Part shown: piece by piece, positions 1 to 64,000 of the stretch
Numbering within the stretch: the first letter of the stretch is position 1
Layout of the letters: each line of letters begins with the position of its first letter
DNA from: an uncultured Coriobacteriia bacterium
Lineage (GTDB): Bacteria > Actinomycetota > Coriobacteriia > Coriobacteriales > QAMH01
DNA: 64,000 nt
NCBI GenBank assembly: GCA_949879855.1
Contig: CATLBX010000001.1
Span: 82 to 64,081, forward strand
Reading direction: 5' to 3'
Program-made: the position numbers and the translations under genes
Notes under the pieces: generated by a model
The model's input: the letters and a program-made list of their open reading frames with translations, nothing else
What the model was told of the DNA's origin: nothing
Database searches by the model: none

Positions 1-2
1 CG

Positions 3-614
3 CGCGATGTAATTTTGCGTGGCAAGATTCGCAACGAGGCCGCATTTCGCCGCGTCTTAGCATTCGTAATGGAAAACGTCGGCAACCAAACTTCCGCCCT
101 GTCCATCGAGCGCGCCCTCAAAGGTGGCGGCCATACCGTACGCTCAGAGACCATAGATAATTATCTTTCCCTCATGGAAAAGGCGCACTTGCTTTACAAG
201 TGCGAGCGCTACGATTTGCGCGGCAAAGAGCGCCTGCGCACAAACGGCAAGTACTATGTCGTGGATACAGGCCTGCGTAATCGCACGATTGGCCTCAAAG
301 ACTCGAACCGCGGGCATGTCACGGAAAACACAGTCTTTCTCGAGCTCCTGCGGCGCGATTACGAAGTGAACGTCGGGACGTTTCCCAACGCCGAAATCGA
401 TTTCGTCGCCCAAAGGGGAAGTGAGAGGCTCTACATTCAAGTTTGCGAGACGCTCATGGATCCCCAGACTTTTGAACGCGAACTGATGCCCTTCTCGAAG
501 CTTGACGATGCGCACCCGCGCATACTCATCAGCAAGGATAGCGAAGATTATGCCCGTGATGGGGTACGCCACATCAACCTTTACGATTTCCTGCTCGGGG
601 AGCCGCTGGGCTGA
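3..614 (+). CDS. AAA+ ATPase, C-terminal DUF4143-type region (5' end cut by window edge)
   Basis: The frame is open from nt 3 with no upstream stop. Motifs such as KYYVVDTGLRN and EIDFV are typical of the C-terminal part of COG1373/DUF4143 ATPases. Confidence 0.6.
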   Translation, partial: RDVILRGKIRNEAAFRRVLAFVMENVGNQTSALSIERALKGGGHTVRSETIDNYLSLMEKAHLLYKCERYDLRGKERLRTNGKYYVVDTGLRNRTIGLKDSNRGHVTENTVFLELLRRDYEVNVGTFPNAEIDFVAQRGSERLYIQVCETLMDPQTFERELMPFSKLDDAHPRILISKDSEDYARDGVRHINLYDFLLGEPLG

Positions 615-616
615 AT

Positions 617-699
617 AAGACAAATTACCCTAGGTAATTTGTCTTACGATACTCGTATCGCGCCAAATGAGACAAATTCCTCTGTGTAATTTGTCTCAT
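617..699. repeat. Two AT-rich palindromic hairpin elements (AAGACAAATTA-N7-TAATTTGTCTT at 617-645; ATGAGACAAATT-N9-AATTTGTCTCAT at 667-699)
   Basis: Read directly. They lie between two convergent genes. A third copy is at 2412-2444. Confidence 0.8.
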
Positions 700-765
700 C
701 GAATGACGGGGCCGGGAGGATGTCCTCCAGGCCCCCGCCTGTCAGCGCTAACTTGTGGATGTGGC

Positions 766-2241
766 CTACTTCACAGCGACCGCGTACCAGCCGACGTTCT
801 CGTCGCGCCAGCCGATGGAGACGAGGCTGTTGTGCTCGTCGAGGCTCGTAGTGTAATTGTGCGAACCGGAGTTGTTGGTGGGGGCGCTGGGGTCGACGTT
901 GGGGTTGAACTGGCGGTACAACGGCACCGTCTCGGCGTCGTCGGAATACCACGCGATGCCCTCGGGGTTGTCGCCCTCGATCCTCCATCCGGCCTTCACG
1001 AGCTCATCGCGCTCGAAGGCGCTCATGGTGTAGTGGTGGTCGGTGCCCGAGTACAGGCGGTACACCGGCTTGGAGCTCGCCTTGGGGGCGATCCAGCCCA
1101 CGCCCTCGTCGTTCCAGCCCGACGCGACGACGGAATCGCGCTCGAACTCGCTGGCCGTGTAGAAGTGCTCGCCGGAGTTGGGATTGTAGAGACGGTACAT
1201 GGTCTGGGCCTCGATGCCGGTGTCCTCCATGGCGAAGGCCGACAGGCTCGTGACCGTGAAGCTCACGTAGCCGTCGCGCGCGACGCTCCTGATCTTCTCG
1301 ATGCCGTCGCCACCGCGATGGTGGTGCACGACGATGATGTGGTCGTTGTACTTAGCATCGATGGGCAGCGAGATGGTCAGCTCGCCGAAGCCGTTGCTAA
1401 CAGACTGACCGTTCACTCGCATGCCAACACTGTAGACATCGCCGATGCGACGCTCCCCAATCGCCTGGTCCAGACCGTAGTAATAGGCACTTGAGGAATC
1501 TTCTATCCCTGTCATGACCTCGATTGCGGCGTTTGAAGGCACATTGGGACCCCGCAAGTTGCCCTCCGCACGGATGCCCGTATCACCGCTCACGGTGATG
1601 CCTGGTTGAGTTGGCTCTGTAGGGGTCGAGGGCTCTGAAGGATTGAGCTCTTCGAGGATAACTACCAAATCTTTCTCGGTTTCCGGGCTGGAATAGCCGC
1701 CCAATCCTTCATCGTACCAGTTGTTTTCAAGTAAGTAATCTCGTTCGGAAACAGCTCTCGTGAAGTAATGGAAGCCGGTATCAGGATTGTAAAGACGATA
1801 CACCGGCACACTTTGGGAGTTATCGCGCGCACTGTATCTGAAGCCCCTATCTTCCCATCCTTGCTGCACCAATAAATCGCGCTCCTCGGGTGATGATGAG
1901 AAGTTAAACGCTCCATCCCGAGGATTGTATACATTGTAGAAAAGCTCGGTGCTCGACTCGACCTCGCCCACATATTCCCAACCGAGGCTCACGTACATGT
2001 CGCGCTCTTCTGCGACGGGCGTGTAGTAATACTTGTAGCCATCGAACATGGAGGGCTTGCGCAGGCTGAAGACGGTGTCAGCATCGGGCATCGCGTACTC
2101 GACCTTCTGGTACTTGTGCAGGTCAGGCGCCTCCTCCGCATAACCCTGCGGCGCCACGAGCACCATCGTACACACGAGCACGAGGGAAAGCGCGATGGCC
2201 AATACGCTCCTTATGGATGTGGTGAGAGAGTTTTGCTTCAT
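766..2241 (-). CDS. Secreted surface protein with multiple ~40-aa YRLYNPNxGEHFYT...GW..EG..W repeats (DUF5648-like, putative cell-wall binding)
   Basis: N-terminal signal peptide (MKQNSLTT...APQGYAEE). Repeats are present at both ends of the 491-aa ORF. Confidence 0.8.
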   Translation of the reverse strand: MKQNSLTTSIRSVLAIALSLVLVCTMVLVAPQGYAEEAPDLHKYQKVEYAMPDADTVFSLRKPSMFDGYKYYYTPVAEERDMYVSLGWEYVGEVESSTELFYNVYNPRDGAFNFSSSPEERDLLVQQGWEDRGFRYSARDNSQSVPVYRLYNPDTGFHYFTRAVSERDYLLENNWYDEGLGGYSSPETEKDLVVILEELNPSEPSTPTEPTQPGITVSGDTGIRAEGNLRGPNVPSNAAIEVMTGIEDSSSAYYYGLDQAIGERRIGDVYSVGMRVNGQSVSNGFGELTISLPIDAKYNDHIIVVHHHRGGDGIEKIRSVARDGYVSFTVTSLSAFAMEDTGIEAQTMYRLYNPNSGEHFYTASEFERDSVVASGWNDEGVGWIAPKASSKPVYRLYSGTDHHYTMSAFERDELVKAGWRIEGDNPEGIAWYSDDAETVPLYRQFNPNVDPSAPTNNSGSHNYTTSLDEHNSLVSIGWRDENVGWYAVAVK

Positions 2242-2411
2242 CTGCCGTTCCTTTCCCTAGAGAGAAGACATGCAGTGATTGTCGCCCCCCCCCCCGAGCA
2301 TAGTCAACGGTTACGAGGCAACGTCTGGCAGACGGCAGATGAAGGTCATGCCATTTTGAACGGAACGGCCAGCTAAAATGACAAGGAATCGGGACCTCAT
2401 GACCGTCAGCA

Positions 2412-2444
2412 AATGAGACAAATACCCTGTGTATTTGTCTCATT
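2412..2444. repeat. Third copy of the AT-rich hairpin element (AATGAGACAAAT-N9-ATTTGTCTCATT)
   Basis: Lies 9 nt downstream of the stop of the 2453-2686 gene. Its loop shares CTGTGT with the 667-699 copy. Confidence 0.8.
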
Positions 2445-2452
2445 AAAGCTCC

Positions 2453-2686
2453 TCACCCGATCTTCGGGGCGCGGGCGAGGAAGAAGCGGCAGTTGTGGCA
2501 GTTCTCCTTGCGGGCAACGCTGAAGTCCACGTCGTAGGCGTCGAGCATTTCCATGGCGCCGGCGCGCTCGTACCAGCCGCAATCGCAGATCGTGTTGATG
2601 CAGTCGCGCGGGCAGATGCCCGTGGCGTCGTGCGGGCAGTCCTTCGACATCGCCCCGTGGCAACCCCTATCTTCCCAGCAGCGCAT
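2453..2686 (-). CDS. Small Cys-rich protein (N-terminal RCWEDRGC motif reminiscent of CW-type Cys-rich domains)
   Basis: 77-aa ORF with 11 Cys. It starts 8 nt after the transporter stop and is co-oriented, so it is probably the last gene of the operon. Confidence 0.5.
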   Translation of the reverse strand: MRCWEDRGCHGAMSKDCPHDATGICPRDCINTICDCGWYERAGAMEMLDAYDVDFSVARKENCHNCRFFLARAPKIG

Positions 2687-2694
2687 CTCTCACC

Positions 2695-3897
2695 TCAAAA
2701 GCCGAGCACGGTCATGACCAGACAGCCTATCGTCAGCACGAACACTACCACGATGAGCACCCAGATGAGCACGGTGAGCAGACGGCGGTTGGTATACGCG
2801 CGCATGACGTGGCGGTCGGAGAGGATGAGCACCATGAAGACGAGCAGCACGGGCAGCAGCACACCGCTCACGAACTGCGCGATGAGCATGATGCTGATGA
2901 GGCTCACGTCGGGGATGAGCGTCACCACGACGCCGATGACGATCATGGCGGTATAGATGCCGCGAAACGCGGGGGCGTCGTTCCAGCCCCGGTCCACGCC
3001 GCGCTCCCAGCCGAACGCCTCGCAGATGGCACTCGAGGCCACGAGCGGGACGACGCAGGCGGCCAAGAAGCTCGCCGCGACGAGGCCGACGCCGAAGAGA
3101 ATCGTGGCGTATTGCCCGGCAATGGGGGTGAGCGCCGTTGCGGCGGCGGCCGCGCTATCCACGGCAATTCCCTGCGGATACAGAACGGTGCCCGTCGTGA
3201 TGATGATGAAGCCCGCGACGGCGCACGCGACGATCGCGCCGCCGATGGCATCGATGCGCTCGAGGGGAAGCTCGTCGGGTGTGACGCCCTTGTCCACGAC
3301 GTTGTTCTGCGTGAGGAAGATCATCCAGGGCGCGATGGTGGTGCCCACGGTGGCAATCACAAGGCTGATGAAGCTGGGATTGTTCTCGAAGTGGGGAATC
3401 ACGAGGGACAGGCCCACCTCGCCCCAGTTGGGCTGCGCGAGGAACGCCGCGACGATATAGGTCACGAACACGCAGCTGATGGCGAGGAACACCTTCTCGA
3501 CGCGCTTGTAGCTGCCTCCCATGACCAACAACCACACCACGACACCGGCAACGGGAACCGCGACGTACTTGCTCACGCCGAAAAGCTCCATGCCGGCGGC
3601 GATGCCCGCGAACTCCGAAAGCGTGGCGGCACCGCTCTCGATGAGCACGGCGATCATGGCCAACGCGGTCAGGCGCACGCCAAACTGCTCGCGGATGAGC
3701 GATGCGAGGCCCTTGCCCGTCACCGCGCCCATGCGCGAGGCGCCCTCCTGCACGATGGCGAGCATCACCATCATGATGGGTATAATCCACAGGGTCCCGT
3801 AGCCGAACTTGGCGCCGATGGTCGAATACGTCGAGATACCGCCGGCGTCGTTGCCCGCCATGGCGGCGACCACGCCGGGGCCGAGCGCCGCGAGCAC
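2695..3897 (-). CDS. NRAMP/SLC11-family transporter of the NRMT (NRAMP-related Mg2+ transporter) type
   Basis: About 11 TM segments. The helix-1 motif is NDAGG instead of DPGN. The helix-6 motif is GTTIAPW instead of GA..MPH (Asn->Gly, Ala->Thr, Met->Ala), the substitutions described for Eggerthella lenta EleNRMT. GTG start directly after an in-frame stop. Confidence 0.8.
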   Translation of the reverse strand: MLAALGPGVVAAMAGNDAGGISTYSTIGAKFGYGTLWIIPIMMVMLAIVQEGASRMGAVTGKGLASLIREQFGVRLTALAMIAVLIESGAATLSEFAGIAAGMELFGVSKYVAVPVAGVVVWLLVMGGSYKRVEKVFLAISCVFVTYIVAAFLAQPNWGEVGLSLVIPHFENNPSFISLVIATVGTTIAPWMIFLTQNNVVDKGVTPDELPLERIDAIGGAIVACAVAGFIIITTGTVLYPQGIAVDSAAAAATALTPIAGQYATILFGVGLVAASFLAACVVPLVASSAICEAFGWERGVDRGWNDAPAFRGIYTAMIVIGVVVTLIPDVSLISIMLIAQFVSGVLLPVLLVFMVLILSDRHVMRAYTNRRLLTVLIWVLIVVVFVLTIGCLVMTVLGF

Positions 3898-3987
3898 GAT
3901 GAGGACGCGGTTCCACTAGCGCGGGGCAACCATGCCCTGCTGCGAATCCCTGAGCTCTGTCAGCCTCTCCTACGTCACGGCACCACC

Positions 3988-5325
3988 CTAGCTGTTGAGC
4001 ATGAAGATGAGCACGCCGATGACGATGAGCAGCGCGACGATGATGCCGATGACCCACGGGCTCGAGATGGAACGCTGCTGCAGGTCCTCCTCGTGCTCCT
4101 CCTCCATGACGTCCATGGCGTCGTCGATGGTGACCACGCCCAGGATGACGCCCTGCTCGTCGACGACGGGAAGAGCGAGCAGGTCGTACTTGGCGATCAT
4201 CTGCGCGCATTCCTCCTGGTCAAGATCGGGATGCACGGTGATGAGCTCCTTGGTGCTGATCTCGTCGAGCGGTGTGTCGGGCTTGGCGATGACGAGGGTG
4301 CGCAGGCTGAGCACACCCGTGAGCACGTCGTTGTCGGACACGAGGTAGAGATAGTGAATGCTCTCCTGGTTCTCGTCCATCTGGCGTATGGCCTCGACCG
4401 CGTCCGCCACGGTCAGGTCATCGTTGACCGTGAGGAAGTCGGTGGTCATGATGCCACCGGCCGACTCCTCCTTGTAGCCGAGCAGCGAGCGCACCGAGGC
4501 CGACTCCTCGACGCCCATGAGACGCAGGAGTTTCTCGGCCTTGTCGTAGGGCAGGTCGCCGATGATGTCCGCGGCGTCGTCCGGATCCATCTCGTTGAGG
4601 ACGGCGGCGCCACGGGTTGTGGTCATGTCCTCGATGACATCGGCCTGGAACTCGTCCTCGAGCTCGGCCACCGCGTCTGCCGCCTGGCCGGCATCGAGTT
4701 TGTCGAAGACCGCCTGACGATGCTGCGGCTCAAGCTGCTCGATGATGTCGGCGACGTCGGCCGGATGCATGTCATGCAGGCGCTTGTGGCTCACCGAGAG
4801 CTTGATCTGCGACATATCGCGCTCGATGAGCTCCATGTAGTTCCACGCGATGAGGCGTTCCTTGAGCGGGTGGCCAAAGGCGGTGGCAACGGCGTTTACC
4901 GCCTTCTCGAGATGCGGGGATATGCCGAAGAGCAACCCGCGGACGCCTGTCTCGGCGCCGAGCAGGCGCAGCCCCGCCGGGCTGTCGGAAAGCTTGAGGT
5001 CATTGACGCGCACGACCTTCATGCCCTGCGTGTCGACAATCTGCTTGTCGAGCAGGTCGCGGGCGAGCAGCACCTCGTCCGGTTGCAGGTAGGAGAAACG
5101 AATGTCAGAGGAGGAGACGTTGAGACGTACGCAGGTGCCGTCGTAGCTATCCACATATTTGCGCCAGGAGATCATGAACGGGGTCTTGCGTGGGCCGATG
5201 AAGGCCAACGAGGTGACGCGGGGGAAGACCTCGCCCGTGGCGATGGCCAAATCGCTGATGGCACCGATCTGCTCGCCGTCCTTGTCGAAGACGGGCTGCT
5301 TGAGAATCTGACGCAGGTAGATCAT
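3988..5325 (-). CDS. PRC-barrel + MgtE N-domain + CBS-pair protein with a single C-terminal TM helix (MgtE-like cytosolic sensor module lacking the MgtE pore)
   Basis: N-terminus LKQPVFDKDGEQIGAISDL (PRC barrel). HPADVADIIEQL...DAADIIGDL (MgtE_N). GGIMTTDF... plus a second CBS. Ends WVIGIIVALLIVIGVLIFMLNS. Confidence 0.75.
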   Translation of the reverse strand: MIYLRQILKQPVFDKDGEQIGAISDLAIATGEVFPRVTSLAFIGPRKTPFMISWRKYVDSYDGTCVRLNVSSSDIRFSYLQPDEVLLARDLLDKQIVDTQGMKVVRVNDLKLSDSPAGLRLLGAETGVRGLLFGISPHLEKAVNAVATAFGHPLKERLIAWNYMELIERDMSQIKLSVSHKRLHDMHPADVADIIEQLEPQHRQAVFDKLDAGQAADAVAELEDEFQADVIEDMTTTRGAAVLNEMDPDDAADIIGDLPYDKAEKLLRLMGVEESASVRSLLGYKEESAGGIMTTDFLTVNDDLTVADAVEAIRQMDENQESIHYLYLVSDNDVLTGVLSLRTLVIAKPDTPLDEISTKELITVHPDLDQEECAQMIAKYDLLALPVVDEQGVILGVVTIDDAMDVMEEEHEEDLQQRSISSPWVIGIIVALLIVIGVLIFMLNS

Positions 5326-5513
5326 GCAGGTGGACTCCTCTATTCATACCTGTGCGCCACGCGAAAAGACGATGCGGGTGCGACCCGCGCGATGATGCTA
5401 TGCGTGGCGAAACGACGGCCCCACCGGGCCGCCTAGAGGAGGTCCGGAAAGGCTAACTACTGTGAGGTCGGGGTTTCACAGAGTTCCTTTCTTCTGGACG
5501 ACAAAAAAGCGTC
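5326..5513 (-). promoter_or_regulatory. About 190-nt structured leader/promoter region of the Mg-transport operon
   Basis: Minus-strand hairpins CGGCCC-GGTG-GGGCCG and GCGGGT-CGC-ACCCGC followed by a T-rich tract, nested in CGCCACGC...GCGTGGCG. No riboswitch class was recognised. Confidence 0.3.
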
Positions 5514-5608
5514 TGGCGGAGAGCTGGGGATTCGAACCCCAGATAGGGCTATCTAACCCTATACTCGCTTAGCAGGCGAGCGCCTTCAGCCAACTCGGCC
5601 AGCTCTCC
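5514..5608 (-). tRNA. tRNA-Ser (anticodon GCU), type II with long variable arm, encoded CCA
   Basis: Manual cloverleaf: acceptor GGAGAGC/GCTCTCC, anticodon loop CT-GCT-AA, T-arm TGGGG-TTCGAAT-CCCCA. Confidence 0.9.
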
Positions 5609-5674
5609 GTGCCAATTCGACGCAAATCGGAATGATAGCACAAACGACGGGTGGTGAAACACAGCGCGTTCGGG

Positions 5675-6067
5675 CTAGTCGAGCGGATTGCCCGGATGAG
5701 CGGCCGCTTGCATGCGGACCCACGCGACGCGCTTGGCCTCCGAATCGTCAAGGCACGTGGCAAAGCCGGGCACTGCGACAAGCGTGTAGCCCGTGACGCG
5801 CGCGGGCACGTCCGGGGAGAAAGCCTGCGCGTCAAGGGCGAAAGCCGTGCGCAGGGCATCAATGGAGGCATCGTCAATGGCGATGACCGCCCAGGGGTCG
5901 GTCTCGAAGACGAAGTGCCTGGGCTCGTCCACGTCGGCAAGCTGCACGATGGCGCAACCATCCGCGTAGCCAAGCGCCCGGGCGGCGGACTGCAAGGCAG
6001 AGGCCACCCGCACGTCGACGGGCAAGCTCGCGAGCACGACGAGCGTGGTGTCCTGAGCCTGCGTCAT
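5675..6067 (-). CDS. Hypothetical protein (130 aa)
   Basis: ORF with host-like codon usage. No recognisable motif. Confidence 0.45.
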   Translation of the reverse strand: MTQAQDTTLVVLASLPVDVRVASALQSAARALGYADGCAIVQLADVDEPRHFVFETDPWAVIAIDDASIDALRTAFALDAQAFSPDVPARVTGYTLVAVPGFATCLDDSEAKRVAWVRMQAAAHPGNPLD

Positions 6068-6075
6068 GGGAAGGA

Positions 6076-6327
6076 CTAGACGGCGGTGACGGTCACGCCC
6101 GTATCGGCGTCGTCACGCTCGATGGCGTCTTGCGCCTCGGTGAGCATCTCGCGCACGTTGTCGAGCTCCATCTGGATCTTCTGGAGCTGCATGGCAGTGC
6201 GCTCCATCTGGCCGTCGGACGCGAGGTGGTACATGCGGTGCGTCCAGCGCCTCGTGAGGGCGACCGTCTCGTCAATCTGGTTGACCGTATCCTTGAGTTG
6301 CTGGGTGTTCACGCCGTTTGCGCACAT
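6076..6327 (-). CDS. Hypothetical small helical protein (83 aa)
   Basis: ORF 9 nt upstream of the 5675-6067 gene on the same strand. Confidence 0.4.
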   Translation of the reverse strand: MCANGVNTQQLKDTVNQIDETVALTRRWTHRMYHLASDGQMERTAMQLQKIQMELDNVREMLTEAQDAIERDDADTGVTVTAV

Positions 6328-6416
6328 GGTTGACCTCCGATTGTGTTCACACGTATTGCGGAATCATAGCACGTCATGTCATGTGAGGGGCATGCGGCAA
6401 AGGGACGGTCCCATTC

Positions 6417-6478
6417 TGTCATTTCGAGCGAAGCGAACGCAGTGAGCGAAGTCGAGAAATCTCGATCTTGACCGCGAC
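6417..6478 (+). repeat. Intergenic repeat, type A (TGTCATTTCGAGCGAAGCGAACGCAGTGAGCGAAGTCGAGAAATCTCGATCTTGACCGCGAC)
   Basis: A near-identical copy in inverted orientation is at about 62527-62585. Related type-B copies are at 53457-53577, 54773-54810 and 62432-62510. Confidence 0.85.
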
Positions 6479-6743
6479 ACCCCCTATCATTCCGAGCGTG
6501 ATAGGCAAAACGATGGAGAGCGGCAAAAACCCACCAGTTGTGACACATCTCACATGCCCTGTTGGCAAAAACGGCCACGTTATGACCCATCATGCGGGCC
6601 ACAACGTGCTCATTCTTGCCAAATATGGGTCACAAGAACTGCTTTCATGTCAGTCTATGGGTCACAAACCCCTAATCCTTGCCAGCAACGCATTTTCGGT
6701 CGGGATGACAAGGGGTCCTGCGGTTGCTCGGTCGAAATGACAT

Positions 6744-6771
6744 TTGACATGCTCGGCTGCGGTGGTATTAT
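6744..6771 (+). promoter_or_regulatory. Sigma-70-type promoter of tRNA-Arg (TTGACA-N16-TATTAT)
   Basis: -35 TTGACA at 6744-6749 and -10 TATTAT at 6766-6771. The tRNA starts at 6786. Confidence 0.6.
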
Positions 6772-6785
6772 GTTCAGGCTTCATC

Positions 6786-6862
6786 GGGGCATTACCTCAG
6801 CTGGATAGAGGGACTGACTACGAATCAGTACGTCAGGGGTTCGAATCCCTTATGCCCCACCA
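6786..6862 (+). tRNA. tRNA-Arg (anticodon ACG), encoded CCA
   Basis: Acceptor GGGGCAT/ATGCCCC, anticodon loop CT-ACG-AA, T-arm AGGGG-TTCGAAT-CCCTT. Confidence 0.9.
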
Positions 6863-6870
6863 TGAAACGC
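6827..6870 (+). other. attL core (AGTACGTCAGGGGTTCGAATCCCTTATGCCCCACCATGAAACGC)
   Basis: Identical to 47256-47299. Identity breaks on both sides. Confidence 0.85.
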
Positions 6871-6873
6871 GCA

Positions 6874-6903
6874 GGCCAGAGGCTATCGTCTCTGGCCTTT
6901 TTT
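6874..6903 (+). terminator. Intrinsic terminator after tRNA-Arg (GGCCAGAG-N8-CTCTGGCC-TTTTTT)
   Basis: Hairpin plus T-run. A diverged counterpart follows attR at 47302-47334. Confidence 0.75.
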
Positions 6904-6907
6904 GTTG

Positions 6908-6925
6908 CTGGCACAAAATTGGCAC
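6908..6925 (+). promoter_or_regulatory. 18-bp motif CTGGCACAAAATTGGCAC, candidate integrase arm-type site (copy 1)
   Basis: An identical 18-mer is at 47134-47151. Both lie just inside the prophage ends and would flank attP in the circular form. Confidence 0.4.
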
Positions 6926-7055
6926 CAAATAACTCAACTCGTGACTTTTTATGCAAAAAGCGGGGCGCCTTTAGGCGCCCCGCTATCTTGTCTGCAAGAC
7001 AAAGTAGAGCAGCGACGAGACGCCCTAACTTATACGATTTCGCGATTCGTATAAG

Positions 7056-7934
7056 TTAGTCAGCGGCTTGCCATGCGATTCCCTCATTGGTCCATCCTGC
7101 GTCTACGAGCGCGGACCACTCGGACTCGTCAGCCGTGAAGTGATGCGCCCCCGTGTTCGGGTTGTAGACGCGGTAGACGGGTTTGCCATAACGCATGTCG
7201 GCGAATGTGACGGTCTCGGCAGTCCATCCTGCCTTGACGAGGTTGCTGGCCTCGTCGTAGTTCACCGTGTAATGGTGCTGGCCAGCGTTTGGATTGTAGA
7301 GACGGTACACGACACTGCCTCTGTCTGCCCCCATGAATGCCACGCCCTCCCGACTGTAGTTCTCAGGAAGCGCCTCGTATTCTGCCTCCGATGCAGTCAA
7401 GAAATGGTCGTCGGTGTCTGCGCGGTAGGCGCGGTAAACCGGGTAGGTTCCGGTGGGAATGTCTATGCGTATCAAGTCGCCCTCCTTCTCGGTGTTGGGA
7501 TATAGGCCAACAACTTCCTCGAACGGGAAGTTATCGCCCGGACAGTTGGTATCGAGCACGTCCTTATGCCTCAGAACGGTCTCGATGCCGTACTTGGCCT
7601 TGAGCATCGTTATGAGGTCTCGTCCAGCCAAGATTTGCGTCTGCGGCATCTTTTCGCGCATGTAGTCGCCCTCGAAGCAGATTCCGATGCTGTCGTAGTT
7701 ACTGCCCTCGGCGTGCGCTCCGATTGCCCATTCGGGTCGCATCGAGTAGACGGTGCCGTCCTTGCGCACGAGGAAGTGGTAACCCGCTCCGGCCCATCCC
7801 CTGCCCTCGACGTGCCAGCGCTGGATGTCCTCGGGCGACGCGGTAGATGCCTCGGCGTGGTGGACGATGATCCGATTCGTCGCGCTCCTGCGAGACAGCG
7901 AGCCAAACGGCAAGTTCGCGTCAATCACTCGCAT
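7056..7934 (-). CDS. Endolysin: N-acetylmuramoyl-L-alanine amidase (Amidase_2/PGRP type) + C-terminal YRxYNPNxGxHxxT wall-binding repeats
   Basis: N-terminus IIVHHAE...GAGYHFLV...GAHA...NCPG. The C-terminal half has three repeats of the same family as the host surface proteins. Confidence 0.85.
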   Translation of the reverse strand: MRVIDANLPFGSLSRRSATNRIIVHHAEASTASPEDIQRWHVEGRGWAGAGYHFLVRKDGTVYSMRPEWAIGAHAEGSNYDSIGICFEGDYMREKMPQTQILAGRDLITMLKAKYGIETVLRHKDVLDTNCPGDNFPFEEVVGLYPNTEKEGDLIRIDIPTGTYPVYRAYRADTDDHFLTASEAEYEALPENYSREGVAFMGADRGSVVYRLYNPNAGQHHYTVNYDEASNLVKAGWTAETVTFADMRYGKPVYRVYNPNTGAHHFTADESEWSALVDAGWTNEGIAWQAAD

Positions 7935-8362
7935 GGTAGATCACCAACCTCAGTGCCCTTGGCAATCGCTTCGGAGCTCATCGCGTCATCGCGCTTGGCA
8001 AGCGTCCTGATGACCGGAAGCTTCGCGATGTCAGGATTGAGCACGCAGAGGTTCTCGACGATGCTGACGATCTCCGTGAGGACGATGAACGCGCACACGG
8101 CGGTGACCGCCGGAATCTCGGGCGCCGTCATGCCGATGCCGAGCTCTGCCACCTCGAAGTTGATGTAGACGGTCGCGACCTCGTAGGCGGCGGCCAGGGC
8201 TATGAGACCGAAGTACCCCGCCTTGTGCCACAGGCCCTCGCGCAACTTGACGCTGTTGATGTCCCTGTCCTTTGCCGCCGCGGCGACTCCACTGATGATG
8301 TCGAGCACCATCATCACCGTGGCAATCGCTATGGGATGCCACGGTATCTCGAATCCGAACAT
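7925..8362 (-). CDS. Holin (phage holin, multi-TM)
   Basis: 145 aa with 3-4 TM segments and a charged C-terminus. Overlaps the endolysin start by 10 nt. Confidence 0.75.
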   Translation of the reverse strand: MFGFEIPWHPIAIATVMMVLDIISGVAAAAKDRDINSVKLREGLWHKAGYFGLIALAAAYEVATVYINFEVAELGIGMTAPEIPAVTAVCAFIVLTEIVSIVENLCVLNPDIAKLPVIRTLAKRDDAMSSEAIAKGTEVGDLPCE

Positions 8363-8446
8363 GTCTTCTTCCTTTCCTTCGTGGTTTGCTATGCAAAACC
8401 GCCCAGACAGCCAGGCGGAAATTGCCTATGCGAATGGAGATGCGAA

Positions 8447-9424
8447 ATGGACGCAATGAAACTCACGGTTGAACAAATAACGACCGACCACTACTTGCCC
8501 GAGAAGCGCAAGCGCAGGCGCACCAACACCGTCGATGGCTACGAGAGCAGCATCGGGCTCTACGTCATCCCGCAATGGGGCGATATGGCGATCTCTCAGA
8601 TAGGCAGGGACGACGTACAGGACTGGGTCGAGCGTCTTGCCGGCACAAAGGCCGGCCCAGGAGGTGCCTGGAAAGCCTACAAGTGCCTGCGCCAAATCAT
8701 CCGCTGGGCCATGAGCAAGTGGGGCCTGTTCGTGGCCGACCCGACATTGGGCATCGAGAAACCGCGAAAGCCCGCCTACAAGCCAGAAGTGCTCACGCCC
8801 CGGCGCCTGAAGAGGCTCATCCGCGGATTCGTCGGATGCGAGCAGGAGCCGACGCTGATCATCGAGGCCGACCTGGGAACGCGTCCGGGGGAGTGCTACG
8901 TCATGCGCTGGGAGTGGATCAACTGGCGCACGGGCCACGTGCCGATCGCCTCGACGCTGCAGCAGGCGTCAGACGGCGTGCGCGAATGGCCGACGAAGAC
9001 GGCAAAGGGCGAGCGCGACGGCTATCTTTCTCCGTGGGCGCTCGACCGCCTGCACCAGATCTGGGTGCAGCGAGGACGGCCGCGCGGGAGAATCATCGGG
9101 GACCTCAAGCCATCGCAGATCGCATACCGCATCCAGCGGTGGATAAAGGTTCATAGGTTACCGAAGATAACGATGAAGAACTTACGGCATACCTGGGGAA
9201 CCATCGCCGCGCAGTCTGGTGTGCCCATCGAGACGGTGTCGGCGATGATGGGGCACTCGGACATCCAGACGACGTACCGTTACTACTACGCGCTCACTGC
9301 CGCAACCGCGCGAAAGGCAAAGCGGCGCATGGCAAGAAGCATCCTCGGCAAGACGTGCTCCGAGATGTACAAGGGTATCGTGTTGCCGCTCGCACCAGCG
9401 GAGTCAGTGTCAAAAGCCGCGTAG
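8447..9424 (+). CDS. Tyrosine recombinase (325 aa), proposed shufflon-specific (Rci-like role)
   Basis: Catalytic signature GTRPGE (R), LRHTW (HxxR), MGHS, TTYRYY (Y). GGAG RBS 8 nt before ATG 8447. Its stop codon is 3 nt from the inverted site copy at 9428. Convergent with the tail-fibre gene. Confidence 0.85.
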   Translation: MDAMKLTVEQITTDHYLPEKRKRRRTNTVDGYESSIGLYVIPQWGDMAISQIGRDDVQDWVERLAGTKAGPGGAWKAYKCLRQIIRWAMSKWGLFVADPTLGIEKPRKPAYKPEVLTPRRLKRLIRGFVGCEQEPTLIIEADLGTRPGECYVMRWEWINWRTGHVPIASTLQQASDGVREWPTKTAKGERDGYLSPWALDRLHQIWVQRGRPRGRIIGDLKPSQIAYRIQRWIKVHRLPKITMKNLRHTWGTIAAQSGVPIETVSAMMGHSDIQTTYRYYYALTAATARKAKRRMARSILGKTCSEMYKGIVLPLAPAESVSKAA

Positions 9425-9427
9425 GGC

Positions 9428-9594
9428 ATTCCTTGTCCCAAGGCTTGGTTAGCTCACCTCACGGCGAGAAAATCAACATATGGAGCGACGGAAGCGGCTA
9501 CATCACGATCATGCTCACGGCCCCAGGAGGCGTGTGGCGGCGAGTGAACATCATGAAAGACGGTAGACTCTTGTGGACGGACAGCACGAGCTAG
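9428..9594 (+). other. Silent tip cassette C0 (only one on + strand): SLSQ-GLVSSPHGEKINIW...GRLLWTDSTS* (50 aa variable)
   Basis: Open frame from the site core in the conserved phase. No start codon of its own at the core. Confidence 0.8.
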
Positions 9595-9730
9595 GCAAGC
9601 TGTGTGTAGCCTATCAAATTGACGCGTGAGTAGTCCGTATACCAGTATATTCGCTTCGTGCTCTGTTGAACCCAATAGTAGATCCTGTCATTTTGTCCCG
9701 CGGCCTGCAACGCGCTTCGGGACAAGGAAT
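9591..9730 (-). other. Silent tip cassette C1: SLSR-SALQAAGQNDRIYYWVQQ...LIGYTQLA* (41 aa)
   Basis: Manually translated and open from core to stop. The stop shares the CTAG palindrome with the C0 stop. Confidence 0.8.
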
Positions 9731-9908
9731 CACCTTAGCTGCCGCTTTATTTCTCCATCGAGAATTACTTCAAAAGCTGGCATCGATTGCATCGTGCGAA
9801 CTTTAATTGTAATGATATGACCGTCAGGGGTTTTATATTCTTTCGTGATTCCTGCTTCACCGTCAGAGTACCAGGTGCCGTGAGTTTCCGACGCACGGGA
9901 CAAGGAAT
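9730..9908 (-). other. Silent tip cassette C2: SLSR-ASETHGTWYSDGEAGITKEY...DGEIKRQLR* (54 aa)
   Basis: Open from the core. The TGA stop forms the 5' flank of the next site (TGATTCCTTGTCCC). Confidence 0.8.
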
Positions 9909-10086
9909 CACTTTGGGAAGCGAGAGACCCATTCTCCGGTGCCCTGCCTCGTATATATGAGCATCCCTTGCACGGTGTGAAACCCGACCCTCATAGTCTC
10001 GCTGCCGATGGAAAAATCTTCCCACGCGTAAAACTCGCCGCTCGTCTGCTTCTCAGAGCCAAATCGAGGAGTTTGGGACAAGGAAT
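9908..10086 (-). other. Silent tip cassette C3: SLSQ-TPRFGSEKQTSGEFYAWEDF...GTGEWVSRFPK* (54 aa)
   Basis: Open from the core. The TGA stop abuts the next site. Confidence 0.8.
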
Positions 10087-10087
10087 A

Positions 10088-10341
10088 TCAACTGCCTGTC
10101 ATGACATGTATGACCTGCAAGCCATTGATCACGGTTCCGGGAGCGCCAAAAACGCCCCTGGCAAACAGCGCGAATGGCACTTTCGGCGACATGGAATTGT
10201 ATGTGACTATCGAGCTAAACGCTATCCTGCGTGCTTCCTCGGCTGTGATTCCACCCATGCTAGAGAACGCCAATGCGCCGCTGTCGGGTATCGTTATGCT
10301 GGCATAGGTAACCGTCTTCGTTGTGTATCGGGACAAGGAAT
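10088..10341 (-). other. Silent tip cassette C4: SLSR-YTTKTVTYASITIPDSGALAF...LQVIHVMTGS* (79 aa)
   Basis: Matches the track ORF 10088-10369 from ...GDSLSR onward. Confidence 0.8.
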
Positions 10342-10477
10342 CACCCAGGAAAGAAATCAGCATGTTCACCAGTCTTCGACGTAAGCCTGATGAAGGGTGT
10401 GCCGTCGTCTTTGGCGGTGAACCTGACCGACGCTATACCCAAGCCGTCATCCCTGTAAGAGATGCGGGACAAGGAAT
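10341..10477 (-). other. Silent tip cassette C5: SLSR-ISYRDDGLGIASVRFTAKDDGTPFIRLTSKTGEHADFFPG* (40 aa)
   Basis: Manually translated. It contains no start codon and is absent from the ORF track. The TGA stop abuts the next site. Confidence 0.8.
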
Positions 10478-10673
10478 CACTTTGCTAGATTTACATAGCC
10501 GATTACCTTGCCTGCAACGCTGTCGTGTACCTGCATTCTGTCTTTCGTAATGATAAAAGCGTAGCTTTCGGTTTCGCCCGTTGCTGTTACTTGCATTAAG
10601 TGTGATGACATACCCATGCCGATGCTTGCGTCTATCGCGTTGCTTTGCATTCTGGCTTTGCGGGACAAGGAAT
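10477..10673 (-). other. Silent tip cassette C6: SLSR-KARMQSNAIDASIGMGMSSH...KVIGYVNLAK* (60 aa)
   Basis: Extends the track ORF 10477-10668 upstream to the core in the same frame. Confidence 0.8.
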
Positions 10674-10674
10674 G

Positions 10675-10829
10675 TCAATGCCACACAACTTCGCTTGTCG
10701 AGTCCAAGCAGTAAATCTCCTTGTAGCCAACTCCCTTGAGTACGAAACCTATCACTGGCAACCCTGCGCTCGATTTGTAAATCCGAACATTCGTTATCTC
10801 GTCATCTATCTGTATCTGGGACAAGGAAT
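10675..10829 (-). other. Silent tip cassette C7: SLSQ-IQIDDEITNVRIYKSSAGLPVIGFVLKGVGYKEIYCLDSTSEVVWH* (46 aa)
   Basis: Manually translated and open. Stop is 1 nt before the next core. Confidence 0.8.
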
Positions 10830-10830
10830 G

Positions 10831-11087
10831 CTACGAGGGGGAGAAAGTGACCCATTCGCTCCATGCGTTTCCCGATCTGTTGCGCGTGCATACATTCGAT
10901 CCCCAGTTGGGAAAGTAGACCTGCCTTTGCCATCCTCCTCCCATCGGAGATGACAGTTGCAGACAGAGACCGTAGTCGGCGACATTGCTCGGCTTATTGA
11001 GGGTTTCAGCGACGCAGACGATGACCATTGCATCCACGTTGTTGAGATCTACGGCTCTCGGTGTTTCGGATAATCGGGACAAGGAAT
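10831..11087 (-). other. Silent tip cassette C8: SLSR-LSETPRAVDLNNVDAMVIVC...GNAWSEWVTFSPS* (80 aa)
   Basis: Extends the track ORF 10831-11082 to the core. The C-terminal WSEWV resembles the WSDWV of the expressed tip. Confidence 0.8.
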
Positions 11088-11090
11088 GCC

Positions 11091-11260
11091 CTACGATTTA
11101 ATCCTGTCATCGGAGAAGAGCGCAGATGATCCCCATCTGCCGTCCGACAATACGACGGTCAGTCCCACTGAACCATCTTTTCTCGCAAAGATGCGGGCTT
11201 CGGCAATTGACAAAAAGATATCGGAAGGAGACTCGAGAGAGACGCTGCGGGACAAGGAAT
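11091..11260 (-). other. Silent tip cassette C9: SLSR-SVSLESPSDIFLSIAEARIFARKDGSVGLTVVLSDGRWGSSALFSDDRIKS* (51 aa)
   Basis: Manually translated. It has no Met and is absent from the ORF track. The TAG stop is 3 nt before the next core. Confidence 0.8.
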
Positions 11261-11525
11261 CATTTGCCGATTGCCAGCCAATGCACGTAGACGTTTTCTA
11301 TCGCTGTCGTAGACCTGTTCGATAAGATGATTCCACATTTCGTCGCACTCACGCCGTATGCATGAGCAGTTAGATACTGACTCACCCCGCGACCATCAAC
11401 GATGTAGGGAATGAAGGCGATTAGCTGATTAAAAGGACGGTCAAAAGTCACGACTTCGGCCAAAGTTCCATTCGGCACAGCTTCGCTAAACGTGTACACT
11501 CCCCACTGCATCTGGGACAAGGAAT
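11260..11525 (-). other. Silent tip cassette C10: SLSQ-MQWGVYTFSEAVPNGTLAEV...NVYVHWLAIGK* (83 aa)
   Basis: Part of the track ORF 11260-11625 (..RHSLSQMQWG..). The TGA stop abuts the next site. Confidence 0.8.
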
Positions 11526-11528
11526 GCC

Positions 11529-12203
11529 TCAAAGCTGAACCCAGTCGCTCCACGGCTTTGTATTGATCCTGCGGCGAATGTACATGCCACCAGTCTCTGT
11601 CATGAGTGCGATCTGCCAAACCCATGATGTTGACATGTTAAGAGCAAGGCAGACGCCGTACTGTCCCGCAACAGGAAGGTGCTTGCAATCACTCTTGAAT
11701 GCGGATAGCCCGATGGTATGCAAGTCAAGATCGTCAACAAAATTCGATGTTTTGAATGGCGATTGGGACAAGGAATCCCGGAGGGGTTGAGAAAGCTTCG
11801 CATCTGTCACCGCGCCGTCCTCGATCATGCCGGTCGTGACCAACGTGATGTCATCGGTAGAGCCAATCTTGACCCATGAACCGCCCTGGTAAATCCATTT
11901 CGTCCACACGCCGTCACCGACGGGCACGAAATAGATGCAACTTGTCGATGGGTTCGCGATTGTCGGCTTGCCAGTCGATGCGTCGTATTCGCCTGATGCG
12001 CAGAAATGCTGCGCCCACACGCCCAGGCTCGCGAGATCATCATAGGTGAGAAGACGCTTCACGTTTCCCTTGTCGAACGCGACGTTGAGGCCCTTTCCGT
12101 CTGGGGATGTCGGGTCGTTTGCGCTGAAAACCGCCGCCTGCCCCGGCAACAGCGTATCCGGGTCGAAATCGTTGTAATCAGCAGATTCGAAAGTGACTGC
12201 CAT
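11529..12203 (-). CDS. Tail fibre / receptor-binding protein (224 aa): constant N-terminal 143 aa + currently fused tip cassette C11
   Basis: The ...ITLVTTGMIEDGAVTDAKLSQPLRDSLSQ junction is encoded over site 11765-11776. The tip is SPFKTSNFVDD...KPWSDWVQL*. It is the last structural gene before the array. Confidence 0.8.
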   Translation of the reverse strand: MAVTFESADYNDFDPDTLLPGQAAVFSANDPTSPDGKGLNVAFDKGNVKRLLTYDDLASLGVWAQHFCASGEYDASTGKPTIANPSTSCIYFVPVGDGVWTKWIYQGGSWVKIGSTDDITLVTTGMIEDGAVTDAKLSQPLRDSLSQSPFKTSNFVDDLDLHTIGLSAFKSDCKHLPVAGQYGVCLALNMSTSWVWQIALMTETGGMYIRRRINTKPWSDWVQL

Positions 12204-12237
12204 TTGCGCTCCTTTGTCGATTCTTCATGTTCTTTCG

Positions 12238-13251
12238 CTAGTCGAGAACGCCCGTGTAGTTCTTGCAGCACCACATGATCGTCTCGATGAAATCCTTGCC
12301 GTTTCTCAGCGACGCGGGAATGACGAGCACCCCGTCAGTCGTGATCACGATCCCGCTCGCGGTATGGACGTCATGCACGGGTTTGTACCCGTACGGGAGG
12401 TCGATGCGTGCCTCCGCACTCGCCTGGCGCATAGCATGCGCCTCTATCTTTGCCGAGGCGACGGGGCCGCGTCTCGCGAGCTCCATGCTTCCCGAGCTTG
12501 CAATCTGGGCGTCAATCCCGACGGTCGCGTCATCATCTTCCGAAAAAATCGCGTTTCCGCCGAACCTGATGTTGCCGTTTAGATACGCCGGTCCCGTCCA
12601 TCTCAGGTAGGGCACGTCACTTACGCCCAGGTAATCGTCTAGCTTCTCTATAACAAGACCCATTTCGGGATGTTCGGCAAACTCAACGAAAAACCCATCT
12701 GGGGTAATAGCGATAATCATGTCGCCGGGCGCCAGCCTAACGTCCTCACCGAACTTCGATACGATATTGCCGTTGCCATCGACTACGTATATACCGGGTT
12801 CGGGAAATCCATCCGATGCTCCCGGTGCCTCGAGTATCCTGAAGTCGCCGTATCTGTTTCCCACCCAGAAGCCGTCTTCGTCGACGGCCATGTACGTGTT
12901 GATGAATCCTTTGGCGTCCCGTGCTGTTCCGAGCGCGATGACACCAATCTCGCCTGCGGCGGCCGCGCTGCCAAGGGCCCTTCGCGCGGCGGAATCGTCT
13001 GTCGCGGGATTGCTGAAGTTGCCCATGATAGACGCAATGCCATCTTTGACGCGCACGTTGACGCTTTGGCCGGGATTGGCTTCGACGGTCCTTCTCGTGC
13101 ACGGCGTCTCCTCGCTTGATCCAGGCAGACGAACCCAGACCGTTCCCTCGTCATCGATTCTCGTAACCGTTCCACTCGTCTCGACCTGGGATTGCCTGAC
13201 GGAGACCAGGCCGGCAATCTGCCTGGCGATGCTCTCAAACACGTTTGCCAT
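12238..13251 (-). CDS. Phage tail/baseplate structural protein (337 aa)
   Basis: Position between the tail-tip genes and the fibre. N-terminus GTVTRIDDEGTVWVRLPGS...V.V.V.DG is typical of minor tail proteins. Confidence 0.55.
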   Translation of the reverse strand: MANVFESIARQIAGLVSVRQSQVETSGTVTRIDDEGTVWVRLPGSSEETPCTRRTVEANPGQSVNVRVKDGIASIMGNFSNPATDDSAARRALGSAAAAGEIGVIALGTARDAKGFINTYMAVDEDGFWVGNRYGDFRILEAPGASDGFPEPGIYVVDGNGNIVSKFGEDVRLAPGDMIIAITPDGFFVEFAEHPEMGLVIEKLDDYLGVSDVPYLRWTGPAYLNGNIRFGGNAIFSEDDDATVGIDAQIASSGSMELARRGPVASAKIEAHAMRQASAEARIDLPYGYKPVHDVHTASGIVITTDGVLVIPASLRNGKDFIETIMWCCKNYTGVLD

Positions 13252-14236
13252 CGGCCCTCCTTCCGACTGTTTCCCTGACGCTTATCCCGGTCTTGCACTC
13301 GATTTCCTGTCGCATGACGCTGCATACGCATTGCGTCTGCGCCTCGGGCAGGTAGACGCGGGCACACGTATACGGGAGCGTGCCGGCAATCCAGTCACGC
13401 TCGATCTCGTAGGTCTCGTAGATGGCCGAAAACTCGTCGAGCTTTCGGTTTGCGTAATCGTCAAGCGTCTCGCCATCGACGAGAGCCGGGCTCTCCTCCG
13501 TGTATTCGATGCGCCGGCCATTTCGATTCCTAATCGATGTGGGACTGTCCGGATCATCGTTTATCGCCTCGGCAACGTTCTCGCCATCCCACACGCGCAC
13601 GACGTTATACACGTCATCTATGGGAATCGAATGGCCGATTTGATCCCTCACGGCAGACGAGTCGTAGACCACCGACGGCGTGCTCGGAACCGGCATCACC
13701 CTCACGACGCCGCGCTCGGATATCTGCAGGCACCAGCCGGCAGCCGAAAGCACCTTCCAGCAGCCATCGAGGTACGTCTCGCCTAAGTTGAACACGTAAT
13801 GGCGGTCGAGCGTGAAGCTGCCGTCCACGACGACGGGGGCCTTGACGGTCTCTCGCAGCTTCTCGGCAATCCACGATGCGCCGTCTTGGCCCTTGTGGAC
13901 GCAGGCTCCGTTGTCGAACTTCCTGTCAGCTGCCGGGGTCAGGACGCTTTTCGCGATGGTCGCCGCGTCCCACTGCCCGTGCGAGAACTCGTCGACGTCG
14001 GGAACGATCAGCAACGTCGCGATGGGTTCGACTGGATGTCCCGTCTCGAGCTTGTCGATTTGGTAGTAACCCTCCTCGATGGTGCCCTCCACCTCGATGG
14101 AACCGCTGTCCATCAGCGGTGTGGTTCCGTCACGATTGTCGGATCTGGATACCGATATCGATTTCACGCCCGACAGCTCTTCTCCCGGCGCCCAGGTATC
14201 GCAATCTATCCTAGACACCCTGAACTCAATCGCCAC
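13235..14236 (-). CDS. Phage tail-tip structural protein (333 aa)
   Basis: Synteny: second gene after the tape measure. No catalytic motif recognised. Confidence 0.55.
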   Translation of the reverse strand: MAIEFRVSRIDCDTWAPGEELSGVKSISVSRSDNRDGTTPLMDSGSIEVEGTIEEGYYQIDKLETGHPVEPIATLLIVPDVDEFSHGQWDAATIAKSVLTPAADRKFDNGACVHKGQDGASWIAEKLRETVKAPVVVDGSFTLDRHYVFNLGETYLDGCWKVLSAAGWCLQISERGVVRVMPVPSTPSVVYDSSAVRDQIGHSIPIDDVYNVVRVWDGENVAEAINDDPDSPTSIRNRNGRRIEYTEESPALVDGETLDDYANRKLDEFSAIYETYEIERDWIAGTLPYTCARVYLPEAQTQCVCSVMRQEIECKTGISVRETVGRRADGKRV

Positions 14237-14239
14237 GTC

Positions 14240-16960
14240 TTATGCACCCCCGATGTCGCGCGCACCCGGCTTGAAGGCGTCCGTCAGGTCAACCTCGGCG
14301 CAATCGAGCGATACCGCGACGGCAGCCGAGTTTCGCGCTTGCGCCATGTGGACGTTCACGTTGGCCTCGAAGGCGACTCCGTTCGGCAGGCGAACGAATA
14401 CCGGGCCGTCGTGCCGGGCAAGCTTGCGCACGAGACGCTGCTTGTCGGCCTGCTCGACCTTCACGACGTCAGTTGATATCGACGTGTCGCGATCGACGCC
14501 GCGTGCCCACGCTCCGTGCGTGTTACCGTTCAGGTGGCTGTGGCGCTCGAATCGCTTGGCGATGTCCTCCTGCGAGTCGATGTTGTACGGCAGTCCCACG
14601 CGGCTGTTGCCGAAGTCACACACGAGCTCCATTCCATCGAGCCTGTAGGGCACGTCCACCCACAGCATGTCGCCTTCTTTCGTCCTGCAGCACACGCGAT
14701 ACGAGGTCGAAACGCCGGATCCATCGAAGGCAAAGGGGGCAAACCGGTCGGTGACCGAGCATCCAGACGCGACGCCCGAAGCGATCAGCGCATGGCCATC
14801 CGGCGTCGAGCGGTACACGTCGAAGACGTCATCAGGCGATGAGCCTTCGGATGCGGCGATGTTGACCGTTGCGGAAAGCGCATGCTCGTCCACGACGACA
14901 GACGCGACCGGAAGCGATGCGAGGTGGATCCAGCCAACCGTGAACGATGCCGCAACCGTCTCGGTGGAAAGGCCTGTCTCGGCATCGGTCGCCTTGGCGA
15001 CCACGTCGTAGGTGCAACCGTTGACGAGGTTGGCATCGCTTACGACGATGGCCCCCGAACCGGTACCCGCCCACACGATGTCTCCGGCATGCTGCTCGAC
15101 CGTTCCCTCGGGGCGCTCGTAGACGATGCCCCTTGACGTTATCGTCACGTCCACGACCGCGGATTCCGAAGAGCCCGCTATGATGCAAAACGGCATCGAC
15201 GAGATGCGCGAAAGCACGAGCGCCTCGACGTTCGGGGCATCGACGATCCTCGTGGACACCGCGTCGCTTCTCACCCAGTTGCCACCGGTTGTCATCATCA
15301 CGCAGATCCTGATCATGGCCCTGCTCGCCAGGCGAGCAGCCGGAATCGGGCATGACGTCTCCGAACCGGAACCCGCGCCCACGATATCGCCCGTGTCGAC
15401 GTCGACGAGCGCCCAGGCAAGTTGCCGAGCTTCGCTTTGGTAGGACCATGACACCATGATCGATGATCCCCTCGCGACGTACTTGGGCGCCTGGGCCGTG
15501 ACGGATGACGGCGTTGAGACAGGCGTTAGGGCTATCTTGTTCGACAGCTCGCCCTCGATTTCGTCGCCACCTGAACCCTTGAGGACGCGCTGCGCGCGCA
15601 CGAACACGCGCTTTCCCTCCTCGAGGCCCGTTATCCAGACCCTTCCCTTGTTCGTGTAGCCCGGTGACGGCGGGTTGACGATGGGATTGTCAGTGTTTTC
15701 GGCCCAGGAGAAGTCGAACTTCGACAGGCCGCCCGTAGAAAACCACGCGTGCTCGAAGTCGCTCCACGACAGGCGCGTCACGCCCTTGTAGGCCTTGCGC
15801 TGTGTCTCGGTGATGGCCCCTATGGTCGCATCTGGTTGCCATGCGACGTCGATGGCGGCGCTTTTGCCGTCATCTCCGAGCTCCGAGTTGAAGATGTAGG
15901 CGCAGCCAGGCTCGTAGGTCGGCAGCGGATGGTAGATGCCCATGTCGACGGGATGCGAGTAGCGCGAGTAGATTCCATGCGTCGACTTCACGCGATAGTA
16001 CGTTCGCTCGCCGAACGTGGGATATGCGTCTGCCAGGTTGTCGGTCAGGCCGGTGCAGTCTCCTCCGTCGGTTGCCTTTACCTGCGTCCACGTGACGTCA
16101 TCCATGTACAGCAGCTCGGCGACGCTTTGCGCCGTCGACTTTGCCCTCTCGAGCGTCACGGAGTCGACCGGCGCGAACGCGGAGTCTCTCGTGTCGATGC
16201 GCACGCACACGATGCCGGTTGACCGGTCTCCCTGCGTCGACACGCCCTCGATGACCGGAACGGGTGGCTGGGCGAAGACGTACGTCTCATGCGATCGGTT
16301 GCTTCTGCCGCCTAGGCCGCGTGCCCAGGCGGAGACCTCGAACAAGACGTACTCGCCTTCTGCGAGGCCTGCCTCGGCCGTGCTTATGTCGAAGCTCTCC
16401 TCGAAGGACGAGGCAAGCGGCTCGGAATATCTCGTCCGGTCGACGGTTCTGGTCCCGGTCCCCATCCATCGCACCTGGACCTCGAAGTCGTAGTGCTCGT
16501 AGACGGTTCTCGGGTCATCATAGGCACCCGGCTCGACCTTTACCTTCACCTCGTGTTTAGAGCCATCGCTCGCAGGCTCGATCGTGACCTTTGGTGCGGG
16601 CGGCTGGGCTATCCTCACCGCCGGCGAGTGCCAAAAGTCAGTCCACCTGCCCTTGCCCTCGAACACTCCGCGAACGCGGTATCGAACCCCGTTCAGGTAC
16701 TCTCCGGACCTCGGGTAGTAGTTCAGCCGGTTCAACAGCAGCTTGTCTGATTCCATCTCGCCCTCGCCGCTGTGCGACGCGATCTGGTCGTAGGGACGTC
16801 TGGTGTAGCTCGCGTCCCAGCAGCAGTCCATGTGCTTGTAGGCTTCCCCGCCATCGTAGGTCGTCCTCCAGGAGCCGGAGATCTCGAGCACGATGTTGCC
16901 GCCCGACTTCGTGGTCGATACCGTGGGCGGGAGAAGCTCTGTGACGTAGTTGGAGCTCAT
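14240..16960 (-). CDS. Large phage tail protein (906 aa; distal-tail/baseplate hub candidate with Ig/FN3-like repeats)
   Basis: ATGA-coupled to the tape measure stop. Assigned by size and position. Confidence 0.55.
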   Translation of the reverse strand: MSSNYVTELLPPTVSTTKSGGNIVLEISGSWRTTYDGGEAYKHMDCCWDASYTRRPYDQIASHSGEGEMESDKLLLNRLNYYPRSGEYLNGVRYRVRGVFEGKGRWTDFWHSPAVRIAQPPAPKVTIEPASDGSKHEVKVKVEPGAYDDPRTVYEHYDFEVQVRWMGTGTRTVDRTRYSEPLASSFEESFDISTAEAGLAEGEYVLFEVSAWARGLGGRSNRSHETYVFAQPPVPVIEGVSTQGDRSTGIVCVRIDTRDSAFAPVDSVTLERAKSTAQSVAELLYMDDVTWTQVKATDGGDCTGLTDNLADAYPTFGERTYYRVKSTHGIYSRYSHPVDMGIYHPLPTYEPGCAYIFNSELGDDGKSAAIDVAWQPDATIGAITETQRKAYKGVTRLSWSDFEHAWFSTGGLSKFDFSWAENTDNPIVNPPSPGYTNKGRVWITGLEEGKRVFVRAQRVLKGSGGDEIEGELSNKIALTPVSTPSSVTAQAPKYVARGSSIMVSWSYQSEARQLAWALVDVDTGDIVGAGSGSETSCPIPAARLASRAMIRICVMMTTGGNWVRSDAVSTRIVDAPNVEALVLSRISSMPFCIIAGSSESAVVDVTITSRGIVYERPEGTVEQHAGDIVWAGTGSGAIVVSDANLVNGCTYDVVAKATDAETGLSTETVAASFTVGWIHLASLPVASVVVDEHALSATVNIAASEGSSPDDVFDVYRSTPDGHALIASGVASGCSVTDRFAPFAFDGSGVSTSYRVCCRTKEGDMLWVDVPYRLDGMELVCDFGNSRVGLPYNIDSQEDIAKRFERHSHLNGNTHGAWARGVDRDTSISTDVVKVEQADKQRLVRKLARHDGPVFVRLPNGVAFEANVNVHMAQARNSAAVAVSLDCAEVDLTDAFKPGARDIGGA

Positions 16961-19845
16961 CGGCTACCTTCCTTCATGCGCTGCATCTTCAGGTACCTAT
17001 CGAGTTCCCGGCCGAGCTTGTAGCCATCCGATGCGTTGGATGCGTTGACGGTGATGTTGTTGTTGTTGTTGATGATCGTTGTGCCGCCGGCGGCACCTAT
17101 CATCTCGGCGACCGTGTTTGCCAGCGGATTCATGTACTGCCTGTTCTCGATGGGAAACACGCTCGTCGTTCCATCGGCGTGCCTCTGGATGATCTCAGTC
17201 CCGTCCTCACCTGCGATGTGCATGATGCCGTAGCGATCCGTACCGATGTCGGTCGGGCCGTTGGTGACGTACGTGCCGGGGCCGTCGAGGCGCAGCCTCT
17301 GGATTCCGGCGGCATGGAGGCTCATGGCAAGGCCGCCGGTCGCCTTGGGCGCGATGCCGTTGATGAAGTAGCTGAAGGTCTTTCCGGCGAAGTCCGCGAT
17401 GCGGCTCGCCACCCTGGAGGCGGTGCCGTCTTCCGTACCCGTGATCGTGTACTTCCCGTCGGGAAGCTGCGTGACCTGCCCGTGGAGCGTCGCTACCTTG
17501 CCCTCCTCGGTCACAATCGAACCGGAGTCGTCGACCCAGTAGCGCTTGTCCCCGATCTGGAAGCTGTTGAGGTCTCCCAGCCGTTGCTCGCCAAGGTACA
17601 CGCTGCCGTCATCGGTCACGGCAAAGGTCTTGTCGCCGATGACGAACGAGTCGACGCTCGTGAGCGCGATGAGCATCGCGTTGACGTTGCCATCGCATGA
17701 CGCGGCGAGCGTCGAGAATCCGGCGGCTCCCATCTCGGCCATCGTCTGCGTCGAGACGCCCGCCTCGACGAGCTTTGCCGCCAGGTAGTCGACGTTCTCG
17801 ATGCCGGCGTCTCCAAGCGACCTGATGGTGTCGGCCATCTGCTTTGCGGCATCGCTTTGCGATACGATGGCAAGGCCGAACTGGGCCTCGAGGGCAGAGG
17901 ACTTGTCTTTTGCCTCGCCCAGGAGCCTCGATGTCTCTTCGACCTCCCTGTTCGCGTCCCGGTACTTCTGGGCGAACTCGGCCTCCCTGTCGGATCCGCT
18001 AGCCGCGTCGAGGTCGGCCTTCGCGGCAGCCGCCCTCTTCACCGCGGCTTCGTAGGAAACCAGCGCATCGGATTCCGCGGCGTAGGCCTCAGACAGGTTC
18101 GAGGACATGGCATCGAGCTTTATCTCGTCCTTCTTCTTCTCTATGAGCTCGTTTATGGAGTCGGTGAGCGTCACGGCGGCACCGGAGGCGTCTGTGTAGG
18201 AGTTCGCCATGACGTCAGCCGCGCTGATGGAAAGCCCGAACTCGTCGTTTACCTGCTGCAGCGCCCACTGCAGGCGGCCTTGCTCGTCGGCCGCGAGGTT
18301 GGTCCTTCCCGCGTACTCGTTGATGATGTTTTGCGCGGTGTTGAGCGTCGCGAGGTTCTTCTCGGCCTCGGCCGTGTTCTGCTTCATCTTCTCGGCATGG
18401 GAGCTCATCGACTCGGCAAGCTGGCCCGCGCTCATCGCGGATGCCGATGCGCTGGCTCCGACCCCGTCCAGGGTGCCCGAGTATCCCACGAGGGAGGCCG
18501 TGTCGCTTGTCGCCTCGGAAAGGCTGCGTACGGCGACGTCGAGCTTCCTTTCGTGCTCGTATGCGCTGTAGCAGGCGTAGGCAACCCCGGCGACGGCCGT
18601 GGCGGTCAGGGTCAACCCGGCGACGACGGGTCCCTTCGTGAGGGTCCCGAGCCTGGACGCGATGCCGAGCATCCTTTCCTGGCCCTTGCTTCCCTCGCTC
18701 ATCCCCGCGGCGACGTTCAACGCGACCTCGGATAGGCCCGTGCCGATCCGGGATGCCGAGCTCCACGTTGCGGAGAGCCTCGCCGTCTTGGATGACACGG
18801 TGTCGATGACCTTGCCGACCGCGCTGTCGGCGGCAAACGCGCCCATGGCCGTCACGATTACTGGCGCCATCTCCTTTACCGCAGACACCACGTCCTTGAT
18901 GGCCGGTACCGCGACCCTGGCCGCGCCGGCCATGCCGCCGAACAGGCCGTCGATGATCTCTTTGGTTCCCGCCGTGGCATCGGCAATCGTGTCGGTGCCG
19001 ACGGCATCCATGACGTTGGCGATGCCACGCGTGATGGCCGTGTGCAGGTTCGCGACGCTGGTCTGGACGCCGCCCGTTGCGGTACGGGCCTGCTGCTCGA
19101 ACGAGACGATGCCGGCCCCGCCCTCCTTGTCGAGCCTGATGATGGTGTCGATGAACTCCTGGAGATGCGCGGGGTCAGCGGCGTCCTTCGAGCCGCCCCC
19201 GAGATACGCGTAGAGGTCCTGCGCCGTCGCGCCGGTTCCGAGCATCGCCCTCGCCACCTGGTCGAGCTGGCCCGGAGCCGCCTGCATGATCGACTTCCAG
19301 TCCTGCATCTCGGGCTTGCCCTTGGCGAGGATCTGTCGAAACTGCTCGGCCGCGGCGTTCACGATCTGCTGGCTTTGGCCTCCCGCGAGCAGCATGTCGT
19401 TGATGCCCAGTCCCAGGTCGGTAGCCCTGTCGAGGTCGCGGGTGATGACGGACAGGCCCTGCACCGTCGATGACATGGCGTTCAGGGCGGTGGGAAGGCC
19501 CTGCAGGTGGTCGTCCATCTTCGCTATGGACTCGTCTGTCTGCTTTGCCGAAAACCCGAGCGTCTGCATGACGCGCGGGTAGTTCTTCAGGGTGTCGAGT
19601 CGCGACGTCGCGTCTGCGACGTGCGATGTTATCGCGCTCATCGCCGCTGTCGTCGCGGCCGCGAACACGCCGGCTATGGCACCGGTCTTGGCGATGCCAG
19701 ACCCCTTGAAGCCGCGCTCCACGCCGTCACCGAGCTGCCGCCCGGCTCCGGTCGTGTCGGCCTGCGATATCGCCTTTTTCACGCTCGCGGACAGGTTGTC
19801 GAAGCGCGGGACGATGGTCATCGATGCGGTGCCGACCTCAGCCAT
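16957..19845 (-). CDS. Tape measure protein (962 aa)
   Basis: Long, Ala/Gly-rich, with coiled-coil and TM-like segments. Follows the chaperone pair. Start MAEVGTASMTIVPRF overlaps the upstream stop. Confidence 0.8.
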   Translation of the reverse strand: MAEVGTASMTIVPRFDNLSASVKKAISQADTTGAGRQLGDGVERGFKGSGIAKTGAIAGVFAAATTAAMSAITSHVADATSRLDTLKNYPRVMQTLGFSAKQTDESIAKMDDHLQGLPTALNAMSSTVQGLSVITRDLDRATDLGLGINDMLLAGGQSQQIVNAAAEQFRQILAKGKPEMQDWKSIMQAAPGQLDQVARAMLGTGATAQDLYAYLGGGSKDAADPAHLQEFIDTIIRLDKEGGAGIVSFEQQARTATGGVQTSVANLHTAITRGIANVMDAVGTDTIADATAGTKEIIDGLFGGMAGAARVAVPAIKDVVSAVKEMAPVIVTAMGAFAADSAVGKVIDTVSSKTARLSATWSSASRIGTGLSEVALNVAAGMSEGSKGQERMLGIASRLGTLTKGPVVAGLTLTATAVAGVAYACYSAYEHERKLDVAVRSLSEATSDTASLVGYSGTLDGVGASASASAMSAGQLAESMSSHAEKMKQNTAEAEKNLATLNTAQNIINEYAGRTNLAADEQGRLQWALQQVNDEFGLSISAADVMANSYTDASGAAVTLTDSINELIEKKKDEIKLDAMSSNLSEAYAAESDALVSYEAAVKRAAAAKADLDAASGSDREAEFAQKYRDANREVEETSRLLGEAKDKSSALEAQFGLAIVSQSDAAKQMADTIRSLGDAGIENVDYLAAKLVEAGVSTQTMAEMGAAGFSTLAASCDGNVNAMLIALTSVDSFVIGDKTFAVTDDGSVYLGEQRLGDLNSFQIGDKRYWVDDSGSIVTEEGKVATLHGQVTQLPDGKYTITGTEDGTASRVASRIADFAGKTFSYFINGIAPKATGGLAMSLHAAGIQRLRLDGPGTYVTNGPTDIGTDRYGIMHIAGEDGTEIIQRHADGTTSVFPIENRQYMNPLANTVAEMIGAAGGTTIINNNNNITVNASNASDGYKLGRELDRYLKMQRMKEGSR

Positions 19846-20215
19846 CCGGCTCGACCTCCTTCCATCTGGTGTTGTTGAGCCTCTCGCGCACCTCGCGGGC
19901 CTTCCTCGCCTGTGCGAGCCTCGTCTCGCGGTCAAGCGGGAACTCGACGATTTGGGGATCTCCCGTCAGGTACCTGCCGTGGGCGATGACCTCCAGGAGG
20001 TTCTGGATTCTCGTGAACAGGTAGCGCTCGTCGCTCCACTCGGCCTCGGTCGAGTTATCGGCCCGCCACAGCGAGCCCATGGGGAGCGTGTTGATGAGGT
20101 CGACGGCCTCATGGGCGTCGACGTCTTCGTATCTGACGCCGTAGTAGACGCGAAAGTCATGGCGCAAAAGCCGCACGCGCCCACGCTCAAGGCGCGCGAG
20201 CTCTAGAAGTTTTTT
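19838..20215 (-). CDS. Tail assembly chaperone -1 frameshift extension (gpT-like part of the G-T fusion)
   Basis: The -1 frame from heptamer AAAAAAC (20209-20215, minus strand) reads KKLLELARLERGRVRLLRHDFRVYYG..., joining the track ORF 19838-20176. Confidence 0.65.
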   Translation of the reverse strand, partial: KKLLELARLERGRVRLLRHDFRVYYGVRYEDVDAHEAVDLINTLPMGSLWRADNSTEAEWSDERYLFTRIQNLLEVIAHGRYLTGDPQIVEFPLDRETRLAQARKAREVRERLNNTRWKEVEPDG

Positions 20216-20706
20216 AGTTCTGGATCCACGAGGACCTTGGCGATGAACAGGCCGAGGGCATCGACGTCGACCACGCCGTCATCGTCGGTGCAGTGCTCGA
20301 CGATCGCATCCCACTGATCGTCTCCGACGATGTCGACGAACAGCGTCTCCATCGCGTCATCCGAGAGTATCGACAGGTTCTTGACCTTGTCGGCGACCCT
20401 CTTGTCGTGCAGGCTCTTTATGGGAACGGAAACGTCGAATCCCAAGACGCTCACGACCGCGGTGCGGTTTCGCGCCTCCTCGACACGGTCGACCTTCTCG
20501 CATATCGGCATCCCGTCGGGAAGCTCGACGCCGATCGTCTTCGCGTAAAGGTCGAGTTCGCTCTCGATCAAAGACGCGAGTATCTCCCTTTTCATCGGAA
20601 CCTCTTTTCTCATGGCAAGGATGGACGGGCCCGGCGAATCGCCGGGCCCGTCCATTCGGTCGTTTTCTCTTGACGTGGCCTCTCTAGGCGGATTGCGAGA
20701 TGGCAT
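20203..20706 (-). CDS. Tail assembly chaperone (gpG-like)
   Basis: Acidic 167-aa protein upstream of the tape measure. Ends ..DPELKNF* over a slippery A-AAA-AAC. Confidence 0.7.
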   Translation of the reverse strand: MPSRNPPREATSRENDRMDGPGDSPGPSILAMRKEVPMKREILASLIESELDLYAKTIGVELPDGMPICEKVDRVEEARNRTAVVSVLGFDVSVPIKSLHDKRVADKVKNLSILSDDAMETLFVDIVGDDQWDAIVEHCTDDDGVVDVDALGLFIAKVLVDPELKNF

Positions 20707-21415
20707 CGAGAATCTGCGCCTTGGTCATGGACTCGTCGGCGGTGACGCCGTTTGCGGCGCACCACTCGAGCAGCCTTTCCTTTGTCCACGAATCGGATGG
20801 GGCATCGGAGGAAAGCGCGCTTGCCTCATCGTTGCCGGCTGCGACGTCTGGCTTGGCGAAGTAGATGTGGCCGAGCACGCCGTCGTTGTCGAGCAACGTG
20901 CCCTCGAGGCCGAAGCCGAGCAGGTTTTGCCTGTTGTGCGGAATCTCGTCGAAGCTCGTGATCTTGAAGCGGTCGAGGACGTAGCGGACCTTCCAGCCGT
21001 TGGTCCAGAGCTGCTCGATGACGATGGGTCGCTCCTTCGTGGGCTTCGAGTCAAGCGTCACGCTCTCGGGAACACCGCCGGTTGCGCTCACCGCATCGAC
21101 GCCGTAGACGAACTTCAGGACGGCCTCTCGCATGGCTTCGATGAACTTGAGCTTGACCTTGCGTTTCTTCGTGTTGTCGACCGTGAGCACGATCCTGCCG
21201 CAGCAGTCATCGAAGTCGTTCGAGGACAGGTCGGTGATTTCTGTGAAGCCGTCTGGGGAAAGGTCGCCCAGGGAGTCGAAGACGTCCTTGGCGATTTCCT
21301 CGCTCGCGGTCTTGGGAAGGGTCGGCTCGTCGGCAAACGAGATGTACGCGACGCCGCCTTCGTCCGGGAACGTGCCGGCCACGATGTTGTTGGTGTCGAT
21401 GTCGAGTTGGGGCAT
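20684..21415 (-). CDS. Major tail protein (243 aa) with C-terminal HeH/Rho_N-like tag
   Basis: AAAGGAAGAG RBS before ATG 21415. Position matches. C-terminus SWTKERLLEWCAANGVTADESMTKAQILDAISQSA. Confidence 0.6.
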   Translation of the reverse strand: MPQLDIDTNNIVAGTFPDEGGVAYISFADEPTLPKTASEEIAKDVFDSLGDLSPDGFTEITDLSSNDFDDCCGRIVLTVDNTKKRKVKLKFIEAMREAVLKFVYGVDAVSATGGVPESVTLDSKPTKERPIVIEQLWTNGWKVRYVLDRFKITSFDEIPHNRQNLLGFGLEGTLLDNDGVLGHIYFAKPDVAAGNDEASALSSDAPSDSWTKERLLEWCAANGVTADESMTKAQILDAISQSA

Positions 21416-21426
21416 TTCTCTTCCTT

Positions 21427-21792
21427 TCAGTTGTATCTGAACGTGTTGACCAGGTACGATGCGTACCATCTGGGTTGGTTTGAATCGGGATCAGGATCCT
21501 TGCGCCTGGTCGTCTCGACGCACGATAGAAAGCCGCTTGACACGTTTCTGTTGAGCGACAGCATGATGTCGGAGACGGCATCCGAGAGCTGCCGTGCGCG
21601 CCTGTAGGTCTGCGCCCAGCAATGCACGTCGATCCTCGGGGCATCGCGCAGCGAGTCGATCCTCGCCCCGGCGTTTCTGCAGACGTACACGAACTCCCTC
21701 GGCCTGGGGCGCTCGATCTCTTCGGGCACCCTCACGCCGAGCTCGTCTGCGATACGCTTCCTGATGTAGTCGACCGCGTCAAGCGTCGGCAT
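21427..21792 (-). CDS. Head-tail joining / tail terminator-type protein (121 aa)
   Basis: Synteny between the connector genes and the major tail gene. Confidence 0.5.
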   Translation of the reverse strand: MPTLDAVDYIRKRIADELGVRVPEEIERPRPREFVYVCRNAGARIDSLRDAPRIDVHCWAQTYRRARQLSDAVSDIMLSLNRNVSSGFLSCVETTRRKDPDPDSNQPRWYASYLVNTFRYN

Positions 21793-21803
21793 GGGGATAC
21801 CTC

Positions 21804-22064
21804 CTAACCCCTGTAGCTTCTGTCGCAGTAGGGCTCCATCGTGTGGTTTCGAGCCTCGTTTTCCATCGCGTCTGAAGTCGCCGTGAACACGCGCCCGACG
21901 GCTACGGTCTGGTGAACGGATACGGAGCTTCCGTAGCCCGGTGCCTGGGCGTTGAGCTCGCCTGCGATAGACGCGGCCTGCCGACCGAGCGCGGCGCGCA
22001 CCCCGCCTTGCTTGAGCGCCTCGCGGATGCCGGTGAGGTTCGGCTCGAATATGACGTCACCCAT
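21804..22064 (-). CDS. Head-tail joining protein (86 aa)
   Basis: Synteny only. Confidence 0.4.
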   Translation of the reverse strand: MGDVIFEPNLTGIREALKQGGVRAALGRQAASIAGELNAQAPGYGSSVSVHQTVAVGRVFTATSDAMENEARNHTMEPYCDRSYRG

Positions 22065-22413
22065 CGAACCTCCCTATGACCACCTTGAACTTCCAGACGA
22101 GGGGGGATTGCGGGACGTGGACGACGCGGCGCACGCGCATGGCATCGTCATCTTCCTGCCCGCGCTGCGTGAGGGCTATCATCGCGCCGTCGAGTTCGGA
22201 GCGTGACAAGACGTCGGGCAGGCACACGACGTACTCGACGTCTACGCCCTCGGGCCTTTCGGCCTGACGCGATTCTTCGCCGTCGAGCTGCCTTACGAGC
22301 GCGTTTTCGACGACGGTGCGCTCAAATGCCCACACGGGCTCTCCGTACTCGTCTTCGCCGTCTTTGCGCCTGGTGAGCACGGTCACCGTCTCGACGACCC
22401 CCATCACAGCCAT
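22057..22413 (-). CDS. Head closure / head-tail adaptor protein (118 aa)
   Basis: Synteny and size. Overlapping starts and stops with its neighbours. Confidence 0.5.
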   Translation of the reverse strand: MAVMGVVETVTVLTRRKDGEDEYGEPVWAFERTVVENALVRQLDGEESRQAERPEGVDVEYVVCLPDVLSRSELDGAMIALTQRGQEDDDAMRVRRVVHVPQSPLVWKFKVVIGRFDG

Positions 22414-22802
22414 CCCATCCTCTGCGCGCTACCGAGTGATCTCTTGAGCGCCTTGAGCATCGAGGTGTCAAACCACGCGGCACCCGATGCGTTTGCCAGG
22501 TCGACGGAGAGCTGGAACCCGTTTGCGGAGAAGCTTGACGTCTCGACGCCGTCCATCGTCCTTTCGAGCCATGGCACGTTCGAGCTCGAGAGCGCCTTTC
22601 TGACCGCGTCGCAGACCAGGCCGCGCGCGAGCGTGGCCTGGTCTTCGCTCAAGACGTCATTGGCACCTATGGAGCATTCGGCGCGCAGTTTGGCCGATTG
22701 CTGCTCGAGCATGGCCGTGACTCGGTCATCCGCGGTTGACGTGTCACCCGTCAGGCTCCGGTACTCGTCCGATGTCGCGTAGCTTTCGGCCATTGGCGTC
22801 AC
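22404..22802 (-). CDS. gp6-like head-tail connector protein (132 aa)
   Basis: N-terminus YATSDEYRSLTGD...DDRVTAMLEQQS is typical of the gp6-like connector family. Lies directly after the capsid gene. Confidence 0.6.
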   Translation of the reverse strand: MTPMAESYATSDEYRSLTGDTSTADDRVTAMLEQQSAKLRAECSIGANDVLSEDQATLARGLVCDAVRKALSSSNVPWLERTMDGVETSSFSANGFQLSVDLANASGAAWFDTSMLKALKRSLGSAQRMGWL

Positions 22803-23945
22803 CTAGTTTCCGGCGATGGCATCGAGGATCTGAGCCTTGGTCATGGACTCGTCGATGGCGATGTCGTTTGCAACGCAGTACGCGGTGAGCTCCGCCTTGG
22901 TCCACTCCATGGATGGCGTGTCGGGCGCGCTGTTCGCATCCTGCCCGAGCGCCTGGGTATCGACACCGCCACCGGCGCCTTCGTCACCAGTGTCTTTGCC
23001 ACCAGAGCTTTCGCCACCGGTGCTCTCGCCGGCACCTTCCTTGTCAGGCGCCTTGCCGAACGTCGCGATGACGATGAAGTCGAGCACCTCGGGGACGAGC
23101 TGCAGGCCGACGAGGACGTTGGTCTCGGCAGACACGTGGTCGTAGGCACCCTTGTGGGCGACACCTATGAGACCCCTGGCCTCGGTCTGGTACACCAGGC
23201 CGCCACGGGCGAGCTCGGAGAAGTCGACGGTGAAGGCACGGACGTTGTCGGCGGGCGTGACGACGATCTTTCCGGCAGGGATCTTGTTGGTCAGAAAGAC
23301 GTGGGACACGCCCATGAAGTTCTCCAGGTAGGTCATCCCGAAGAGGCTCTGCATGGTGATTTCGGCTCCCGCGAGGTAGACCGCGGCGTCCATGCGGTTG
23401 ACGAAATGCAGGATGTTGGAATCCGTCTCGTCGTGCTTTTCCTCCAGGGTGTCTTGCAGCGTCGCGTCCGCGAACGCGAGTGCCGACTGAAGGCCGCTGG
23501 CAGACGCCGTTCCCGTGCCCTTTTGCAGGAACTCGAAGAAGTCGACGATCTGGGCGCTTCGGATCTGGCTTCTCAGCCTGTTGTCGGTCTTGATGACCGC
23601 CGCCTCGTAGCCATCGTCCAAAATCGCCTGGTACGTCGTCTGCTTGCGGTACGGGTAGGCCTTCAGCTCGCCGATGGGGACCTTGTTGACCTTGAAGTTG
23701 GAGAGCGCGACCAGGTCGCCTTCCTTGTACGCCCTGCCGGACGAAGACTCGTCGGTCGCCTCGTCGTTGAGCTCGCCGGTGACCTCGTACATGAAGAGGG
23801 CGCGACCCGCATGGCGTCGCTCGACGTCGAACAGGCCGAGAATCTCCATGAGGCGATCGGCATCGTGGTTGAAGTTGCGCACGAACTCCTGCGACAGGGA
23901 CGCGTCGATGTCTTCCGATTTGATCTGGTTTGCTGGTGCTGGCAT
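22803..23945 (-). CDS. Major capsid protein (380 aa) with Gly/Ser/acidic linker and C-terminal HeH/Rho_N-like tag
   Basis: Follows the scaffold gene and the size fits. C-terminus EWTKAELTAYCVANDIAIDESMTKAQILDAIAGN. Confidence 0.75.
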   Translation of the reverse strand: MPAPANQIKSEDIDASLSQEFVRNFNHDADRLMEILGLFDVERRHAGRALFMYEVTGELNDEATDESSSGRAYKEGDLVALSNFKVNKVPIGELKAYPYRKQTTYQAILDDGYEAAVIKTDNRLRSQIRSAQIVDFFEFLQKGTGTASASGLQSALAFADATLQDTLEEKHDETDSNILHFVNRMDAAVYLAGAEITMQSLFGMTYLENFMGVSHVFLTNKIPAGKIVVTPADNVRAFTVDFSELARGGLVYQTEARGLIGVAHKGAYDHVSAETNVLVGLQLVPEVLDFIVIATFGKAPDKEGAGESTGGESSGGKDTGDEGAGGGVDTQALGQDANSAPDTPSMEWTKAELTAYCVANDIAIDESMTKAQILDAIAGN

Positions 23946-23958
23946 ATCTTTCTCATAT

Positions 23959-24513
23959 CTAGCCGTATCGATGCTGGTTTGCCGCGCGCGCCCTCACGCG
24001 CGCGACGGGATCGTCGATCGATTCGATCGATTCGACCGTGACGGGTTGCTTGTTCGAGCTGCCCCCCGTGTCCTGTGGAAAGCCCGGACGCGTGCTCTTG
24101 TTCCAGGCGATGAGAGCATCCGCAGACGCCTCGATGGACTGCTCGTCGTCTCCCGTAAGAAGCGATGCGGGAACGCCCTTCTCGACAGCGATTCGGTTGA
24201 CGAGCGTCTCGTGCTCGTGCGTAGCCTGCAGCTTGGCGAGCTCTGATTCCGCTTTGTCTGCCCGCTCGGTCGCCTTTTGCAGGTCGGACTTGCCGGCTTC
24301 CTCGATCTCGTCGAGCCTGTCGGCCTTTTCCTTGTACCGGCGTGCCTTGTCCTCCCAGGAGCGGGCGATGGCCTTCCAGTCGTTTCCATCGCCACCGGGC
24401 GCTCCCGCGGGAGGCTCTTCCTGCGCGCCGTCAGGCGGATTGCCCGTGATACCCGCGGGCGTCTCGGTCCCGTCTTCTGGATTCACGGTACTCTGGTTGC
24501 TTTCCTCGGACAT
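23959..24513 (-). CDS. Capsid scaffolding protein (184 aa)
   Basis: Acidic coiled-coil region (EKADRLDEIEEAGKSDLQKATERADKAESELAKLQ) followed by ..VPASLLTGDDEQSIEASADALI.., typical of DUF4355-type scaffolds. Confidence 0.7.
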   Translation of the reverse strand: MSEESNQSTVNPEDGTETPAGITGNPPDGAQEEPPAGAPGGDGNDWKAIARSWEDKARRYKEKADRLDEIEEAGKSDLQKATERADKAESELAKLQATHEHETLVNRIAVEKGVPASLLTGDDEQSIEASADALIAWNKSTRPGFPQDTGGSSNKQPVTVESIESIDDPVARVRARAANQHRYG

Positions 24514-24528
24514 TTCTTCCTCCTTGGT

Positions 24529-24612
24529 GCCCCTGTTCAGGTGGCAAAGTCGGTTCGCGGCCCCTGTTCAGGTGACCGCACTTGCATGAAAAGAGCCGCC
24601 CCTGTTCAGGTG
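24529..24612 (-). repeat. Three direct copies of GCCCCTGTTCAGGTG (minus strand CACCTGAACAGGGGC) upstream of the scaffold gene
   Basis: Copies at 24529-24543, 24560-24574 and 24598-24612. The last minus-strand copy ends 16 nt before the scaffold ATG. Confidence 0.8.
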
Positions 24613-24676
24613 ACGGCTTCGTTTCCGGATTTGCGGGCCTGTCTCTCGCGCACGACGGGCCTGATGGTTCCTCGCG

Positions 24677-25507
24677 CTACTTGATGCGCGAAGACGACGT
24701 GATGCCCATGTTCTCGTTCATGGTCTGGATGACGCGGTTTCGACGGTAGTTATTCCATCCGGACTTCGTGCTCGTCTCGCCCTTCCTCCTGTCGGTGAAG
24801 GTACCCGGTGAGTACCTTTGCCTCTCCTCGGCGCTCATCGCGTTCCATTCGGAAACCCACTTCCTTTGGTTCTCGACGCTGTCGGCATCCCGGTAGATGC
24901 GGTAGTAGTCCATCTCGTCGTAACCGGCTAGGGCAGGATCGCCCCAATCGACGACGAGCGTGCACTTGCAGTTGTCGTGCCGCATGCTCTCGATACGCCT
25001 GTCGAGGTCCCATCCGCGAGATGCGATAAGGACGCACCATCCGCATGCGCCAGCATGCGGTACCAGGCAGGCCTTTCCCCTGACCATGTCGCGCTCCATA
25101 GCGTCCCATAGCTGCTCGTCGGCCTGCCCCATCACGCGCTTGGTCATGTACCCGGCCATCGTGGACATGAAGGCGTCGTGGCCGGCCCCGCCGTAAAGCG
25201 AGCCCATCGAGCGCCGCACGTCTGCGCGGGCGACCTTGGCATCGGGCTGGGCGACGAGCGTCGGGGTATACGGCTCCTCGACGCCGGATGCGGCGCGCTG
25301 TTCCTGGTAGAACTCGATTGCGACCTGGGCCGCGCGGTCGCCGTACTTGGCCACGAGCGCCGGACAGCCATCTAGCAGGGAATCCCTCAGCATCGGGTAG
25401 TCATTGAAGCCGACGTATCCGATGAACTCGAGGAGCTCTTTTCGAGCCATCGCGTCGTTGGTGAGAAGGGCCGTCGAGTAGGCATCGAACAGCTCGCGCG
25501 CGATCAT
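24677..25507 (-). CDS. Minor head / head-morphogenesis protein (SPP1 gp7/MuF-related, 276 aa)
   Basis: The CLVPHAGACGWCVLIASRGW...HDNCKCT motif is typical of this family. ATGA-coupled to the portal stop. Confidence 0.65.
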   Translation of the reverse strand: MIARELFDAYSTALLTNDAMARKELLEFIGYVGFNDYPMLRDSLLDGCPALVAKYGDRAAQVAIEFYQEQRAASGVEEPYTPTLVAQPDAKVARADVRRSMGSLYGGAGHDAFMSTMAGYMTKRVMGQADEQLWDAMERDMVRGKACLVPHAGACGWCVLIASRGWDLDRRIESMRHDNCKCTLVVDWGDPALAGYDEMDYYRIYRDADSVENQRKWVSEWNAMSAEERQRYSPGTFTDRRKGETSTKSGWNNYRRNRVIQTMNENMGITSSSRIK

Positions 25508-26958
25508 GATTCCACCTCGCCCGTCTTCTCGCCTTCCTTCATAGCGTTCGCTATCTGGTTGAGCGATGCGATGGCGCCCTGCTGGCGTCGCTCGGCAAAG
25601 AAGCGGTCGATTTCCGCCTCCGACCAACCGCAGTGCCTGTAGAACGCGCGGGTGCCCTTGTACGTCTCGTCCATCGAGGCGATCTTCATGTTCGCGTCCG
25701 CCATCGCCGCCGCCGTGGGCATAGACGGGTCTCTAAAGTTCGCCATGACGGATCTCTGCGCGTCCGTGAGCTCGTCTATGCGCTTGTTCTCGGCGATGGC
25801 CATCATCATGAGGGCAACCTGCTCGAGCGTGCGCGCGTTTCGCCTGTTCATGCGCTCGACGTCCATGCACAGCGCCTTGGTCGAAGCCTGGAGCGCCTCC
25901 GATGACGTGTAGTTGCTCGAGAGCACCCCGAGCTCGTTTACCGGCACGTGCGTGGCTCCGCTTATCTGCTGGGCCGCCTGCTCGTAGGCGCTTATGATGG
26001 GCGAGACGTCAGCCTGCGAAAACTCGCCGACTTGCGGAACGTTTCCGTCGACGTCCCTCGTCATTGCGAGGATCTTTCCGCTGTAGACCTCGCGGCGGGT
26101 CTTGTTCACCTTGATGACGTTTCCGTCATCGTCCTTCTCCTCGAACAGGTTGCGCTCCACGCCCATCATCCAGCGCTGCGGCCACACGTAGGAGTCGCAG
26201 CCGACGTCCAGGTTCTTGAGCTGGCGCATCGCCCGGTCGATCGTCCGCATGATCTCGGGCGTGATGCGCGAGTGGCCGAGCGGCCTGTCGGCATCGGGCT
26301 CGAACACCATCGGGACCATCAGCGGGATGCCCATGTCGCTCGGCATCGACTCGTGCGTCCAGACCTCGCCGTGACGCTCGAAGACGATCACCTCGTCTGG
26401 CCAGAAAAACGTGTACTTCCTCGCCCGGCCATCGCGATCCACGTCGTTGAGCACCGCCCCGCACTTGAGCCGGCACTCGTCCTTGTCCCAGATGCCGCTT
26501 GCCTGCTCGCCGGAAAAGCACCTGACGAACGCCGCCGGCTGCCAGGGCCTTCCGCGCATCACCGTGAACCAGCCCCCTCCGTACGGGAGCGCGCTCCCGC
26601 ACGACTGCGGGTAGAGGACGGAATCGAGCGCGTTTGCGCGGACGAGCTTGTTGAACTCCTTGTCCTCTTCGCCCTCGAAGACGAAGCCGTCCAGTATCGA
26701 GCGCATGGCAAGCGAGTCGACCGCGTCTTTTGCCCAGCCGACGACCTCCTCGACGGTGACGTCGTCGACCTCGTTTTCGCTCGTTATCCTCACGAGTTCG
26801 TTGTGCTGGGTGTAGTACTTCCTGAGCTCGGCGTTCCTGGGGCGCACCGCATCCCAGGTCTCGAAGACGTCGAAGACGTCGTCTCGCCTCTTCTTGGGCA
26901 CGCATTGCGCGTCGGGACGGGAATCGCCCGCCTGCTTGGAATAGTATGGCATGGCCAT
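25504..26958 (-). CDS. Portal protein (484 aa)
   Basis: Start MAMPYYSKQ is ATGA-coupled to the terminase stop. The size and position fit. The upstream part of the 723-aa track ORF overlaps terL in another frame. Confidence 0.75.
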   Translation of the reverse strand: MAMPYYSKQAGDSRPDAQCVPKKRRDDVFDVFETWDAVRPRNAELRKYYTQHNELVRITSENEVDDVTVEEVVGWAKDAVDSLAMRSILDGFVFEGEEDKEFNKLVRANALDSVLYPQSCGSALPYGGGWFTVMRGRPWQPAAFVRCFSGEQASGIWDKDECRLKCGAVLNDVDRDGRARKYTFFWPDEVIVFERHGEVWTHESMPSDMGIPLMVPMVFEPDADRPLGHSRITPEIMRTIDRAMRQLKNLDVGCDSYVWPQRWMMGVERNLFEEKDDDGNVIKVNKTRREVYSGKILAMTRDVDGNVPQVGEFSQADVSPIISAYEQAAQQISGATHVPVNELGVLSSNYTSSEALQASTKALCMDVERMNRRNARTLEQVALMMMAIAENKRIDELTDAQRSVMANFRDPSMPTAAAMADANMKIASMDETYKGTRAFYRHCGWSEAEIDRFFAERRQQGAIASLNQIANAMKEGEKTGEVES

Positions 26959-28403
26959 CAGAGGATCTCCTGCCTTCTGTTGGGGTTGCGCCTGCACGTC
27001 TTGACTCCGAACGCCGCCATGGCGAGCGCCTCTATGGCCGTCGAGCTTCCACCGAAGCCCCAGCCGCTTCGCCCGATCTGGCGTTTGGTCGCGACCCTCG
27101 CCGACTCGTCGAGCTCGGCTTGGTTGGCGTTGCTTGCGTGGAATATCCGCTTGCCCTCGAGCGCGTCGACGAGCATGCCGGCCGCGGCAATCACGTGCGA
27201 CGTCTTCGCGCGGATGACGTAGTTTCTCGGCGCCTTGGCGTCCTCGGCGTTGCCGCAAAACGAGTCGGCGGCGTTTTGCCCGTCGACGTAGCAGCACGCG
27301 CAGCTGGTGGCCATCTTCGCCACCGTCGCGGCAAGCGTCTTCGTGCCGCCGCCGGTGTTCCCGCTTTCCACGAGCTCGGCGTAGATGCAGCCCGTCTTGT
27401 CCATGACGGCACCGGCAAGCGCGTAGCGCGAGCCGTCGGGCGAGAACTTGAGGCCGAGGGCCTGCTTCACGCCCTTGACGTCTCCGATGGACTTCACGCC
27501 GGTTTCCTCCCATGCGCCCGCGTCGATCGCGATCTCGCACGAGACCGGTCTTGGCGCCCACCATCCGAGGTACTCCCTCGCGAAGTCCTCGTCTGATATG
27601 CCGTTGTTCTCCGCGGCGGTCTCGATCGTCGACTCGTGGATGAGATATCCCATGGACGGGTTCGACGCCCACCATCTCGACCTGTCATGCCTATCGCCGA
27701 TTTCCGGGACCGACCACTCGAGGAGCGCCGTCTTTGACGTGCCTGACATGGCGCCGTCGCGGATTCCGTAGGCGACGCTTCCGTCATCTTCCGGCCCCGG
27801 CGGTGTCCCCGCATAGATGACCTGCGGGTTTTCGCTCGTGTTGATGGTCGGCAGCGAAGCTGACTGCTGCGTGCCGTCCATGCACTGGCATTCGTCGTAG
27901 ATGATGACGTCGAACGTCTGGCCACGCGACAGCTTGGCGTTCCTCGTCCTCACGAGCAGCTTGCCGCCGTTCTTGAGGTATATGGCCTCCTTGCCGTTGG
28001 CGTGGTAGATGTGGTCGACGAGATCCTTGAGCTCGGGATTGTCGTCGTCCTCGAAGATCGAGCATATCTCCTCGAACATCGTGTTCGCCGTGTCGCCGTT
28101 ATGGCACGTGTAAAGGATGCGCTCGCCGTAGACGATCAGTCCGTAGACCACGCGTGCGCGTATCGACCACGACTTTCCGTTCTGGCGCGATACGAAGTTC
28201 GCGATCGTGCGGCTGATGTAGTTTCCGTCATCGTAGCGGTCGCACATGACGTCGAGGACGAGCTGCTGCCATGGAATCGGCTCGCCGAAGAACGCAGAGG
28301 CGAGCATCGACGCCTTTTGCCCCTCGTCGGATACGACGTCTGGATAGCTCCCGAAGGTCGGCTCCTGGTTATCTCGCCCTCCTCGCGACTTCTCGTTTTC
28401 CAT
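26958..28403 (-). CDS. Terminase large subunit (481 aa)
   Basis: Walker A-like VSRQNGKS and Walker B-like FDVIIYDECQ, with a C-terminal nuclease-type region. Position matches. Confidence 0.8.
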   Translation of the reverse strand: MENEKSRGGRDNQEPTFGSYPDVVSDEGQKASMLASAFFGEPIPWQQLVLDVMCDRYDDGNYISRTIANFVSRQNGKSWSIRARVVYGLIVYGERILYTCHNGDTANTMFEEICSIFEDDDNPELKDLVDHIYHANGKEAIYLKNGGKLLVRTRNAKLSRGQTFDVIIYDECQCMDGTQQSASLPTINTSENPQVIYAGTPPGPEDDGSVAYGIRDGAMSGTSKTALLEWSVPEIGDRHDRSRWWASNPSMGYLIHESTIETAAENNGISDEDFAREYLGWWAPRPVSCEIAIDAGAWEETGVKSIGDVKGVKQALGLKFSPDGSRYALAGAVMDKTGCIYAELVESGNTGGGTKTLAATVAKMATSCACCYVDGQNAADSFCGNAEDAKAPRNYVIRAKTSHVIAAAGMLVDALEGKRIFHASNANQAELDESARVATKRQIGRSGWGFGGSSTAIEALAMAAFGVKTCRRNPNRRQEIL

Positions 28404-28764
28404 CGTTCACGAGCTCCAATACCTTCGCCTTCTGGGTCTTCGCCTTCTTCTTCTCGTGATTCGGCTTCTCGTTGATGCCGAGGTCCTTGTTGAGGGCGCG
28501 TATCGCGTCGGTTGCCTTCTTGAAATCCGCGACCTGGGGCAATGACCTTATGTCGGCATCGTCGGTCGTATAGGCGACGATCGTCTCGCCACCTTCGTCA
28601 GTCATGTCCTCGATGCACTGCTCGGCGATCAGATGCCAATGGCACAGGATGCAAAGCGTGGGGATGTCCGATTTGGCGAAGTCGTGTTCGGCGGTTATCT
28701 CGTCCCACTTCCGCGACTTGAAGTCGTTTGCGGCAATCGATGCAGGCTTTTTCAGCTTCGCCAT
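28369..28764 (-). CDS. Terminase small subunit (P27-like, 131 aa)
   Basis: Lies directly upstream of and overlapping terL. Basic C-terminus. Confidence 0.6.
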   Translation of the reverse strand: MAKLKKPASIAANDFKSRKWDEITAEHDFAKSDIPTLCILCHWHLIAEQCIEDMTDEGGETIVAYTTDDADIRSLPQVADFKKATDAIRALNKDLGINEKPNHEKKKAKTQKAKVLELVNDGKREVARRAR

Positions 28765-28831
28765 GGCGCCTCCGCTTCAGGGCATGAAAAAGGCCACGCT
28801 AGGTGGCCGATGAAGTGCTCTATCTGTTCAA

Positions 28832-28860
28832 AGTAAAAGCCGCCTCCGAGGAGGCGGCTT
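28832..28860 (-). terminator. Intrinsic terminator (minus strand AAGCCGCCTCC-TCGG-AGGCGGCTT-TTAC TTT)
   Basis: GC hairpin plus T-rich tail downstream of the 28923 gene. It separates the middle genes from the packaging operon. Confidence 0.65.
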
Positions 28861-28922
28861 GGTCGGCAGTCCGGAGTTGAACCGGAACCTCTCTTTCGAG
28901 CGTACTCCCCGGCTTATACGAC

Positions 28923-29315
28923 TTACCGATCGTTGCGATTATCCCATGTTCTCAACACGCGCTCAACCATCTTCGCCTCTTTCGGCGTCAGGTTCAGCCG
29001 TATCTCGCCCTTGTCGTACTCCTGGTGATAGTAGCCCCTGTGCGTATGCGGCAACAGGCCGTTGTGCTCGGGAGGGGTCAGGTCTATCTCCTTTGCCCTC
29101 TTGTTGTTCTTGTCGAAGTAGATTATCGAGGTGACCTCGTCGCCACCGATGACCGCATAGACGCGTCCGGCGGTCATCGTCTCCATGAGGGTCTCCGACT
29201 CCCTTTCGTTCTTCGAGACGAACTTGATGTTTCCGGACTGGTACAGCGCATGGTACTGGCTTCCGTACGGGTTGCCCTTCTCGCTCGTTCCGCTTGAAGC
29301 ACCTCTGCCACCCAT
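28923..29315 (-). CDS. Hypothetical phage protein (130 aa), N-terminus MGGRGASSG
   Basis: ORF. Shares the MGGRGA(S/T)S N-terminus with the upstream gene. Confidence 0.55.
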   Translation of the reverse strand: MGGRGASSGTSEKGNPYGSQYHALYQSGNIKFVSKNERESETLMETMTAGRVYAVIGGDEVTSIIYFDKNNKRAKEIDLTPPEHNGLLPHTHRGYYHQEYDKGEIRLNLTPKEAKMVERVLRTWDNRNDR

Positions 29316-29695
29316 TACAACCTTCTCCCCGTTTTCCAGTCATAGCCGCGTTTCCTTAGCGCTCGCCTGGCCGCTTTGACAGAATCGTTGTCCTGATGCC
29401 CGCGGGCCACCTTCATCATCGACTCGATGCTCGTCGGTGGCCTCAACTCGCCGGATTTCACCTTCGAGGCATATTCGGCCTTGGCGGCGGCTCTCCGTGT
29501 CGCGTAATCATCGCGCGCCCGGGTTGCCTCCTTCTCCAGTGCCGCGCGTTGGTTTTGCGTGGTCCCGTTTCTGAGCTTGACCTTGTCTGTCATGTAATCG
29601 CTCATCACGGAGCCGACGCCTGCCATATCGAGGAATTCCTGCTCAGACATCACGGTGGCAGAGCCAGTTCGGCTTGTCGCTCCACGCCCACCCAT
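29315..29695 (-). CDS. Hypothetical phage protein (126 aa), N-terminus MGGRGATSR
   Basis: ATGA-coupled to the ParB-like gene stop. Only the last 126 aa of the 466-aa track ORF are credible. Confidence 0.5.
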   Translation of the reverse strand: MGGRGATSRTGSATVMSEQEFLDMAGVGSVMSDYMTDKVKLRNGTTQNQRAALEKEATRARDDYATRRAAAKAEYASKVKSGELRPPTSIESMMKVARGHQDNDSVKAARRALRKRGYDWKTGRRL

Positions 29696-30705
29696 CACTT
29701 GCCCCCAAACGCGGCGTTCGCCGCATACTCGATTACCTCGATGCCGCCGAAGTCGAAGTCGACGGCACCGCCGTACAGGAGGATCCTTCGCGGCTCCAGC
29801 GAGCCGATCGCAGCAGACATGCCGGCCCTCCACGTCTCCATGGCCATGGCGTCGCGCTTGACCCCGACCGTGGACGTGGCGTAGGTCGCGTGCATCGGAA
29901 GCCCGCCGACGCAGAAGCCGTAGCTTCGCTCGTCGCTCCACGAGAGCGTCGGTATGACCGTGACGCCGTTTCTCTGCCAGTAGTTTCCGAGCGCCCTGCG
30001 CCGGTACTCGTTGTATCGCTGCAGGGGCAGCGGCATGTCCATGTACAGCGAGAAGTCCGGCGTGAGCGCGGCCTCGAACTGCGAGACGAGGCCGAGGTAC
30101 TCGGCCGGTTTGTTCCAGATCCTCTCGAACTGGTAGTCGTCGATGAAGAAGTGCAGCGTCTGGTCCGTGTCGGTCGCGGTCTTGGCGTAGTTGAACGCCA
30201 GCAGGGCGCTCGGCACGAAGTCGCAGCCCTCGATCGTCGGCATGTCGAGCTCGCCGGCCGTGTGCGACCTGTTCACCATGGCGAGGTTGTACTTGTCGTC
30301 GGTCCTTCTCCTCTCGGCCCCGTAGCGTCTGACCTTGGACTTGAAGTCGAACGAGAAGCGAGACATGTCGATGCCGGCACGGGCGAGCTCGCGCACCTCG
30401 CGCTTCAGCATCGCGCGGTTCCAGCGCCCCTCGCCGAGCCGGTTGTCGGCGAGCCTGAGCGCCTTCACCTGGTCGGAGTTCAGGTGGTCGCACCAGGCGA
30501 TGTTCTCGTCGGGTATCTCTGACCAACCCAACAGCTTGCATGCCTCCACGCGATGGTGCCCGGCGACGATCACCGGGTTCTCGCGTGACTCGAGCACGAT
30601 CTGGCCCATGAATCCGAACTCGCGTATCGAGTCCGCGATCTTGGGAACGTTGTCCTTGTTGACGTGCGCGTTTCGCTCGTAGGGGACTATGTCTTCGATG
30701 AGCAC
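29695..30705 (-). CDS. ParB-like nuclease N-terminal domain + DUF4417-type C-terminal domain protein (336 aa)
   Basis: IVPYERNAHVN...VIVAGHHRVEA (ParB/Srx fold). The C-terminal LHFFIDDYQFERIWN region is typical of DUF4417. Confidence 0.7.
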   Translation of the reverse strand: MLIEDIVPYERNAHVNKDNVPKIADSIREFGFMGQIVLESRENPVIVAGHHRVEACKLLGWSEIPDENIAWCDHLNSDQVKALRLADNRLGEGRWNRAMLKREVRELARAGIDMSRFSFDFKSKVRRYGAERRRTDDKYNLAMVNRSHTAGELDMPTIEGCDFVPSALLAFNYAKTATDTDQTLHFFIDDYQFERIWNKPAEYLGLVSQFEAALTPDFSLYMDMPLPLQRYNEYRRRALGNYWQRNGVTVIPTLSWSDERSYGFCVGGLPMHATYATSTVGVKRDAMAMETWRAGMSAAIGSLEPRRILLYGGAVDFDFGGIEVIEYAANAAFGGK

Positions 30706-30939
30706 GGCGAGGCACCTCCGTAACGGAAAGACAATCGGGGAGAGAAAGGCCCTGGCCGTCGGGGCGGGCCTGGTACCTGCAAGAAATAGACCCCCCTTAC
30801 CCCATCTGCTGACCTGCGGTTTTGTTCGAATGGCACCCGTTCGTATCAGCGGCCTTTCCTGCGGGTTCCAATCACATCACATGGCCTCGTGGTTTTCGCG
30901 GGGTCTGCATGGTCACGCGTCATCGAATGGTCGACGCGG

Positions 30940-31290
30940 TTACGCCCACTTCCTCGTGGGAATCGTCTTGCTCGGCGGTGGTTGGGTCGTCAGGATCGCG
31001 CGAACTTCGTCGACCGTCTTGTTTCCGCGCCAGCAATTGCAGACTCTGTGCGTGCTGAGTCGTGCGTTGCCGGGGTCCAGGGCGCATGCTCTCGCGCTTT
31101 GGTATCCGAACTCGCGCCATCGGCTCACGGGATGGAACTCGTCGAGCTCGAAGCTCATCGGGTGTCCGGGCGGCAATGACAGGTCGATCGGCTTGCCGCA
31201 GATCCAGCACGGCTCGCCTCTCGATTTGGCAATCGCGATGAGTTTGCTTCGCTTAGAGCCATTCGACCTGCGGGGATTGCTCGTACCCAT
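30940..31290 (-). CDS. HNH endonuclease (116 aa)
   Basis: CWICGKPI...ELDEFHPVS...HRVCN HNH/zinc motif. Confidence 0.7.
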   Translation of the reverse strand: MGTSNPRRSNGSKRSKLIAIAKSRGEPCWICGKPIDLSLPPGHPMSFELDEFHPVSRWREFGYQSARACALDPGNARLSTHRVCNCWRGNKTVDEVRAILTTQPPPSKTIPTRKWA

Positions 31291-31476
31291 CGGCTAAGCG
31301 CCCCATCCCCTGTTATCGATTCCCGCTACTCTCCGCAGCGCCCCCGCAGGGGGCACTCCCCTTCGTTGACACCGCGGGCGCGGTAGAGGAGTTGGGAGAC
31401 CCGCGCCCGCGCCAATGAGAAAAGCCGGCTGGTTTCCCACCCGGCTTTCGACGCATTACAACATACCAGACACGCA

Positions 31477-31504
31477 TGGTGCACGATGGTGCACTTTGGT
31501 GCAC
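31477..31504. promoter_or_regulatory. Three TGGTGCAC boxes with exact 10-bp periodicity
   Basis: aTGGTGCACg aTGGTGCACt tTGGTGCACa at 31477, 31487 and 31497. Lies 7 nt from the stop of the regulator-like gene. Confidence 0.5.
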
Positions 31505-31510
31505 AATTTC

Positions 31511-31984
31511 TCAGATGACGCTCGGGATTTCGAATCTCCGCGTCTCGGGCATGACGCCATAGAACTCGGAGAGCGCCTTTGGGCGAAGGTTCATCATCCC
31601 CCGCTTCGAGTATCCGAACGCCTCTGCGCAGGCATGCCACGGCTCGCCGCACAGGTAGTGCATCTCCAGGATCGCCGCGTACATGGAGTTTCCCATGGAA
31701 TCGAGCGCCCTGTGCGCCGCGTCGATGTCGGCGCGGCACTCGTCGCGCATCTCCTCGAGCCTCGCGGTCAGGCGGTCGATGGAGTCCACGGCATCTGGTA
31801 TCGCGTCATCGCTTGCCGTGACGCTTACGGGACCCCTACTGTAGTCCATCGACTTGAGGCCATCGGCCGTCTCGCGGTTGCTCTCTATGGCCATCGCGAG
31901 GCTCTTCAGTCGCATGGTCTTGCCCCTGATGTCGTCGAGGTATGCCGCCGCCTGATCGGCGTGCCACGTCTCGATGTCTCCCAT
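31511..31984 (-). CDS. Putative late-gene transcriptional activator (sigma-70 region-4-like HTH; ArpU/DUF1492-like, 157 aa)
   Basis: C-terminus EMHYLCGEPWHACAEAFGYSKRGMMNLRPKAL resembles a region-4 HTH. Lies upstream of the HNH/packaging genes. Confidence 0.45.
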   Translation of the reverse strand: MGDIETWHADQAAAYLDDIRGKTMRLKSLAMAIESNRETADGLKSMDYSRGPVSVTASDDAIPDAVDSIDRLTARLEEMRDECRADIDAAHRALDSMGNSMYAAILEMHYLCGEPWHACAEAFGYSKRGMMNLRPKALSEFYGVMPETRRFEIPSVI

Positions 31985-32289
31985 GTCATCACCTTCCCCC
32001 GTACATGGAACGATGATAGGCAACACCCGCCTTGACGAATCGCTCAACGGCGCGGACGGCGGCAGCCCCGCTTCACTTTCCCCCCTCTCGTCTTGCACTA
32101 CCTTTCCAAGGCGGGGGTCACATGCATGGCGCGACATATCGGCACGCCAGGATGCGAATCGGCGATTTGTTGCCGGTGCCGTTCGTTACATCGCCGCTTC
32201 ATTATCCTCTTCGGCATATGTTCTGGATTTAGGCACAAAGAAAGGCACCGAGACGCAACGTCTCGGTGCCCCGGATGCCTGCCGGTTCG

Positions 32290-33570
32290 CTACGGTCGCG
32301 TCGGCAGTCCCATGTTCGCCTCGACTATCGCCCTCGCCATGACGGGAACGACGGAGTTGCCGATCATCTTGACCTGCTGGCCCTTCGGCACCGGTCGGCC
32401 GTCGTCGTAGCGGTCGATGATGTAGTCTCGCGGGAAACCCTGGGCGCGCTTGAGCTCCTCGGGCTTGAGCATCCTCAGGAATATGTCGGCGATGGCATAT
32501 TCCTCGCCGTCGATGACGACGCTCGCGAGCCCGAAGCGGTCCTTGGCCGTTATCGTGTCCAGGGGCCTGCCGAGGCTCTGCCCCGTGCCGCAACCGTAGT
32601 ACTTGACGAGAAACGACGACACGAGCGCGAAGTGACCTCCGAATCCCGCCGTGATGGTTCCGAGGGGAACGTCGATGCGCTGGCCCGTGACCCCTCCGTA
32701 GTACTTCATCAGCCACGGCGTGCAGAGGTATCTCTTGGTGCCGCCCGCGACAATGGTGCCGAGCGGCCTGTGCACGGACTCGACGCGGGGTTTCTGCCCC
32801 ATTCGCTCGCCGTAGCCTATGGGGACTATGAACGGCGAGGGGTCATCGACAACGAACTTGCGGATGCCCCGCGCGATTCTCCTGCACGTTGCATCGGCAA
32901 GCGGCCTTTTGCGCTCGAAGATCGATGAGCCGATGTCCGAGAAGTCGATGCAGCTCGACGCCGGAACCGGTGGAGCGCCGAAGAGCCCGTCACCATGGGT
33001 CGGCTCGGGCCAGCGAATCGGCAATCCGTCACGCCTCAGCACGGCATACCAGCGCTTGCGCGATGTAGGTGCCCCGAAGTCGCTCGCCACCAGCTCGCGG
33101 CAGTCGAACTCGTAGCCGAGCTCGCCCATCGCGTCCACGAAGCGGCGGTACTCCTCGCCCTCGCGCGACTTGATCGGTCGGCCATCCGAGCCGAGCGGCC
33201 CCCACTTCCTGATCTCGGCAACGTTTTCCATGAAGATGACGTCCGGGCGAATCTCGGCTGCATGCCTGTGCACCGCCCACGGAAGCATGCGCAGCCCGGA
33301 CAGCCTCGGCTTGGATCCCTTCGCCCTCGAATGGCTGGTGCAGTCAGGCGAGGCCCACATCACGCCGACCGGCTCGTCGCCTATCACCGCACGGAGGTCT
33401 GCCTCGAAGATATCCTCGGTCATGTGATACGTGCGCGGGTGGTTCGCCCTATGCATGGCTATGGCCTTGGGATCATGATTCACCGCGACGTCACAGGGAC
33501 GTCCCAATGCCTGCTCTATTCCGGTCGAGGCGCCGCCCCCGCCCGCAAAGCAGTCAATCACCTTTCCCAC
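32290..33570 (-). CDS. DNA (cytosine-5)-methyltransferase (426 aa)
   Basis: Motif I DCFAGGGG, motif IV ASPDCTSHS (PC), motif VI FMENV, and QGFP near the C-terminus. Confidence 0.85.
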   Translation of the reverse strand: MGKVIDCFAGGGGASTGIEQALGRPCDVAVNHDPKAIAMHRANHPRTYHMTEDIFEADLRAVIGDEPVGVMWASPDCTSHSRAKGSKPRLSGLRMLPWAVHRHAAEIRPDVIFMENVAEIRKWGPLGSDGRPIKSREGEEYRRFVDAMGELGYEFDCRELVASDFGAPTSRKRWYAVLRRDGLPIRWPEPTHGDGLFGAPPVPASSCIDFSDIGSSIFERKRPLADATCRRIARGIRKFVVDDPSPFIVPIGYGERMGQKPRVESVHRPLGTIVAGGTKRYLCTPWLMKYYGGVTGQRIDVPLGTITAGFGGHFALVSSFLVKYYGCGTGQSLGRPLDTITAKDRFGLASVVIDGEEYAIADIFLRMLKPEELKRAQGFPRDYIIDRYDDGRPVPKGQQVKMIGNSVVPVMARAIVEANMGLPTRP

Positions 33571-33953
33571 GGCGCATCATCCTCCTCCTCGCGCTCCACT
33601 CTCTTGATGAACGTCTCGTTGGGAAAGTTGTCCCCGGTATGGTTTCGTATGTGCCTTTCGACCCAATCGGGAAAGCTACCCGTGCATCCAGGGCATCCCC
33701 TGTTCCAGTCGGCATCGTCGACGGGATTCATGCGTATGTCCTGGAAGGAGTTTTCCCACTTGTCAGTGCGCTGCACGAGCCAGACCCTTATCGGCGGCGT
33801 GACGTCAAGCGAATAGGCGACATCATCGCGCTCGAGCTGGTCATCATTGCGCATCTCGAATGTCCCGAGACGTGAGAGCCAATCAAGCAGATCTGCGCCA
33901 TCCCACTCCCCGAGCGGCTTATCGATGTCGAGAGCCATCTGCCCATCCATCAT
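33558..33953 (-). CDS. Hypothetical phage protein (131 aa)
   Basis: ATGA-coupled ORF. Confidence 0.45.
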   Translation of the reverse strand: MMDGQMALDIDKPLGEWDGADLLDWLSRLGTFEMRNDDQLERDDVAYSLDVTPPIRVWLVQRTDKWENSFQDIRMNPVDDADWNRGCPGCTGSFPDWVERHIRNHTGDNFPNETFIKRVEREEEDDAPWER

Positions 33954-34120
33954 GGGATCACGCCCAGGTCTTTCAGATGGTCCATCGCCATGTAGACGTC
34001 CGATTCGCCCACGGGCTTGCCCTCGCCGTACGAGCGGCACATGATGCCGAACATGTCGCGCATGGTCTGCTCCATGTCCTCGACGCGCAGGCCCTCGCAC
34101 ATTGCGTACATGAATCTCAT
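33950..34120 (-). CDS. Hypothetical phage protein (56 aa)
   Basis: ATGA-coupled at both ends. Confidence 0.4.
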   Translation of the reverse strand: MRFMYAMCEGLRVEDMEQTMRDMFGIMCRSYGEGKPVGESDVYMAMDHLKDLGVIP

Positions 34121-34314
34121 TCGATCTCCTCCTTGAGCCAATCGATCCAACTCAACGCACGGTCAACGTCATCTTTCCAGATGCTCTCTCCGCTGAATCG
34201 ATCCTCCATCAATCTCTGTCCGGTTTCGAGCGTGCAGCGATACTTCGGATTGAGGGCGAACAGGGTAGACGCAGCTCGTTCTGGAGTCCCGAAGTACCTC
34301 TCGTAGTTATTCAT
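34117..34314 (-). CDS. Hypothetical phage protein (65 aa)
   Basis: ORF in the operon. Confidence 0.4.
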   Translation of the reverse strand: MNNYERYFGTPERAASTLFALNPKYRCTLETGQRLMEDRFSGESIWKDDVDRALSWIDWLKEEIE

Positions 34315-34486
34315 CCGACGATCACCGCCTTTATCATCGCGATTATCCCCAGCACGACGAGCATCTTGAGCAGCACGTCCTTTGCCCTGTCAATCATCCA
34401 CGCTCACCCCCAATGCTTCGAGCTCATCATGGAAAGAAATGTACCTTTCAACGCATTTGAGCGTACGTAGACTGAAAGACGTCTTG

Positions 34487-35131
34487 TTATTCTGCCGTGG
34501 CACCCTGACCAGCGAAAGCACTTTCAAGGCGTCGCCAAGGGTTGAGTGCATCTCCCGCGCCACCTGCGTTCGGCGTAGTCGTGTCACGCACCCAATCGAA
34601 GCAGTTGAAGACCATGTGCCGCTTTCCGTCCGCCCCCATGTTGCGGAACTTAGGCAACCTGTCTCGATAGAGAAGCAACCCGTACTCGACGTTGCCCACG
34701 ACCCTCATGTTCGCCTTGAGCACCTGCGCCGAGTAGTTCTTGCGGAACACGAGCGGGATGTAGTTGGGGAACCCGTACTGCGCTGCCTTCTCGATGAGGT
34801 AGTGCAGCTGCTCGAACGCGCAGAACACGATCATGCATCCCGGCTCGCGCCGCTGCTCCTTCAGCTGCTTCGCCGTACCCTTCGGCTCCTTCTTGATGAG
34901 ACGGTTGCAGAAGTGCATGAACTCCATCACGCGAAAGTCGCCGTCGGTGTCGAAGAATGAGCTGTGCGCCTTGTCGCTCTCGCCGTTCCTCCTGTCGCCG
35001 TCCTCGTACCATGCGGGATTGCTGCCGTACGCCTTAGTGCCAACATTGTATGGTATGTCGGCGATGACGAGCTGCGCCTTTGGTATCTGGTATCGCTTGT
35101 AGTTCTGGAAATGATCGTTTATCAGCTGCAT
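34487..35131 (-). CDS. Beta-class N6-adenine/N4-cytosine DNA methyltransferase (214 aa), possibly C-terminally truncated
   Basis: Motif IV ADIPYN near the N-terminus and motif I FAGQGAT only 5 codons before the stop. Confidence 0.6.
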   Translation of the reverse strand: MQLINDHFQNYKRYQIPKAQLVIADIPYNVGTKAYGSNPAWYEDGDRRNGESDKAHSSFFDTDGDFRVMEFMHFCNRLIKKEPKGTAKQLKEQRREPGCMIVFCAFEQLHYLIEKAAQYGFPNYIPLVFRKNYSAQVLKANMRVVGNVEYGLLLYRDRLPKFRNMGADGKRHMVFNCFDWVRDTTTPNAGGAGDALNPWRRLESAFAGQGATAE

Positions 35132-35463
35132 TACAGCCACTCCCTCCACGGCCTGCACTCGATGCCGAGCGACACGGCCAGGTCGTGCTCGATGCGGGCG
35201 CCCTTGGAGTCCTCCCAGCCGTCGAGCATGGCGATGCCTCCGTAACGGTAGCTTGGCCATGACGGAGTGCTGAATCGTCCGAATCTCAGCATCTCGCGGA
35301 CGCTGATGCGCATGCAGTCATCCCACCGCAGGTAGTCCCCTATGAACTCGTGGGGTATCCTCGCCTTGTGGCCTGCGATGCGCAGGGCTTCCTTGACGCG
35401 CGAGAACTCCTTGATGTTGCGGCTCGGCTTGCCCGTCACCGGGCCGATGACGTAGATGTTCAT
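35131..35463 (-). CDS. DUF4406 / nucleoside 2-deoxyribosyltransferase-like protein (110 aa)
   Basis: MNIYVIGPVTG... start and overall size fit the DUF4406 family. Confidence 0.5.
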   Translation of the reverse strand: MNIYVIGPVTGKPSRNIKEFSRVKEALRIAGHKARIPHEFIGDYLRWDDCMRISVREMLRFGRFSTPSWPSYRYGGIAMLDGWEDSKGARIEHDLAVSLGIECRPWREWL

Positions 35464-35573
35464 TCGTCGTCCTCCGCCCACTCAAGCGTGTCGCACATCT
35501 CGCAGTACGTCATCTCGCAAAATCCCTCCTCGACCCAGTCGTGCTCAGTCGGGCAATAGATCCATGTGGCCAT
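35460..35573 (-). CDS. Small Cys-rich acidic protein (37 aa)
   Basis: MATWIYCPTEHDWVEEGFCEMTYCEMCDTLEWAEDDE. ATGA-coupled at both ends. Not in the ORF track because it is under 60 aa. Confidence 0.4.
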   Translation of the reverse strand: MATWIYCPTEHDWVEEGFCEMTYCEMCDTLEWAEDDE

Positions 35574-35860
35574 CAGCGCACCACCTCATACGTCTGCTCG
35601 AATATGTCAGGCTTGCATGGGTACAGCTCGCCCTTGACGCCCTGGATGATGTAATCGCCGACACGCGCAACGTGGTCACCTTCGAGAGTGTGGATGACGA
35701 AGCAGATTTCACCGCTTATCTCGTCTTTGTACGTCTTCGTATGCTTCGATTCGACAGCCTCTGACCACCATGTGGGACACTCGTTTACCCGGACTATTCC
35801 GCGTGAATCCTTGATTAGTCTGATGGCCTCCACCTCAACGGGCTTCTTTCTGTATTTCAT
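35573..35860 (-). CDS. PGDYG-domain phage protein (95 aa)
   Basis: RVGDYIIQGVKGELYPCKPDIFEQTYE motif. Confidence 0.55.
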   Translation of the reverse strand: MKYRKKPVEVEAIRLIKDSRGIVRVNECPTWWSEAVESKHTKTYKDEISGEICFVIHTLEGDHVARVGDYIIQGVKGELYPCKPDIFEQTYEVVR

Positions 35861-36168
35861 TCGACCATTACCTTCGCGCCGCAGTTGTAGCAGTACATGC
35901 CGTCTTCCTTCACAACGCCATCCTCATTCGCACCACAGGCCGAGCAGATGAAACTGTCCGGGTACGGCATACCGCTTGGCATCATCGGCATGACGTTATG
36001 GCACGTGCGCTCCGCTCGGGCGTTGGCAGCGGCAATCGCCTCTTCCCTCGTCGGGAACCCAGCGCTCAGATAGCAATAGTCAACGCACGAGTGGTGCCAC
36101 CATCCGTCTTTGTCCATGTTCACGGAGAGCCCTCCTCCGCAAAACGGGCATGCCTTGAGTTCACTCAT
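35857..36168 (-). CDS. Lar-family restriction-alleviation-like zinc-ribbon protein (103 aa)
   Basis: N-terminal LKACPFCGG and C-terminal CSACG...CYNCG. Confidence 0.45.
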   Translation of the reverse strand: MSELKACPFCGGGLSVNMDKDGWWHHSCVDYCYLSAGFPTREEAIAAANARAERTCHNVMPMMPSGMPYPDSFICSACGANEDGVVKEDGMYCYNCGAKVMVE

Positions 36169-36580
36169 TATCGAATCCCTCCAACAGCAGATTTGGCATC
36201 GACTCGTACAGCGTGTGACCGTAGGCGTCGACCATGTATGGAAGCATCACCTCGTCGATCCCGACCTGCCCTATCTCGATCATCGCGATCTGTGCTGCGA
36301 TCCAGTCCTTCACGTTTCGCCACGCGACCATCTCGGCCCTCTCGGGCGATGAGCTAACGCCCTGCTCGTCGAGCAGCCTGCCGACCGCCCCGACCCGCAC
36401 CGGAAGCCTGAACGTCTTTCCGGATATCTCGAAGCAGATGCCAATAGGGCTGCCGCCCCCGTCGTACTCGGTCATGACCTTGCTCGCCCCGTGCCTGGCG
36501 AGCATCTCCTGGATTTCCGATGCCGTCTTCGAAGCCGGTACCTTTGTCGTGTAGTTCTTGATCTTTCTGCATTCGCTCAT
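36161..36580 (-). CDS. Hypothetical phage protein (139 aa)
   Basis: ORF from MSECRKIKNYTTK. The upstream part of the track ORF is in a neighbour's shadow frame. Confidence 0.45.
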   Translation of the reverse strand: MSECRKIKNYTTKVPASKTASEIQEMLARHGASKVMTEYDGGGSPIGICFEISGKTFRLPVRVGAVGRLLDEQGVSSSPERAEMVAWRNVKDWIAAQIAMIEIGQVGIDEVMLPYMVDAYGHTLYESMPNLLLEGFDNE

Positions 36581-36756
36581 GAGGCATCGTGCTCCCATCG
36601 CTTCGCGTACCAGTAGTCGCGGCAGATGCTTGCCATGGTCGACACCTCGGGGTGCTCGAGGACCTCGATGCTCCATTCGTCGTCGAGCGTCCATCCGTTG
36701 AGATTGAAGAGCAGCCACGCGATGATGCGCCGCCCTATGCTGACGTAGGGAATCAT
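36577..36756 (-). CDS. Hypothetical phage protein (59 aa)
   Basis: Manually translated as MIPYVSIGRRIIAWLLFNLNGW...RWEHDAS*. ATGA-coupled. Confidence 0.4.
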   Translation of the reverse strand: MIPYVSIGRRIIAWLLFNLNGWTLDDEWSIEVLEHPEVSTMASICRDYWYAKRWEHDAS

Positions 36757-37022
36757 CGTGCATCACATCCCTTCCGGGCGACCTTTCGCTTCCTTCTCAT
36801 GCTCTCCCTGCTCTGGGCCCTATGCAGCTCGTCCGAGCACTCGTCGCAACACGTCTCCGCGTTCGGGTGCCGATCCGGCGGCACCTTGCCGCCACATGCC
36901 TTGCATATCCTCCCCGGCGTCGGCTTGTACCTGCAAATACGCTTCGGATCCGGGGCCTTCGGCTGGACGACCCTCTGCACGACCGGGTAGATCGCGCCCT
37001 TGACGCATCCCTGGTTCACCAT
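36753..37022 (-). CDS. Small zinc-ribbon protein (89 aa)
   Basis: CRYKPTPGRICKACGG...CCDEC Cys clusters. Basic C-terminus. Confidence 0.45.
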   Translation of the reverse strand: MVNQGCVKGAIYPVVQRVVQPKAPDPKRICRYKPTPGRICKACGGKVPPDRHPNAETCCDECSDELHRAQSRESMRRKRKVARKGCDAR

Positions 37023-37729
37023 CTCGTCTCCTCCATCTCCTTCCTGAGCGAATCCTTGATTACGTAGCTTCGACCCAGTTGCCGGCACGTAGACTCGATC
37101 TCCTTTCCGATCGCGCCCCAGTCGGCGCTTGCCTTGGCGTGGTTGAGCTTGCCGAAGCTCCAGCGCGCGACGAAGTCGCACTTCTCGACGGCGCGCAAGA
37201 CCGCGCTCGCGTCGAGGATCGGCTCGCAGCTCACCCACGTGCCGATGCCGAGCCTCTTCACGCGCATCAGCGCGTCGAGGCGCCTTGACTCGGCGGGGCT
37301 GCCGGGCTCGAAGAAAGGCCCGCCGCCCGTGACGGTCGTCCCGACCGTGTCAGACCCGTCGAGCAGGTCGAGGTCGAGCAGCGCCGCCGTCGGGTTCTTC
37401 GTCAGGATCTGCACATGGCAACCGGCATCCTTGAGGAGCAAGATGACCTCGCGGGTGCGGGTGTGGTCGACGTCGCGAGGGTACGGATCGCAGGTGAAGC
37501 ACAGGTGCACCGTCCTTCCCCCGAAGTCGCCATTGGCGAGCTGGCGCTCCAGGGCGAAAAGCAGTCCCTCCCTGGGGCACACGCAAGCCGCGAAGGCCTC
37601 GCGGCTCCTCCTCAGGATCTGGGGCGCGTAGCAGTACGAGCAGCCGTGCGTGCAGCCCGTATAGATGTTCAAGGCGAGCTCGGCGTACTCGCGCGCCGCG
37701 CCCCTCGGCTCGTAGATCGGGCCTCTCAT
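37016..37729 (-). CDS. Radical SAM protein (SplB/COG1533-like, 237 aa)
   Basis: NIYTGCTHGCSYCYAP CxxxCxxC cluster near the N-terminus. Confidence 0.7.
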   Translation of the reverse strand: MRGPIYEPRGAAREYAELALNIYTGCTHGCSYCYAPQILRRSREAFAACVCPREGLLFALERQLANGDFGGRTVHLCFTCDPYPRDVDHTRTREVILLLKDAGCHVQILTKNPTAALLDLDLLDGSDTVGTTVTGGGPFFEPGSPAESRRLDALMRVKRLGIGTWVSCEPILDASAVLRAVEKCDFVARWSFGKLNHAKASADWGAIGKEIESTCRQLGRSYVIKDSLRKEMEETRW

Positions 37730-38013
37730 CCTGCCGCCCTCCTCATCGCCTCGGCGGCCCTGCGCTCGGCCCATGGCCGACGACTGGCGTCGCGCCCGAG
37801 CGTGGGTGCCATCTTGCGCAGCGCCTCCTCGACCTCGACCGTCGGCACGCCGTTGCGGTCACCGAGGAACCCCGCGACGAACGTCACGACGTAGGGCGGC
37901 ACGGCGACGATGCCCGAGAGCTCCTCGAGCCTCCTTGCCGCATCCTTCAGATCGTCTGCATACACCGTCTCCATCTCCTCTCGATTCGGGTCTTTCTTCA
38001 CGCCGGACCGCAC
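37726..38013 (-). CDS. Hypothetical phage protein (up to 95 aa; start uncertain)
   Basis: ORF downstream of the AT-rich region. Confidence 0.4.
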   Translation of the reverse strand: MRSGVKKDPNREEMETVYADDLKDAARRLEELSGIVAVPPYVVTFVAGFLGDRNGVPTVEVEEALRKMAPTLGRDASRRPWAERRAAEAMRRAAG

Positions 38014-38060
38014 CGTCGCGAAAACCCCTTTATCAACTGACCACGTATCCCGTCTTTCGG

Positions 38061-38178
38061 TAAGGTCTTTTAATAATTAATTAATTACTTAATTAATTAA
38101 TGCTTTTAAGCACCTGCTTGCCGACTTGCTTAAGCACGTGCTTGCAAGCAGGTTGCGCGTTGCTGCTCCTAAGCACCC
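38061..38178. other. Putative phage replication origin: ~40-bp almost pure A/T block + TGCTTAAGCA-type palindromes
   Basis: TTTTAATAATTAATTAATTACTTAATTAATTAAT (38068-38101), then TGCTTTTAAGCAC, TGCTTAAGCAC, CCTAAGCAC and the inverted repeat ACCTGCTTGC...GCAAGCAGGT. Adjacent to the replisome-organiser gene. Confidence 0.45.
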
Positions 38179-38567
38179 TTCTTCTTCCTGTTGCCACCCT
38201 GGGCCTCTCCGCCCTTCCTTCCCGCCTCTGCGCGCTTCTTGCGGTACTCGATCTGGCCGATGACGTTCTCGCTGATCAGGTGCCGCTTGTCGTGCCACAT
38301 GCCGGGGTCGACCCACCTGACATCGGCGATCGCCTCGACGAAGGCGTCGAGTTCCTCGTCGCTTGCGAACTCGAGCTCATCTCGCACGACCTCGCGCATG
38401 ACGGGGGCAGACAGGTCTATGGCGCCGTCCTGCTCGTGCAGCATGCCCAGCAGGGCGATCCAGCGCCCGAACGTGAGCAGCCCGCCGCCGACCTTCCTCT
38501 CCACATAGCGCATCTCCGACGAGTTTCGGGCGTCGAAGGCTATGGTGAAGAACCTGTTGCTCTTCAT
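38169..38567 (-). CDS. Replisome organiser-like protein (DUF4373 / Lin1244-type N-terminal domain, 132 aa)
   Basis: FFTIAFDARNSSEMRYVERKVGGGLLTFGRWIALLGMLHEQDG matches the DUF4373 pattern. Confidence 0.6.
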   Translation of the reverse strand: MKSNRFFTIAFDARNSSEMRYVERKVGGGLLTFGRWIALLGMLHEQDGAIDLSAPVMREVVRDELEFASDEELDAFVEAIADVRWVDPGMWHDKRHLISENVIGQIEYRKKRAEAGRKGGEAQGGNRKKKGA

Positions 38568-38644
38568 CTTTCATCTACCTCCGTGTTCGATTTTTCCTGT
38601 CGTGGGCCGCAAGCCCGGTCGTGCGCTCCCCTCTCTCCCTCGGC

Positions 38645-39025
38645 TTACCCGGCGTCGCCACGCCATCCAAGGCCGACGACTTCTGCCAGCGTCGAGCCCG
38701 AGCACGGCGCCGAGAGCACGTCGATTTCGCCCACGACCACGTACGCAGGCGGCTCGGGACCGTCACGCCCGGCGTTGATCCTGTACGGCTGCCTCATCTC
38801 GCCCGAAAGCGCGACGAGACAGCCGCGCGAGATCCTGCGCTCGAGACCCGCCGCGCGGTCGTCGTCGACCCTGCAGCGCACGTAGTTCGACGACCCCCGG
38901 CCGTGCGCGTCGCCGTGCCCGTCGACGCGCACGGCGAAGTCGAGGTACTCCCGACCCGACACCTCGCGCATCAGGGCAGGGTCGTCGTCGACGACGACCG
39001 AGACGCTAACAACGTTGACGTTCAC
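38645..39025 (-). CDS. OB-fold single-stranded DNA-binding-like protein (126 aa)
   Basis: MNVNVVSVSVVV.DDP.L...G..YLDFAV...RCRV...AAGLERRISRGCLVALSGEM is an SSB-like pattern. Confidence 0.5.
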   Translation of the reverse strand: MNVNVVSVSVVVDDDPALMREVSGREYLDFAVRVDGHGDAHGRGSSNYVRCRVDDDRAAGLERRISRGCLVALSGEMRQPYRINAGRDGPEPPAYVVVGEIDVLSAPCSGSTLAEVVGLGWRGDAG

Positions 39026-39031
39026 GAGGCA

Positions 39032-39352
39032 TCACCCCCCCCTCATGGCGATGTCGGGAAACAGCGCCATGATGACACCCCTCGCCCTATTCCTGACCAT
39101 GACATCGGCTTCCCTGGGATTGCACGCACACATATGCGAAAGCGCTTCGGTCATGGCCCATAGCCCGATGGACATTTCGCCGATCCCGATGGCCCCGATG
39201 ATCTCGTCGACCTCTTCGGTCGTTTCGGCAGCCTGGTAAACCTGGTCGCAGGCCATTTCGAAGGCCACGATGCGCTCCACGGCGGACCTGTCGGCATCGT
39301 TGGCGATGGCCATGAAGGCCCTGGCCGCCTCGACTCTCTCCTTGTCACTCAT
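39032..39352 (-). CDS. Hypothetical phage protein (106 aa)
   Basis: ORF from MSDKERVEAARAF. Overlaps the recombinase stop by 8 nt. Confidence 0.45.
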   Translation of the reverse strand: MSDKERVEAARAFMAIANDADRSAVERIVAFEMACDQVYQAAETTEEVDEIIGAIGIGEMSIGLWAMTEALSHMCACNPREADVMVRNRARGVIMALFPDIAMRGG

Positions 39353-40673
39353 CTTTCCACTCCTCCTTTGTCTCGTATCTCGCGCAGGGACGGCACAGGA
39401 CGGGGCACTCGGGTATCCAACCCGCCCCCAGCTCGTCACCTGCCCTATCTGCCCGCGAATGCTCGGAGACGACCCGCGCGAAGATGCGCGCGACCTCGCC
39501 GTCGCGCCCCGGCACCATGTGGCCGTAGAGCGCGACGGTCGTCTCGGGCTTCGCGTGCCCGAACCGCTCCTGCACCGCCCTCAGGTCGGCCCCGTTCGCG
39601 ATCAGGTACGACGCGTGCGTGTGACGCAGGGTGTGCAGGTGCGTCTTCGGGTCAAGGCCAAGCTCCTTGACAAGCGCGCCGAAGAGCCCCGTTATCTCGC
39701 GCGGCGTGAAAAAGGAGCCATCCGAATGGCAGAACAGGGGAATCGTGGTTCGCGGCCTCACGCCGCGCTCGGCAAGCACGGCATTTCGCACGTTGCGATA
39801 CGCGACGATGATCCTCATCGTCGCCTCGTCGAAGGTCACGAAACGCGACTTGCCGGACTTCGGCGGCTTGGAGATGATCGTCGTCCTGCGCGAGTTGAGG
39901 TCGCGCTTGTAGGCAAGGACGCGAGACACGCGAACCCCCATCTCGCCACCTGCGCTCATCTGGACGGACAGTTCGAGGAGACCGGCGAGCTCCCCCCTGC
40001 GAAGACCGCTGTTGAGATCGACCCACACCATCGCGGCGAATGCGTACGTCTCGTATTCTGCCAAGCTCGTCACGGGAGCCGTGAGAACGGATTCGAGCCA
40101 AGAGAGCAGCTTCGCCATGTCGTCTGGCGAAAGGGGCTTCACCTCGACGGGCTTTGCCGCAGGAACGCGCACCTCGGCAAGCGGGTTCGTGGATGCGTGC
40201 CCGTTTGACTTGAGGTAGCGGAACGCACCGCTCATGAACGCGTGGATCTTCTCGACGGTCGTTCCCGCGAGCTCTGCGCCGCCCCTTTTCCTCGGCTTGC
40301 GCAAATCGCGGTAGAAGGCGGAGAAGAGGCGCTCGTCTGCCGCGTCGTAGTAGACATGGCCGATGCGCGGGCGGATGTGCCGCTCGAGGTAGCTCAGGTA
40401 GCTCGACATGGTCGTCGGCGACAGCAGGCCGAGCTCGTCGCATTCCGACAGGTAGAAGTCGATGGCCGCACCTATGGTCATCGCGTCGCTGTGACCCTTG
40501 AGGACGGCGGCGCGTGCGTCGAGCTCTGCCTTCGCCCTCTCGACCTCCGCATCGCCCGCGTCGGCTGGCAACGTCGTCGATATCGTGCGCGGCGTCCTCG
40601 TGTCCGGGTTGATTCCCGCGTATGCGCGCAGGAGGTGGTTGCCCGTGCGCTTGTCGATGGTGTCAGACGCCAT
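39345..40673 (-). CDS. Tyrosine recombinase no. 2 (442 aa) embedded in the early operon, with ~60-aa Cys-containing C-terminal extension
   Basis: SGLRRGE (R), LRHTHASY (HxxR), FGHAK, TVALYGH (Y). C-terminal tail ..IPECPVLCRPCARYETKEEWKDE. Confidence 0.8.
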   Translation of the reverse strand: MASDTIDKRTGNHLLRAYAGINPDTRTPRTISTTLPADAGDAEVERAKAELDARAAVLKGHSDAMTIGAAIDFYLSECDELGLLSPTTMSSYLSYLERHIRPRIGHVYYDAADERLFSAFYRDLRKPRKRGGAELAGTTVEKIHAFMSGAFRYLKSNGHASTNPLAEVRVPAAKPVEVKPLSPDDMAKLLSWLESVLTAPVTSLAEYETYAFAAMVWVDLNSGLRRGELAGLLELSVQMSAGGEMGVRVSRVLAYKRDLNSRRTTIISKPPKSGKSRFVTFDEATMRIIVAYRNVRNAVLAERGVRPRTTIPLFCHSDGSFFTPREITGLFGALVKELGLDPKTHLHTLRHTHASYLIANGADLRAVQERFGHAKPETTVALYGHMVPGRDGEVARIFARVVSEHSRADRAGDELGAGWIPECPVLCRPCARYETKEEWKDE

Positions 40674-40900
40674 CAGACCGACCTCATGACGAGGTAGCCC
40701 AACGTGCAGAGGGCCAGGATGACGATGGCGGGAACGCATGCTCGCCTGCATGCGGTCAAGCGGTCGTCGTTTTTCCGCCTATCGCGCGTCAATCGGAAAT
40801 CGCGCGACCCTACCAGGTCGATGTCGAGCCGGGTGCGCACGGGGGTGAAGGGCCCCCTCGCCCCCGTCGCGCGGGGGCCCTGGTCTCCTATGTTTCGCAT
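40673..40900 (-). CDS. Possible small membrane protein (75 aa)
   Basis: ORF ATGA-coupled to the recombinase start. C-terminal hydrophobic segment VPAIVILALCTLGYLVM. Confidence 0.3.
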   Translation of the reverse strand: MRNIGDQGPRATGARGPFTPVRTRLDIDLVGSRDFRLTRDRRKNDDRLTACRRACVPAIVILALCTLGYLVMRSV

Positions 40901-40935
40901 TCGCCTACTCCGTTTCCTCTGTCCCGGCCTGTTCG

Positions 40936-41238
40936 TCAGCCCGTCGCGGGGACGAACCCGACGCGGGCGAGCAGTTCGGCGACGAGCTCCTCGGTGGTCG
41001 CGGACGACAGGGTCGAGGCGGCGCGCGGCTCGTCATCGGGCACGACCACCGAGCGGGGGTCGATCCCGTCGAAGAGGCCCGGGAACTGCCTCGTCGCGTT
41101 GACGTACCAGCGCTCGCCGATCTTCTCGGCCTCGATCACGCCGTCCCTGCACTGGCGGGCCAGTGAGACGCACCTGGACTTGGTGCTCTCGCCGTAGAGG
41201 GCCTCGGCGAGCTCCGGAATGCTCACGATCCTGTCCAT
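40936..41238 (-). CDS. Excisionase/MerR-type HTH DNA-binding protein (100 aa)
   Basis: SIPELAEALYG...DGVIEAEKIGERWYVN is an HTH_17-like pattern. Lies upstream of recombinase no. 2. Confidence 0.5.
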   Translation of the reverse strand: MDRIVSIPELAEALYGESTKSRCVSLARQCRDGVIEAEKIGERWYVNATRQFPGLFDGIDPRSVVVPDDEPRAASTLSSATTEELVAELLARVGFVPATG

Positions 41239-41645
41239 CAAGCCATCCCCTCCTTTCGTTTCGAGAGCCGCTCGACCCAGCACCCGAAGGCGACGAGGAA
41301 CGGCCTCACGTTCTTGGAATCGGCCCATCCGGCGATGCCGATGAAACCGTCGCCGTTGAAGCTGATGGCCTCGCGTTGCTCGAAGTTCGCGCACTTCACG
41401 CGCAGGAACGCATCGGCGATGCCCGCACCAGCCCCCCTCGTCCGGGGAATCTTGTGACACATGCGCATGCTTCTCTTGTAGGGCGTGTTCGGATCGAGCC
41501 GGCAGCGCGCGAGCTCGATGTCGAGGAACGCCAGGAGCGCGTCGAGCGCCGCCTCGTCGAGGTCGGCGTAGGTGAGGCCGCTGTCCGCGAACAGGCCGCG
41601 GGCCTCGTCTCTGGTCCCCGGTATCAGCGTCACGCTCATGCGCAT
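41238..41645 (-). CDS. Hypothetical phage early protein (135 aa)
   Basis: ORF in the operon. Confidence 0.45.
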   Translation of the reverse strand: MRMSVTLIPGTRDEARGLFADSGLTYADLDEAALDALLAFLDIELARCRLDPNTPYKRSMRMCHKIPRTRGAGAGIADAFLRVKCANFEQREAISFNGDGFIGIAGWADSKNVRPFLVAFGCWVERLSKRKEGMA

Positions 41646-41884
41646 ACCTCCCTGATCATCGAGTTGAGCTCCCGGGCGATCGCCCAGGGCGTGAAGTTGG
41701 TGACGTCGACGGACGGCACGTCGGGGTGATCCGTGACGAGCGCGATCCGGTCGCCGACCGACTCGGCCCTGACCCCGCGCGTGATGAGCTCGTGGTGCGC
41801 GGCGGGATCCAGGGACAGGTACGCGTCCTGGACCAGGCGCGCGAACTTGCCGACGTCATTGACGTCGTAGCTTCGCTGCCCCAT
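41636..41884 (-). CDS. Hypothetical phage early protein (82 aa)
   Basis: ORF from MGQRSYDVNDV. Confidence 0.4.
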   Translation of the reverse strand: MGQRSYDVNDVGKFARLVQDAYLSLDPAAHHELITRGVRAESVGDRIALVTDHPDVPSVDVTNFTPWAIARELNSMIREVCA

Positions 41885-41886
41885 GC

Positions 41887-42528
41887 TCAGCCCTCCGAGT
41901 CCGTGGTCAGCCGCTCCTCGCAGTCCATGCACATGACGTTGACCTTCCTCGTCGCCCGCACCGACATACCGCATGACGGGCACGTGTACTTCCGCGTCGA
42001 GGAGCGGGCCTTGCCCGGCTCCCTAGCGGTCCTGGATGCGCCGATCCTGTGCAGCGTGTTGTCGATGTGGTCGAAGGCCCCGCGCCTGTCGAGCGCGAGC
42101 AGCGCGGCGCCGGGACTCGTCACGCCCCAGCCGACGCGCCTGTCGTGATCGACCTTGAGGCCGTGGCGCATCGCCTCGCGCCTGAACGTCTTGTTGTGGT
42201 AGGTGCCCGACCTGCTCGTGTCGGCCAGGCCGTTCTCGTGGCAGTATTGGTGCACCATCTCGTGCACGAGCGTGTCCATGAGCTCGATGGTCGGGCAGTC
42301 GATGGTCTCGGCTCCCAGGTTGATCTCGTACCTGCCGTTGCCGTCTGCGTCCTTCCACGACTCCCAGGGCGTGAAGTGGCCACAGCTGCCCGGCGTCGGG
42401 CTGATGGTGATCACGGGCTTCTTTGAAAGTGCACTTTCAAAAAGCTCGCGGTTGAGGTCGTCGTAGGCCTGCTCGACCGCGGCGAGGAACGCGCTCAGCA
42501 TCTCGGGACGCTCGTTCACCTCGCTCAT
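41887..42528 (-). CDS. SprT-like zinc metalloprotease domain protein (213 aa)
   Basis: LVHEMVHQYCH (HExxH) plus C-terminal zinc ribbon CPSCG...CMDC. Confidence 0.7.
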   Translation of the reverse strand: MSEVNERPEMLSAFLAAVEQAYDDLNRELFESALSKKPVITISPTPGSCGHFTPWESWKDADGNGRYEINLGAETIDCPTIELMDTLVHEMVHQYCHENGLADTSRSGTYHNKTFRREAMRHGLKVDHDRRVGWGVTSPGAALLALDRRGAFDHIDNTLHRIGASRTAREPGKARSSTRKYTCPSCGMSVRATRKVNVMCMDCEERLTTDSEG

Positions 42529-42707
42529 CGCTCCTCCCCCTCGACGAAGAGGTACTTCCTGCTGACGGAGGCCTCGCCGGTCGCGTCGTCCTTGATCGAG
42601 AACTCCTTGCCCTCGGTGACGAAGATGCCGTCCTGCAGGATCAGCCCCTGCAAGTAAGCCTTCCTGACCCCCGGGGCATCGCCCCTCTGGTAAGGCCTGA
42701 CGTTCAT
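42525..42707 (-). CDS. Hypothetical phage protein (60 aa)
   Basis: ORF from MNVRPYQRGD. Confidence 0.35.
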   Translation of the reverse strand: MNVRPYQRGDAPGVRKAYLQGLILQDGIFVTEGKEFSIKDDATGEASVSRKYLFVEGEER

Positions 42708-42961
42708 GCGACGGCCTCCTGGGCCCCGTCTGCGCCAGTGACCATCTCGGCGACCGCGTCCTCGAGCCTGATGCCGACCATCGGGCAGATTCGTGCGGCC
42801 TCGGTCAGTGACCACTCGCGCACGCCCCGCCTCTTCCAAGAGAAGGTGTTCTCGGCCATGCCCATCTTGGCGGCGAGCTGCGATTGAGTCATGTCGTTGC
42901 GCCTGAGGTAGGCCGCGATCGCCTCGTCGATGGCCGGATAGTAGATCTTGGTCTCGCTCAT
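42704..42961 (-). CDS. XRE/Cro-type HTH regulator (85 aa)
   Basis: MTQSQLAAKMGMAENTFSWKRRG.REWSLTEAARI HTH. Second gene of the leftward early operon. Confidence 0.6.
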   Translation of the reverse strand: MSETKIYYPAIDEAIAAYLRRNDMTQSQLAAKMGMAENTFSWKRRGVREWSLTEAARICPMVGIRLEDAVAEMVTGADGAQEAVA

Positions 42962-43254
42962 ACGGTCGCCTCCCATGTCTCCGCGGCATCGTCGAAGGCG
43001 CTCACGACCCAGACCTCGACTTTCCGCCACCACTTGCGGATGATGCGCACCTTCACATGCTGGCCAATTCTCAGAGCGGCATGGGGTTCGGCAAACGCGA
43101 AGATTCCCTCGAATCCCGAAATATAAACGGTCACCTTTCGGTACGGATGGCCCCGGTACTCGCATACCGGTCCGACCGAGGTGATCGTTGCAAGACACTC
43201 TTGTGACTGCCTGCGTCCCATGAGATTTCGGAGGCAGCGAGATAGCGCTTCCAT
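42958..43254 (-). CDS. Hypothetical first early-operon protein (98 aa)
   Basis: ORF divergent from the repressor gene. Confidence 0.4.
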   Translation of the reverse strand: MEALSRCLRNLMGRRQSQECLATITSVGPVCEYRGHPYRKVTVYISGFEGIFAFAEPHAALRIGQHVKVRIIRKWWRKVEVWVVSAFDDAAETWEATV

Positions 43255-43265
43255 GAGGCCCCTTT

Positions 43266-43377
43266 CTAAATTAGTAGCTCAAAACTTCTAAATAGTAGCT
43301 ACTTACGCAGGCTAACTACTATTCGGTAGTTTGTCAATAACATTATTTCATTTCATGCTACTATTTATTAGCCGAAA
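43266..43377. promoter_or_regulatory. Genetic-switch region with four TAAATAGTAGC(T)-type operator half-sites
   Basis: CTAAATTAGTAGCT at 43266-43279, TAAATAGTAGCT at 43289-43300, inverted AACTACTATT at 43314-43323 and inverted GCTACTATTTA at 43367-43377. AT-rich divergent intergenic region. Confidence 0.6.
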
Positions 43378-43387
43378 GGAGGCTGTA

Positions 43388-43774
43388 ATGGGATTTGGGC
43401 AGATAGTTAATAACGAGCTGCTAAAGCGAGATATGACACCTGCTGATCTATCAAGACAGCTTGGGTGGAATACAGGTGTGTTGTCTCAGTATATGAATAA
43501 TCCGGATCGCGATCCGCGTCTATCGACTGCCGCAAAAATTGCAAAGGCGCTCGATGTCTCCCTCGACTACCTGGCCGGCCTCACGGACAACCCGTCAGGC
43601 ATGTGCGCCGAGGAGCTCGAGGGACTGCGCGTCGACGCTGAGGCGCGTGCCCTCCTGCGCGGTTTCGACCAGCTCACCCCCGAGGGCAAGCACGTCATCG
43701 TCGAGCAGGTCGACTTCCAGCTATCGAAAAATAGGGCGCAGGTGTCTGATAGTGCCGTTTGCGAGGTGGCGTAG
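43388..43774 (+). CDS. CI-like repressor (XRE-family HTH, 128 aa)
   Basis: AAAGGAGG RBS. MTPADLSRQLGWNTGVLSQYMN...AKIAKALDVSLDYLAG. Confidence 0.75.
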   Translation: MGFGQIVNNELLKRDMTPADLSRQLGWNTGVLSQYMNNPDRDPRLSTAAKIAKALDVSLDYLAGLTDNPSGMCAEELEGLRVDAEARALLRGFDQLTPEGKHVIVEQVDFQLSKNRAQVSDSAVCEVA

Positions 43775-44362
43775 ATGAGCAAAGGGGATGCCACGACAAT
43801 CCGCGGGCTTTCCGTTTTCAGCCGGATTACCAGCATAGCTAGCATAGCCGGCTTCATATTGGCATGCCTCAACAACTTCGGGGTGACGCTTCCCGGCATT
43901 CTCGAGCCAATCGCGGCGGCGACGTTCGTTTGGTTGCCAATCCTGACCCTCGTCCTCGGCATGGCAATCGGCCTGGGCATTCGCAAATCTTCAGTCAAGC
44001 GCCTCAACCTTTACCTTCGCGCGCGAAAGCTCACCGAAGTGCAGGAAAAGATGGCGATTGCGATGGCCGAGCTCACCGACCAGCAAAACGAGATTCTTCT
44101 GACAGCCTACGAGCAATCGTATTTCGACAAAGACAACGAGATGATGGAGCTCATCGACCCAGCGGGTGACCTGAAGCAATTCCTGACCAGGTCCCAAGAC
44201 CCCGTCGGCGAGGAGTTCGGGCGCGAGATGTACCGCTGGTTTCTCGTCGAAGATGCCAGAAGGGTCGGAAACGAGATACCCGAGGTGTTCACGAGAGCAA
44301 GGGCGTTTCGCGCGGAATTACAGGATGTTCGAGACAACTACGACAAACACCCGTATGGATAA
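43775..44362 (+). CDS. Membrane protein (195 aa; 2 TM + cytoplasmic domain), lysogeny-expressed; possible superinfection exclusion
   Basis: Start codon follows immediately after the repressor stop codon. Hydrophobic segments ITSIASIAGFILACL and AAATFVWLPILTLVLGMAIGLGI. Confidence 0.55.
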   Translation: MSKGDATTIRGLSVFSRITSIASIAGFILACLNNFGVTLPGILEPIAAATFVWLPILTLVLGMAIGLGIRKSSVKRLNLYLRARKLTEVQEKMAIAMAELTDQQNEILLTAYEQSYFDKDNEMMELIDPAGDLKQFLTRSQDPVGEEFGREMYRWFLVEDARRVGNEIPEVFTRARAFRAELQDVRDNYDKHPYG

Positions 44363-44449
44363 TTTTTTGCTGATAGCCGCCGACCCAGCGCGGCGTATCG
44401 AAAAAGACGGGCAAGGTCGTGAGGATCTTCCCGGTATGGAGGAGATAGC

Positions 44450-44839
44450 ATGAGCTGTGATTATTGCCTTGGATCAAAGCCGTTCGTCGTCGCCGACGAG
44501 GACATCGGCGGCCTCGACGTGAGGGTAGACGGGAGCGATCTGGTCGTCAGGTACTACGACGGGCACGTCCTCTGTGACGAGGAGGTGATCCGCATCGGCT
44601 TTTGCCCTAAGTGCGGGGCATCCCTACCCGATGACGGGAGCATCGCGCGCAAATCGACCATGCCGCCGCACAGGGTCTCGTCGCCCTATCCGGACACGCG
44701 CCTGTGGTGGGAAAGCGAGGGGAAGTGGAACATGGAGGTCATCAGCGGAAACGCCCGCCGCACCAAGATGTTCTACGGAACGCATGACGAGGCGAAGGAG
44801 GCCCTTCTCGTGTTCTACCGAGATGTCAACGAGAAGTGA
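44450..44839 (+). CDS. Zinc-ribbon protein whose C-terminal half resembles the integrase N-terminal domain (129 aa)
   Basis: CDYC...CPKCG. RLWWESEGKW...RRTKMFYGTHDEAKEALLVFYRDV compared with integrase WRLWANTAEEGRKFRRFTGTYSMARRALDDFVREL. Confidence 0.5.
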   Translation: MSCDYCLGSKPFVVADEDIGGLDVRVDGSDLVVRYYDGHVLCDEEVIRIGFCPKCGASLPDDGSIARKSTMPPHRVSSPYPDTRLWWESEGKWNMEVISGNARRTKMFYGTHDEAKEALLVFYRDVNEK

Positions 44840-44843
44840 GATT

Positions 44844-44915
44844 GAGCGAGCCCCGCGCAACGGGCGGCCACCCAGCGCGAGGCTCCAAATCGAACCAACC
44901 GAACAAATCGGAAGG
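44844..44915 (+). repeat. Left copy of a ~72-74-bp direct repeat (hairpin GAGCCCCGCGC...GCGCGAGGCTC + CAAATCGAACCAACCGAACAAATCGGAAGG)
   Basis: Aligns with 45885-45958 with a few mismatches. Confidence 0.8.
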
Positions 44916-45177
44916 ATTGTTTCCGGCGTTCTCTTCCACTGCCTCTTTTGGCTATGTTTGCGTTTCCGATGTTGTCTCGTGTTGTCTAGTGTTTGCTACG
45001 GTAAGGAGATGGTTGCTTGACGAACGAGCGCTCCATGGATTAGATTACTCATCGACACACAGAACCGTCTCCGGTCTGTCGTCGTCGCTTTGATACGGTC
45101 CATGGCGATGAGCCCCCGCGATATAGGCGGGATGCGTAAGCCATGGACCTTTTCTATTTCTAGAGGCAGGAGGTCAC

Positions 45178-45876
45178 ATGACAAGGACGGCCGTGCTGGT
45201 GGACGGAGGGTTCTACCGCAAGCGAGCGGAGCACTACTGGGGCGAGCGGAAGGCCGCCGAAAGAGCAGACGAGCTCATGAAATACGTCTTTCGCCACCTG
45301 GACAAGAAGGACGGTCCCTGCAGAAGGGAGCTCTACCGCATCTTCTACTACGACTGCCCCCCGATGGAGAACACCGTGTTTCATCCCCTGAAGGGGAACA
45401 TCGAGTTCCGCAAGCTCGACGGGTACACGTGGGCCCTGAGCTTCTTCGACGAGCTCAAGAAGTGCAGGAAGGTGGCGCTTCGCATGGGCAGGCTCTCTGA
45501 GGTGGGCATGCACTACGAACTCACGCCGGATGCGACCAAGAAGATCGTGGCGGGAAGGAAGAAGGTCGAGGATCTCGAGGATTCCGATTTCCGCGTAGCT
45601 TTCAAGCAAAAGGGCGTTGACATGCGCATGGGCGTTGACATCTCGTCACTTGCCTACGAGGGCATAGTCGACCAGATAATCCTGATCGCAGGCGACAGCG
45701 ATTTCGTGCCAGCTGCCAAGGCGGCGAGGCGCAAGGGCATCGACTTCATCCTCGACCCCATGGGAAACCAGATCAGCGACGACCTTTTCGAGCACATAGA
45801 CGGCATGGAGTCGTTCATCCGGGAGGGCGACCCGTTGAAGCCCAAGAAGAAGGCGAAGCCGAAGCCGAAGAGCTGA
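45178..45876 (+). CDS. NYN-domain (LabA/DUF88-like) putative ribonuclease (232 aa); prophage moron
   Basis: RTAVLVDGGFY at the N-terminus and IILIAGDSDFVPAAKAARRKGIDF. Own RBS GGAGG and an upstream TTGACG-N17-TTAGAT promoter-like element near 45017. Confidence 0.7.
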   Translation: MTRTAVLVDGGFYRKRAEHYWGERKAAERADELMKYVFRHLDKKDGPCRRELYRIFYYDCPPMENTVFHPLKGNIEFRKLDGYTWALSFFDELKKCRKVALRMGRLSEVGMHYELTPDATKKIVAGRKKVEDLEDSDFRVAFKQKGVDMRMGVDISSLAYEGIVDQIILIAGDSDFVPAAKAARRKGIDFILDPMGNQISDDLFEHIDGMESFIREGDPLKPKKKAKPKPKS

Positions 45877-45884
45877 CGAAAACA

Positions 45885-45958
45885 GAGCGAGCCCCGCGCG
45901 TACGGGCGGCCACCCTGGCGCGGGGCTCCAAATCGAACCAACCGAACGAATCGGAAGG
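45885..45958 (+). repeat. Right copy of the ~72-74-bp direct repeat
   Basis: Perfect hairpin GAGCCCCGCGC-N18-GCGCGGGGCTC followed by the same CAAATCGAACCAACCGAAC.AATCGGAAGG. Confidence 0.8.
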
Positions 45959-45973
45959 CAGGTGCATCATACC

Positions 45974-47125
45974 ATGCAGGTGAAGTCATCGGGAATCCTC
46001 AGCCTCGAGAAGGACAAGCCGAACGGCAAGTGCCGCAAGTGGCGTCTGTGGGCAAACACCGCAGAGGAGGGGCGAAAGTTCAGGCGCTTCACGGGGACGT
46101 ACTCCATGGCCAGGCGAGCGCTCGACGACTTCGTGCGCGAGCTCGGCGCGGTCATCCCCAATGGGGACACCCTCGCCGCCTACGCCGAGGCACGGGTGGA
46201 GGCACGCGCCGCATCGGGCGACATATCGCCGAACACCATCGACAAGGAGCGCCGCAACGTGCGCGCGATCGCGCGCGCCCCCTTCGCCGGCATGAGGATG
46301 GACGAGATCGGCCCGGCGGACTGCCGCGAGTCGCTCGCCTGGATAAAGGCGAACCCCCAGCGCCCGAACCTCGTGCGCGAGGAGGGCCTGTCGAACACGA
46401 CGATGCGCGGCATCTACCGCTTCGTGCGACAGACCTTCGGGCAGGCCGTCGACGACGAGCTTCTCGCCCGCAACCCCATGGCTAAGGTCAAGGACCCGCG
46501 GGACGACTCGCCCGAGGTCGAGGCGCTCCCGTGGAGAGAGCTCGAGCGCATCCTGGACCTGCTCGACAAGCAGCCCATGTCCGGATACGTCATGGCGCTC
46601 TACCTCATCGTGTGCGACGCGCTTCGGCGCGCCGAGTCGGTCGCGGTGCTCGACGCCGAGGTACAGGCGTCGATGTTCAGGGTCTCGCAGGCCGTAAAGG
46701 AGGCCGACGGCACGGTCGACGACCCGAAGTCCGAGGCAGGCAAGCGCGACATGCCGGTGCTCCCCAGGCTATGGGGAAAGGTCGGCGAGATGCGGGCGTG
46801 GAAGAGGGCGAGGGGCCTTGCCGACGCGCTCCCCCTGGCGTGCAACTACAAGGGCGGCGTGATCAGGCCCCAGAACCTCTACAGGTGGTGGAAGCGAATA
46901 ACCGTGGGGACCGATTTCGAGGACGTGGGGCTGCACCAGATCCGCCACAGCAACCTCTCGCACGTCGCGCGGCGCATGTCGGCCTACGACCTGATGCGCT
47001 ACGCCGGATGGAGCTCGCTCGAGCCCACGCGCACCTACATCCACGACGACTACGCGACGCTGTCGAGATGCTACTACGAGGCGTTCGGCATGGAGGGAAG
47101 CGACTCGATCAGGCTCGCCGCGTAG
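45974..47125 (+). CDS. Prophage integrase (tyrosine recombinase, 383 aa from ATG 45974; GTG 45962 possible)
   Basis: ALRRAE (R), HQIRHS (HxxR), YAGW, TRTYIH (Y). Ends 130 nt before attR. Confidence 0.85.
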   Translation: MQVKSSGILSLEKDKPNGKCRKWRLWANTAEEGRKFRRFTGTYSMARRALDDFVRELGAVIPNGDTLAAYAEARVEARAASGDISPNTIDKERRNVRAIARAPFAGMRMDEIGPADCRESLAWIKANPQRPNLVREEGLSNTTMRGIYRFVRQTFGQAVDDELLARNPMAKVKDPRDDSPEVEALPWRELERILDLLDKQPMSGYVMALYLIVCDALRRAESVAVLDAEVQASMFRVSQAVKEADGTVDDPKSEAGKRDMPVLPRLWGKVGEMRAWKRARGLADALPLACNYKGGVIRPQNLYRWWKRITVGTDFEDVGLHQIRHSNLSHVARRMSAYDLMRYAGWSSLEPTRTYIHDDYATLSRCYYEAFGMEGSDSIRLAA

Positions 47126-47133
47126 GGCGTCTC

Positions 47134-47151
47134 CTGGCACAAAATTGGCAC
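47134..47151 (+). promoter_or_regulatory. 18-bp motif CTGGCACAAAATTGGCAC, candidate arm-type site (copy 2)
   Basis: Identical to 6908-6925. Confidence 0.4.
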
Positions 47152-47255
47152 ATCCAATCCGCTTCCGTTGTTTCCCGCCGTATGCGAAATGTGACAAGAC
47201 CGGGGATTATCGGATATGGTTGTTTCCGACGTTTCCCCAGGTCATCGCGTTTTCT

Positions 47256-47299
47256 AGTACGTCAGGGGTTCGAATCCCTTATGCCCCACCATGAAACGC
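47256..47299 (+). other. attR core (displaced 3' fragment of tRNA-Arg)
   Basis: 44/44 identity to 6827-6870. Lacks the tRNA 5' half. Confidence 0.85.
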
Positions 47300-47301
47300 A
47301 A

Positions 47302-47334
47302 GGGCCAGAGGCTGTAGCTTCTGGCCCTTTTCTG
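47302..47334 (+). terminator. Terminator-like hairpin following the tRNA fragment (GGGCCAGA...TCTGGCCC-TTTTCT)
   Basis: Diverged homologue of 6874-6903. Confidence 0.6.
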
Positions 47335-47421
47335 TTGCTAACACACCCAGAGCTTTCGTCCAAGCGTATTCATACAACACCCTGTTCTTGCGAAATCGCC
47401 CAGCACCATCGCGTTCCTCCC

Positions 47422-47712
47422 TTACGTACAATGCGTCCCTTTTTCACAAAGAGAGCTTAACGTCCATTCAGCCTGTCTTTTACTTATGTCAAGGCTCTCG
47501 GATATGACCTGAGCGCTAGTTTTGGAGTTCTTGCAGATGATCTTCAGAGCAGCTATTTCAGTCTCGTTCAAACCATCAATGACATTACCGACGCCCTTTT
47601 CTTCAGCCGAGGGATGCGTCCTTCGATGTCGTTTTCGGTGTAGAGATGACTCATCTACACCTCCTCTCTTAACACCTCTCATTTCATCGCCTGGGGAAGA
47701 TCGAGGGCACAA
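47422..47712 (-). pseudogene. Possible remnant of a winged-helix/HTH C-terminal domain gene
   Basis: Only the ..IDGLNETEIAALKIICKNSKTSAQVISESLDISKRQAEWTLSSLCEKG segment looks protein-like. AT-richer patch with no credible N-terminal domain. Confidence 0.3.
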
Positions 47713-47774
47713 GAAGGTACAAGCGAGCAGAGTGCATTATTCCGACTCCCTCAGTCAGAGTGTCGACTCCAAGA

Positions 47775-47816
47775 AAGCAGCGGGGCCGGAAGCAGAATTT
47801 CCGGCCCCACTGCTTT
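47775..47816 (-). terminator. Intrinsic terminator (AGCAGCGGGGCCGGAA...TTCCGGCCCCACTGCT)
   Basis: Long GC hairpin with T-rich flanks downstream of the 47844 gene. Confidence 0.65.
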
Positions 47817-47843
47817 AATTCGATTTACGAGAGCATTCGCCCT

Positions 47844-48626
47844 CTAATGGAAGCAAAGCCTGCAAGGCTCGAGACCTCTGGCGCGCGCCGCGTCGATGCT
47901 TATGGGCGTTGTGTTGCTGCGCTTCGTCGAGGAGCAGGATGCGCGATGATATTTAGTACCGGTTTTGGTAATGTACACGGTATCTGACACCGACGGTCCC
48001 GATGACGAACCAGCGTTGGAAGATCCGCTTGTATCGGGTACGGGAGCGGGGGCAATCGTTCTTCCCTCGCCAATGGCATACCAGCCAATGCCTTCTCCGC
48101 GCCATCCGATGCTGACGAGTGAGTCGTTCTCGCCCTTAGATGTTGTGTAGTTATGAGAACCCGAATTGTTGCGACGAGCGCTGGGGTTAACATTGGGGTT
48201 GAACTGGCGATAGAGCGGAATATCCTTACGACTGTCCGAAGAATACCAGCCGATGCCCTCGTCTCTCCACCCGACGCGAACCAGCTCATTGCGCTCCCCA
48301 ACATCCATGGTGTAGTGATGATCAGTACCCGAATACAGACGATAGACCGGCGTTTCCGACCATGCGGGTGCAACCCAACCGATGCCCTCATAGGTCCAAC
48401 CCACGCTCACAAGGCTGTCCTTCTCTGCCGTATCTGCAGTGTAGAAATGCTCGCCAGAGTTCGGATTGTATACGCGGTGCATCTCCTGGCTACCGGCATC
48501 CAGCGCATGAGCGTTTGTGGAGCTAAGCGAGAGTGCGGCAAACGCCAGCAGAGCAAACGCCAACATGAGCAATGCCATAACGGCGGATCTGGAACAAGTG
48601 CGTGAAAAGCATGATGTATCTCGCAT
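47844..48626 (-). CDS. Secreted protein: YRxYNPN wall-binding repeats + C-terminal Cys motif (KYHRASCSS...EPCRLC)
   Basis: Signal peptide, four repeats and a Ser/Gly linker. Confidence 0.75.
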   Translation of the reverse strand: MRDTSCFSRTCSRSAVMALLMLAFALLAFAALSLSSTNAHALDAGSQEMHRVYNPNSGEHFYTADTAEKDSLVSVGWTYEGIGWVAPAWSETPVYRLYSGTDHHYTMDVGERNELVRVGWRDEGIGWYSSDSRKDIPLYRQFNPNVNPSARRNNSGSHNYTTSKGENDSLVSIGWRGEGIGWYAIGEGRTIAPAPVPDTSGSSNAGSSSGPSVSDTVYITKTGTKYHRASCSSTKRSNTTPISIDAARARGLEPCRLCFH

Positions 48627-48816
48627 TGGAATGTCCTAACCTCGAGAAAAGATGAACCCATATATTATACTGCGGTTATTTCCACGCTAGTTCCTCGCAT
48701 TTGCAGATGCCCACGGAACGTCATGCCATCATCCCCGCCCCAAACGCAACGGGCCGGCATATGCCGGCCCGTCTTGTCTTCCCGTGCAGTCACACTGCCC
48801 GGTTGTTACGCCAGTG

Positions 48817-49872
48817 CTAGAGCAATCCGGTCGTAATCGTCTCGATGATGGGACGCTTGTCCTTGTCGATCATTCCGTTGCCGGGATCGTTGCCGGGCTT
48901 GCCGATTTCGTCGCAAATCTTGTCGACGATCTCGATGCCATCAATGACGTACCCGAAGACGGCATAGTGTCCGTCCAGATCCGTCACATCCTTGTGGCAG
49001 ATGAAGAACTGCGAGCTTGCGGAGTTAGGGTCGGTGGAGCGGGCCATGGAAATCGCGCCGCGCGTATGCGAGAGGGGGTTGTCAAACCCGTTGTCGGAAA
49101 ACTCACCGATGATGTTCTCGCCGCTACCGCCGGTGCCCGTGCCCAGCGGGTCGCCGCCCTGCATCATGAAGTCCTTGATAATGCGATGGAAGCCCTTGCC
49201 ATCGTAGAAGTCCTTGTTGGCAAGCTTCACGAAGTTCTCGACCGTCTTGGGAGCGGCGGTCGCGTCCAGCGAAACCGTGATGGTGCCGTAGTCCTTCAGG
49301 GCGATGTCGGCATAGTACTCAGTGCCGTACCAGCTCTCGCCCTCGTACTTCCAGCCCGCGTTCACCAGGATGTCACGCTCGCCGGCATCCTTGGTGTAGT
49401 GATGGTTGTTGGCGAACTCGTTGGGGTTGTAGAGACGATAGAGCGCGACGCGCTTCGTGGGGTTGGAGCGCCAGCGCTCGCCCTCGTCAGTCCAACCCTG
49501 CGCCACGAGGGCGTCACGCTCGACGGTCGACATCGTGTAGTGATGCTCGCCGCCAATTGAGTTGTAGAGACGGTAGACCGGATCGCCGTCGGTAGTCGCG
49601 ACCCAGCCCCTTCCCTCGTCGTCCCAACCGTTGGCGATGCAGTTGTCGCGCTCGACCTCGCTCGAGGTGTAGAAGTGCTCGCCGCTGTTGGGGTTATACA
49701 GACGGAACATGACCTCCGCGCCCGTCTTGCCGTTGGCCGCGTACGCCTGCTGTGCCGGCTGCGCGACCATCGCGAGCGCAAGCGCCACCGCGCACGCGCA
49801 CAGCGCCGCGAGAAGCGCCTTGGCGATGCTCCAGTGTCTCGACTTCGAAATCTCCATGTGTTCCTCCTTCAT
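48817..49872 (-). CDS. Secreted peptidyl-prolyl cis-trans isomerase (cyclophilin type) with N-terminal wall-binding repeats
   Basis: FHRIIKDFMMQGGDP...SMAR...NSASSQFFI cyclophilin motifs, a signal peptide and three repeats. Start 49872 or 49857. Confidence 0.8.
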   Translation of the reverse strand: MKEEHMEISKSRHWSIAKALLAALCACAVALALAMVAQPAQQAYAANGKTGAEVMFRLYNPNSGEHFYTSSEVERDNCIANGWDDEGRGWVATTDGDPVYRLYNSIGGEHHYTMSTVERDALVAQGWTDEGERWRSNPTKRVALYRLYNPNEFANNHHYTKDAGERDILVNAGWKYEGESWYGTEYYADIALKDYGTITVSLDATAAPKTVENFVKLANKDFYDGKGFHRIIKDFMMQGGDPLGTGTGGSGENIIGEFSDNGFDNPLSHTRGAISMARSTDPNSASSQFFICHKDVTDLDGHYAVFGYVIDGIEIVDKICDEIGKPGNDPGNGMIDKDKRPIIETITTGLL

Positions 49873-49903
49873 GCGCTAGGCGCTTGTCTTTCCAGGGCGC
49901 TCG

Positions 49904-51502
49904 TTAGCGTCCCTCGATTCCATACCAGGCAATGCCCTCATCGTTCCAACCAAGGCCGACGAGATGATTGTGCTCGACCTCACTGGTCGTGTAGTTGTGG
50001 TTGTTCGCGTACTCGTTGGGGTTGTACTCGCGCATGAGCGGCGTGTATCCGCCCGAGTACCACCTGACGCCCTCGTCGATCCATCCCAGGCTCACGAGGT
50101 TGTTCTTCTCGACGCTTGACATCGTGTAGTGATGCTCGCCGGGCAGGTTAGGATTGTAGAGGCGGTAGACGGGCTGGCCCGCGGACGGGGCAATCCAGCC
50201 GATGCCCTCGTCATTCCACCCGTTGACGATGCAGTTGTCGCGCTCGACGGTGCTCGAGGTGTAGAAGTGCTCGCCGCTGTTGGGGTTGTAGACGCGGTAC
50301 ATCGTGACGCGCTCTCCCTCCGGCTCCGTGGGCCTGGGGGCCTCCGGGTCATCGGGGATGTAGCGGCTGTAGCTATCGGCGATGTTGTTGCGGTCGTTGG
50401 CGATCTGCGTGGCCGTGAACGTCTTGTCCAGAGCCGCCGAGCGCCACTCGCCCGCGGGCAGCGTCGTGAGCACGCCCTTCGTGGCACCCTTGAAGCTGAA
50501 GCCCGTACCCAACTTCACCTCTGCGAGGCCGTCACACCCGCCGAACATCGTGTAGGCGCCGAGCACCATCCTCGTCACCTTGGACGTGTCGAAGTTCGAG
50601 AGGTCCAGGGAGCGCAGGGCCTTGCAGCCGTAGAACATGCCCTCCATGCTGATGACGTCCGAGGTGTCGAAGTGGGAGACGTCAAGCGCCGAAAGCGACG
50701 AGCATCCGGCGAACATGCTTCCCATGACCGCGACCTTCGACGTGTCGAACTTGGAGACGTCGAGGGAGCCAAGCGAGACGCACTGCCAGAACATGCTATC
50801 CATGTGAGTCACGCGCGAGGTGTCGAACTTGGAGACGTCAAGGGACGAAAGACGCGGGCAGCTTGCGAACATGCCGGTCATGACCTCGACCTTGGAGGTG
50901 TTGAAGCTGGATATGTTGAGGGACGAGAGCATGGTGCAGGACTCGAACATCGCCTGGGTCTTGATGACGTTCGCGGTGTTGAAGTTCGAGACGTCAAGCG
51001 ACGGAAGCGCCGCGCATCCCTTGAACATCATGGTCATGTCGGTGACGTTTGTCGTGTTGAAGTGCTTGACGTCGAGAGAGGCAAGCCTCGTGCAGCCAAG
51101 GAACATGCTCTCCATGTTCGTGGCGCGCGAGGTGTCCAACCCCGACAGGTCCATGGACGTGATGAACGCGCAGTCGGCGAACATGCCCGAAAGGTTCTCG
51201 TTTGCCTTGACGCCCGGCTTGATGACGACGGCCTTGATCGCACTGCGGTTGCCGAGCCATGGCGCGCTGTTGTTCGTGTGGTACTCGAGATTGCCGAGCG
51301 TGCCGCTTGACCCGTTGGTGGGTGCGATCGTGAGCGTGCCCGAGCCGTCGATGGTCCAGGTGCACTCGCCGCTCGTTCCCTTGGCGGGGGCGTCCGCGTG
51401 AGCCGACAGGGCCGCGACGGGCACGAGGGACAACGCCAGCGCGAGCGTGCAGAAGAGCGCGATGATGCCCTTCAACGGCGTGGTTTGCGTCTTGGTGGTC
51501 AT
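49904..51502 (-). CDS. BspA-type/DUF285 leucine-rich-repeat surface protein + C-terminal wall-binding repeats
   Basis: About 9 repeats of L.SLD.S.FDTS.VT.M..MF..C, a signal peptide and three C-terminal YRLYNPN repeats. Confidence 0.8.
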   Translation of the reverse strand: MTTKTQTTPLKGIIALFCTLALALSLVPVAALSAHADAPAKGTSGECTWTIDGSGTLTIAPTNGSSGTLGNLEYHTNNSAPWLGNRSAIKAVVIKPGVKANENLSGMFADCAFITSMDLSGLDTSRATNMESMFLGCTRLASLDVKHFNTTNVTDMTMMFKGCAALPSLDVSNFNTANVIKTQAMFESCTMLSSLNISSFNTSKVEVMTGMFASCPRLSSLDVSKFDTSRVTHMDSMFWQCVSLGSLDVSKFDTSKVAVMGSMFAGCSSLSALDVSHFDTSDVISMEGMFYGCKALRSLDLSNFDTSKVTRMVLGAYTMFGGCDGLAEVKLGTGFSFKGATKGVLTTLPAGEWRSAALDKTFTATQIANDRNNIADSYSRYIPDDPEAPRPTEPEGERVTMYRVYNPNSGEHFYTSSTVERDNCIVNGWNDEGIGWIAPSAGQPVYRLYNPNLPGEHHYTMSSVEKNNLVSLGWIDEGVRWYSGGYTPLMREYNPNEYANNHNYTTSEVEHNHLVGLGWNDEGIAWYGIEGR

Positions 51503-51525
51503 GTCTTTCCTCCTTGGGCGTACGG

Positions 51526-53274
51526 CTACTCGATGCCGTACCAGCCGATGCCTTCGTCATGCCAGCCCGCGCCGAGCACGTTGTCTCGCTCGACCTCGCT
51601 GGTCGTGTAGTTGTGGTTGTTCGCGTAGGCGTTGGGGTTGTACTGGCGGTACAGCGGCGTGCGGCCGCCGGAATACCAGCCGATGCCCTCGTCGTTCCAG
51701 CCCACGCTGATCAGATGATCGCGCTCGACCGTGGAGAGCGTGTAGTGATGCTCGCCGCCGTACGAGTTGTAGAGACGATAGACCGGATCGCCTTCGGACG
51801 GGGCAATCCAACCCACGTCCTCGTTGTTCCAGCCGATGCTGATCAGGTAGGCGCGCTCGTACTCGCTAGCCGTGTAGAAGTGCTCGCCGCTATTGGGGTT
51901 GTACAGACGGTACATGACGACGGGCGTTCCCTTGGGATCCGAGGGCTGCGGCCCCTTGTTGCCGCCATCCCCCGAGCCTCCCGTGCTCGGCACGATCTTG
52001 AACGAGGTCGAGAGCGCTCCCGTGTAGGTTCCGATACCGGTGACCTTGACCGTCGCGGTGCCCTCGTTGACGTTGTTGGTGTAGACGACCTCGTAGTCCT
52101 TGCCCTGAGTGAGGACCCTGTCATAGTACTTGACCGTGGGCTTGGGCTTGATTTCCGAGCCGGTGTACTCGTACTCGGTCTGGGGCAGCGTGACCGAGGT
52201 AATCTCGTCGCTCAGGCCGAAAAAGCTCACCTGGTAGTCCACGGGGTTGGGGATGCCCGTGACGGACACGCGATAGTAGTCGTTCGTGCCGCTGCCGACG
52301 CCGATGGTGAGGTCCTTGGGGCGGAAGATGACGCAACCCTTCTGGCCGTAGCTGTCGTTGTTGACATAGAAATCGCCGTCGGAGCCCGCCTGCGAGAAGT
52401 TCCAGGTCTTGTTGTCGGAGTTGCGCGTGAGCGTGACCTTCACCTGCGCTGCGTCGAGCTGGGCATTCGTGGAGAGCGACCAGGCGTCATTGGAGCCGAA
52501 GAGCTCCATGGGCGTGTTCTCGGCCGGCCATGCAACGTTGTTCTGGGGCGCACGCGAGTTACTGTCGTTGTTCGTGTACATGGCGACGTGACCCTTGAAG
52601 CCGCCCTTGGCAGCCGCATCGTCCACGACACCGAAACCGGTCCTGCCCATGTAGGGATTCAGGAGCATGCGACGATGGCTCAGGGTGGAGATGTTGGGCT
52701 CGTCGGAGTCGTCAAGCCATGCGAGAAGCGCCGCGTTGATGTTGCCCGGCTGGGCCGATGCGTAGAGATTGCTGTTGTGCGCACCTTCGAGCGCCTGGTT
52801 GTAGAGGTCCACGCTCATGCCGGCGGGTTGCGTGGGGTACTTGTTGACCGACCCGTTGGCGGCATTGACGAGCGCGGCGGCCTGGGCTTCGGCCGAATAG
52901 TTGTCGTCGATGACGACGTGCTCGTCGAGACCCGCGACATAGCGAATGAAGTTGAGGGTGGTGAGGGCCTGCTCCAGCGAGACCTGGTTCACCTTTCCCG
53001 GCTCGTAGGGATTCGTGGTCTGGGGAGCGGTGTCGAACTTGGGGGCCTGCTTGAGGTCGATGTTGTGGGTGCGATAGTAGTTCTTGATGTCACGCTCGCT
53101 ACGATACGTGACATTGGGGGACCCTTGGCCCTGCGCGACGAGGGCGGCATCCTCCGTTCCCTGCTCCTGCGGTGCCGCAAGGGCGGCGACGGGCAGGAGG
53201 CTTGTCACGAAGGCAAGCGCGCACACGCACGCGATGATTTTTTTCAGAAACGAGGTCTTTGGTTGTGCGGACAT
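51526..53274 (-). CDS. Secreted CAP/SCP(PR-1)-like domain protein + Ig-like repeat + wall-binding repeats
   Basis: SHRRMLLNPYMGRTGFG CAP-type motif. One Y.G..IKPKP...GKDY..VYTNNVN.GTATV.VTG.G.Y.G module. Confidence 0.7.
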   Translation of the reverse strand: MSAQPKTSFLKKIIACVCALAFVTSLLPVAALAAPQEQGTEDAALVAQGQGSPNVTYRSERDIKNYYRTHNIDLKQAPKFDTAPQTTNPYEPGKVNQVSLEQALTTLNFIRYVAGLDEHVVIDDNYSAEAQAAALVNAANGSVNKYPTQPAGMSVDLYNQALEGAHNSNLYASAQPGNINAALLAWLDDSDEPNISTLSHRRMLLNPYMGRTGFGVVDDAAAKGGFKGHVAMYTNNDSNSRAPQNNVAWPAENTPMELFGSNDAWSLSTNAQLDAAQVKVTLTRNSDNKTWNFSQAGSDGDFYVNNDSYGQKGCVIFRPKDLTIGVGSGTNDYYRVSVTGIPNPVDYQVSFFGLSDEITSVTLPQTEYEYTGSEIKPKPTVKYYDRVLTQGKDYEVVYTNNVNEGTATVKVTGIGTYTGALSTSFKIVPSTGGSGDGGNKGPQPSDPKGTPVVMYRLYNPNSGEHFYTASEYERAYLISIGWNNEDVGWIAPSEGDPVYRLYNSYGGEHHYTLSTVERDHLISVGWNDEGIGWYSGGRTPLYRQYNPNAYANNHNYTTSEVERDNVLGAGWHDEGIGWYGIE

Positions 53275-53456
53275 CTCAGGTTCCTTTCAAACCGGCACGC
53301 GGAGCCTGTTCCAATATCTTTGGAGCATTATACGGACTGGGTGTGACACTCCAAGACAACTCGCCGAAATGACAACTAAATCGGGGTGCGGTACGCAACC
53401 GTTTCCATGGCTTCACAAGCCCTCGACAACTTGCGACTCACCGCACCCGGTCCGCG

Positions 53457-53577
53457 CTGTCATTTCGACTGGAGGCACCGTGATTGCCGCCCCCCGTCAT
53501 TTCGACCGGACGCCGTGGGGCCGTCCCCACTGTCATTTCGACCGGAGGCGCGTAGCGCCGAAGTGGAGAAATCTCCG
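53457..53577 (+). repeat. Intergenic repeat cluster, type B (three tandem GTCATTTCGAC heads; last copy complete: TGTCATTTCGACCGGAGGCGCGTAGCGCCGAAGTGGAGAAATCTCC)
   Basis: Heads at 53459, 53496 and 53532. Confidence 0.85.
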
Positions 53578-53594
53578 CCGCTACAGACCGGACG

Positions 53595-54728
53595 TTACTT
53601 TGCCTTCCAGCGGGCATACAGCTCGTAGGTGCCGCCACCAGGCGCAAGGTTGCGCACGGTCGCCTTGTCAGCGTAGACCACGGCGCCTGTCGGGCTCGTG
53701 GCCCAGCCGTCGAATTCGTAGCCATCGCGCTTGAACAGGCACCGGGGCAGGTCATAGGTCGTGTCGTGGTAGTAGTTCAGCACGTTCATGGTGCCGGAGC
53801 CGCCGTTCGCATAGAAGGCGACGCGATAGTTCGTCTTCGGGGGGTTGGAACTTGACACCTCCCACAGCGCATAGAGCGTGACGTCGTTGTTGATGGGCGT
53901 CGAGGACGTGTACTGGAACCCTCCCGTCGATCCCGAGAACCACCCGACGAATTCGTATCCCGAGCGCGAAGCCACGGGGTAGTTGCCGATGGAGCTGCCC
54001 TTGGTCACCGTCAGTCTCGTCGTTCCGTTTAGACCGCCACCGTTGGCGTCGAGGGTGACGGTGCATGTCTTGGAGTCGGGGTTCGGTGCCGGATTGGGGT
54101 TGTCTGGCGTAGGGGTCGTGCCGCCCGGTGTCGAGCCAGGGTTATCCGGCGTCGGATCGGAAGGATTGGAGGGGTTCGCCGGAGCGCTGGGGTTCACCCC
54201 GTACCAGCTAATGCCCTCGTCGCGCCAGCCCAGCCCCAACAGGTGGTCGCGCTCGACGGCGCTCGTGGTGTAGTGGTGGTTGTTGGCGTACTCGTTGGGG
54301 TTGTAGACGCGGAACAGCGGCACGCCCTGGCCGGGGTCGGAGTACCACCCTATGCCCTCGTCGTTCCATCCCACGCCCACGAGCATGTCGCGCTCGGCGG
54401 CCGACAGCGTGTAGTGGTGCTCGCCGGCAATCGAATTGTAGAGACGGTAGACCGCGTCGCCGGAGGTGGGCGCCTTCCACCCCTCGTTCTCGTACTGCCA
54501 GCCGCGACCCACCAGGTCGTTCTTCTCGACCTCGCTGGACGTGTAGAAGTGCTCGCCCGAATTGGGATTGTAGAGGCGATGCATGACCTCGGATGACGGC
54601 GCCGCAAACGCATGGTTGCCAGCCCCCAGGACGATGGCGGAACCCAGGACCGCAACCACCGCGGCGAACATCAGCGCGCGCACGAAGCCGAGAAATGCCG
54701 AATGGTCGTTCCTTTTCACCTGTGTCAT
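53595..54728 (-). CDS. Secreted protein: wall-binding repeats + two InlB-B-repeat (Listeria-Bacteroides repeat) domains
   Basis: VTLDANGG...GYEFVGWF and V.FYANGG...GYEFDGWA motifs. Signal peptide. Confidence 0.75.
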   Translation of the reverse strand: MTQVKRNDHSAFLGFVRALMFAAVVAVLGSAIVLGAGNHAFAAPSSEVMHRLYNPNSGEHFYTSSEVEKNDLVGRGWQYENEGWKAPTSGDAVYRLYNSIAGEHHYTLSAAERDMLVGVGWNDEGIGWYSDPGQGVPLFRVYNPNEYANNHHYTTSAVERDHLLGLGWRDEGISWYGVNPSAPANPSNPSDPTPDNPGSTPGGTTPTPDNPNPAPNPDSKTCTVTLDANGGGLNGTTRLTVTKGSSIGNYPVASRSGYEFVGWFSGSTGGFQYTSSTPINNDVTLYALWEVSSSNPPKTNYRVAFYANGGSGTMNVLNYYHDTTYDLPRCLFKRDGYEFDGWATSPTGAVVYADKATVRNLAPGGGTYELYARWKAK

Positions 54729-54772
54729 GTCCTACCTTCCTTGCCGTCCGTTCCCCATGCCATCACGTCTTC

Positions 54773-54810
54773 CCCCGTCATTTCGACCGGAGGCACGTAG
54801 CGCCGGGCCA
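54773..54810 (+). repeat. Intergenic repeat, type B partial copy (CCCCCGTCATTTCGACCGGAGGCACGTAGCGCCGGGCC)
   Basis: Read directly. Confidence 0.8.
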
Positions 54811-54812
54811 GC

Positions 54813-56945
54813 TTACCTACACGATGTTCCCGGCTCGGCAGTTCCATCGTAGATGTACTTGGTCGTGGGAACCACCGACGTGCTACCGTCAATCTTTCCT
54901 GCTTTGACCATCGCATCCACCTGGGCACGCGTGAGCTTCAGGGAAGCGGAAATCTTGTCAGCGTCCCTTGGGTCATACCAGTAGTTTCCAGTGTAATAGT
55001 AAAACGCCTGCCAATAATCTCCATCGCTTTCATACCGATAGGTGACACTCGTCGTATGCGCCGTGCCAAAGCGATCGGTATAGGTAACTCCATGGAGAAT
55101 GATGTCGGCGGTGGGGTGGTCCGAGAACTTCGCGTCAGGCTGATATCTCTCGAGGCTGTTTACGTATCTGCCATCCACCCACGCATCGGATGCATAGTCG
55201 ACAGTGCCATCACACGCATAGGTGGCATAACCTATGGTCCTGCCACCCCCAAAATAGCCTTCGTAGGCAATATTGATCCACGCGCCATCGCCCACGACCT
55301 TGGCCACGCTTTCGTGGGAGAGTTTTGCGAGCGCGCTATTGGCAAACTCATCCGATTTCGCCGCATATTCGAGGCGCTTGGCCCTAAGGGTATCGAGGGA
55401 CAGGTTGGTTCCGTAGCCTCTGTCCGTGCCGTCAAACTTGAAGGTCTTGCTCACGAATTTCGTATAAATAGGATACGTCGACCCTGCGCCCGCTCCACCA
55501 TAGGCTTTCGTCACACCGTTATAGGTCACATTTGAATAGGCGTGGGTGGGTCCGGCTGAGACCTCGCAATTAGGCTGAAGTCGCTTGGCGACAGACCCCA
55601 TCATGCCGGGGACGCCAAGCGAGTCGAGCACAAATCCGTAGCAATCGCTGATAAGGAGTGCGTTGCCCTTTTCGTACATGTTCTCGATGTGCTTGTTCAG
55701 GCCCAGTTCGGGATAGGGTGAGGAAGCAAGGGACGGGTATCCAGACGCATTTGGCTTGCCCGTATCGAGCACTCTCTTGGGATACAGCGCAATCGAGTTC
55801 AATCCGTCCTGTACGGCATCGAGCTTGTCAAAGAAGCCGGATTTGTCGGAGGCATACGTGCGCAAGAGATAGTCAGGCCTATCTTCAAGAGCGGGACAGC
55901 TTACCGTAAGGCCCGTATCGTAATTCGTACCATCGCTATAGCTGGACCCATAGTCGGTTTCCGTATAGCTGTAGCCGATGTTCGCCTTAAGCTCGAGTGT
56001 CCCGCCATCGGTATCGCACCCCGCGTTGTAGAACAGGTATCCCTTGTTGGCGATGCGGCGTGTCCCGTCGTTGGTGTAGACCACGTCGGCATATGACCAG
56101 GGAACAGGCTTGATGAGCGCTGTTTCGTCATCTTCCAGATACTTGCTGCTTGAGTCCACGAACTGGAAGCTGTAGGGGTCGGGATTGTCGGTCTCGACGA
56201 AGAAGATGTTGTTGAGCTTACCGTTGACGGGCTTGACGACATAGGAATATTGCTTGACCTTCGCAACCACCTTTTCGGATTCCGAGGGCGTCGGCGTGGG
56301 ACCGGGGTCCGGCGTCGGCGTGGGACCGGGGTCCGGCGTCGGAGTTGGGTCCGGCGTGGGATCTGGTGTGGGGACAGGTGTAGGGTCCGGCACTGGTTTC
56401 GGGTCGGGAGTGACCGCAACTTCGGTATTCACGCCGTACCAGGCAATGCCCTCGTCATTCCAGCCGACACCGATAAGGTAGTCACGCTCCACCGCGCTCG
56501 TGGTGTAGTTATGCGAACCGGCGACGGCATTGGGGTTGTATTGACGGTGCAGTGCGACACCTTGGGCATCATCGGAATACCAGCCAATACCCTCGTCATT
56601 CCAACCCACGCCAATGAGATGATTTCGCTCCACCTCGCTTGTCGTGTAGTGATGATCGCCGGCGTTGGCATTATAAAGACGAAAAACGGGCGTATTTGAG
56701 GTTTCCGGAGCAGTCCAGCCTACGCCCTCATAATTCCAGCCAACCGATACGAGGTGGTCGCGTTCGAAAGTCGAGGCCGTATAGAAATGCTCTCCGCTGT
56801 TCGGGTTGTAGAGGCGTTGCATTTCGATGTTCGCAGCCGCATGCGCCTGTGGAATCGCACTCGACCACGCAAACATCGGCATAAACGCAATAGCCAGCAT
56901 CACCGCCAGCGCGCTATGTGCAAATCGTTTGGTTGCCATCGCCAT
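54813..56945 (-). CDS. Secreted protein: N-terminal wall-binding repeats, Pro/Thr linker, ~470-aa C-terminal domain of unknown function
   Basis: Signal peptide from MAMATKRF.. and a PDPTPDPTPTPDPGPTPTPDPGPTPTP linker. Confidence 0.7.
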   Translation of the reverse strand: MAMATKRFAHSALAVMLAIAFMPMFAWSSAIPQAHAAANIEMQRLYNPNSGEHFYTASTFERDHLVSVGWNYEGVGWTAPETSNTPVFRLYNANAGDHHYTTSEVERNHLIGVGWNDEGIGWYSDDAQGVALHRQYNPNAVAGSHNYTTSAVERDYLIGVGWNDEGIAWYGVNTEVAVTPDPKPVPDPTPVPTPDPTPDPTPTPDPGPTPTPDPGPTPTPSESEKVVAKVKQYSYVVKPVNGKLNNIFFVETDNPDPYSFQFVDSSSKYLEDDETALIKPVPWSYADVVYTNDGTRRIANKGYLFYNAGCDTDGGTLELKANIGYSYTETDYGSSYSDGTNYDTGLTVSCPALEDRPDYLLRTYASDKSGFFDKLDAVQDGLNSIALYPKRVLDTGKPNASGYPSLASSPYPELGLNKHIENMYEKGNALLISDCYGFVLDSLGVPGMMGSVAKRLQPNCEVSAGPTHAYSNVTYNGVTKAYGGAGAGSTYPIYTKFVSKTFKFDGTDRGYGTNLSLDTLRAKRLEYAAKSDEFANSALAKLSHESVAKVVGDGAWINIAYEGYFGGGRTIGYATYACDGTVDYASDAWVDGRYVNSLERYQPDAKFSDHPTADIILHGVTYTDRFGTAHTTSVTYRYESDGDYWQAFYYYTGNYWYDPRDADKISASLKLTRAQVDAMVKAGKIDGSTSVVPTTKYIYDGTAEPGTSCR

Positions 56946-57106
56946 CGTCAGCTTCCCTTCTCGAAGCTCCCGCCATTTCGTTCGCCGCATGCGAAATGGT
57001 TATTTTACTTCGCTCAGCTCCCGGTTGAGACCCTCATAACCCAAGCTAACGGACGCATGGAGGCGTCTGGCTCCCTAATGGAAGGCGAGCCTCTATGGAG
57101 ACCGCG

Positions 57107-57517
57107 CTAGTCGAAGGGGACCTCTGCCCACTGCTCCACGGAAAGCCCGGGGATGCGTTGGAACTCCGACACGTTGTTGGTGACTACCGTTGCCCCGTAT
57201 GCCATGGCGCAAGCCGCGATGATGTAGTCGTTGGCCCCAATCCCCATGCCGCGTTCCTCAAGGTAGGCACGTAGGCGGGCATAGTGCAGAGCGCACCGGT
57301 CATCGAAGGCGAGCGTTTCGAACGGCAAGAGAAGCAGTTCCACCTTGAGGCGATTCTTGCCCGGATCGCTCGACTTTTCGACACCAAGTAGCAGCTCGGC
57401 CCTGACTATTGAGGGAATCTTGAAGACACCCGCGTCACTGCTCCTGAGCATTCGAAGCGCCTGCTGGTTCTTGCCCCGCAGAAAATCGATGATGACGTTG
57501 GTGTCGATGAGATACAC
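57107..57517 (-). CDS. vapC: PIN-domain toxin VapC
   Basis: MYLIDTNVIID... with conserved acidic residues (D5, E41, D102/N-type). 136 aa. Confidence 0.8.
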   Translation of the reverse strand: MYLIDTNVIIDFLRGKNQQALRMLRSSDAGVFKIPSIVRAELLLGVEKSSDPGKNRLKVELLLLPFETLAFDDRCALHYARLRAYLEERGMGIGANDYIIAACAMAYGATVVTNNVSEFQRIPGLSVEQWAEVPFD

Positions 57518-57526
57518 GGCGCCCTC

Positions 57527-57769
57527 TTAGAATGATAGCGAGGCCACGGGCGCGGGTTCCAGGCTCTCGATTGCGGGAAAGTCCGGGATGCTGCCATACA
57601 AGTCGAAGAAGCCCGGCGGCCAGCCGTTCTCCCAGTCTTCCGTAGCGTGGGAATTGCGCCTCTCGAGCACTTCGCGCGCGTAGGAGGAGATTGACATGCC
57701 CCGCGCGGCTGCGTCGGCACGTAGGCCCTCCATGGTGGCCTCGTCCATGTAAAGCGATAGCTGGGCCAT
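57527..57769 (-). CDS. vapB: VapB-type (RHH-like) antitoxin (80 aa)
   Basis: MAQLSLYMDEATMEGLRADAAARGMSISSYAREVLE. Lies 10 nt upstream of vapC. Confidence 0.7.
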   Translation of the reverse strand: MAQLSLYMDEATMEGLRADAAARGMSISSYAREVLERRNSHATEDWENGWPPGFFDLYGSIPDFPAIESLEPAPVASLSF

Positions 57770-57816
57770 GCGAACCGCCTTTCCGCGACACAAGTATACA
57801 AGGCAAGTATACTCTC

Positions 57817-59169
57817 CTACTTCACTCCGTACCAGGCAAGTCCCTCGTCCTTCCAGCCCAGACCCAGCAGGGAGTCATGCTCGCCCTTGTCCGTCGTGTA
57901 GTTGTGGTTGTTGGCGAACTCGTTGGGGTTGTACTCGCGGTAGAGCGGCACACGCTCCTGGTCGTCGGAGTACCACGCCGCACCGTCCTCGTTGTAATCC
58001 TTCGACTCGAACGTCCAGCCAAGCTCCACGAGGGCGTCACGCTCTCCGGCGCTCATCGTGTAGTGGTGCTCACCGGGCAGGTTGGGGTTGTAGAGGCGGT
58101 ACACCGGCGTGCCCGACTTCTTGGGCGCCGTCCAGCCTATGCCCTCGTCATTCCATCCGGCTGCGATGGTAGCGTCGCGCTCGACCTCGCTGGCCGTGTA
58201 GAAGTGCTCGCCGGAGTTGGGATTGTAGAGGCGGTACATGACCTGCGTGGGCTCGTCGGTCACGGTCCACTCGTGCGACAGGCTCCTGCCCGAGGGCAGC
58301 GTCGCGGTGACCGTCGCCTTGCCTTGGCCCCTGGCCGTGACGACGCCCTTGTCATCGACGACGCAGACCTTCACGTCAGAGCTCGTCCACGTGGCGGAAC
58401 GCGGGTCGAGGGTGACGTAGTTGTAGTGCCACCTGTCGTTCGTGACGTCATAGTCCATCTCGAAGGTGCCGCCCACGTCGAGCGTCTTGCCCGTGAGGTC
58501 TTCGTTCTTGTTGAAGGCCTGGTCCTTGCCGCAGATGTCGTACTTGATGCCTATCTTGTGCGAGGCCTCCTTGGTGCCGGTCGTGGTGTCGACGGTAGCC
58601 TCGGCACCGCTCAGCGTCTGCTGCCAGTAGGAAATGCCCTGCGTGAAGCATCCGACGCCGATGGACTTGAAGTCGGGGTTGATGATGTTGAGGTAATGGC
58701 CGACCTTGTTGTAGTCACGCTCGCCCGCCTCGTACATCTCGCGCTCGTTGTAGAACCAGCCCTCCATGACGTCGGCCGCGCTGCTGTAGCCAATCGCGAT
58801 GTTCTCGCCGCGGGCGGTGAAGCCCGTGGGGAAGGCGGTGAAGCAGTCCGAGCCATCGGGACGCGTGTGGCTGTAGAGCACCGAGAGCTCGGCCGCACGC
58901 TGCATGGCGGTCTCGGTGAGCTCGACGTCGAGCTCCAGGGCATCGAGCCCCAGGGCCGTGCGCTCCTTGTTGACGATGTCGAGGATCTTGCGCGCCTCGT
59001 CGTAGTTCTCGGTGCCCGTCACGGTCACAAGCTCTTCGGACGCTTCTTGCTGGGCGGCCTGCGCCTGCGGGACGGCATCCATCCACGCCACGGCCGGCGT
59101 AAAGGCAATGGCCAGAGCAAGGGCCATGACGGCGCTCGCGGCTTTCTTCATAATGGCAGTCACAGTCAT
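57817..59169 (-). CDS. Secreted CAP (YkwD-like) domain + Big_2-like Ig domain + wall-binding repeats
   Basis: ILDIVNKERTALGLDALELD...HYLNIINPDFKSIGVG and TWTSSDVKVCVVDDKGVVTARGQGKATVTA. Confidence 0.75.
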   Translation of the reverse strand: MTVTAIMKKAASAVMALALAIAFTPAVAWMDAVPQAQAAQQEASEELVTVTGTENYDEARKILDIVNKERTALGLDALELDVELTETAMQRAAELSVLYSHTRPDGSDCFTAFPTGFTARGENIAIGYSSAADVMEGWFYNEREMYEAGERDYNKVGHYLNIINPDFKSIGVGCFTQGISYWQQTLSGAEATVDTTTGTKEASHKIGIKYDICGKDQAFNKNEDLTGKTLDVGGTFEMDYDVTNDRWHYNYVTLDPRSATWTSSDVKVCVVDDKGVVTARGQGKATVTATLPSGRSLSHEWTVTDEPTQVMYRLYNPNSGEHFYTASEVERDATIAAGWNDEGIGWTAPKKSGTPVYRLYNPNLPGEHHYTMSAGERDALVELGWTFESKDYNEDGAAWYSDDQERVPLYREYNPNEFANNHNYTTDKGEHDSLLGLGWKDEGLAWYGVK

Positions 59170-59182
59170 CGTTTCCTTTCCT

Positions 59183-60415
59183 CTACCCGATGCCGTACCA
59201 GGCGATACCCTCATTATCCCATCCAATGCTCAGCAGGATGTCGCGCTCGCCGGTCTCCTTGGTGTAGTGATGGTTGTTCGCGTACTCGTTGGGATTGTAG
59301 ACGCGGTACAGGGGCACCCGATGCGCGGGGTCGGAGCGCCAGCCGATGCCCTCGTCATTCCAACCGGCGGCGATGAGGCTATCGCGCTCGACGGTCGACA
59401 GCGTGTAGTGGTGCTCGCCGGCATAGGAGTTGTAGAGGCGGTAGACCGCGTCGCCGTCCTTGGGAGCCGTCCAGCCCGTGCCCTCGTCGTTCCATCCCAC
59501 GGAGATGAGGTGGTCGCGCTCGACCACGCTCGAGGTGTAGAAATGCTCGCCGCTGTTGGGATTGTAGAGGCGGAACATGATCTCGTAGGAATCCGGATCC
59601 GCAACGGGCGTCGTCACCTTGGTGTAGGTGTCGGCAACATTGTTGCGCGTGGAGGCGAGGTCGGCAGCCGGGATGGAGTAGCCGAGCGACGCCGAAAGCC
59701 AGTTACCACCTGGGAGCTCGGTGAGCGCCTTGTCCGTTGCGCCCTTGAAGCTGAAGCCGGCCCCCAGCTTCACCTCCTTGAGGTTGTTGCAGTACTCGAA
59801 CATGCCGCTCATGTTCGACACGCGCGAGGTGTCGAAGCTCGACAGGTCGAGGCTCTTGAGCGAGGAGCATCCGGCGAACATGCCGCCCATGCTCGTGGCG
59901 TGCGCCGTGTCGAATCCCGCAAGGTTGAGGGATTCGAGGGCACGGCAGCTGTTGAACATAGAATCCATGCTGGACACGAACTTGGTGTTGAGGCCCGAAA
60001 GGTCGAGCTGCTTGAGGGCCGTGCAGGAGTAGAACATGTTGGAGAGGTCCACGGCAGTCGAGCTATCAAGCCCGGACAGATCGACGGACGTGAGGTTGGC
60101 GCAACGCGAGAAGATGCCGACGAGGCCGCCGTTGGCGCGCACGCCGGGCTTGACGCTGACCGCCTTGATGGCGTCGCGGTGGGCAAGCCACGGGGCATCG
60201 TCACGGTCGTAATCCTCGAGAAGGCCCGTGTTACCGCTTGCCGGCGCGATGGAAAGCGTGCCGGCGGCATCGATCGTCCACGTGCAGGTGTTGCTCGTGC
60301 CGCTCGCGATGTCCGCCGCCCGTGCCGGCATGGCAAACGCGGGTATGCAGGCGATGGCCAACACGAGGGCCACAAGGGCCGCCGTCAGGTTTCTCGTTAT
60401 CGTCTTCGTGCTCAT
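59183..60415 (-). CDS. BspA-type/DUF285 LRR surface protein + wall-binding repeats (paralog of 49904-51502)
   Basis: Same LRR unit and the same N-terminal ..TWTIDA.GTL.IAP.. region. Confidence 0.8.
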   Translation of the reverse strand: MSTKTITRNLTAALVALVLAIACIPAFAMPARAADIASGTSNTCTWTIDAAGTLSIAPASGNTGLLEDYDRDDAPWLAHRDAIKAVSVKPGVRANGGLVGIFSRCANLTSVDLSGLDSSTAVDLSNMFYSCTALKQLDLSGLNTKFVSSMDSMFNSCRALESLNLAGFDTAHATSMGGMFAGCSSLKSLDLSSFDTSRVSNMSGMFEYCNNLKEVKLGAGFSFKGATDKALTELPGGNWLSASLGYSIPAADLASTRNNVADTYTKVTTPVADPDSYEIMFRLYNPNSGEHFYTSSVVERDHLISVGWNDEGTGWTAPKDGDAVYRLYNSYAGEHHYTLSTVERDSLIAAGWNDEGIGWRSDPAHRVPLYRVYNPNEYANNHHYTKETGERDILLSIGWDNEGIAWYGIG

Positions 60416-60435
60416 CGCGCTTCCTTTCATATGAG

Positions 60436-62409
60436 CTACTTGCCCAGGCCGTACCAACCGGTGCCCTCGTCCTGCCAGCCAATGGACAGCAGGATGTCAC
60501 GCTCGCCCGCCTCGGTCGTGTAATGATGGTTGTTCGCATAGGCATTGGGATTGTAGAGGCGATAGAGCGGGGTCTTTCCGCCAGTCTGCCAGCCAAGGCC
60601 CTCGTCGTTCCAACCAGCCGCCACGAGCGCGTCGCGCTCGCCCGCGCTGGGCGTGTAGTGATGCTCGCCCGCGTACGGGTTATAGAGGCGATAGACCGGC
60701 TCGCCCTTCGTGGGAGCCTTCCAGCCCGTGCCCTCGTCGTCCCAGCCCACGTCGATGAGGTGCCAGCGCTCCTCATCGCTTGCCGTGTAGAAGTGCTCGC
60801 CGGCCTTGGGGTTGTAGAGGCGGTACATCACCTGGCCGGGATCGTCGGGGTCGGGCTCGCTCGCACCGGGACCAAGCGCCTCGACAATCTCGATGGTCGC
60901 CCCCATCGACCCGGTGTGGTTGCCCATGCCGGTCACGGTAACGGTGTGCTTGCCGACGCTCTTCATGTCGGCGGGGAACGACAGACGGTAATCCGTGCCC
61001 TCCGAGAGCACGCGGTCACCGGACTTGACGGTGAAGATGGGTCTCTTCTCGGATCCGTCATAGGTGAAGCGTGTCTGGCTCATCTCGACGGCGGTGATGT
61101 TCGCGGGCACGATGTTGAAATCCACCCTCTTCGTTCCCGTGTACCTTCCGATGCCCGTGATGGTCATGCGGGCAACGCCGACGTTCGTGTTGTAGATGTA
61201 GCTCGCCGTGTAATCGGTGCCCTTGACGAGCGTCTTGCCGTTGGCGGTCACGGTGGGGTTGGGCTCGATGGGCTTGCCCGTATAGGTTTGCGCGGGAATG
61301 GACGGCGTGGGAAGGTTGGCGATCGACTCGCTCACCGTCCACTCGTGGGTGAGCTGCCTGCCCGACTTGAGACGTGCGGTGATCGTGGCCTTGCCAGCAC
61401 CCTTGGCGGTGACCTTGCCGTTCGCATCGACGACACACACGCTGGTGTTCGAACTCGTCCATGTCACGATCTTCGGGTCGATGGTGCCGTACACCTGGGA
61501 AAGTCCGGTGTTGTACAGGCAGTACTTCATCGTGTACGTGCTGCCGACGGTCAGGACCTTCATCTGCTCCATCTTCGTGTCCAGGTTGAAGGCCTGGTCC
61601 TTGCCGCAAATGCCGTAGTTGATGTTGATGGTCCTCGTCGTGTTGCGGTTATCGTTCCAAACGGTGCCGCTGCCGGCAGCGGAGCTAAACTCCTGGGACC
61701 AGCAGAACGGCCCCTGGGAGATGCAGCCGATGCCGATGGACTTGAAGTCGGGTTTGATGATGTTGAGGTAGTGGCCCACGGCGCTGTAGAACTCCGGGGC
61801 CTGCTGGCTCAATGTGTACGCTGACATGGTCTGCCAGCCGGTGGGCAGCGCCTTGCCGTTGTAGGTGCCGGATTTGGCGGCAGCAGCCCAAATGTCCTTC
61901 TCCCTGGTAAACCAATCGTTCATGACCTCCGCAGGCGTCTTCTGGCCAAGGGCGATGTTCTCGCCGGTCATGCCGCGCTTGGCACTGGGGATGGCCGTGC
62001 GCGACTCCGACCCGTCGGGACGCGTGTGACTGTAGAAGATCGCGAGCTCGGCGGCGCGCTGCATGGCGGCTTCCGTCAATTCGTAGTCGAGCGTGAGCGG
62101 ACTGCGGCCCAACGCCTGGCGCTCCTTGTTCACGATGGCGAGCACCTGATGAGCATAGCTGTAGTACGCCGCGCCGTTCACCAGCACCTGCTCGTCATTG
62201 GCAGCCTGGGCCACGAGGCCCGCATCGGCATCGTCCGTCGCCGCCGCTTCCTCGGCCACCGCGGAAAGAAGCGGTGCGACTTCGACCTGCTCGTCGGCAA
62301 AGGCCTGCGAGGCAGCGCCCGGCCATGCCATGACGGGCATGAGCCCCATCGCCAAGACGAGCGCCAATGCGGCGCTCGCGATTCTCTTCGTTAACGATAC
62401 CGTGCTCAT
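60436..62409 (-). CDS. Secreted CAP domain + Big_2-like + two Ig-like repeats + wall-binding repeats
   Basis: VLAIVNKERQALGRSPLTLD...HYLNIIKPDFKSIGIG. Paralog of 57817-59169. Confidence 0.75.
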   Translation of the reverse strand: MSTVSLTKRIASAALALVLAMGLMPVMAWPGAASQAFADEQVEVAPLLSAVAEEAAATDDADAGLVAQAANDEQVLVNGAAYYSYAHQVLAIVNKERQALGRSPLTLDYELTEAAMQRAAELAIFYSHTRPDGSESRTAIPSAKRGMTGENIALGQKTPAEVMNDWFTREKDIWAAAAKSGTYNGKALPTGWQTMSAYTLSQQAPEFYSAVGHYLNIIKPDFKSIGIGCISQGPFCWSQEFSSAAGSGTVWNDNRNTTRTININYGICGKDQAFNLDTKMEQMKVLTVGSTYTMKYCLYNTGLSQVYGTIDPKIVTWTSSNTSVCVVDANGKVTAKGAGKATITARLKSGRQLTHEWTVSESIANLPTPSIPAQTYTGKPIEPNPTVTANGKTLVKGTDYTASYIYNTNVGVARMTITGIGRYTGTKRVDFNIVPANITAVEMSQTRFTYDGSEKRPIFTVKSGDRVLSEGTDYRLSFPADMKSVGKHTVTVTGMGNHTGSMGATIEIVEALGPGASEPDPDDPGQVMYRLYNPKAGEHFYTASDEERWHLIDVGWDDEGTGWKAPTKGEPVYRLYNPYAGEHHYTPSAGERDALVAAGWNDEGLGWQTGGKTPLYRLYNPNAYANNHHYTTEAGERDILLSIGWQDEGTGWYGLGK

Positions 62410-62431
62410 CGTCTTCCCTTCGTACATCTTT

Positions 62432-62585
62432 CTGTCATTTCGATCGAAGGTGCGCAGCCCGTCCCACTGTCATTTCGACCGGAGGCGCGCAGCGCCGTAG
62501 TGGAGAAATCTCGCCCTTCCGTCGCGGGTCAAGACCGAGATTTCTCGACTCCGCTCACTTCGTTCGCTTCGCTCGAAATGACAGT
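62432..62585. repeat. Composite intergenic repeat cluster: two type-B heads (+) followed by an inverted type-A copy
   Basis: TGTCATTTCGATCGAAGG.., TGTCATTTCGACCGGAGGCGCGCAGCGCCGTAGTGGAGAAATCTCGCC, then GTCGCGGGTCAAGACCGAGATTTCTCGACTCCGCTCACTTCGTTCGCTTCGCTCGAAATGACA. Confidence 0.85.
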
Positions 62586-62586
62586 G

Positions 62587-63654
62587 CTACCTCAGGCCGT
62601 ACCAGCTGATGCCCTCGTTGTTCCACCCTTCGTTGAGCAGGAAGTCGCGCTCGACCTCGCTCGTGGTGTAGTGATGGTTGTTCGCGAACTCGTTGGGATT
62701 GTAGACGCGGTACAGCGGCACGCTGTAGCCCGTGTCGGAATACCAGCCGATGCCCTCGTCGTTCCAACCGGCGGCAACGAGGCTGTCACGCTCGACGGTC
62801 GAGAGCGTGTAGTGGTGCTCTCCGCCATACTCGTTGTAGAGGCGATAGACCGCGTCACCCTTGGACGGGGCCTTCCAGCCCTCGCCTTCGTCGTTCCATC
62901 CCACCGAGATGAGGTTGTCGCGCTCGACGGTCGAGAGCGTGTAGAAGTGCTCGCCGGAATTGGGATTGTAGAGGCGGAACATCACCTGGCCGGGATCGTC
63001 GGGGTCGGTCGGCGTCGAATCGCCGTTCGCGGGGCTCTTGATGCCGGAGTCCTCGTCCTCGAGGGGTTCGAGAATCTCGAAGTCGGCGGTCAGGACGCCC
63101 GCGTAGTTCGCCGTGCCCTTGACCGTCAGGATATGCACGCCCACGCTGCTCAGGTCCTGGGTCTGCATGCCCACGACGATGTAGTCCTGGCCGTTGACCA
63201 GCTCCTTGTCGCCGGACTTCACGGTCACGATGGGCGTCTTGCGCTTGCCGTCGTAGAAGTACCGCGTCTCGCTCAGCGAGATTGACGTGATCTGGGCCTG
63301 GATGATGTCGAAGGTGACGATCTTCCTGCCCGAATACGCGCCGATGCCGTTGACGTACACATGGGCGGTGCCCTCGCCCAGGTTCCTTCCGTACTCGAGC
63401 GTGTAGTCGGTGCCCTCGACGAGGGTCTTGCCGCCAATCATGACCTTCGGCTTGGGCTTGATCTGCACGCCCGTGTAGACCTGGTCGGGAATGGGCTCGA
63501 CGTACGCGTCCGTGATGGGCGTGGTGCTCATGGCCTGCTCGGCATGGGCCTGTTGCGTCGCGTTCGCGATCATCGCGATGGGCACGAAGCTCATCGCCAG
63601 CACGACCGCCAGCACGGTGCGCGCGATTTTGGTAGCTATCGTTTTAGTGCTCAT
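62587..63654 (-). CDS. Secreted protein: two Ig-like repeats + wall-binding repeats
   Basis: Signal peptide MSTKTIATKIARTVLAVVLAMSFVPIAMIANA. The modules match those of 60436-62409. Confidence 0.75.
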   Translation of the reverse strand: MSTKTIATKIARTVLAVVLAMSFVPIAMIANATQQAHAEQAMSTTPITDAYVEPIPDQVYTGVQIKPKPKVMIGGKTLVEGTDYTLEYGRNLGEGTAHVYVNGIGAYSGRKIVTFDIIQAQITSISLSETRYFYDGKRKTPIVTVKSGDKELVNGQDYIVVGMQTQDLSSVGVHILTVKGTANYAGVLTADFEILEPLEDEDSGIKSPANGDSTPTDPDDPGQVMFRLYNPNSGEHFYTLSTVERDNLISVGWNDEGEGWKAPSKGDAVYRLYNEYGGEHHYTLSTVERDSLVAAGWNDEGIGWYSDTGYSVPLYRVYNPNEFANNHHYTTSEVERDFLLNEGWNNEGISWYGLR

Positions 63655-63660
63655 CGTTCC

Positions 63661-64000
63661 TCACTCTCCGATGCCGTACCAGCCGATGCCCTCGTCCTTC
63701 CAACCCAGACCGAGCAGGTGGTCGCGCTCGACCTCGCTCGTCGTGTAGTTGTGGTTGTTGGCGTAGGCGTTGGGATTGTACTGGCGATACAGCGGGACCG
63801 TGCCGGCCGTGCGCCAGCCGATGCCCTCGTCGTTCCAGCCCACCGAGATGAGCTGGTCGCGCTCCTCGACGCTCACGGTGTAATGATGCTCGCCCGCGTT
63901 GGGGTTGTAGAGGCGGTAGACCGGCTCGCCACCGCTGGGGGCAACCCAGCCGACGCGTTCGTAGGTCCAGCCCACGCTGACGAGGTGGTCGCGCTCTACT
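63661..64000 (-). CDS. Wall-binding-repeat protein, C-terminal part (5' end beyond window)
   Basis: The frame stays open to the window edge. Contains three YRLYNPN/YRQYNPN repeats. Confidence 0.7.
   Translation of the reverse strand, partial: VERDHLVSVGWTYERVGWVAPSGGEPVYRLYNPNAGEHHYTVSVEERDQLISVGWNDEGIGWRTAGTVPLYRQYNPNAYANNHNYTTSEVERDHLLGLGWKDEGIGWYGIGE

Follow-up and report, generated by a model that had tools for sequence, protein, structure and literature searches.

The locus analyzed here couples a gene for an NRAMP-related Mg2+ transporter (NRMT) to a gene whose product, to judge from its sequence, is the cytosolic Mg2+-sensing half of MgtE without the pore. Among bacterial Mg2+ importers, NRMTs form the fourth class; these carriers are uncoupled and have no regulatory domain of their own. 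The best explanation of the locus as a whole, for and against which we see the case as about evenly balanced, is that it represents a Coriobacteriia version of the NrmT operon, in which a Mg2+ carrier would be gated by an MgtE-type sensor. The operon lies in a stretch of 64,000 nucleotides from an uncultured Coriobacteriia bacterium, hereafter the window, and the initial annotation had placed the partner, transporter and Cys-rich genes correctly, all on the minus strand (Table 1). Both the pairing and the idea of a sensor acting in trans date from 2014, when a conserved MgtE-cytoplasmic-domain neighbour of NrmT was reported and cytoplasmic feedback regulation was proposed (Shin et al. 2014, PLoS Genet 10:e1004429); the window locus is a further example, from a gut member of the Coriobacteriia. 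Our additions are the ligand conservation of the partner, its three forms, the restricted distribution of the Cys-rich gene, a leader element, and stops in the transporter gene.

Table 1 Features of the NRMT locus (window coordinates).
Feature	Coordinates	Strand	Description or basis
Partner gene	3988..5325	-	445 aa; Pfam, TtMgtE alignment, AF2 and Foldseek
NRMT-clade NRAMP, 427-codon frame as in sibling assemblies	2695..3978	-	GTG at 3978
Longest intact transporter ORF in the window	2695..3897	-	400 aa from GTG 3897
Cluster of six A>T changes	3915..3972	-	mismatch list against near-identical assemblies
Cys-rich gene	2453..2686	-	77 aa, 8 invariant Cys and His19
Upstream ORF MKPRPHSS*	5453..5479	-	GTG AAA CCC CGA CCT CAC AGT AGT TAG
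Leader RNA element (SD, uORF and hairpin P2)	5416..5495	-	covariance model R1
Terminator-like hairpin GCGGGTCGCACCCGC plus ATCGTCTTTT	5364..5388	-	within the 5' leader
tRNA-Ser(GCU) with its own T-run	5514..5608	-	upstream operon boundary
Perfect 14-bp inverted repeat AATGAGACAAATAC / GTATTTGTCTCATT, 5-nt loop	2412..2444	-	read from sequence

The intact transporter ORF matches the Pfam Nramp family (PF01566, 5.6e-86) over profile positions 1-356 of 357, and its closest PDB sequence match is EleNRMT of Eggerthella lenta (7QIA, E=1.3e-160), to which it is 65% identical over 399 amino acids. The substitutions by which it had been assigned to the NRMTs, DAGG and GTTIAP, are both present. NDAGG occupies ORF residues 16-20, replacing D-P-G-N in TM1 with D-A-G-G, and the TM6 stretch GTTIAPWMIFLTQ at residues 185-197, which includes GTTIAPW, carries G-T-T-I-A-P, with Thr (Thr224 of EleNRMT) in place of Ala and Ala in place of Met. 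Alignment to 7QIA equates EleNRMT residues D55, G58, E133, T224 and Q379, whose roles have been described (Ramanadane et al. 2022, eLife 11:e74589), with D17, G20, E95, T186 and Q341 of the window protein, and the binding-site signatures of the two proteins are identical. Neither has a helix 6b His: in the window protein the two positions are occupied by Trp191 and Thr196, leaving no proton-pathway His. EleNRMT is an H+-uncoupled Mg2+ transporter that requires Thr224 for Mg2+ transport, also carries Mn2+ and is active alone in liposomes; the paper that described it does not discuss the partner gene (Ramanadane et al. 2022). By analogy, the product encoded in the window would be an NRAMP-fold, proton-uncoupled uptake carrier for Mg2+ (and Mn2+), a proposal that shares the balanced standing of the explanation to which it belongs. 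The window gene differs from that of EleNRMT in that stops interrupt its first 27 codons.

The partner consists of a PRC barrel, a second beta-rich region, an MgtE N-domain, a CBS pair, an acidic plug helix (DDAMDVMEEEHEED) and one C-terminal transmembrane helix, the last of which is the terminal helix 423-444 of the AF2 model. Pfam recovered the PRC domain at residues 1-58 (7.6e-11), MgtE_N at 186-287 (2.9e-28) and two CBS domains (1.4e-21), while the same search found no MgtE membrane domain (PF01769); the top Foldseek PDB matches of the model are the MgtE entries 2ZY9, 5X9H and 2YVX (E~1e-21). Sequence families and predicted structure thus agree with the make-up read from the sequence at the outset, namely PRC barrel, MgtE N-domain, CBS pair and single TM helix. 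Residues 180-417 align with native residues 22-262 of Thermus thermophilus MgtE (2YVX, E=4e-43), and every cytosolic ligand position of the Mg2-Mg7 sites compared (E258, D259, D91/D247, D226/D250, D95 and E59) is D or E in the window partner. The two proteins therefore share the N-domain, CBS pair, plug helix and acidic ligands, whereas the partner has an extra 180-residue N-terminus with the PRC barrel, and its single TM helix shows no detectable similarity to MgtE TM1. Since the five-helix pore domain with the Mg1 site Asp432 is missing and the score falls below the TIGR00400 mgtE cut-off (211.6 versus 232.75 bits), the partner is not an MgtE transporter. Its description in 2014 was limited to a homologue of the MgtE N-terminal cytoplasmic domain, to which the PRC-barrel N-terminus and the C-terminal TM anchor are now added (Shin et al. 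2014).

Partner proteins occur in three forms: a long form with about five TM helices and a degenerate MgtE membrane domain, a form with one TM helix, and a soluble form. The degenerate MgtE-like domain is kept in the long forms of Collinsella, Atopobium and Olsenella; in one long protein (P0036) the PF01769 score, 27.1 bits, falls just under the cut-off of 27.6, and the long-form profile can be aligned to TM1-TM3 of MgtE but has lost the GGNTGNQ motif. The Mg2-Mg7 acidic ligands are retained in nearly all long and one-TM forms. Soluble forms lack the plug-helix sites E258/D259, so a plug-helix mechanism cannot be universal. The family may record a stepwise loss of the MgtE pore, from five degenerate TM helices to one and then to a soluble protein, during which the sensor may have been re-used for an unrelated carrier.

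The association of the two genes, which the initial annotation had suggested checking across genomes, was upheld. In species-representative genomes of Coriobacteriia, Acidobacteriota, Chloroflexota and Nitrospirota, the partner gene lies immediately upstream of the transporter gene on the same strand at 77 of the 77 NRMT loci with upstream sequence. Conversely, exact-sequence look-ups of seven partner proteins placed every one of them beside an Nramp gene, which in one locus (L098) is a fragment. The same pair in the same order, an 'MgtE-like fragment' gene followed by an Nramp-related transporter, makes up the NrmT operons described previously (Shin et al. 2014). Three candidate Rosetta-stone CBS-Nramp fusions (P0222, P0211 and P0214) were rejected, as they look like frameshifted fragments, and a 30-sequence NRMT alignment proved too divergent for pattern design. 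With all Mg2+-sensing residues of MgtE, invariable adjacency in the four sampled phyla and three membrane architectures, the question of the conserved partner is sharpened, and precise mutants, at D249/D402 (Mg4), D253 (Mg6) and E413/D414 (Mg2/3) of the partner, as well as natural partner variants are now available for testing. The loci found here can supply more than 150 partner-transporter pairs.

Ahead of the pair lies an 80-nt leader composed of a Shine-Dalgarno (SD) sequence, a tiny upstream ORF (uORF) and a covarying hairpin. The SD sequence, GAAAGG, precedes the uORF start by 6-9 nt in those loci that were inspected, and by 6 nt in the window. Homologous uORFs precede the partner gene across Coriobacteriia with the consensus MK(P/S)(R/K)P(H/Y)S-x-stop, conserved in its C-terminal Pro-His/Tyr-Ser-x-stop, and show synonymous variation at the Pro codon as well as in-frame indels; the partner gene follows the 20-nt uORF core in 107 of 108 metagenome loci. 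A coding uORF accounts for the conserved core better than the loop of a putative stem P1, a stem that was rejected because MAFFT could not register it and RNAalifold folded the leader without it. The 5' arm of hairpin P2 opens with the final base of the uORF stop, suggesting control at termination. Pairing in P2 extends to 91% of cells, versus 38-53% with the partners slid, and compensatory changes are seen in 11 of 13 pairs; none of 500 shuffles reached these values. The window leader scores 93.5 bits with our covariance model (R1, E=1.2e-20) and matched no Rfam family at the gathering threshold or at E<=10.

Translation of Pro codons in the MgtL leader of Salmonella mgtA controls a Mg2+ transporter gene. 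The leader described here resembles it in that a uORF which is very short, contains Pro and has an SD sequence of its own lies ahead of a Mg2+-transporter operon, beside alternative RNA hairpins; it differs in that its uORF has neither sequence similarity nor homology to MgtL, in that conservation centres on the C-terminal residues of the peptide, and in that the hairpin begins at the stop codon. We regard it as a candidate MgtL-like attenuator. More broadly, there is an even chance that it constitutes an undescribed ribosome-dependent regulatory element of Coriobacteriia Mg2+-transporter operons, an independently arisen functional analogue of MgtL in which a ribosome pausing or terminating on Pro-His-Ser-x-stop would remodel the hairpin and set expression of the pair, and which in some genomes would be stacked behind an M-box. 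The M-box (ykoK, Rfam RF00380) regulates NrmT operons in other lineages, lying upstream of many, not all, of those described by Shin et al. (2014); the window has none at the gathering threshold or at E<=10, and at the gathering threshold none was found in nine of ten relatives scanned. An M-box does precede a closely related pair (L086, 113.7 bits). It is distinct from the uORF/hairpin element, since the latter lies there downstream of the M-box and ahead of the partner gene. Results were mixed for a simple model in which the SD sequence of the partner gene is unmasked by a ribosome sitting on the uORF stop: the change was upward in 9 of 14 leaders and flat or downward in 5. The terminator-like hairpin, about 40 nt ahead of the partner start, is kept with a changed loop in a related locus (L005). 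Confirmation would make the leader peptide and its hairpin a new cis-regulatory element in Actinomycetota that abound in the human gut, such as Collinsella, Atopobium, Olsenella and Eggerthellaceae.

The transporter gene of the window is itself interrupted. Aligned to related loci (L008, L009, L005 and L006), it follows a 427-codon frame whose start lies 9 nt downstream of the partner stop in sibling assemblies; in the window two in-frame TAG codons, at 3972-3970 (codon 3) and 3918-3916 (codon 21), break this frame, which accounts for the 90-nt gap ahead of the transporter ORF. The interrupted start translates as VT*ERLTELRDSQQGMVAPR*WNRVLIV. Both stops are absent from near-identical assemblies and belong to a set of six A>T changes, as read along the gene, at 3972, 3953, 3946, 3932, 3918 and 3915, all non-synonymous, which fall within 58 nt, while a single base differs across the other 6.8 kb. 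Ten more distant relatives have no T at 3972, 3932, 3918 or 3915, the stop-creating sites included. No intact full-length frame is thus present; what is left is a 400-aa ORF that begins at the first TM1a residues, with no obvious SD sequence ahead of its GTG. Neither the 400-aa nor a 388-aa product matched a public gene call, and JGI metagenomes searched with a pattern accepting either allele returned zero matches. Adenine mutagenesis of the diversity-generating retroelement (DGR) type was rejected, as the window contains no template-like repeat of the region and the changed stretch, the 5' end of a membrane-protein gene, is unlike a DGR target. In the window the system is either inactivated, or produced in an N-terminally truncated form only, or mis-assembled.

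By analogy with MgtE, the partner would form a dimer tethered to the membrane by its single C-terminal anchor. High cytosolic Mg2+, possibly together with ATP, would close the clamp of N-domain and CBS pair, upon which the plug helix and the TM helix, perhaps with the PRC-barrel N-terminus, would keep the adjacent NRMT inactive. The partner would in this way regulate the transporter in trans and provide a feedback gate, which is missing from the carrier itself. The ribosome-dependent leader, with its tiny Pro-containing uORF whose stop abuts the covarying hairpin, probably controls expression as well.

For gating we count the ligand positions, the acidic plug helix, the gene order and the M-box of the related locus L086. 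Against it we count that EleNRMT and a Clostridium NrmT, which rescues Mg2+ uptake without the partner, are active alone, and that in the sole published co-expression test, with the Acidobacterium capsulatum partner, rescue was unchanged (Shin et al. 2014). The same results favour a partner with no gating role, which would instead chaperone or buffer the metal, or help to assemble or stabilize the carrier, the second option put forward in 2014 (Shin et al. 2014), and the family-specific PRC-barrel N-terminus, which has no counterpart in MgtE gating, points the same way. We nevertheless consider such a role unlikely, given that selection has kept the MgtE closure residues, among them, in forms attached to the membrane, those of the plug helix, and a buffer would need no membrane anchor. 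The metal might also be Mn2+ or another divalent ion, which the partner would sense instead of Mg2+: EleNRMT carries Mn2+ too, the A. capsulatum transporter acted as a Mn2+ importer and only weakly rescued Mg2+ uptake (Shin et al. 2014), and the M-box is missing from the window locus and nearly all relatives scanned. The full EleNRMT Mg2+ signature of the window protein, Thr224 included, the hard-oxygen Asp/Glu ligands of the partner, as in MgtE, and the M-box ahead of the L086 pair make this quite improbable.

That the partner is simply a functionless remnant of a pore-less MgtE gene finds an echo in the long forms, with their degenerate membrane domain near the PF01769 cut-off and their lost GGNTGNQ motif. 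This reading is strongly disfavoured and seems to us very improbable, as the partner gene is intact, adjacent and conserved at every one of the 77 loci over four phyla, with its Mg-site residues retained. The interrupted transporter of the window also counts against the best explanation. A chance just short of even is given to the transporter being a pseudogene in a decaying locus, or else an intact gene obscured by six A>T assembly or consensus errors: two stops and four missense changes are crowded into a short patch of an otherwise nearly unchanged region, the shortened products lack public gene calls, and broken genes also occur in the related loci L098 and L064. On the other side, the 400 codons that are left form an intact frame with 98% identity to a sister strain, and six transversions of one type in one patch are unlike ordinary decay.

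The Cys-rich gene, which the initial annotation had taken to complete the operon, begins 8 nt past the transporter stop and is probably co-transcribed with the transporter in the window, so that adjacency holds here while conserved membership does not. Its product, with eight invariant Cys and His19, had no meaningful family match in Pfam or NCBIfam, and its AF2 model is uninformative (pLDDT 56). It is limited to 23 protein clusters with identities of 61% or more; in one locus (L015) the gene keeps the same synteny with both partner and transporter missing, and in two others (L012 and L014) an opposite-strand gene sits between it and the transporter. Being lineage-restricted and found also without the transporter, it falls outside the system. 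Directly 3' of this gene lies the perfect inverted repeat, which a terminator scan missed because it has no T-run and which is likely the end of the operon.

On the minus strand of the window, three co-directional genes lie between tRNA-Ser(GCU) and a 14-bp inverted repeat. The first encodes a protein (the partner) comprising a PRC barrel (residues 1-58), an MgtE N-domain (186-287) and two CBS domains; a Pfam search found no MgtE membrane domain in it, and against the NCBIfam mgtE equivalog (cut-off 232.75 bits) it reaches only 211.6 bits. Residues 180-417 match native residues 22-262 of Thermus thermophilus MgtE (2yvx) at E=4e-43 without large gaps. In the AlphaFold2 model (mean pLDDT 70; 76-91 in the MgtE_N/CBS part, low in residues 1-180), a predicted long helix at 400-420, the plug helix, is followed by a hydrophobic helix at 423-444, and the best Foldseek matches in the PDB are MgtE entries (2zy9, 5x9h, 2oux and 2yvx, E ~1e-21). 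Pfam, the 2yvx alignment and Foldseek agree with the initial annotation, which had described a pore-less protein made of a PRC barrel, an MgtE N-domain and a CBS pair. Mutation of E258 (site Mg2), D259 (Mg3), D91/D247 (Mg4), D226/D250 (Mg5), D95 (Mg6) or E59 (Mg7) abolishes the Mg2+-dependent closure of MgtE. The window partner has Asp or Glu at every one of these positions. Among its homologues they are nearly invariant in the long (59) and one-TM (11) forms; the six soluble ones, which come from other phyla, have no plug-helix sites and carry Asn at D226.

Pfam identifies the second gene as an NRAMP (E=5.6e-86), and its closest solved relative is EleNRMT, the Eggerthella lenta NRAMP-related Mg2+ transporter (7qia; E=1.3e-160, 65% identity over 399 residues). 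Asp55, Gly58, Glu133, Thr224, Gln379 and the loss of the helix-6b His are named as defining or essential by Ramanadane et al. (2022, eLife 11:e74589). Their equivalents here are D17, G20, E95, T186 and Q341, with W191 and T196 at the helix-6b His positions; the DAGG and GTTIAP motifs had been read correctly, and all signature residues of EleNRMT are found.

Among 1.84 billion cluster representatives, 619 NRAMP relatives were recovered at E<=1e-30; most of those with full length have NDAGG and GTT[IV][ATS]P[WY]. An NRMT alignment, used to search a single genome of each species, gave 80 loci, the majority from Collinsella; the others include Slackia, Ellagibacter, Atopobium, Olsenella, Enorma and Eggerthellaceae, as well as Pyrinomonadaceae, Anaerolineaceae, Limnocylindrales and Nitrospirota. 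Of these loci, 77 have upstream sequence (the other three begin at a contig edge), and by ORF and phmmer analysis every one of the 77 has a co-oriented partner homologue as the next gene upstream. In the reverse look-up, 7 of 7 exact-sequence partner proteins adjoin an Nramp gene or, in locus L098, an Nramp fragment. A lack of co-occurrence, named in the annotation as a refutation, is thus not seen. The pairing and its interpretation were already published by Shin et al. (2014, PLoS Genet 10:e1004429), in whose hands co-expression of the Acidobacterium capsulatum partner left rescue unchanged and the transporter of that species imported chiefly Mn2+. The partner gene is not discussed in the paper on the EleNRMT structure, and MgtE goes unmentioned in later SLC11 phylogeny papers that name NRMT.

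The partner family comprises three membrane architectures (see the table), all with an N-terminal 180-residue region (PRC barrel and a second beta-rich region) that is absent from MgtE. The long-form profile matches MgtE across TM1-TM3 with the GGNTGNQ motif of TM2 replaced, and one member reaches 27.1 bits on PF01769 (cut-off 27.6), so that these forms look like MgtE-type proteins with a degenerate membrane domain, kept beside an NRAMP carrier. In the window form, only an anchor is left. EleNRMT is an uncoupled Mg2+ transporter without a cytosolic regulatory domain, and MgtE and CorA channels limit influx through Mg2+-sensing cytosolic domains. The partner is most likely a membrane-tethered, MgtE-like clamp restraining the adjacent carrier: a dimer beside the carrier would bind Mg2+, close upon binding and, once closed, restrain its neighbour. 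Two experimental systems show transporter activity in the absence of the partner, and regulation of an NRMT in trans by an MgtE-type sensor is a reasonable, unproven reading backed by residue conservation and the co-occurrence of the two genes.

What is most novel here is the conserved uORF/hairpin leader of the partner gene. The 190 nt from the tRNA to the partner start have an unusually stable fold (z = -4.15) and include a terminator-like hairpin. A 20-nt core, GAAACCYCGACCUCACAGU, precedes the partner in the window clade, Collinsella, Atopobium, Olsenella and some Eggerthellaceae. Searching metagenome contigs with the bare 20-mer, as an unbiased check, returned 120 loci, 108 of them with >=500 nt downstream; in 107 of these 108 the partner gene follows in the same orientation, its start lying 78-156 nt from the core. 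A covariance model built on six sequences and run over 36 sources (458 kb, both strands) gave one forward-strand match in each of 19 sources, at or just before the partner start; apart from these it matched only the window itself, weakly and in antisense, and it had no match in L015, a related locus without the transporter operon. The leader has no Rfam 15 match even at E<=10. In locus L086, which the covariance model also matches, an M-box riboswitch (3568-3806, 113.7 bits) and the uORF/hairpin element (3936-4004) stand in tandem before one partner-NRMT operon, with the element between M-box and partner gene.

The hairpin 3' of the core is strongly supported as real by its covariation: in an alignment that had been fitted to the structure of the covariance model, paired cells make up 91% (38-53% with slid partners), compensatory changes occur in 11 of 13 pairs, and 0 of 500 shuffles reached the observed values. 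For the core, the best reading is a tiny ORF, preceded at a distance of 6-9 nt by a GAAAGG Shine-Dalgarno. The putative peptides differ in length by whole codons, variation in the Pro codon is confined to the third base (CCU, CCA, CCC), His is CAC or CAU, and the stop is always in frame, its last base beginning the 5' arm of the hairpin. A full-text literature search for the peptide gave nothing relevant. Together, uORF and hairpin, which recur across Coriobacteriia, form a candidate leader-peptide attenuator, similar in arrangement to Salmonella MgtL/mgtA but with no homology to it. With a ribosome on the uORF stop, predicted accessibility of the partner RBS goes from 0.25 to 0.55 in the window; this simple model raises accessibility in 9 of 14 leaders and not in the rest. 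The tRNA-Ser(GCU) reads AGY codons, and an AGU Ser codon is invariant in the leader peptide (the window has two), a match that may be coincidence, since some genera do not have the tRNA next to the leader.

Coordinates of features in the window and related loci, with partner classes and predicted uORF peptides
Feature	Position	Strand	Remark
Partner gene, 445 aa	5325..3988	-	first of three genes
A>T cluster	3915-3972	-	two TAG stops and four missense, 5' end of transporter gene
Cys-rich gene, 77 residues	2686..2453	-	third of three genes
Perfect 14-bp inverted repeat	2412-2444	-	other flank of three genes
tRNA-Ser(GCU)	5514-5608	-	directly upstream of leader
Leader element (SD, uORF, covarying hairpin)	5416-5495	-	
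uORF MKPRPHSS*, 8 codons	5479..5453	-	window
uORF peptide, Atopobium and Olsenella			MKPRPHSR*
uORF peptide, Collinsella			MKSKPRPYSR*
uORF peptide, Eggerthellaceae			MKVRKPKPHS[LM]*
uORF peptides, others			MKPHSP* and MRDHDHPHST*
Related uORF peptide, Slackia			MKVRKHNNR*
Partner, long form			600-640 aa, about five TM helices; Collinsella, Atopobium, Olsenella
Long-form partner genes	L018-L060, L066-L077, L081-L083		Collinsella, Atopobium, Olsenella
Partner, one-TM form			445-453 aa; window clade, Slackia, Ellagibacter, Eggerthellaceae
Partner, soluble form, no TM			413-419 aa; Acidobacteriota, Chloroflexota and others
Cys-rich gene in L012	4620-4865		
Extra segment, about 41.9 kb	about 6867-48815		absent from related contig L005, where flanks adjoin
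N-acetylmuramoyl-L-alanine amidase-like gene	7056-7934		read from translation
Holin-like gene	7925-8362		read from translation
Integrase-like gene	8225-9424		read from translation

The transporter frame is interrupted in the window. In all four assemblies with an identical partner protein (NCBI MAG GCA_948811325.1 and three Logan runs), it opens at a GTG 9 nt past the partner stop, and complete copies (L008, L009) have 427 codons. Across an alignment of 6,846 bases, the window departs from GCA_948811325.1 at seven positions, six of which are A>T in gene orientation within 58 nt (3972, 3953, 3946, 3932, 3918 and 3915). All six are non-silent (K3*, H9L, E11D, K16M, K21* and R22W), and the frame therefore reads VT*ERLTELRDSQQGMVAPR*WNRVLIV; the longest remaining ORF starts at GTG 3897, in the first residues of TM1a, with no evident Shine-Dalgarno. 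The cluster may be either a genuine patch mutation that inactivates the gene or an error of the consensus. At 3972, 3932, 3918 and 3915, which include both stop-creating changes, T is absent from ten more distant relatives (72-82% identical over the stretch), and the mutated allele was not found in public gene calls or JGI contigs. A diversity-generating retroelement was ruled out as the cause, because the window has no template-like repeat. Mutation or error alike, the window does not encode a full-length transporter. Broken copies also occur in a Slackia MAG (L064, 4500-5848), with the partner split into ORFs of 121 and 322 aa, and in L098 (3001-6165), where all that follows a truncated partner is an Nramp fragment of 192 aa; decay or errors of assembly may account for both.

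The third gene had been taken to complete the operon. It is a lineage-specific neighbour, in the window probably co-transcribed with the transporter since the gap is only 8 nt, and does not belong to the partner-transporter system. Locus L015 retains it (5001-5249) in the same synteny, between an 83-aa gene and a 138-aa gene on one side and pyruvate:ferredoxin oxidoreductase genes on the other, without partner or transporter; a TOBE gene on the opposite strand stands between it and the transporter in L012 and L014, and none occurs in the 80 genome loci outside the close relatives of the window. Pfam and NCBIfam gave no family match, and homologues form only 23 clusters, each >=61% identical. 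Eight Cys and one His are invariant (CWE..GC...CPH..G.CPR.C..T..C ... C..C), and the product is likely a small protein that binds metal or Fe-S; its AF2 model was unusable. Two small genes without family matches (5675-6067 and 6076-6327, minus strand; 130 and 83 aa) keep their syntenic place upstream of the tRNA in every close relative, L015 among them.

Elsewhere in the window, the extra segment of about 41.9 kb, which begins at tRNA-Arg(ACG) (6786-6862), looks like a prophage integrated at this tRNA. Many paralogous secreted proteins with DUF5648 repeats are encoded at 766-2241 (minus strand) and about 48.8-64 kb, and their genes have common DNA repeats of about 400 nt that are 65-82% identical.

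Follow-up and report, generated by a model that had tools for sequence, protein, structure and literature searches.

We find an array of tip-coding cassettes in the tail module of a prophage. The prophage, 40 kb long, sits at tRNA-Arg in the genome of an uncultured gut bacterium of the Coriobacteriales. In the window (the whole stretch of DNA analyzed, 64,000 nucleotides), the gene of a tail fibre or receptor-binding protein comes after genes for the tape measure, for a 906-aa protein and for tail proteins, and it precedes the lysis cassette. Its constant N-terminal part (Rc) is followed by cassettes T1 to T12, and a recombinase gene (rin), convergent with the fibre gene, adjoins the array (Table 1). 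Rc is without a family or structure match of its own, and AlphaFold gave no usable model of it (pLDDT 48). Close relatives carry BppU_N on their Rc, which, together with the match of T2 to a tail-fibre C-terminal family, supports tail-fibre identity for the predicted protein. T2 is the only one of the 12 tips with a family match, and three tips of just 45 to 51 aa are short for a binding head.

Table 1. Features of the array and its prophage (positions in the window)
Feature	Position	Strand	Remarks
att repeats	6827-6870 and 47256-47299		at prophage ends
Prophage integrase	45962-47122		at prophage end
rin	8447..9424	+	325-aa armless (Xer-like, two-domain) tyrosine recombinase, presumed invertase; Pfam Phage_integrase and Phage_int_SAM_3
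Plus-strand site copy	9428	+	begins 3 nt past rin stop codon
Minus-strand site copies	9719, 9897, 10075, 10330, 10466, 10662, 10818, 11076, 11249, 11514, 11765	-	
Site 12 + T12 (55 aa)	9428..9594	+	sole inverted copy; pivot half; stop codon overlaps that of T11 at 9591-9594; Rc-T12 verbatim on 3 contigs (P0001)
Site 11 + T11 (46 aa)	9591..9730	-	other half of convergent pivot unit
Site 10 + T10 (59 aa)	9730..9908	-	
Site 9 + T9 (59 aa)	9908..10086	-	Rc-T9 verbatim in public data (P0187; L033/L080, L081)
Site 8 + T8 (84 aa)	10088..10341	-	87% identity to tip of sister array L043
Site 7 + T7 (45 aa)	10341..10477	-	93% identity to tip of L043
Site 6 + T6 (65 aa)	10477..10673	-	Rc-T6 verbatim on 6 contigs (P0178)
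Site 5 + T5 (51 aa)	10675..10829	-	Rc-T5 verbatim in public data (P0175, SRR18464300)
Site 4 + T4 (85 aa)	10831..11087	-	31% identity to T1 (E 1e-4), sole detectable tip-tip similarity among the 12
Site 3 + T3 (56 aa)	11091..11260	-	67% identity to tip of L043
Site 2 + T2 (88 aa)	11260..11525	-	Pfam PF21882 (tail fibre gp53-like C-terminal), 25.2 bits, cut-off 24.9
Site 1 (11765-11776) + T1 (82 aa including site-coded DSLSQ)	11529..11776	-	tip expressed in window; Rc-T1 protein also called in GCA_948811325.1 and SRR14167429
Rc	11777..12203	-	constant part; 142 aa + first base of codon 143
Fibre gene (Rc-T1)	12203..11529	-	224 aa; holds site at 11765

Each cassette opens with the same site, ATTCCTTGTCCC. 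This 12-mer occurs in 12 exact copies in the window, against 0.25 expected; none of 100 shuffled sequences held 12 copies, and copies with one mismatch were not found in the window. Eleven copies share the minus strand and one is inverted. Read in the phase xAT TCC TTG TCC C, which translates the site as (D)SLS(Q/R), all 12 sites lead into open frames of 45 to 88 codons, each ending 0 to 3 nt ahead of the next site or with a TGA that overlaps it (five cases). The chance of all 11 silent frames being open is ~1e-13. In the 10 single-tip segments tested, the site-phase frame held only a terminal stop or, in segments whose TGA extends into the following site, no stop at all. These results bear out the original prediction of 12 perfect copies with open in-phase frames at all of them, and its reading of the fibre-gene site as LR-D-SLSQ, the split being 142 aa plus D and then the tip. 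It had counted three cassettes lacking Met, where there are four (T3, T5, T7 and T11). It was also right that the convergent recombinase ends 3 nt from the distal site, but did not mention that this site is inverted and begins a plus-strand cassette.

The locus demonstrably shuffles, as seen across public assemblies. Array DNA that is essentially identical (0 to 3 mismatches in 5 to 15 kb) is present in other public assemblies, and at least seven distinct arrangements occur in independent ones: isomer A (the window and GCA_948811325.1), B (a whole-array flip; SRR28237148/58/59), C (SRR14167429), D (SRR31563909), E (SRR19221402/04/12/15), F (SRR18464300) and a seventh rin-proximal order (ERZ28617362 and ERR11569540). 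All breakpoints between isomers fall at the 12-bp site, with minimal inversion distances of 1 to 10. Rc is 100% identical throughout and in every isomer leads into a forward site; T11 and T12 are adjacent and convergent in all of them, and all six reconstructed isomers retain all 12 tips. Public data contain exact copies of five of the 12 predicted Rc-tip fusion proteins (T1, T5, T6, T9 and T12), the last four of which had been predicted from the window alone. A search of public protein data found no fusion of Rc with T2, T3, T4, T7, T8, T10 or T11. No sample in hand contained two different fusions, and runs with neighboring accession numbers have the same isomer. Contig breaks and the inversion-to-SNP ratio nevertheless suggest ongoing switching within a population.

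Very probably, the locus is a shufflon of the Rin type, a multiple-inversion system that is active within the prophage tail module. The arrangements and fusions thus support the core of the original prediction, namely a constant N-terminal part, 12 promoterless tips, a short site and a dedicated tyrosine recombinase. Rc would supply the single gene start, ahead of a crossover site, and the cassettes would be 12 alternative 3' ends, of which only the one joined to Rc is made. Rin would recombine forward with reverse sites in any combination, inverting the intervening DNA; recombination would be restricted to inversion. Because no site lies between the convergent T11 and T12, every inversion would span this pivot and would therefore always keep forward tips towards Rc and reverse tips towards rin. 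From the window order (11 forward, one reverse), inversion between sites 1 and 12 would produce Rc-T12 and turn the other 11 tips, any of which could then be expressed after one more inversion. The array has 2 x 11! (~8e7) possible orders and would make 12 proteins.

We infer that Rin catalyzes these inversions. Its family profile matches XerC-like 4a8e and XerD 1a0p, and its catalytic residues align as R146, K184, K244 (replacing His-I), R247, H270 and Y279. The HxxR originally proposed is really KxxR (K244-N-L-R247); the other catalytic residues (R146, K184, H270 and Y279) are in place. Rin is a separate protein from the prophage integrase, which lies with the att repeats at the prophage ends and barely resembles it (BLASTP E 0.004). 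More than 219 homologues were found, and ~40 related arrays, from Eggerthellaceae, Collinsella and IMG/VR contigs, show the same rin-adjacent layout. All have their first site 5 to 110 nt past the rin stop, a '+..+ -..-' site pattern and sites that fit ATTC-NNNN-TCCC.

It is unlikely that the inversions, although real, are made by a host invertase in trans or by homologous recombination at the repeats. RecA-dependent exchange is inefficient over a repeat of only 12 bp. Invertases that act in trans are known (PMC6109161 cites Mpi of Bacteroides), but rin always adjoins the first site, which begins within ~110 nt of its stop codon, even in relatives as distant as PMBT6 (32% recombinase identity), the rin-array module moves between phages with different Rc genes, and the family conserves the outer ATTC/TCCC of the site but not its center, which drifts. 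This center may be the strand-exchange overlap.

We regard it as highly improbable that the cassettes are static small tail genes, that is, independently translated paralogues in which the repeat merely encodes a shared N-terminal motif. Every cassette does have an in-frame TTG within its site, so the original claim that cassettes lack start codons holds for ATG and GTG but not for TTG; a weak GAGG or AAGG precedes two of them, and gene callers call several as small genes from internal starts. However, this codon is ATA, GTA or CAG in relatives, none a usual bacterial start. TTG is therefore not a conserved start. The Met-less tips also argue against static genes, as do the nucleotide-identical sites in otherwise unrelated tips, which are unlike protein-motif evolution, and the fact that cassettes differ in place and orientation from one otherwise identical genome to another, joining Rc precisely at the site. 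Just as improbable is an irreversible deletion between direct repeats that brings a downstream tip in frame. Eleven of the 12 sites in the window are direct repeats, a deletion substrate for most tyrosine recombinases, but no reconstructed isomer has lost a tip, inversions alone account for every isomer difference, and the inverted site beside rin is conserved in position in the ~40 relatives. The array thus appears to be inversion-only despite its direct repeats; occasional deletions may occur over evolutionary time, as arrays span 2 to 12 sites. The chance that the alternative orders are assembly artefacts of a locus fixed in one order is slighter still: the supporting contigs are mostly short metagenome contigs, many ending within the array, but a 12-bp repeat with unique flanks is shorter than any assembler k-mer (k = 31 for Logan), so real k-mers must span each junction and false joins are excluded, while isomers B and E recur in three to four separate runs, same-run contig pairs assemble into full 12-tip orders (L078 with L038 for E; L079 with L040 for F), and every order follows the forward-block/reverse-block rule that inversions predict.

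The shufflon is of a known type. The original prediction took a tyrosine-recombinase tip shufflon in a phage of high-GC Gram-positive gut bacteria to be novel, but Rin shufflons were published in 2018 and, for Coriobacteriia, in 2022 (PMC6109161, PMC8778435). Bifidobacterium breve and B. longum prophages Bb423phi1, Bl157phi1 and Bl30698phi1 have the same layout of Rc, tandem promoterless Rv tips and convergent rin beside the lysis cassette (Mavrich et al. 2018, PMC6109161). As here, their Rin is an armless Xer-like tyrosine recombinase separate from the prophage integrase, the tips are very dissimilar, and inversions have been observed at the sites. Their rix site, TTCCCTAACCC, matches TTCCTTGTCCC here at 8 of 11 positions, both being short, asymmetric and in-frame. 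In contrast, the Bifidobacterium system has five tips (PMC6109161), its hosts are Bifidobacteriales, and its Rc has no sequence relation to ours. Rin was compared with the recombinase of Bifidobacterium phage PMBT6 (a 4-site TTCCGTAACCC array), its best match in the phage collection (32% identity, E 4e-39).

Within the same class, Eggerthella lenta clade 1 prophages carry a Rin shufflon (Buttimer et al. 2022, PMC8778435) with a reported 8-bp repeat, ttccgtat, that forms the core of ATTCCGTATCCC. We found this longer site next to Rin homologues (39 to 71% identity) in IMG/VR contigs and in genomes of Adlercreutzia, Gordonibacter and Enteroscipio. It differs from our site at two central positions, and arrays bearing it have 3 to 7 sites in our survey, the loci of which include no E. 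lenta genomes, against 12 here. The E. lenta tips have H-type lectin-like domains (PMC8778435), and T2 weakly matches H_lectin.

The likeness to pilV-shufflon-rci of R64, originally proposed, holds for function and is an analogy only. In the R64/IncI shufflon (pilV, sfx, Rci), as here, a tyrosine recombinase swaps a surface-protein C-terminus by multiple inversions, inversion-only and at short asymmetric sites, and its gene lies at the far end of the array. However, Rin had no IncI plasmid match among 72,556 plasmids (E<=1e-5) and so is not Rci-like, and no sfx-like site (GTGCCAATCCGGTNNGTGG; consensus from PMC5430464) was found here. R64 segments are two convergent partial ORFs individually bracketed by inverted sites, which flip alone and give seven variants, whereas here a single unit is of this two-ORF type, the rest are one tip with one site, and the sites form two opposed blocks round one pivot. 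The R64 target is a pilus adhesin, not a phage tail protein as in our case. Gin (Mu), Cin (P1) and Min (p15B) also exchange tail-fibre C-termini by site-specific inversion, changing host range, and Min is a multi-site shufflon with 6 crossover sites. These are enhancer- and Fis-dependent serine invertases, unlike the tyrosine recombinase here, and Gin and Cin serve two tips.

What is new here is the evidence for inversion-only behavior, a 4-nt site center that is free to vary and changes in concert across an array, a simple topology rule in which all inversions would span one convergent pivot pair, and the unusual size of the array, whose 12 tips are the most among the ~40 relatives surveyed (2 to 9 in the others). 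By placing different tips on the same constant part, the inversions would change receptor or host specificity and thereby allow host-range switching.

We confirm that the locus is an active, unusually large Rin-type tail-fibre shufflon, in which the constant N-terminal part of the fibre gene (Rc) is accompanied by 12 alternative tips (T1 to T12) and the tyrosine recombinase gene rin. Searching with the fibre protein, we obtained P0001, which is identical over its first 147 residues and ends in T12, the plus-strand cassette. We fetched the contigs encoding P0001, the fibre of the window, and a recombinase identical to Rin, and found copies of the locus that have 0 to 3 mismatches to the window in 5 to 15 kb, yet differ in cassette order. 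The 12 Rc-tip proteins were built in silico and 10 were looked up as exact sequences, Rc-T1 and Rc-T12 being already known. Rc-T5, Rc-T6, and Rc-T9 were present in public data, and their contigs yielded more orders. Public assemblies hold at least seven arrangements and 5 of the 12 predicted fusions (T1, T5, T6, T9, and T12), bearing out the original prediction that the array shuffles. All breakpoints fall at sites, every one of the six reconstructed isomers retains all 12 tips, and segments are 99.4 to 100% identical across isomers (a single 1-nt mismatch, in one contig).

Logan assemblies are built at k = 31. Assembly at this k cannot be misled by a 12-bp repeat whose flanks are unique, and the isomers recur across runs; thus, they are not artefacts. 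Among the assemblies gathered, no sample carried two fusions, and runs with neighboring accessions have one common isomer. Switching is therefore slow enough that a single order prevails in an assembly, but fast relative to point mutation. An exact scan of JGI metagenome contigs and IMG/VR for the 25-mer across the Rc-site junction found no match. Some Logan contigs run exactly 18 nt (L039, L076, and L077) or 0 nt (L037) beyond a site before they end, others 22 to 250 nt; ends at 18 or 0 nt are as expected of a k = 31 branch, which is suggestive only of heterogeneity within samples. Of 23 genome contigs that carry a Rin homologue, 13 stop no more than 1.4 kb past the rin stop codon, 8 of them within 150 nt (the 13 are L007, L010, L011, L014 to L017, L019, L020, L022, L025, L028, and L029). 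Such breaks at Rin arrays fit mixed orientations in the sequenced populations.

The claim of 12 perfect in-frame site copies stands. Across the whole window, ATTCCTTGTCCC has 12 exact copies and none with one mismatch, against an expectation of 0.25, and 12 copies were reached in 0 of 100 shuffles. Every copy lies at the 5' end of a tip and, in the phase xAT TCC TTG TCC C, opens a frame of 45 to 88 codons that stops 0 to 3 nt ahead of the next copy or with a TGA overlapping it. Given local base composition, the probability that all 11 silent frames are open by chance is ~1e-13. In the 10 single-tip segments tested, the site-phase frame has a terminal stop only, or none where the TGA enters the next site. 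One copy lies inside the 224-aa fibre gene, at ..LR-D-SLSQ... The array has a single constant part, Rc, and several dissimilar tips lying between it and rin. Several details of the original prediction need correction. Its array is sound, except that the site nearest rin and its cassette are inverted; its cassettes, described as lacking a 5' start codon, each have an in-frame TTG inside the site; tips without Met number four rather than three; and the supposed HxxR residues of the recombinase are KxxR. A scan of the array for promoters and terminators gave matches no commoner than in shuffles.

Features of the shufflon, its natural isomers, its relatives, and the surrounding prophage (positions refer to the window unless a locus is named; > and < give tip orientation)
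Feature	Position or cassette order	Strand	Details
Recombinase gene rin	8447-9424	+	325 aa
Fibre gene	12203..11529	-	224 aa
Eleven sites	9719, 9897, 10075, 10330, 10466, 10662, 10818, 11076, 11249, 11514, 11765	-	exact match; 11765 inside fibre gene
Inverted site	9428	+	3 nt past rin stop codon
T12 cassette	9428-9594	+	convergent with cassette 11; both stops overlap at 9591-9594
Isomer A	Rc T1..T11> <T12 rin		window, GCA_948811325.1
Isomer B	Rc T12> <T11..<T1 rin		three runs
Isomer C	Rc T1-5 T8 T12> <T11 <T10 <T7 <T6 <T9		one run
Isomer D	Rc T9 T10 T11> <T12 <T8..<T1 rin		one complete contig (SRR31563909); partial contig of second run consistent
Isomer E	Rc T6 T7 T8 T3 T5 T12> <T11 <T1 <T2 <T10 <T9 <T4 rin		four runs
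Isomer F	Rc T5 T9 T7 T1 T6 T11> <T12 <T3 <T2 <T8 <T10 <T4 rin		one run
Seventh order, rin-proximal part	<T11 <T7 <T8 rin		two further samples
Sister array	L043 8428-10956 and L044		ENA ERZ28615097 / SRR15910066; 12 sites, all ATTCCATATCCC
Bifidobacterium phage PMBT6 array (L006)	MK932884.1, 4462-6858; sites 5340, 5758, 6049, 6352	+, -, -, -	(A/T)TTCCGTAACCC sites
Mosaic arrays	L082 (ENA ERZ28750499 contig_20658); L088/L089 (ENA ERZ28617859, ERZ27296953)		3 sites ATTCGCAGTCCC or 6 sites ATTCCTTGTCCC
Prophage end repeats	6827-6870 and 47256-47299		44 nt; match 3' part of tRNA-Arg(ACG) 6786-6862
18-nt repeat	6908-6925 and 47134-47151		exact; CTGGCACAAAATTGGCAC
Prophage endolysin	7056-7934	-	C-terminal DUF5648
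65-nt direct repeat	44851-44915 and 45894-45958		80% identical
NYN-domain gene	45178-45873		
Prophage integrase	45962-47122		far end of prophage, beside att repeat; separate from Rin
Host DUF5648 proteins	769-2241, 47847-48626, 49907-51502, 51529-53274, 53598-54728, 54816-56990, 60439-62427		

T11 and T12 have no site between them, and this convergent pair acts as a fixed pivot. With no internal site in the pivot, every inversion that pairs a forward site with a reverse one has to span it, which confines forward tips to the Rc side and reverse tips to the rin side. All isomers and ~40 related arrays obey this rule. A state model with the pivot and 10 single-tip units reached all 2(n+1)! states for n up to 6; extrapolation gives 2 x 11! 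orders (~8e7) for 12 protein products. The minimal inversion distance between observed isomers ranges from 1 (A-B and B-D) to 10 (D-F). From the window's order, a single inversion would express T12 and leave the remaining 11 tips armed. We infer that Rin catalyzes these inversions, that deletion between direct sites is avoided, and that the tips change receptor specificity. Our joint reading, to which we give slightly less than an even chance, is that this is the largest phage receptor-binding-protein shufflon yet seen (12 tips, ~8e7 orders), that it is strictly inversion-only, and that the ATTC-NNNN-TCCC centre is matched between partners without being read. If this is true, an inversion-only system with 11 of its 12 sites in direct repeat would be a natural test case for orientation sensing by an armless tyrosine recombinase.

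Judged by its context, the target is probably a tail fibre or receptor-binding protein. The fibre gene belongs to the tail module of the prophage, with the tape-measure gene on one side and the lysis genes on the other, and Rc of close relatives carries BppU_N domains. T2 matches the tail-fibre C-terminal family Gp53-like_C in Pfam and, weakly, H_lectin; nothing credible was found in the other 9 of the 10 tips scanned (T1 to T6, T8 to T10, and T12). Rc and the fibre had no match in Pfam, PHROGs, or PDB chains, and an AlphaFold2 model of the expressed fibre, from a six-sequence alignment, was unusable (pLDDT 48).

In its layout, its armless recombinase, and its short, asymmetric, in-frame site, the locus agrees with the Rin shufflon of Bifidobacterium prophages, which has five tips, the crossover site rix (TTCCCTAACCC), and inversions seen in reads (Mavrich 2018, PMC6109161). 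The window's site is identical to published rix at 8 of 11 positions. Receptor-binding proteins of Rin shufflons have been likened to the phage 1358 and TP901-1 proteins and to H-type lectins; of the tips scanned in the window, only T2 shows such a likeness, through its weak H_lectin match. Eggerthella lenta clade 1 prophages also carry a Rin shufflon, with the repeat ttccgtat (Buttimer 2022, PMC8778435). Tip shufflons with a tyrosine recombinase had been presented as unknown in such phages; because this kind of system has already been reported, including in the same bacterial class, the Coriobacteriia (PMC6109161, PMC8778435), that claim of novelty fails.

Rin has only the SAM-like and catalytic domains in Pfam, with no arm-binding domain, and its family profile aligns to XerC-like proteins and XerD. 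Its match to the prophage integrase is marginal (E 0.004). It is 39 to 71% identical to recombinases abutting arrays of ATTCCGTATCCC, the E. lenta repeat found in Eggerthellaceae arrays, in Adlercreutzia, Gordonibacter, Enteroscipio, and IMG/VR contigs. Among 50,697 phage records, Rin matches the 'integrase' of Bifidobacterium phage PMBT6 best (32% identity, E 4e-39), one uncultured gut siphovirus record with a slightly better hit excepted. The PMBT6 recombinase abuts a four-site TTCCGTAACCC array; the sites follow this tail-region gene and are accompanied by small minus-strand genes, an arrangement as in the window. This looks like an unannotated Rin-type shufflon, and we found no description of it in the literature searched. 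These PMBT6 and Eggerthellaceae proxies, against which Rin was set in place of published Rin proteins, point to membership among Rin shufflons. The window's site pattern recurs in the ~40 related arrays. The window's 12 tips compare with 2 to 5 in most relatives, 6 in L088, and 7, 8, and 9 in three others. In L082 and L088/L089, a Rin that shares a 90%-identity cluster with the window's (87% measured for the protein P0131) stands beside a different constant gene, whose BppU_N (baseplate upper protein) product has 500 or 269 aa. Phages are therefore mosaic for the rin-plus-array module, and one junction distinguishes L088 from L089.

The layout had been equated with pilV-shufflon-rci of plasmid R64, an identification that we reject. 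The R64 shufflon varies PilV, a type IV pilus adhesin encoded by a conjugative plasmid, whereas the window's target lies in a prophage tail module, and the segment architectures differ. A tblastn search of 72,556 plasmids with Rin returned 66 records, with no Escherichia or Salmonella, rci, or shufflon recombinase among the matches listed, and the sfx consensus (GTGCCAATCCGGTNNGTGG; PMC5430464) had no match in the window at up to three mismatches. The locus has a single recombinase, of the tyrosine and not the serine type, so this is not a Gin/Cin/Min system, in which a serine recombinase inverts DNA in dependence on an enhancer and Fis. We set aside diversification by a diversity-generating retroelement (DGR), as the locus has no reverse transcriptase or template repeat and varies by whole-cassette exchange.

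Within the Rin family, 97 sites from 19 arrays give the consensus R-K-S-ATTC-n-n-T-r-TCCC-R, and have no dyad symmetry, no conserved second arm, and nothing conserved outside it. One array, with site ATTCGCAGTCCC, falls outside this pattern; the general form is thus ATTC-NNNN-TCCC. The centre varies between arrays but never inside one. In a sister phage (L043/L044; Rc 95% and Rin 74% identical to the window's), all 12 sites are ATTCCATATCCC, which changes the Leu codon to Ile; 5 are forward and 7 reverse, and 5 of the 12 tips are homologous to the window's (38 to 93%). In the sister array, all sites have shifted together as the cassettes turned over. A tipless stretch of ~185 nt beside its site at 10085 may be what is left of a decayed cassette. 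Rin identity does not predict the site: P0131, 87% identical to the window's Rin, uses ATTCGCAGTCCC (centre GCAG), while P0132, from the window Rin's 90%-identity cluster, uses the window's site (centre CTTG). From these comparisons we infer that the centre would be the strand-exchange overlap, matched between partners and unread by the protein. The variable centre suggests orthogonal site sets; if this is true, 12 copies shift together between sister phages (CTTG, CATA, and GCAG), giving mutually orthogonal sets served by near-identical recombinases.

The prophage, in an uncultured Coriobacteriales bacterium, is ~40 kb long and ends in direct repeats of the 3' part of a tRNA-Arg gene, ~40.4 kb apart; an exact 18-nt repeat lies just within both ends. 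Host proteins encoded nearby share 90%-identity clusters with proteins of a MAG named as an uncultured Coriobacteriales bacterium. On the minus strand, the tape-measure gene is followed by genes for a 906-aa protein, a PHROG 1887 tail protein, and a 337-aa protein, and then by the fibre gene and the array; after the array come the convergent recombinase (+) and then genes for a holin and for an amidase endolysin (-). The endolysin ends in a C-terminal DUF5648 domain (PF18885), which also occurs in at least seven large surface-type host proteins of the window (BspA-LRR, CAP, and InlB-repeat); this domain probably serves the lineage for cell-wall anchoring and has been borrowed by the phage lysin. 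Copies of a 65-nt repeat lie upstream of the NYN-domain gene and the prophage integrase and may be a shared regulatory element. Compared with window positions 3170-9439, a further contig (L034, ENA ERZ28617362 scaffold_864) is 99.7% identical in the phage and 88.7% in the host flank (MgtE/Nramp region). One phage therefore lysogenizes two species-level host lineages, which fits a host-range function but is no proof of one. The second host background (flank 97.9% identical) is also home to the sister phage L043.

Our findings define no new kind of system. What is new is the 12-tip size, the recovery of many isomers from public data without cassette loss, the pivot rule, and a free, concertedly changing site centre. 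Public data alone reveal that rearrangement of a tail-fibre gene far outpaces point mutation, with up to 10 inversions against 0 to 3 substitutions per 5 to 15 kb, and that a 12-tip repertoire survives these rearrangements whole. For annotation, the tips should not be called as genes, contigs tend to end at the array, and the 'integrase' beside the lysis genes would be an invertase. The question of directionality posed by Mavrich et al. (PMC6109161) becomes sharper with an 11-direct-repeat state that is free of deletions.

Follow-up and report, generated by a model that had tools for sequence, protein, structure and literature searches.

A twelve-cassette Rin-type shufflon, very probably active, at the tail-fibre gene of a Coriobacteriia prophage

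Rin shufflons have been described in Bifidobacterium prophages (2018; PMC6109161) and in Eggerthella lenta prophages (2022; PMC8778435), and both papers still call these loci putative; in the literature searched, the name Rin shufflon occurs in three papers only. A search of the literature from 2019 on for phage shufflons with a tyrosine recombinase and a tail fibre returned nothing beyond these two papers. In the Bifidobacterium loci (Bb423phi1, Bl157phi1 and Bl30698phi1; Mavrich et al. 2018, PMC6109161), an armless tyrosine recombinase and the constant portion Rc stand at opposite ends of tandem Rv cassettes, each of which follows one short asymmetric site. The gene contains one site and is directly followed by another, the cassettes are mutually dissimilar, and inversion of the whole array is a prominent variant. 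The locus described here has all of these properties. For E. lenta clade 1, whose host family is probably that of the phage studied here, shuffling was inferred from a comparison of two prophages, and the Rv genes have a reported H-type lectin match (PMC8778435).

More distant systems offer useful comparisons. As here, the C-termini of tail fibres are swapped by site-specific inversion in the Gin (Mu), Cin (P1) and Min (p15B) systems, the last of which is a multiple-inversion system. However, Gin, Cin and Min are enhancer-dependent serine recombinases, whereas the enzyme here belongs to the tyrosine family (Phage_integrase). The R64/IncI shufflon (Rci, sfx, pilV) does share with our locus a tyrosine recombinase, multiple asymmetric sites, and a constant N-terminus with alternative C-termini; R64 has one site per cassette, with seven sites and seven pilV C-termini. 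The 19 conserved bp of sfx consist of a 7-bp spacer and a 12-bp right arm (PMC11852207), in agreement with what an earlier note on this DNA says of these asymmetric sites.

The locus lies in a 64-kb window (the whole stretch of DNA that was analysed) and is a further member of the described Rin shufflon family, not a relative of R64/Rci. We are highly confident that it is an active Rin-type multiple-inversion switch (shufflon) and that it sits in a siphovirus-like prophage, whose host, judged by the relatives of the phage, probably belongs to the Eggerthellaceae. The prophage encodes a terminase, portal, TMP, holin and endolysin, and its genes are ordered TMP, tail genes, fibre, array, rin, holin, endolysin. 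The features of the locus are as follows.

8447..9424, + strand: rin-like tyrosine recombinase, 325 aa; stop TAG at 9422-9424, 3 nt before S0
9428..9439, + strand: S0, fixed anchor site adjoining the recombinase; sole + site
9440..9594, + strand: C0, 55 aa including site-encoded residues; stop TAG at 9592-9594
9591..9594, both strands: common CTAG stop of C0 and C1, a palindrome; ORFs 9355..9594 (+) and 9591..9725 (-)
9591..9718, - strand: C1, 46 aa
9719..9730, - strand: S1, 12-mer match
9731..9896, - strand: C2, 59 aa; stop TGA, overlapping S1 at base 1
9897..9908, - strand: S2, 12-mer match
9909..10074, - strand: C3, 59 aa; joined to Rc in contig L037
10075..10086, - strand: S3, 12-mer match
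10087..10329, - strand: C4, 84 aa
10330..10341, - strand: S4, 12-mer match
10342..10465, - strand: C5, 45 aa
10466..10477, - strand: S5, 12-mer match
10478..10661, - strand: C6, 65 aa
10662..10673, - strand: S6, 12-mer match
10674..10817, - strand: C7, 51 aa
10818..10829, - strand: S7, 12-mer match
10830..11075, - strand: C8, 85 aa; distant paralogue of C11
11076..11087, - strand: S8, 12-mer match
11088..11248, - strand: C9, 56 aa
11249..11260, - strand: S9, 12-mer match
11261..11513, - strand: C10, 88 aa; matches Pfam Gp53-like_C (tail-fibre C-terminal domain) and, weakly, an H-type lectin
11514..11525, - strand: S10, 12-mer match
11526..11764, - strand: C11, 82 aa, the cassette expressed in the window isomer; ORF stop at 11529-11531
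11765..11776, - strand: S11, fixed site within the fibre gene; reads GGGATTCCTTGTCCC with its 5' flank
11777..12203, - strand: Rc, constant head of the fibre / receptor-binding protein; N-terminal 142 codons
11529-12203, - strand: fibre ORF, 224 aa; contains S11
12238..13251, - strand: upstream tail gene, 337 aa; anchor for recovering the fibre side of isomers

The core 12-mer ATTCCTTGTCCC occurs exactly 12 times in the window, with all copies inside an array of 2.35 kb (9428-11776). The count of one + copy and 11 - copies bears out the earlier description of a lone inverted site at the recombinase. When up to two mismatches are allowed, the window holds 17 matches compared to 3.6 +/- 2 in shuffled sequence (0 of 100 shuffles reached 17), and the five inexact matches outside the array are at chance level. 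The core is non-palindromic, with one exact copy per cassette, one of them within the fibre ORF. In the 5' flank, 10 of the 12 sites have G at position -3, with G, T or A at -2 and G, C or T at -1; the 3' flank is constrained at +13 alone (purine), and no flank conservation was found among the 12 sites past these positions. The earlier suggestion that only one side of the core is partly conserved is therefore right in part. The invariant part of the site is 12 bp, with at most four partly conserved flank positions, compared to the 19 conserved bp of sfx, although the principle of asymmetry is common to both.

Each site opens an in-frame cassette of 45-88 aa that starts with (D/H/Y)SLS(Q/R), and the reading frame of Rc runs through the site into all 12 cassettes. 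The cassettes are promoterless, start-less C-terminal units with the common site at their 5' end, and the stop codon of the upstream unit falls 0-6 nt before each site. They are mutually dissimilar, with detectable kinship only between C8 and C11 and, weakly, between C5 and C9. C0 and C1 stand tail to tail without an intervening site, are adjacent in every isomer, and converge on a single CTAG stop as the earlier note had read it.

The recombinase matches Pfam Phage_integrase and Phage_int_SAM_3 and the PHROG integrase family. It has a SAM-like core-binding domain from residue 14 and a catalytic domain at 143-283, is without an arm-binding N-terminal domain, and aligns with XerA/XerD over GTRPGE, LRHTW, GHSD and TTYRYY. 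About 45 aa follow its catalytic Tyr, whereas Rci has an extra C-terminal domain. Two other tyrosine recombinase genes are present in the window (39345-40751 and 45962-47125), with weak local similarity to the rin-like enzyme, which on this comparison is distinct from the prophage integrase. A plasmid tblastn search with the recombinase (E <= 1e-5, 66 matches) returned generic integrases, with no Rci and no IncI, Escherichia or Salmonella plasmid in the genus summary or among the 15 matches listed.

At the other end of the array, homologues of the fibre keep its N-terminus and diverge after ...PLRD; the homology search found five proteins, all variants of the same Rc. The fibre and two of the three upstream tail proteins had no significant Pfam or PHROG match, and the third (333 aa) matches a PHROG 'tail protein' family. 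AlphaFold2 modelling of the 224-aa fibre from six aligned sequences gave a poor structure (mean pLDDT 48). Gene position, the domain match of one cassette and analogy together suggest that the fibre is a receptor-binding protein; the cassettes probably change host range.

We compared the array with contigs from other samples in which one gene product, either the 325-aa recombinase or the 337-aa tail protein, is identical, at ~100% nucleotide identity. Samples that carry this phage include SRR28237143-161, SRR31563909 and SRR14167429. These contigs are short-read assemblies (ENA, NCBI and Logan), not single molecules. The identical recombinase product was called on 22 public contigs; IMG/VR held no copy of this phage (top recombinase identity 73%), and a search for exact matches to the rin-S0 junction in JGI metagenome contigs found none. 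At least seven arrangements of the array are present in public assemblies, with cassettes at ~100% nucleotide identity, so that the window does represent one isomer, as had been supposed. One contig (L027) has the arrangement of the window. Two from other samples (L029 and L045) are exactly the flip of the whole array between S0 and S11 that the earlier note predicted, with Rc joined to C0. This isomer was seen again in an independent run (L047), and L030, L033 and L035 are consistent with it; the fusion of C0 to Rc in L029, L045 and L047 is a 197-aa protein (P0001). L037 is a two-step product (C11 to C4, C0 / C1, C2, C3, with the slash at the C0/C1 pivot and Rc joined to C3), and L038 is a three-step product (C3, C6, C5, C2, C1 / C0, C4, C7 to C11). 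Three further shuffled orders are found in L028/L031, L032 and L034. These rearranged arrays lie a minimum of 1, 2, 3, at least 3, at least 4 and at least 5 inversions away from the window state, and the junctions reveal reciprocal exchange within the 12-bp core.

These observations fit a mechanism in which the recombinase would exchange strands inside the 12-bp core between any + and any - site, inverting the intervening DNA. The left flanks of the sites would stay put, and the right flanks would swap together with their cassettes. The array is bounded by two fixed, opposed sites, S11 in the fibre gene and S0 after the recombinase stop. Since there is no site between the tail-to-tail C0 and C1, every inversion would span this pivot, and the reachable states would therefore all consist of a + block followed by a - block. 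The window, with one + and 11 - sites, is an extreme state with single-step access to C0 only; the S0 x S11 flip leads to the opposite extreme, where a single step suffices for any of the 11 other cassettes. In a breadth-first search of the inversion model, only C0 took one step and every other cassette took two; together with the Rc-C3 junction of L037, this supports the proposal that any cassette lies at most two inversions away. The output is 12 alternative fibre tips and, if all states are reachable, 10! x 11 x 2 = 79,833,600 array orders.

The site topology was described as unusual in the earlier note. This holds relative to R64 only, where cassettes form tail-to-tail pairs with several pivots and alternating sites, compared to the single pivot and two blocks of the window. 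Within the Rin family it is the rule (PMC6109161, PMC8778435). We found 27 related Eggerthellaceae and Bifidobacterium-type loci with sites in both orientations, six of which look like repeat recoveries of a counted locus (L024, L022, L052, L057, L005 and L056), and all 27 have the + block at the recombinase and the - block towards the fibre gene. Relatives in other genera differ from each other by inversions and keep this two-block rule. Array size varies from 2 to 12 sites across lineages, so that cassettes must be gained and lost over evolutionary time. The window array is the largest found, with 12 alternative receptor-binding tips.

The rin-like recombinase of the window shares 53-73% identity with those of the Eggerthella, Adlercreutzia, Enterorhabdus and Parvibacter loci and 31-33% with those of the Bifidobacterium-type phages PMBT6 and ctl617. 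Many Eggerthellaceae loci use the site ATTCCGTATCCC, which contains the published E. lenta rix ttccgtat (PMC8778435). The window differs from E. lenta in its core (TTGT compared to GTAT) and in its much larger array. The published Bifidobacterium rix, TTCCCTAACCC, and the window site, (A)TTCCTTGTCCC, are identical at 7 of 11 positions and differ in their central bases; the sites of ctl617 are TTCCGTAACCC, arranged +++++--. The window also differs from the Bifidobacterium loci in host class (Coriobacteriia) and in having 12 cassettes of 45-88 aa rather than 5 of 95-100 aa. Compared to R64, where the target is the pilV adhesin of a conjugative type IV pilus, the target here is a phage tail gene. 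In further contrast to the E. lenta evidence, many isomers of one phage are available here.

As the earlier note had pointed out, the same sites could support one-way deletional switching, in which S11 x Sk would delete the intervening cassettes and leave Ck irreversibly behind the fibre head. In the window, all 11 - cassettes share the reading direction of the fibre gene, 55 of 66 site pairs are direct, and array length does vary from lineage to lineage. However, if the enzyme were unbiased, five of six events starting from the window state would be deletions, whereas all 12 cassettes are kept in five of the five other complete or essentially complete arrays (L027, L029, L045, L037 and L038; a small sample, all from assemblies), four of which differ from the window by one to three inversions. 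C0 and C3 have reached Rc in other samples without any loss. This retention indicates switching by inversion, not deletion, as in R64, and makes the deletional explanation very improbable. It is less credible still that the array is a relic that once recombined and is now fixed. The window and L027 share one neatly ordered state, and the anchor site at the recombinase of Bifidobacterium phage PMBT6 is degenerate (two mismatches), so the family may include frozen arrays. Against this, the arrangements described above accompany an identical recombinase or tail protein and nearly identical cassettes, all 12 cores are intact, and the recombinase is full length with catalytic motifs that align. Neither deletions only nor a constant arrangement, the two outcomes that the earlier note had named as telling against it, was found in the other assemblies.

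Every isomer comes from short-read contigs, and the isomers could in principle be artefacts, chimeric joins made by assemblers at the 12-bp repeat. Several contigs do break at sites, ending 0-3 nt from one (L031 and L041, and L001, L007, L012 and L010 in other lineages, with two isolate genomes among the contigs), although this is also the pattern that heterogeneity within a sample would produce. A 12-bp repeat is shorter than the usual assembly k-mers, and the flip isomer was recovered in independent runs. Furthermore, every contig keeps the two-block rule and the C0/C1 adjacency, which random misjoins would not, and other genera follow the same rule while differing by inversions. We therefore give assembly artefacts very little weight. 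There is similarly little reason to favour a catalyst other than the adjacent gene, whether host homologous recombination or a recombinase acting in trans (39345-40751 or 45962-47125). Trans-acting invertases are known, for example Mpi of Bacteroides fragilis (cited in PMC6109161). However, 12 bp is too short for RecA-type exchange, the two other recombinases of the window resemble the rin-like enzyme only weakly and locally, and the central bases of the site vary with recombinase lineage. In every recovered locus that retains downstream DNA, the distance from the recombinase stop to the first site is at most ~250 nt, and at most 45 nt in the majority; as these loci were found by a recombinase search, this means that the recombinase brings an array with it and does not imply the converse. 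The adjacent recombinase is thus the probable catalyst of the inversions.

With inversion by the adjacent recombinase as the preferred reading, recombination between direct repeats is probably actively suppressed through the asymmetry of the site. The minimal site may consist of a 7-bp spacer, TTCnnTr, flanked by the two halves of a 4-bp dyad, GGGA/TCCC, with a left arm that is degenerate except at the fibre-gene site. The window state may be 'locked', giving access to C0 only, and the other cassettes may become accessible through the S0 x S11 flip, which would be a preferred master switch. Taken together, we tentatively propose, and consider rather doubtful as a whole, that inversion-only directionality is achieved with a minimal ~16-bp site and a 325-aa armless recombinase, independently of Rci, and is combined with state-dependent switching through the S0 x S11 master switch. 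Such a minimal system may be an independent answer to the directionality problem raised by Mavrich et al.

The 27 two-orientation loci yield an invariant for the family, namely two opposed site blocks and a single tail-to-tail pivot, and the isomers of this phage are natural evidence of inversion over deletion despite the excess of direct site pairs. The directionality of an armless tyrosine recombinase becomes directly testable on a compact site, and the small invertase and its site are a candidate pair for synthetic shuffling tools. Finally, 12 switchable tips would help to explain why phages of gut Actinobacteria are difficult to match to their hosts.

The window contains exactly 12 copies of the 12-mer ATTCCTTGTCCC, all inside 9428-11776: one on the + strand beside the recombinase gene rin (S0, 9428-9439) and 11 on the - strand (S1-S11). 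A scan allowing up to two mismatches gave 17 matches, compared to 3.6 ± 2 in shuffled sequences (17 was reached by 0 of 100 shuffles), and the remaining five, imperfect and elsewhere in the window, are at chance level. All sites translate as ...(D/H/Y)SLS(Q/R)..., and each starts an ORF of 45-88 aa in one common frame. These ORFs are the cassettes (C0-C11) encoding alternative fibre C-termini. The site at 11765-11776 lies within, and in frame with, a 224-aa ORF (11529-12203, -), the fibre gene, whose constant N-terminal part is termed Rc. At each site the preceding unit's stop codon is 0-6 nt 5' of the core; at 5/11 sites it is TGA and overlaps the core, which begins with the A of this stop. 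C0 (+) and C1 (-) converge at a CTAG (9591-9594), hereafter the pivot. The 12-mer count, the ORFs and 9591-9594 were checked, and the earlier note had described sites, frames and convergence accurately. The cassettes are unlike one another, except C8/C11 and, weakly, C5/C9. C10 has a match to the tail-fibre C-terminal domain Gp53-like_C of Pfam (25.2 bits, cutoff 24.9) and a second, weak one to H-type lectin. We infer a receptor-binding role for the fibre.

We searched public assemblies for identical copies of the recombinase and of the 337-aa tail protein encoded upstream, and recovered contigs from many samples. Cassettes and flanking genes of the same-phage contigs are 99-100% identical to the window.

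Cassette order in contigs of this phage (L numbers), read from rin to Rc; a slash marks the C0/C1 pivot, and the cassette joined to Rc follows.
Window and L027 (GCA_948811325.1): C0 / C1..C11; Rc-C11
L029 and L045 (SRR28237159, SRR28237158): C11..C1 / C0; Rc-C0 (197-aa protein P0001)
L037 (SRR31563909): C11..C4, C0 / C1, C2, C3; Rc-C3
L038 (SRR14167429): C3, C6, C5, C2, C1 / C0, C4, C7..C11; Rc-C11
L028 and L031 (partial): C4, C5, C1...; cassette at Rc not seen
L032 (partial): C8, C3, C2, C10, C11, C1...; cassette at Rc not seen
L034 (partial): C8, C2, C4, C10, C9...; cassette at Rc not seen

L027 and the window are 99.98% identical over 8.6 kb. The whole-array S0 x S11 flip predicted by the earlier note is matched exactly by L029 and L045, and its second step by L037. 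Across the core, the rin tail is joined to the C0 head and Rc to the C11 head in the window; in L029 the rin tail is joined to the C11 head and Rc to the C0 head. Exchange is thus reciprocal and occurs inside the core.

Since no site lies between C0 and C1, each inversion between a + and a - site spans the pivot. We therefore modelled a state as cassette order plus pivot position, and a move as reversal of a pivot-containing interval. The model's invariants, a two-block pattern and C0/C1 adjacency, are satisfied by every contig. By breadth-first search, L029, L037 and L038 are one, two and three steps from the window state, and the partial orders at least 3, 4 and 5. Only C0 is exposed after one step and every cassette after two, in agreement with the prediction that two inversions suffice for any cassette. 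For n = 4 to 7 cassettes the full set of (n-2)! x (n-1) x 2 states is reachable, which extrapolates to 79,833,600 states for n = 12.

Deletional switching between direct repeats had been offered as the alternative. In the window state 55/66 site pairs are direct, so an unbiased enzyme would delete in 5/6 events. All 12 cassettes are nevertheless kept in 5/5 complete or essentially complete arrays of other assemblies, which speaks against that alternative and, in this small sample of assemblies, supports a strong bias to inversion over deletion. Array size varies from 2 to 12 sites by lineage, indicating cassette gain and loss on longer time scales.

Contigs of this phage (L031, L041) and of other lineages (L001, L007, L012, L010) end 0-3 nt from a site, and two such contigs are from isolate genomes (Enterorhabdus sp. 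P55 and Adlercreutzia shanghongiae R25). These ends are compatible with assembly graphs in which reads diverge past a site, i.e. with within-sample heterogeneity, as supportive evidence only. An array in perfect order, or in exactly mirrored order, recurs across samples (L027, L029, L045, L030, L033, L035, L047), out of ~80 million possible orders; either inversion is slow relative to phage spread, or recombination favours S0 x S11, the outermost pair. In Bb423phi1 the predominant variant is likewise a whole-array inversion (PMC6109161).

The invariant part of the window sites is 12 bp only, flanked by G at -3 (10/12), G/T/A at -2, G/C/T at -1 and a purine at +13. The consensus of 72 family sites is R-K-S-A-T-T-C-n-n-T-r-T-C-C-C-r, and the fibre-gene site is nearly always GGG-ATTC.... 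From these sequences, the site may consist of a 7-bp spacer, TTCnnTr, between the halves of a 4-bp dyad, GGGA/TCCC; the right arm would be perfect and the left one degenerate at every cassette site. Physically, each left arm is the end of the unit upstream of it (rin, Rc or one of C2-C11). On inversion, left arms stay put and right arms, with their attached cassettes, trade places. This proposed asymmetry would parallel the principle of sfx sites, in which the right arm is conserved and the left variable (PMC11852207).

The putative catalyst and two other recombinase genes are as follows.
8447-9424, +: rin, tyrosine recombinase, 325 aa, with a SAM-like core-binding domain from residue 14 and a Phage_integrase catalytic domain
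39345-40751, -: other tyrosine recombinase, weak local similarity to the shufflon recombinase
45962-47125, +: other tyrosine recombinase, weak local similarity to the shufflon recombinase

A domain search found no arm-binding N-terminal domain in the 325-aa protein, which aligns with XerA/XerD across GTRPGE, LRHTW, GHSD and TTYRYY. The gene's TAG stop and S0 are 3 nt apart. Because tail, tape-measure, portal and terminase genes lie upstream of the fibre, and holin and amidase endolysin genes on the recombinase side away from the array, the array sits in a prophage tail module. One of the other two recombinases is probably the prophage integrase; an NYN-domain gene (45178-45876) adjoins the second. 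The endolysin (7056-7934, -) is an Amidase_2 fused to DUF5648, a domain also encoded ~40 kb away (47844-48626, -), which may be a cell-wall-binding module in this host group. A tRNA-Arg(ACG) gene (6786-6862, +), ~200 nt past the prophage's endolysin end, is a candidate attachment site; a tRNA-Ser(GCT) gene (5514-5608, -) is farther out. In L028, host genes (MgtE, Nramp, MFS) lie directly past that end.

The locus has a published design. The Bifidobacterium prophage Rin shufflon places an armless tyrosine invertase and Rc at opposite ends, and between them tandem variable (Rv) cassettes, each with an asymmetric 11-bp rix site (TTCCCTAACCC) in front; the gene contains one rix and is directly followed by another, and whole-array inversion gives the main variant (PMC6109161). 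E. lenta clade 1 prophages share the design with rix ttccgtat (PMC8778435), which is the core in many relatives recovered here. Judged by design and sites, the window locus is a Rin shufflon. Membership in the R64 shufflon was rejected: no Rci-like match to the recombinase was found among the plasmids searched, the conserved site part is 12 bp rather than 19 bp, the Rci-type C-terminal domain is absent, and the target gene differs. The likeness to R64 is inversion-only behaviour on asymmetric sites. Gin/Cin/Min belong to a different enzyme class.

Recombinase relatives (53-94% identity) were found in Adlercreutzia, Enterorhabdus, Parvibacter and Eggerthella genomes, IMG/VR contigs and gut metagenomes. 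In all loci with downstream DNA, the recombinase stop is followed by a first site within ~250 nt, and in most loci this distance does not exceed 45 nt. The core is lineage-specific, of general form ATT(C/G)nnnn(T)CCC (e.g. ATTCCGTATCCC, ATTCGCTGTCCC, ATTCCTTATCCC, ATTGCTTGTCCC). A + block followed by a - block up to the fibre gene was seen in 27/27 loci with both orientations, six of which look like second recoveries of loci already counted, with no exceptions.

Site patterns in related loci.
L002: +++-
L003: ++---
L014: +---
L015: +++++++-
L018: +--
L020: ++++---
L049: ++++------- (11 sites)
L055: ++----
L067: +---
L044 (Bifidobacterium-type phage ctl617, TTCCGTAACCC sites): +++++--

The window pattern is therefore one extreme of the family's two-block design; L014, L018 and L067, each with a single + site, show a state of this kind too. 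The topology had been called unusual; the 1 + / 11 - pattern itself stands, while its peculiarity does not, given the two-block rule.

Bifidobacterium phage PMBT6 (L043, MK932884.1) carries three exact TTCCGTAACCC sites on the - strand and an anchor site adjoining the recombinase with two mismatches (TTCCGTAATCA); it may be frozen in a window-like state of one + site and the rest -.
L043 array, positions: 5341-5351, 5755, 6046, 6348

A close sister phage exists, as L048 (an ERZ827492 contig) has a recombinase 94% identical to the window's and likewise the core TTCCTTGTCCC; its contig stops 21 nt beyond the first site, so its array is unassembled. Close relatives of Rc (P0002, P0003, P0004 and P0005; 63-95% identity) have DSISR or DFIYR at the junction instead of DSLSQ/R, so sister phages with a near-identical constant domain use different site cores. 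Cassette segments are 94-99% identical between L003 and both L023 and L019, between L006 and L021, and between L017 and L019, and some of them are inverted. Recombinase gene identity is far lower (71% for L003/L023, 91-93% for the other pairs). This pattern suggests horizontal cassette exchange between related phages with the same site core.

Taken together, the locus is a real, active and well-explained shufflon of the already known Rin kind. Its novelty lies in an array of 12 cassettes, ahead of the next largest ones found (L049 with 11 and L050 with at least 9), in a two-block, single-pivot invariant stated explicitly and tested on 27 loci, and in seven or more natural isomers from a single phage, without cassette loss.
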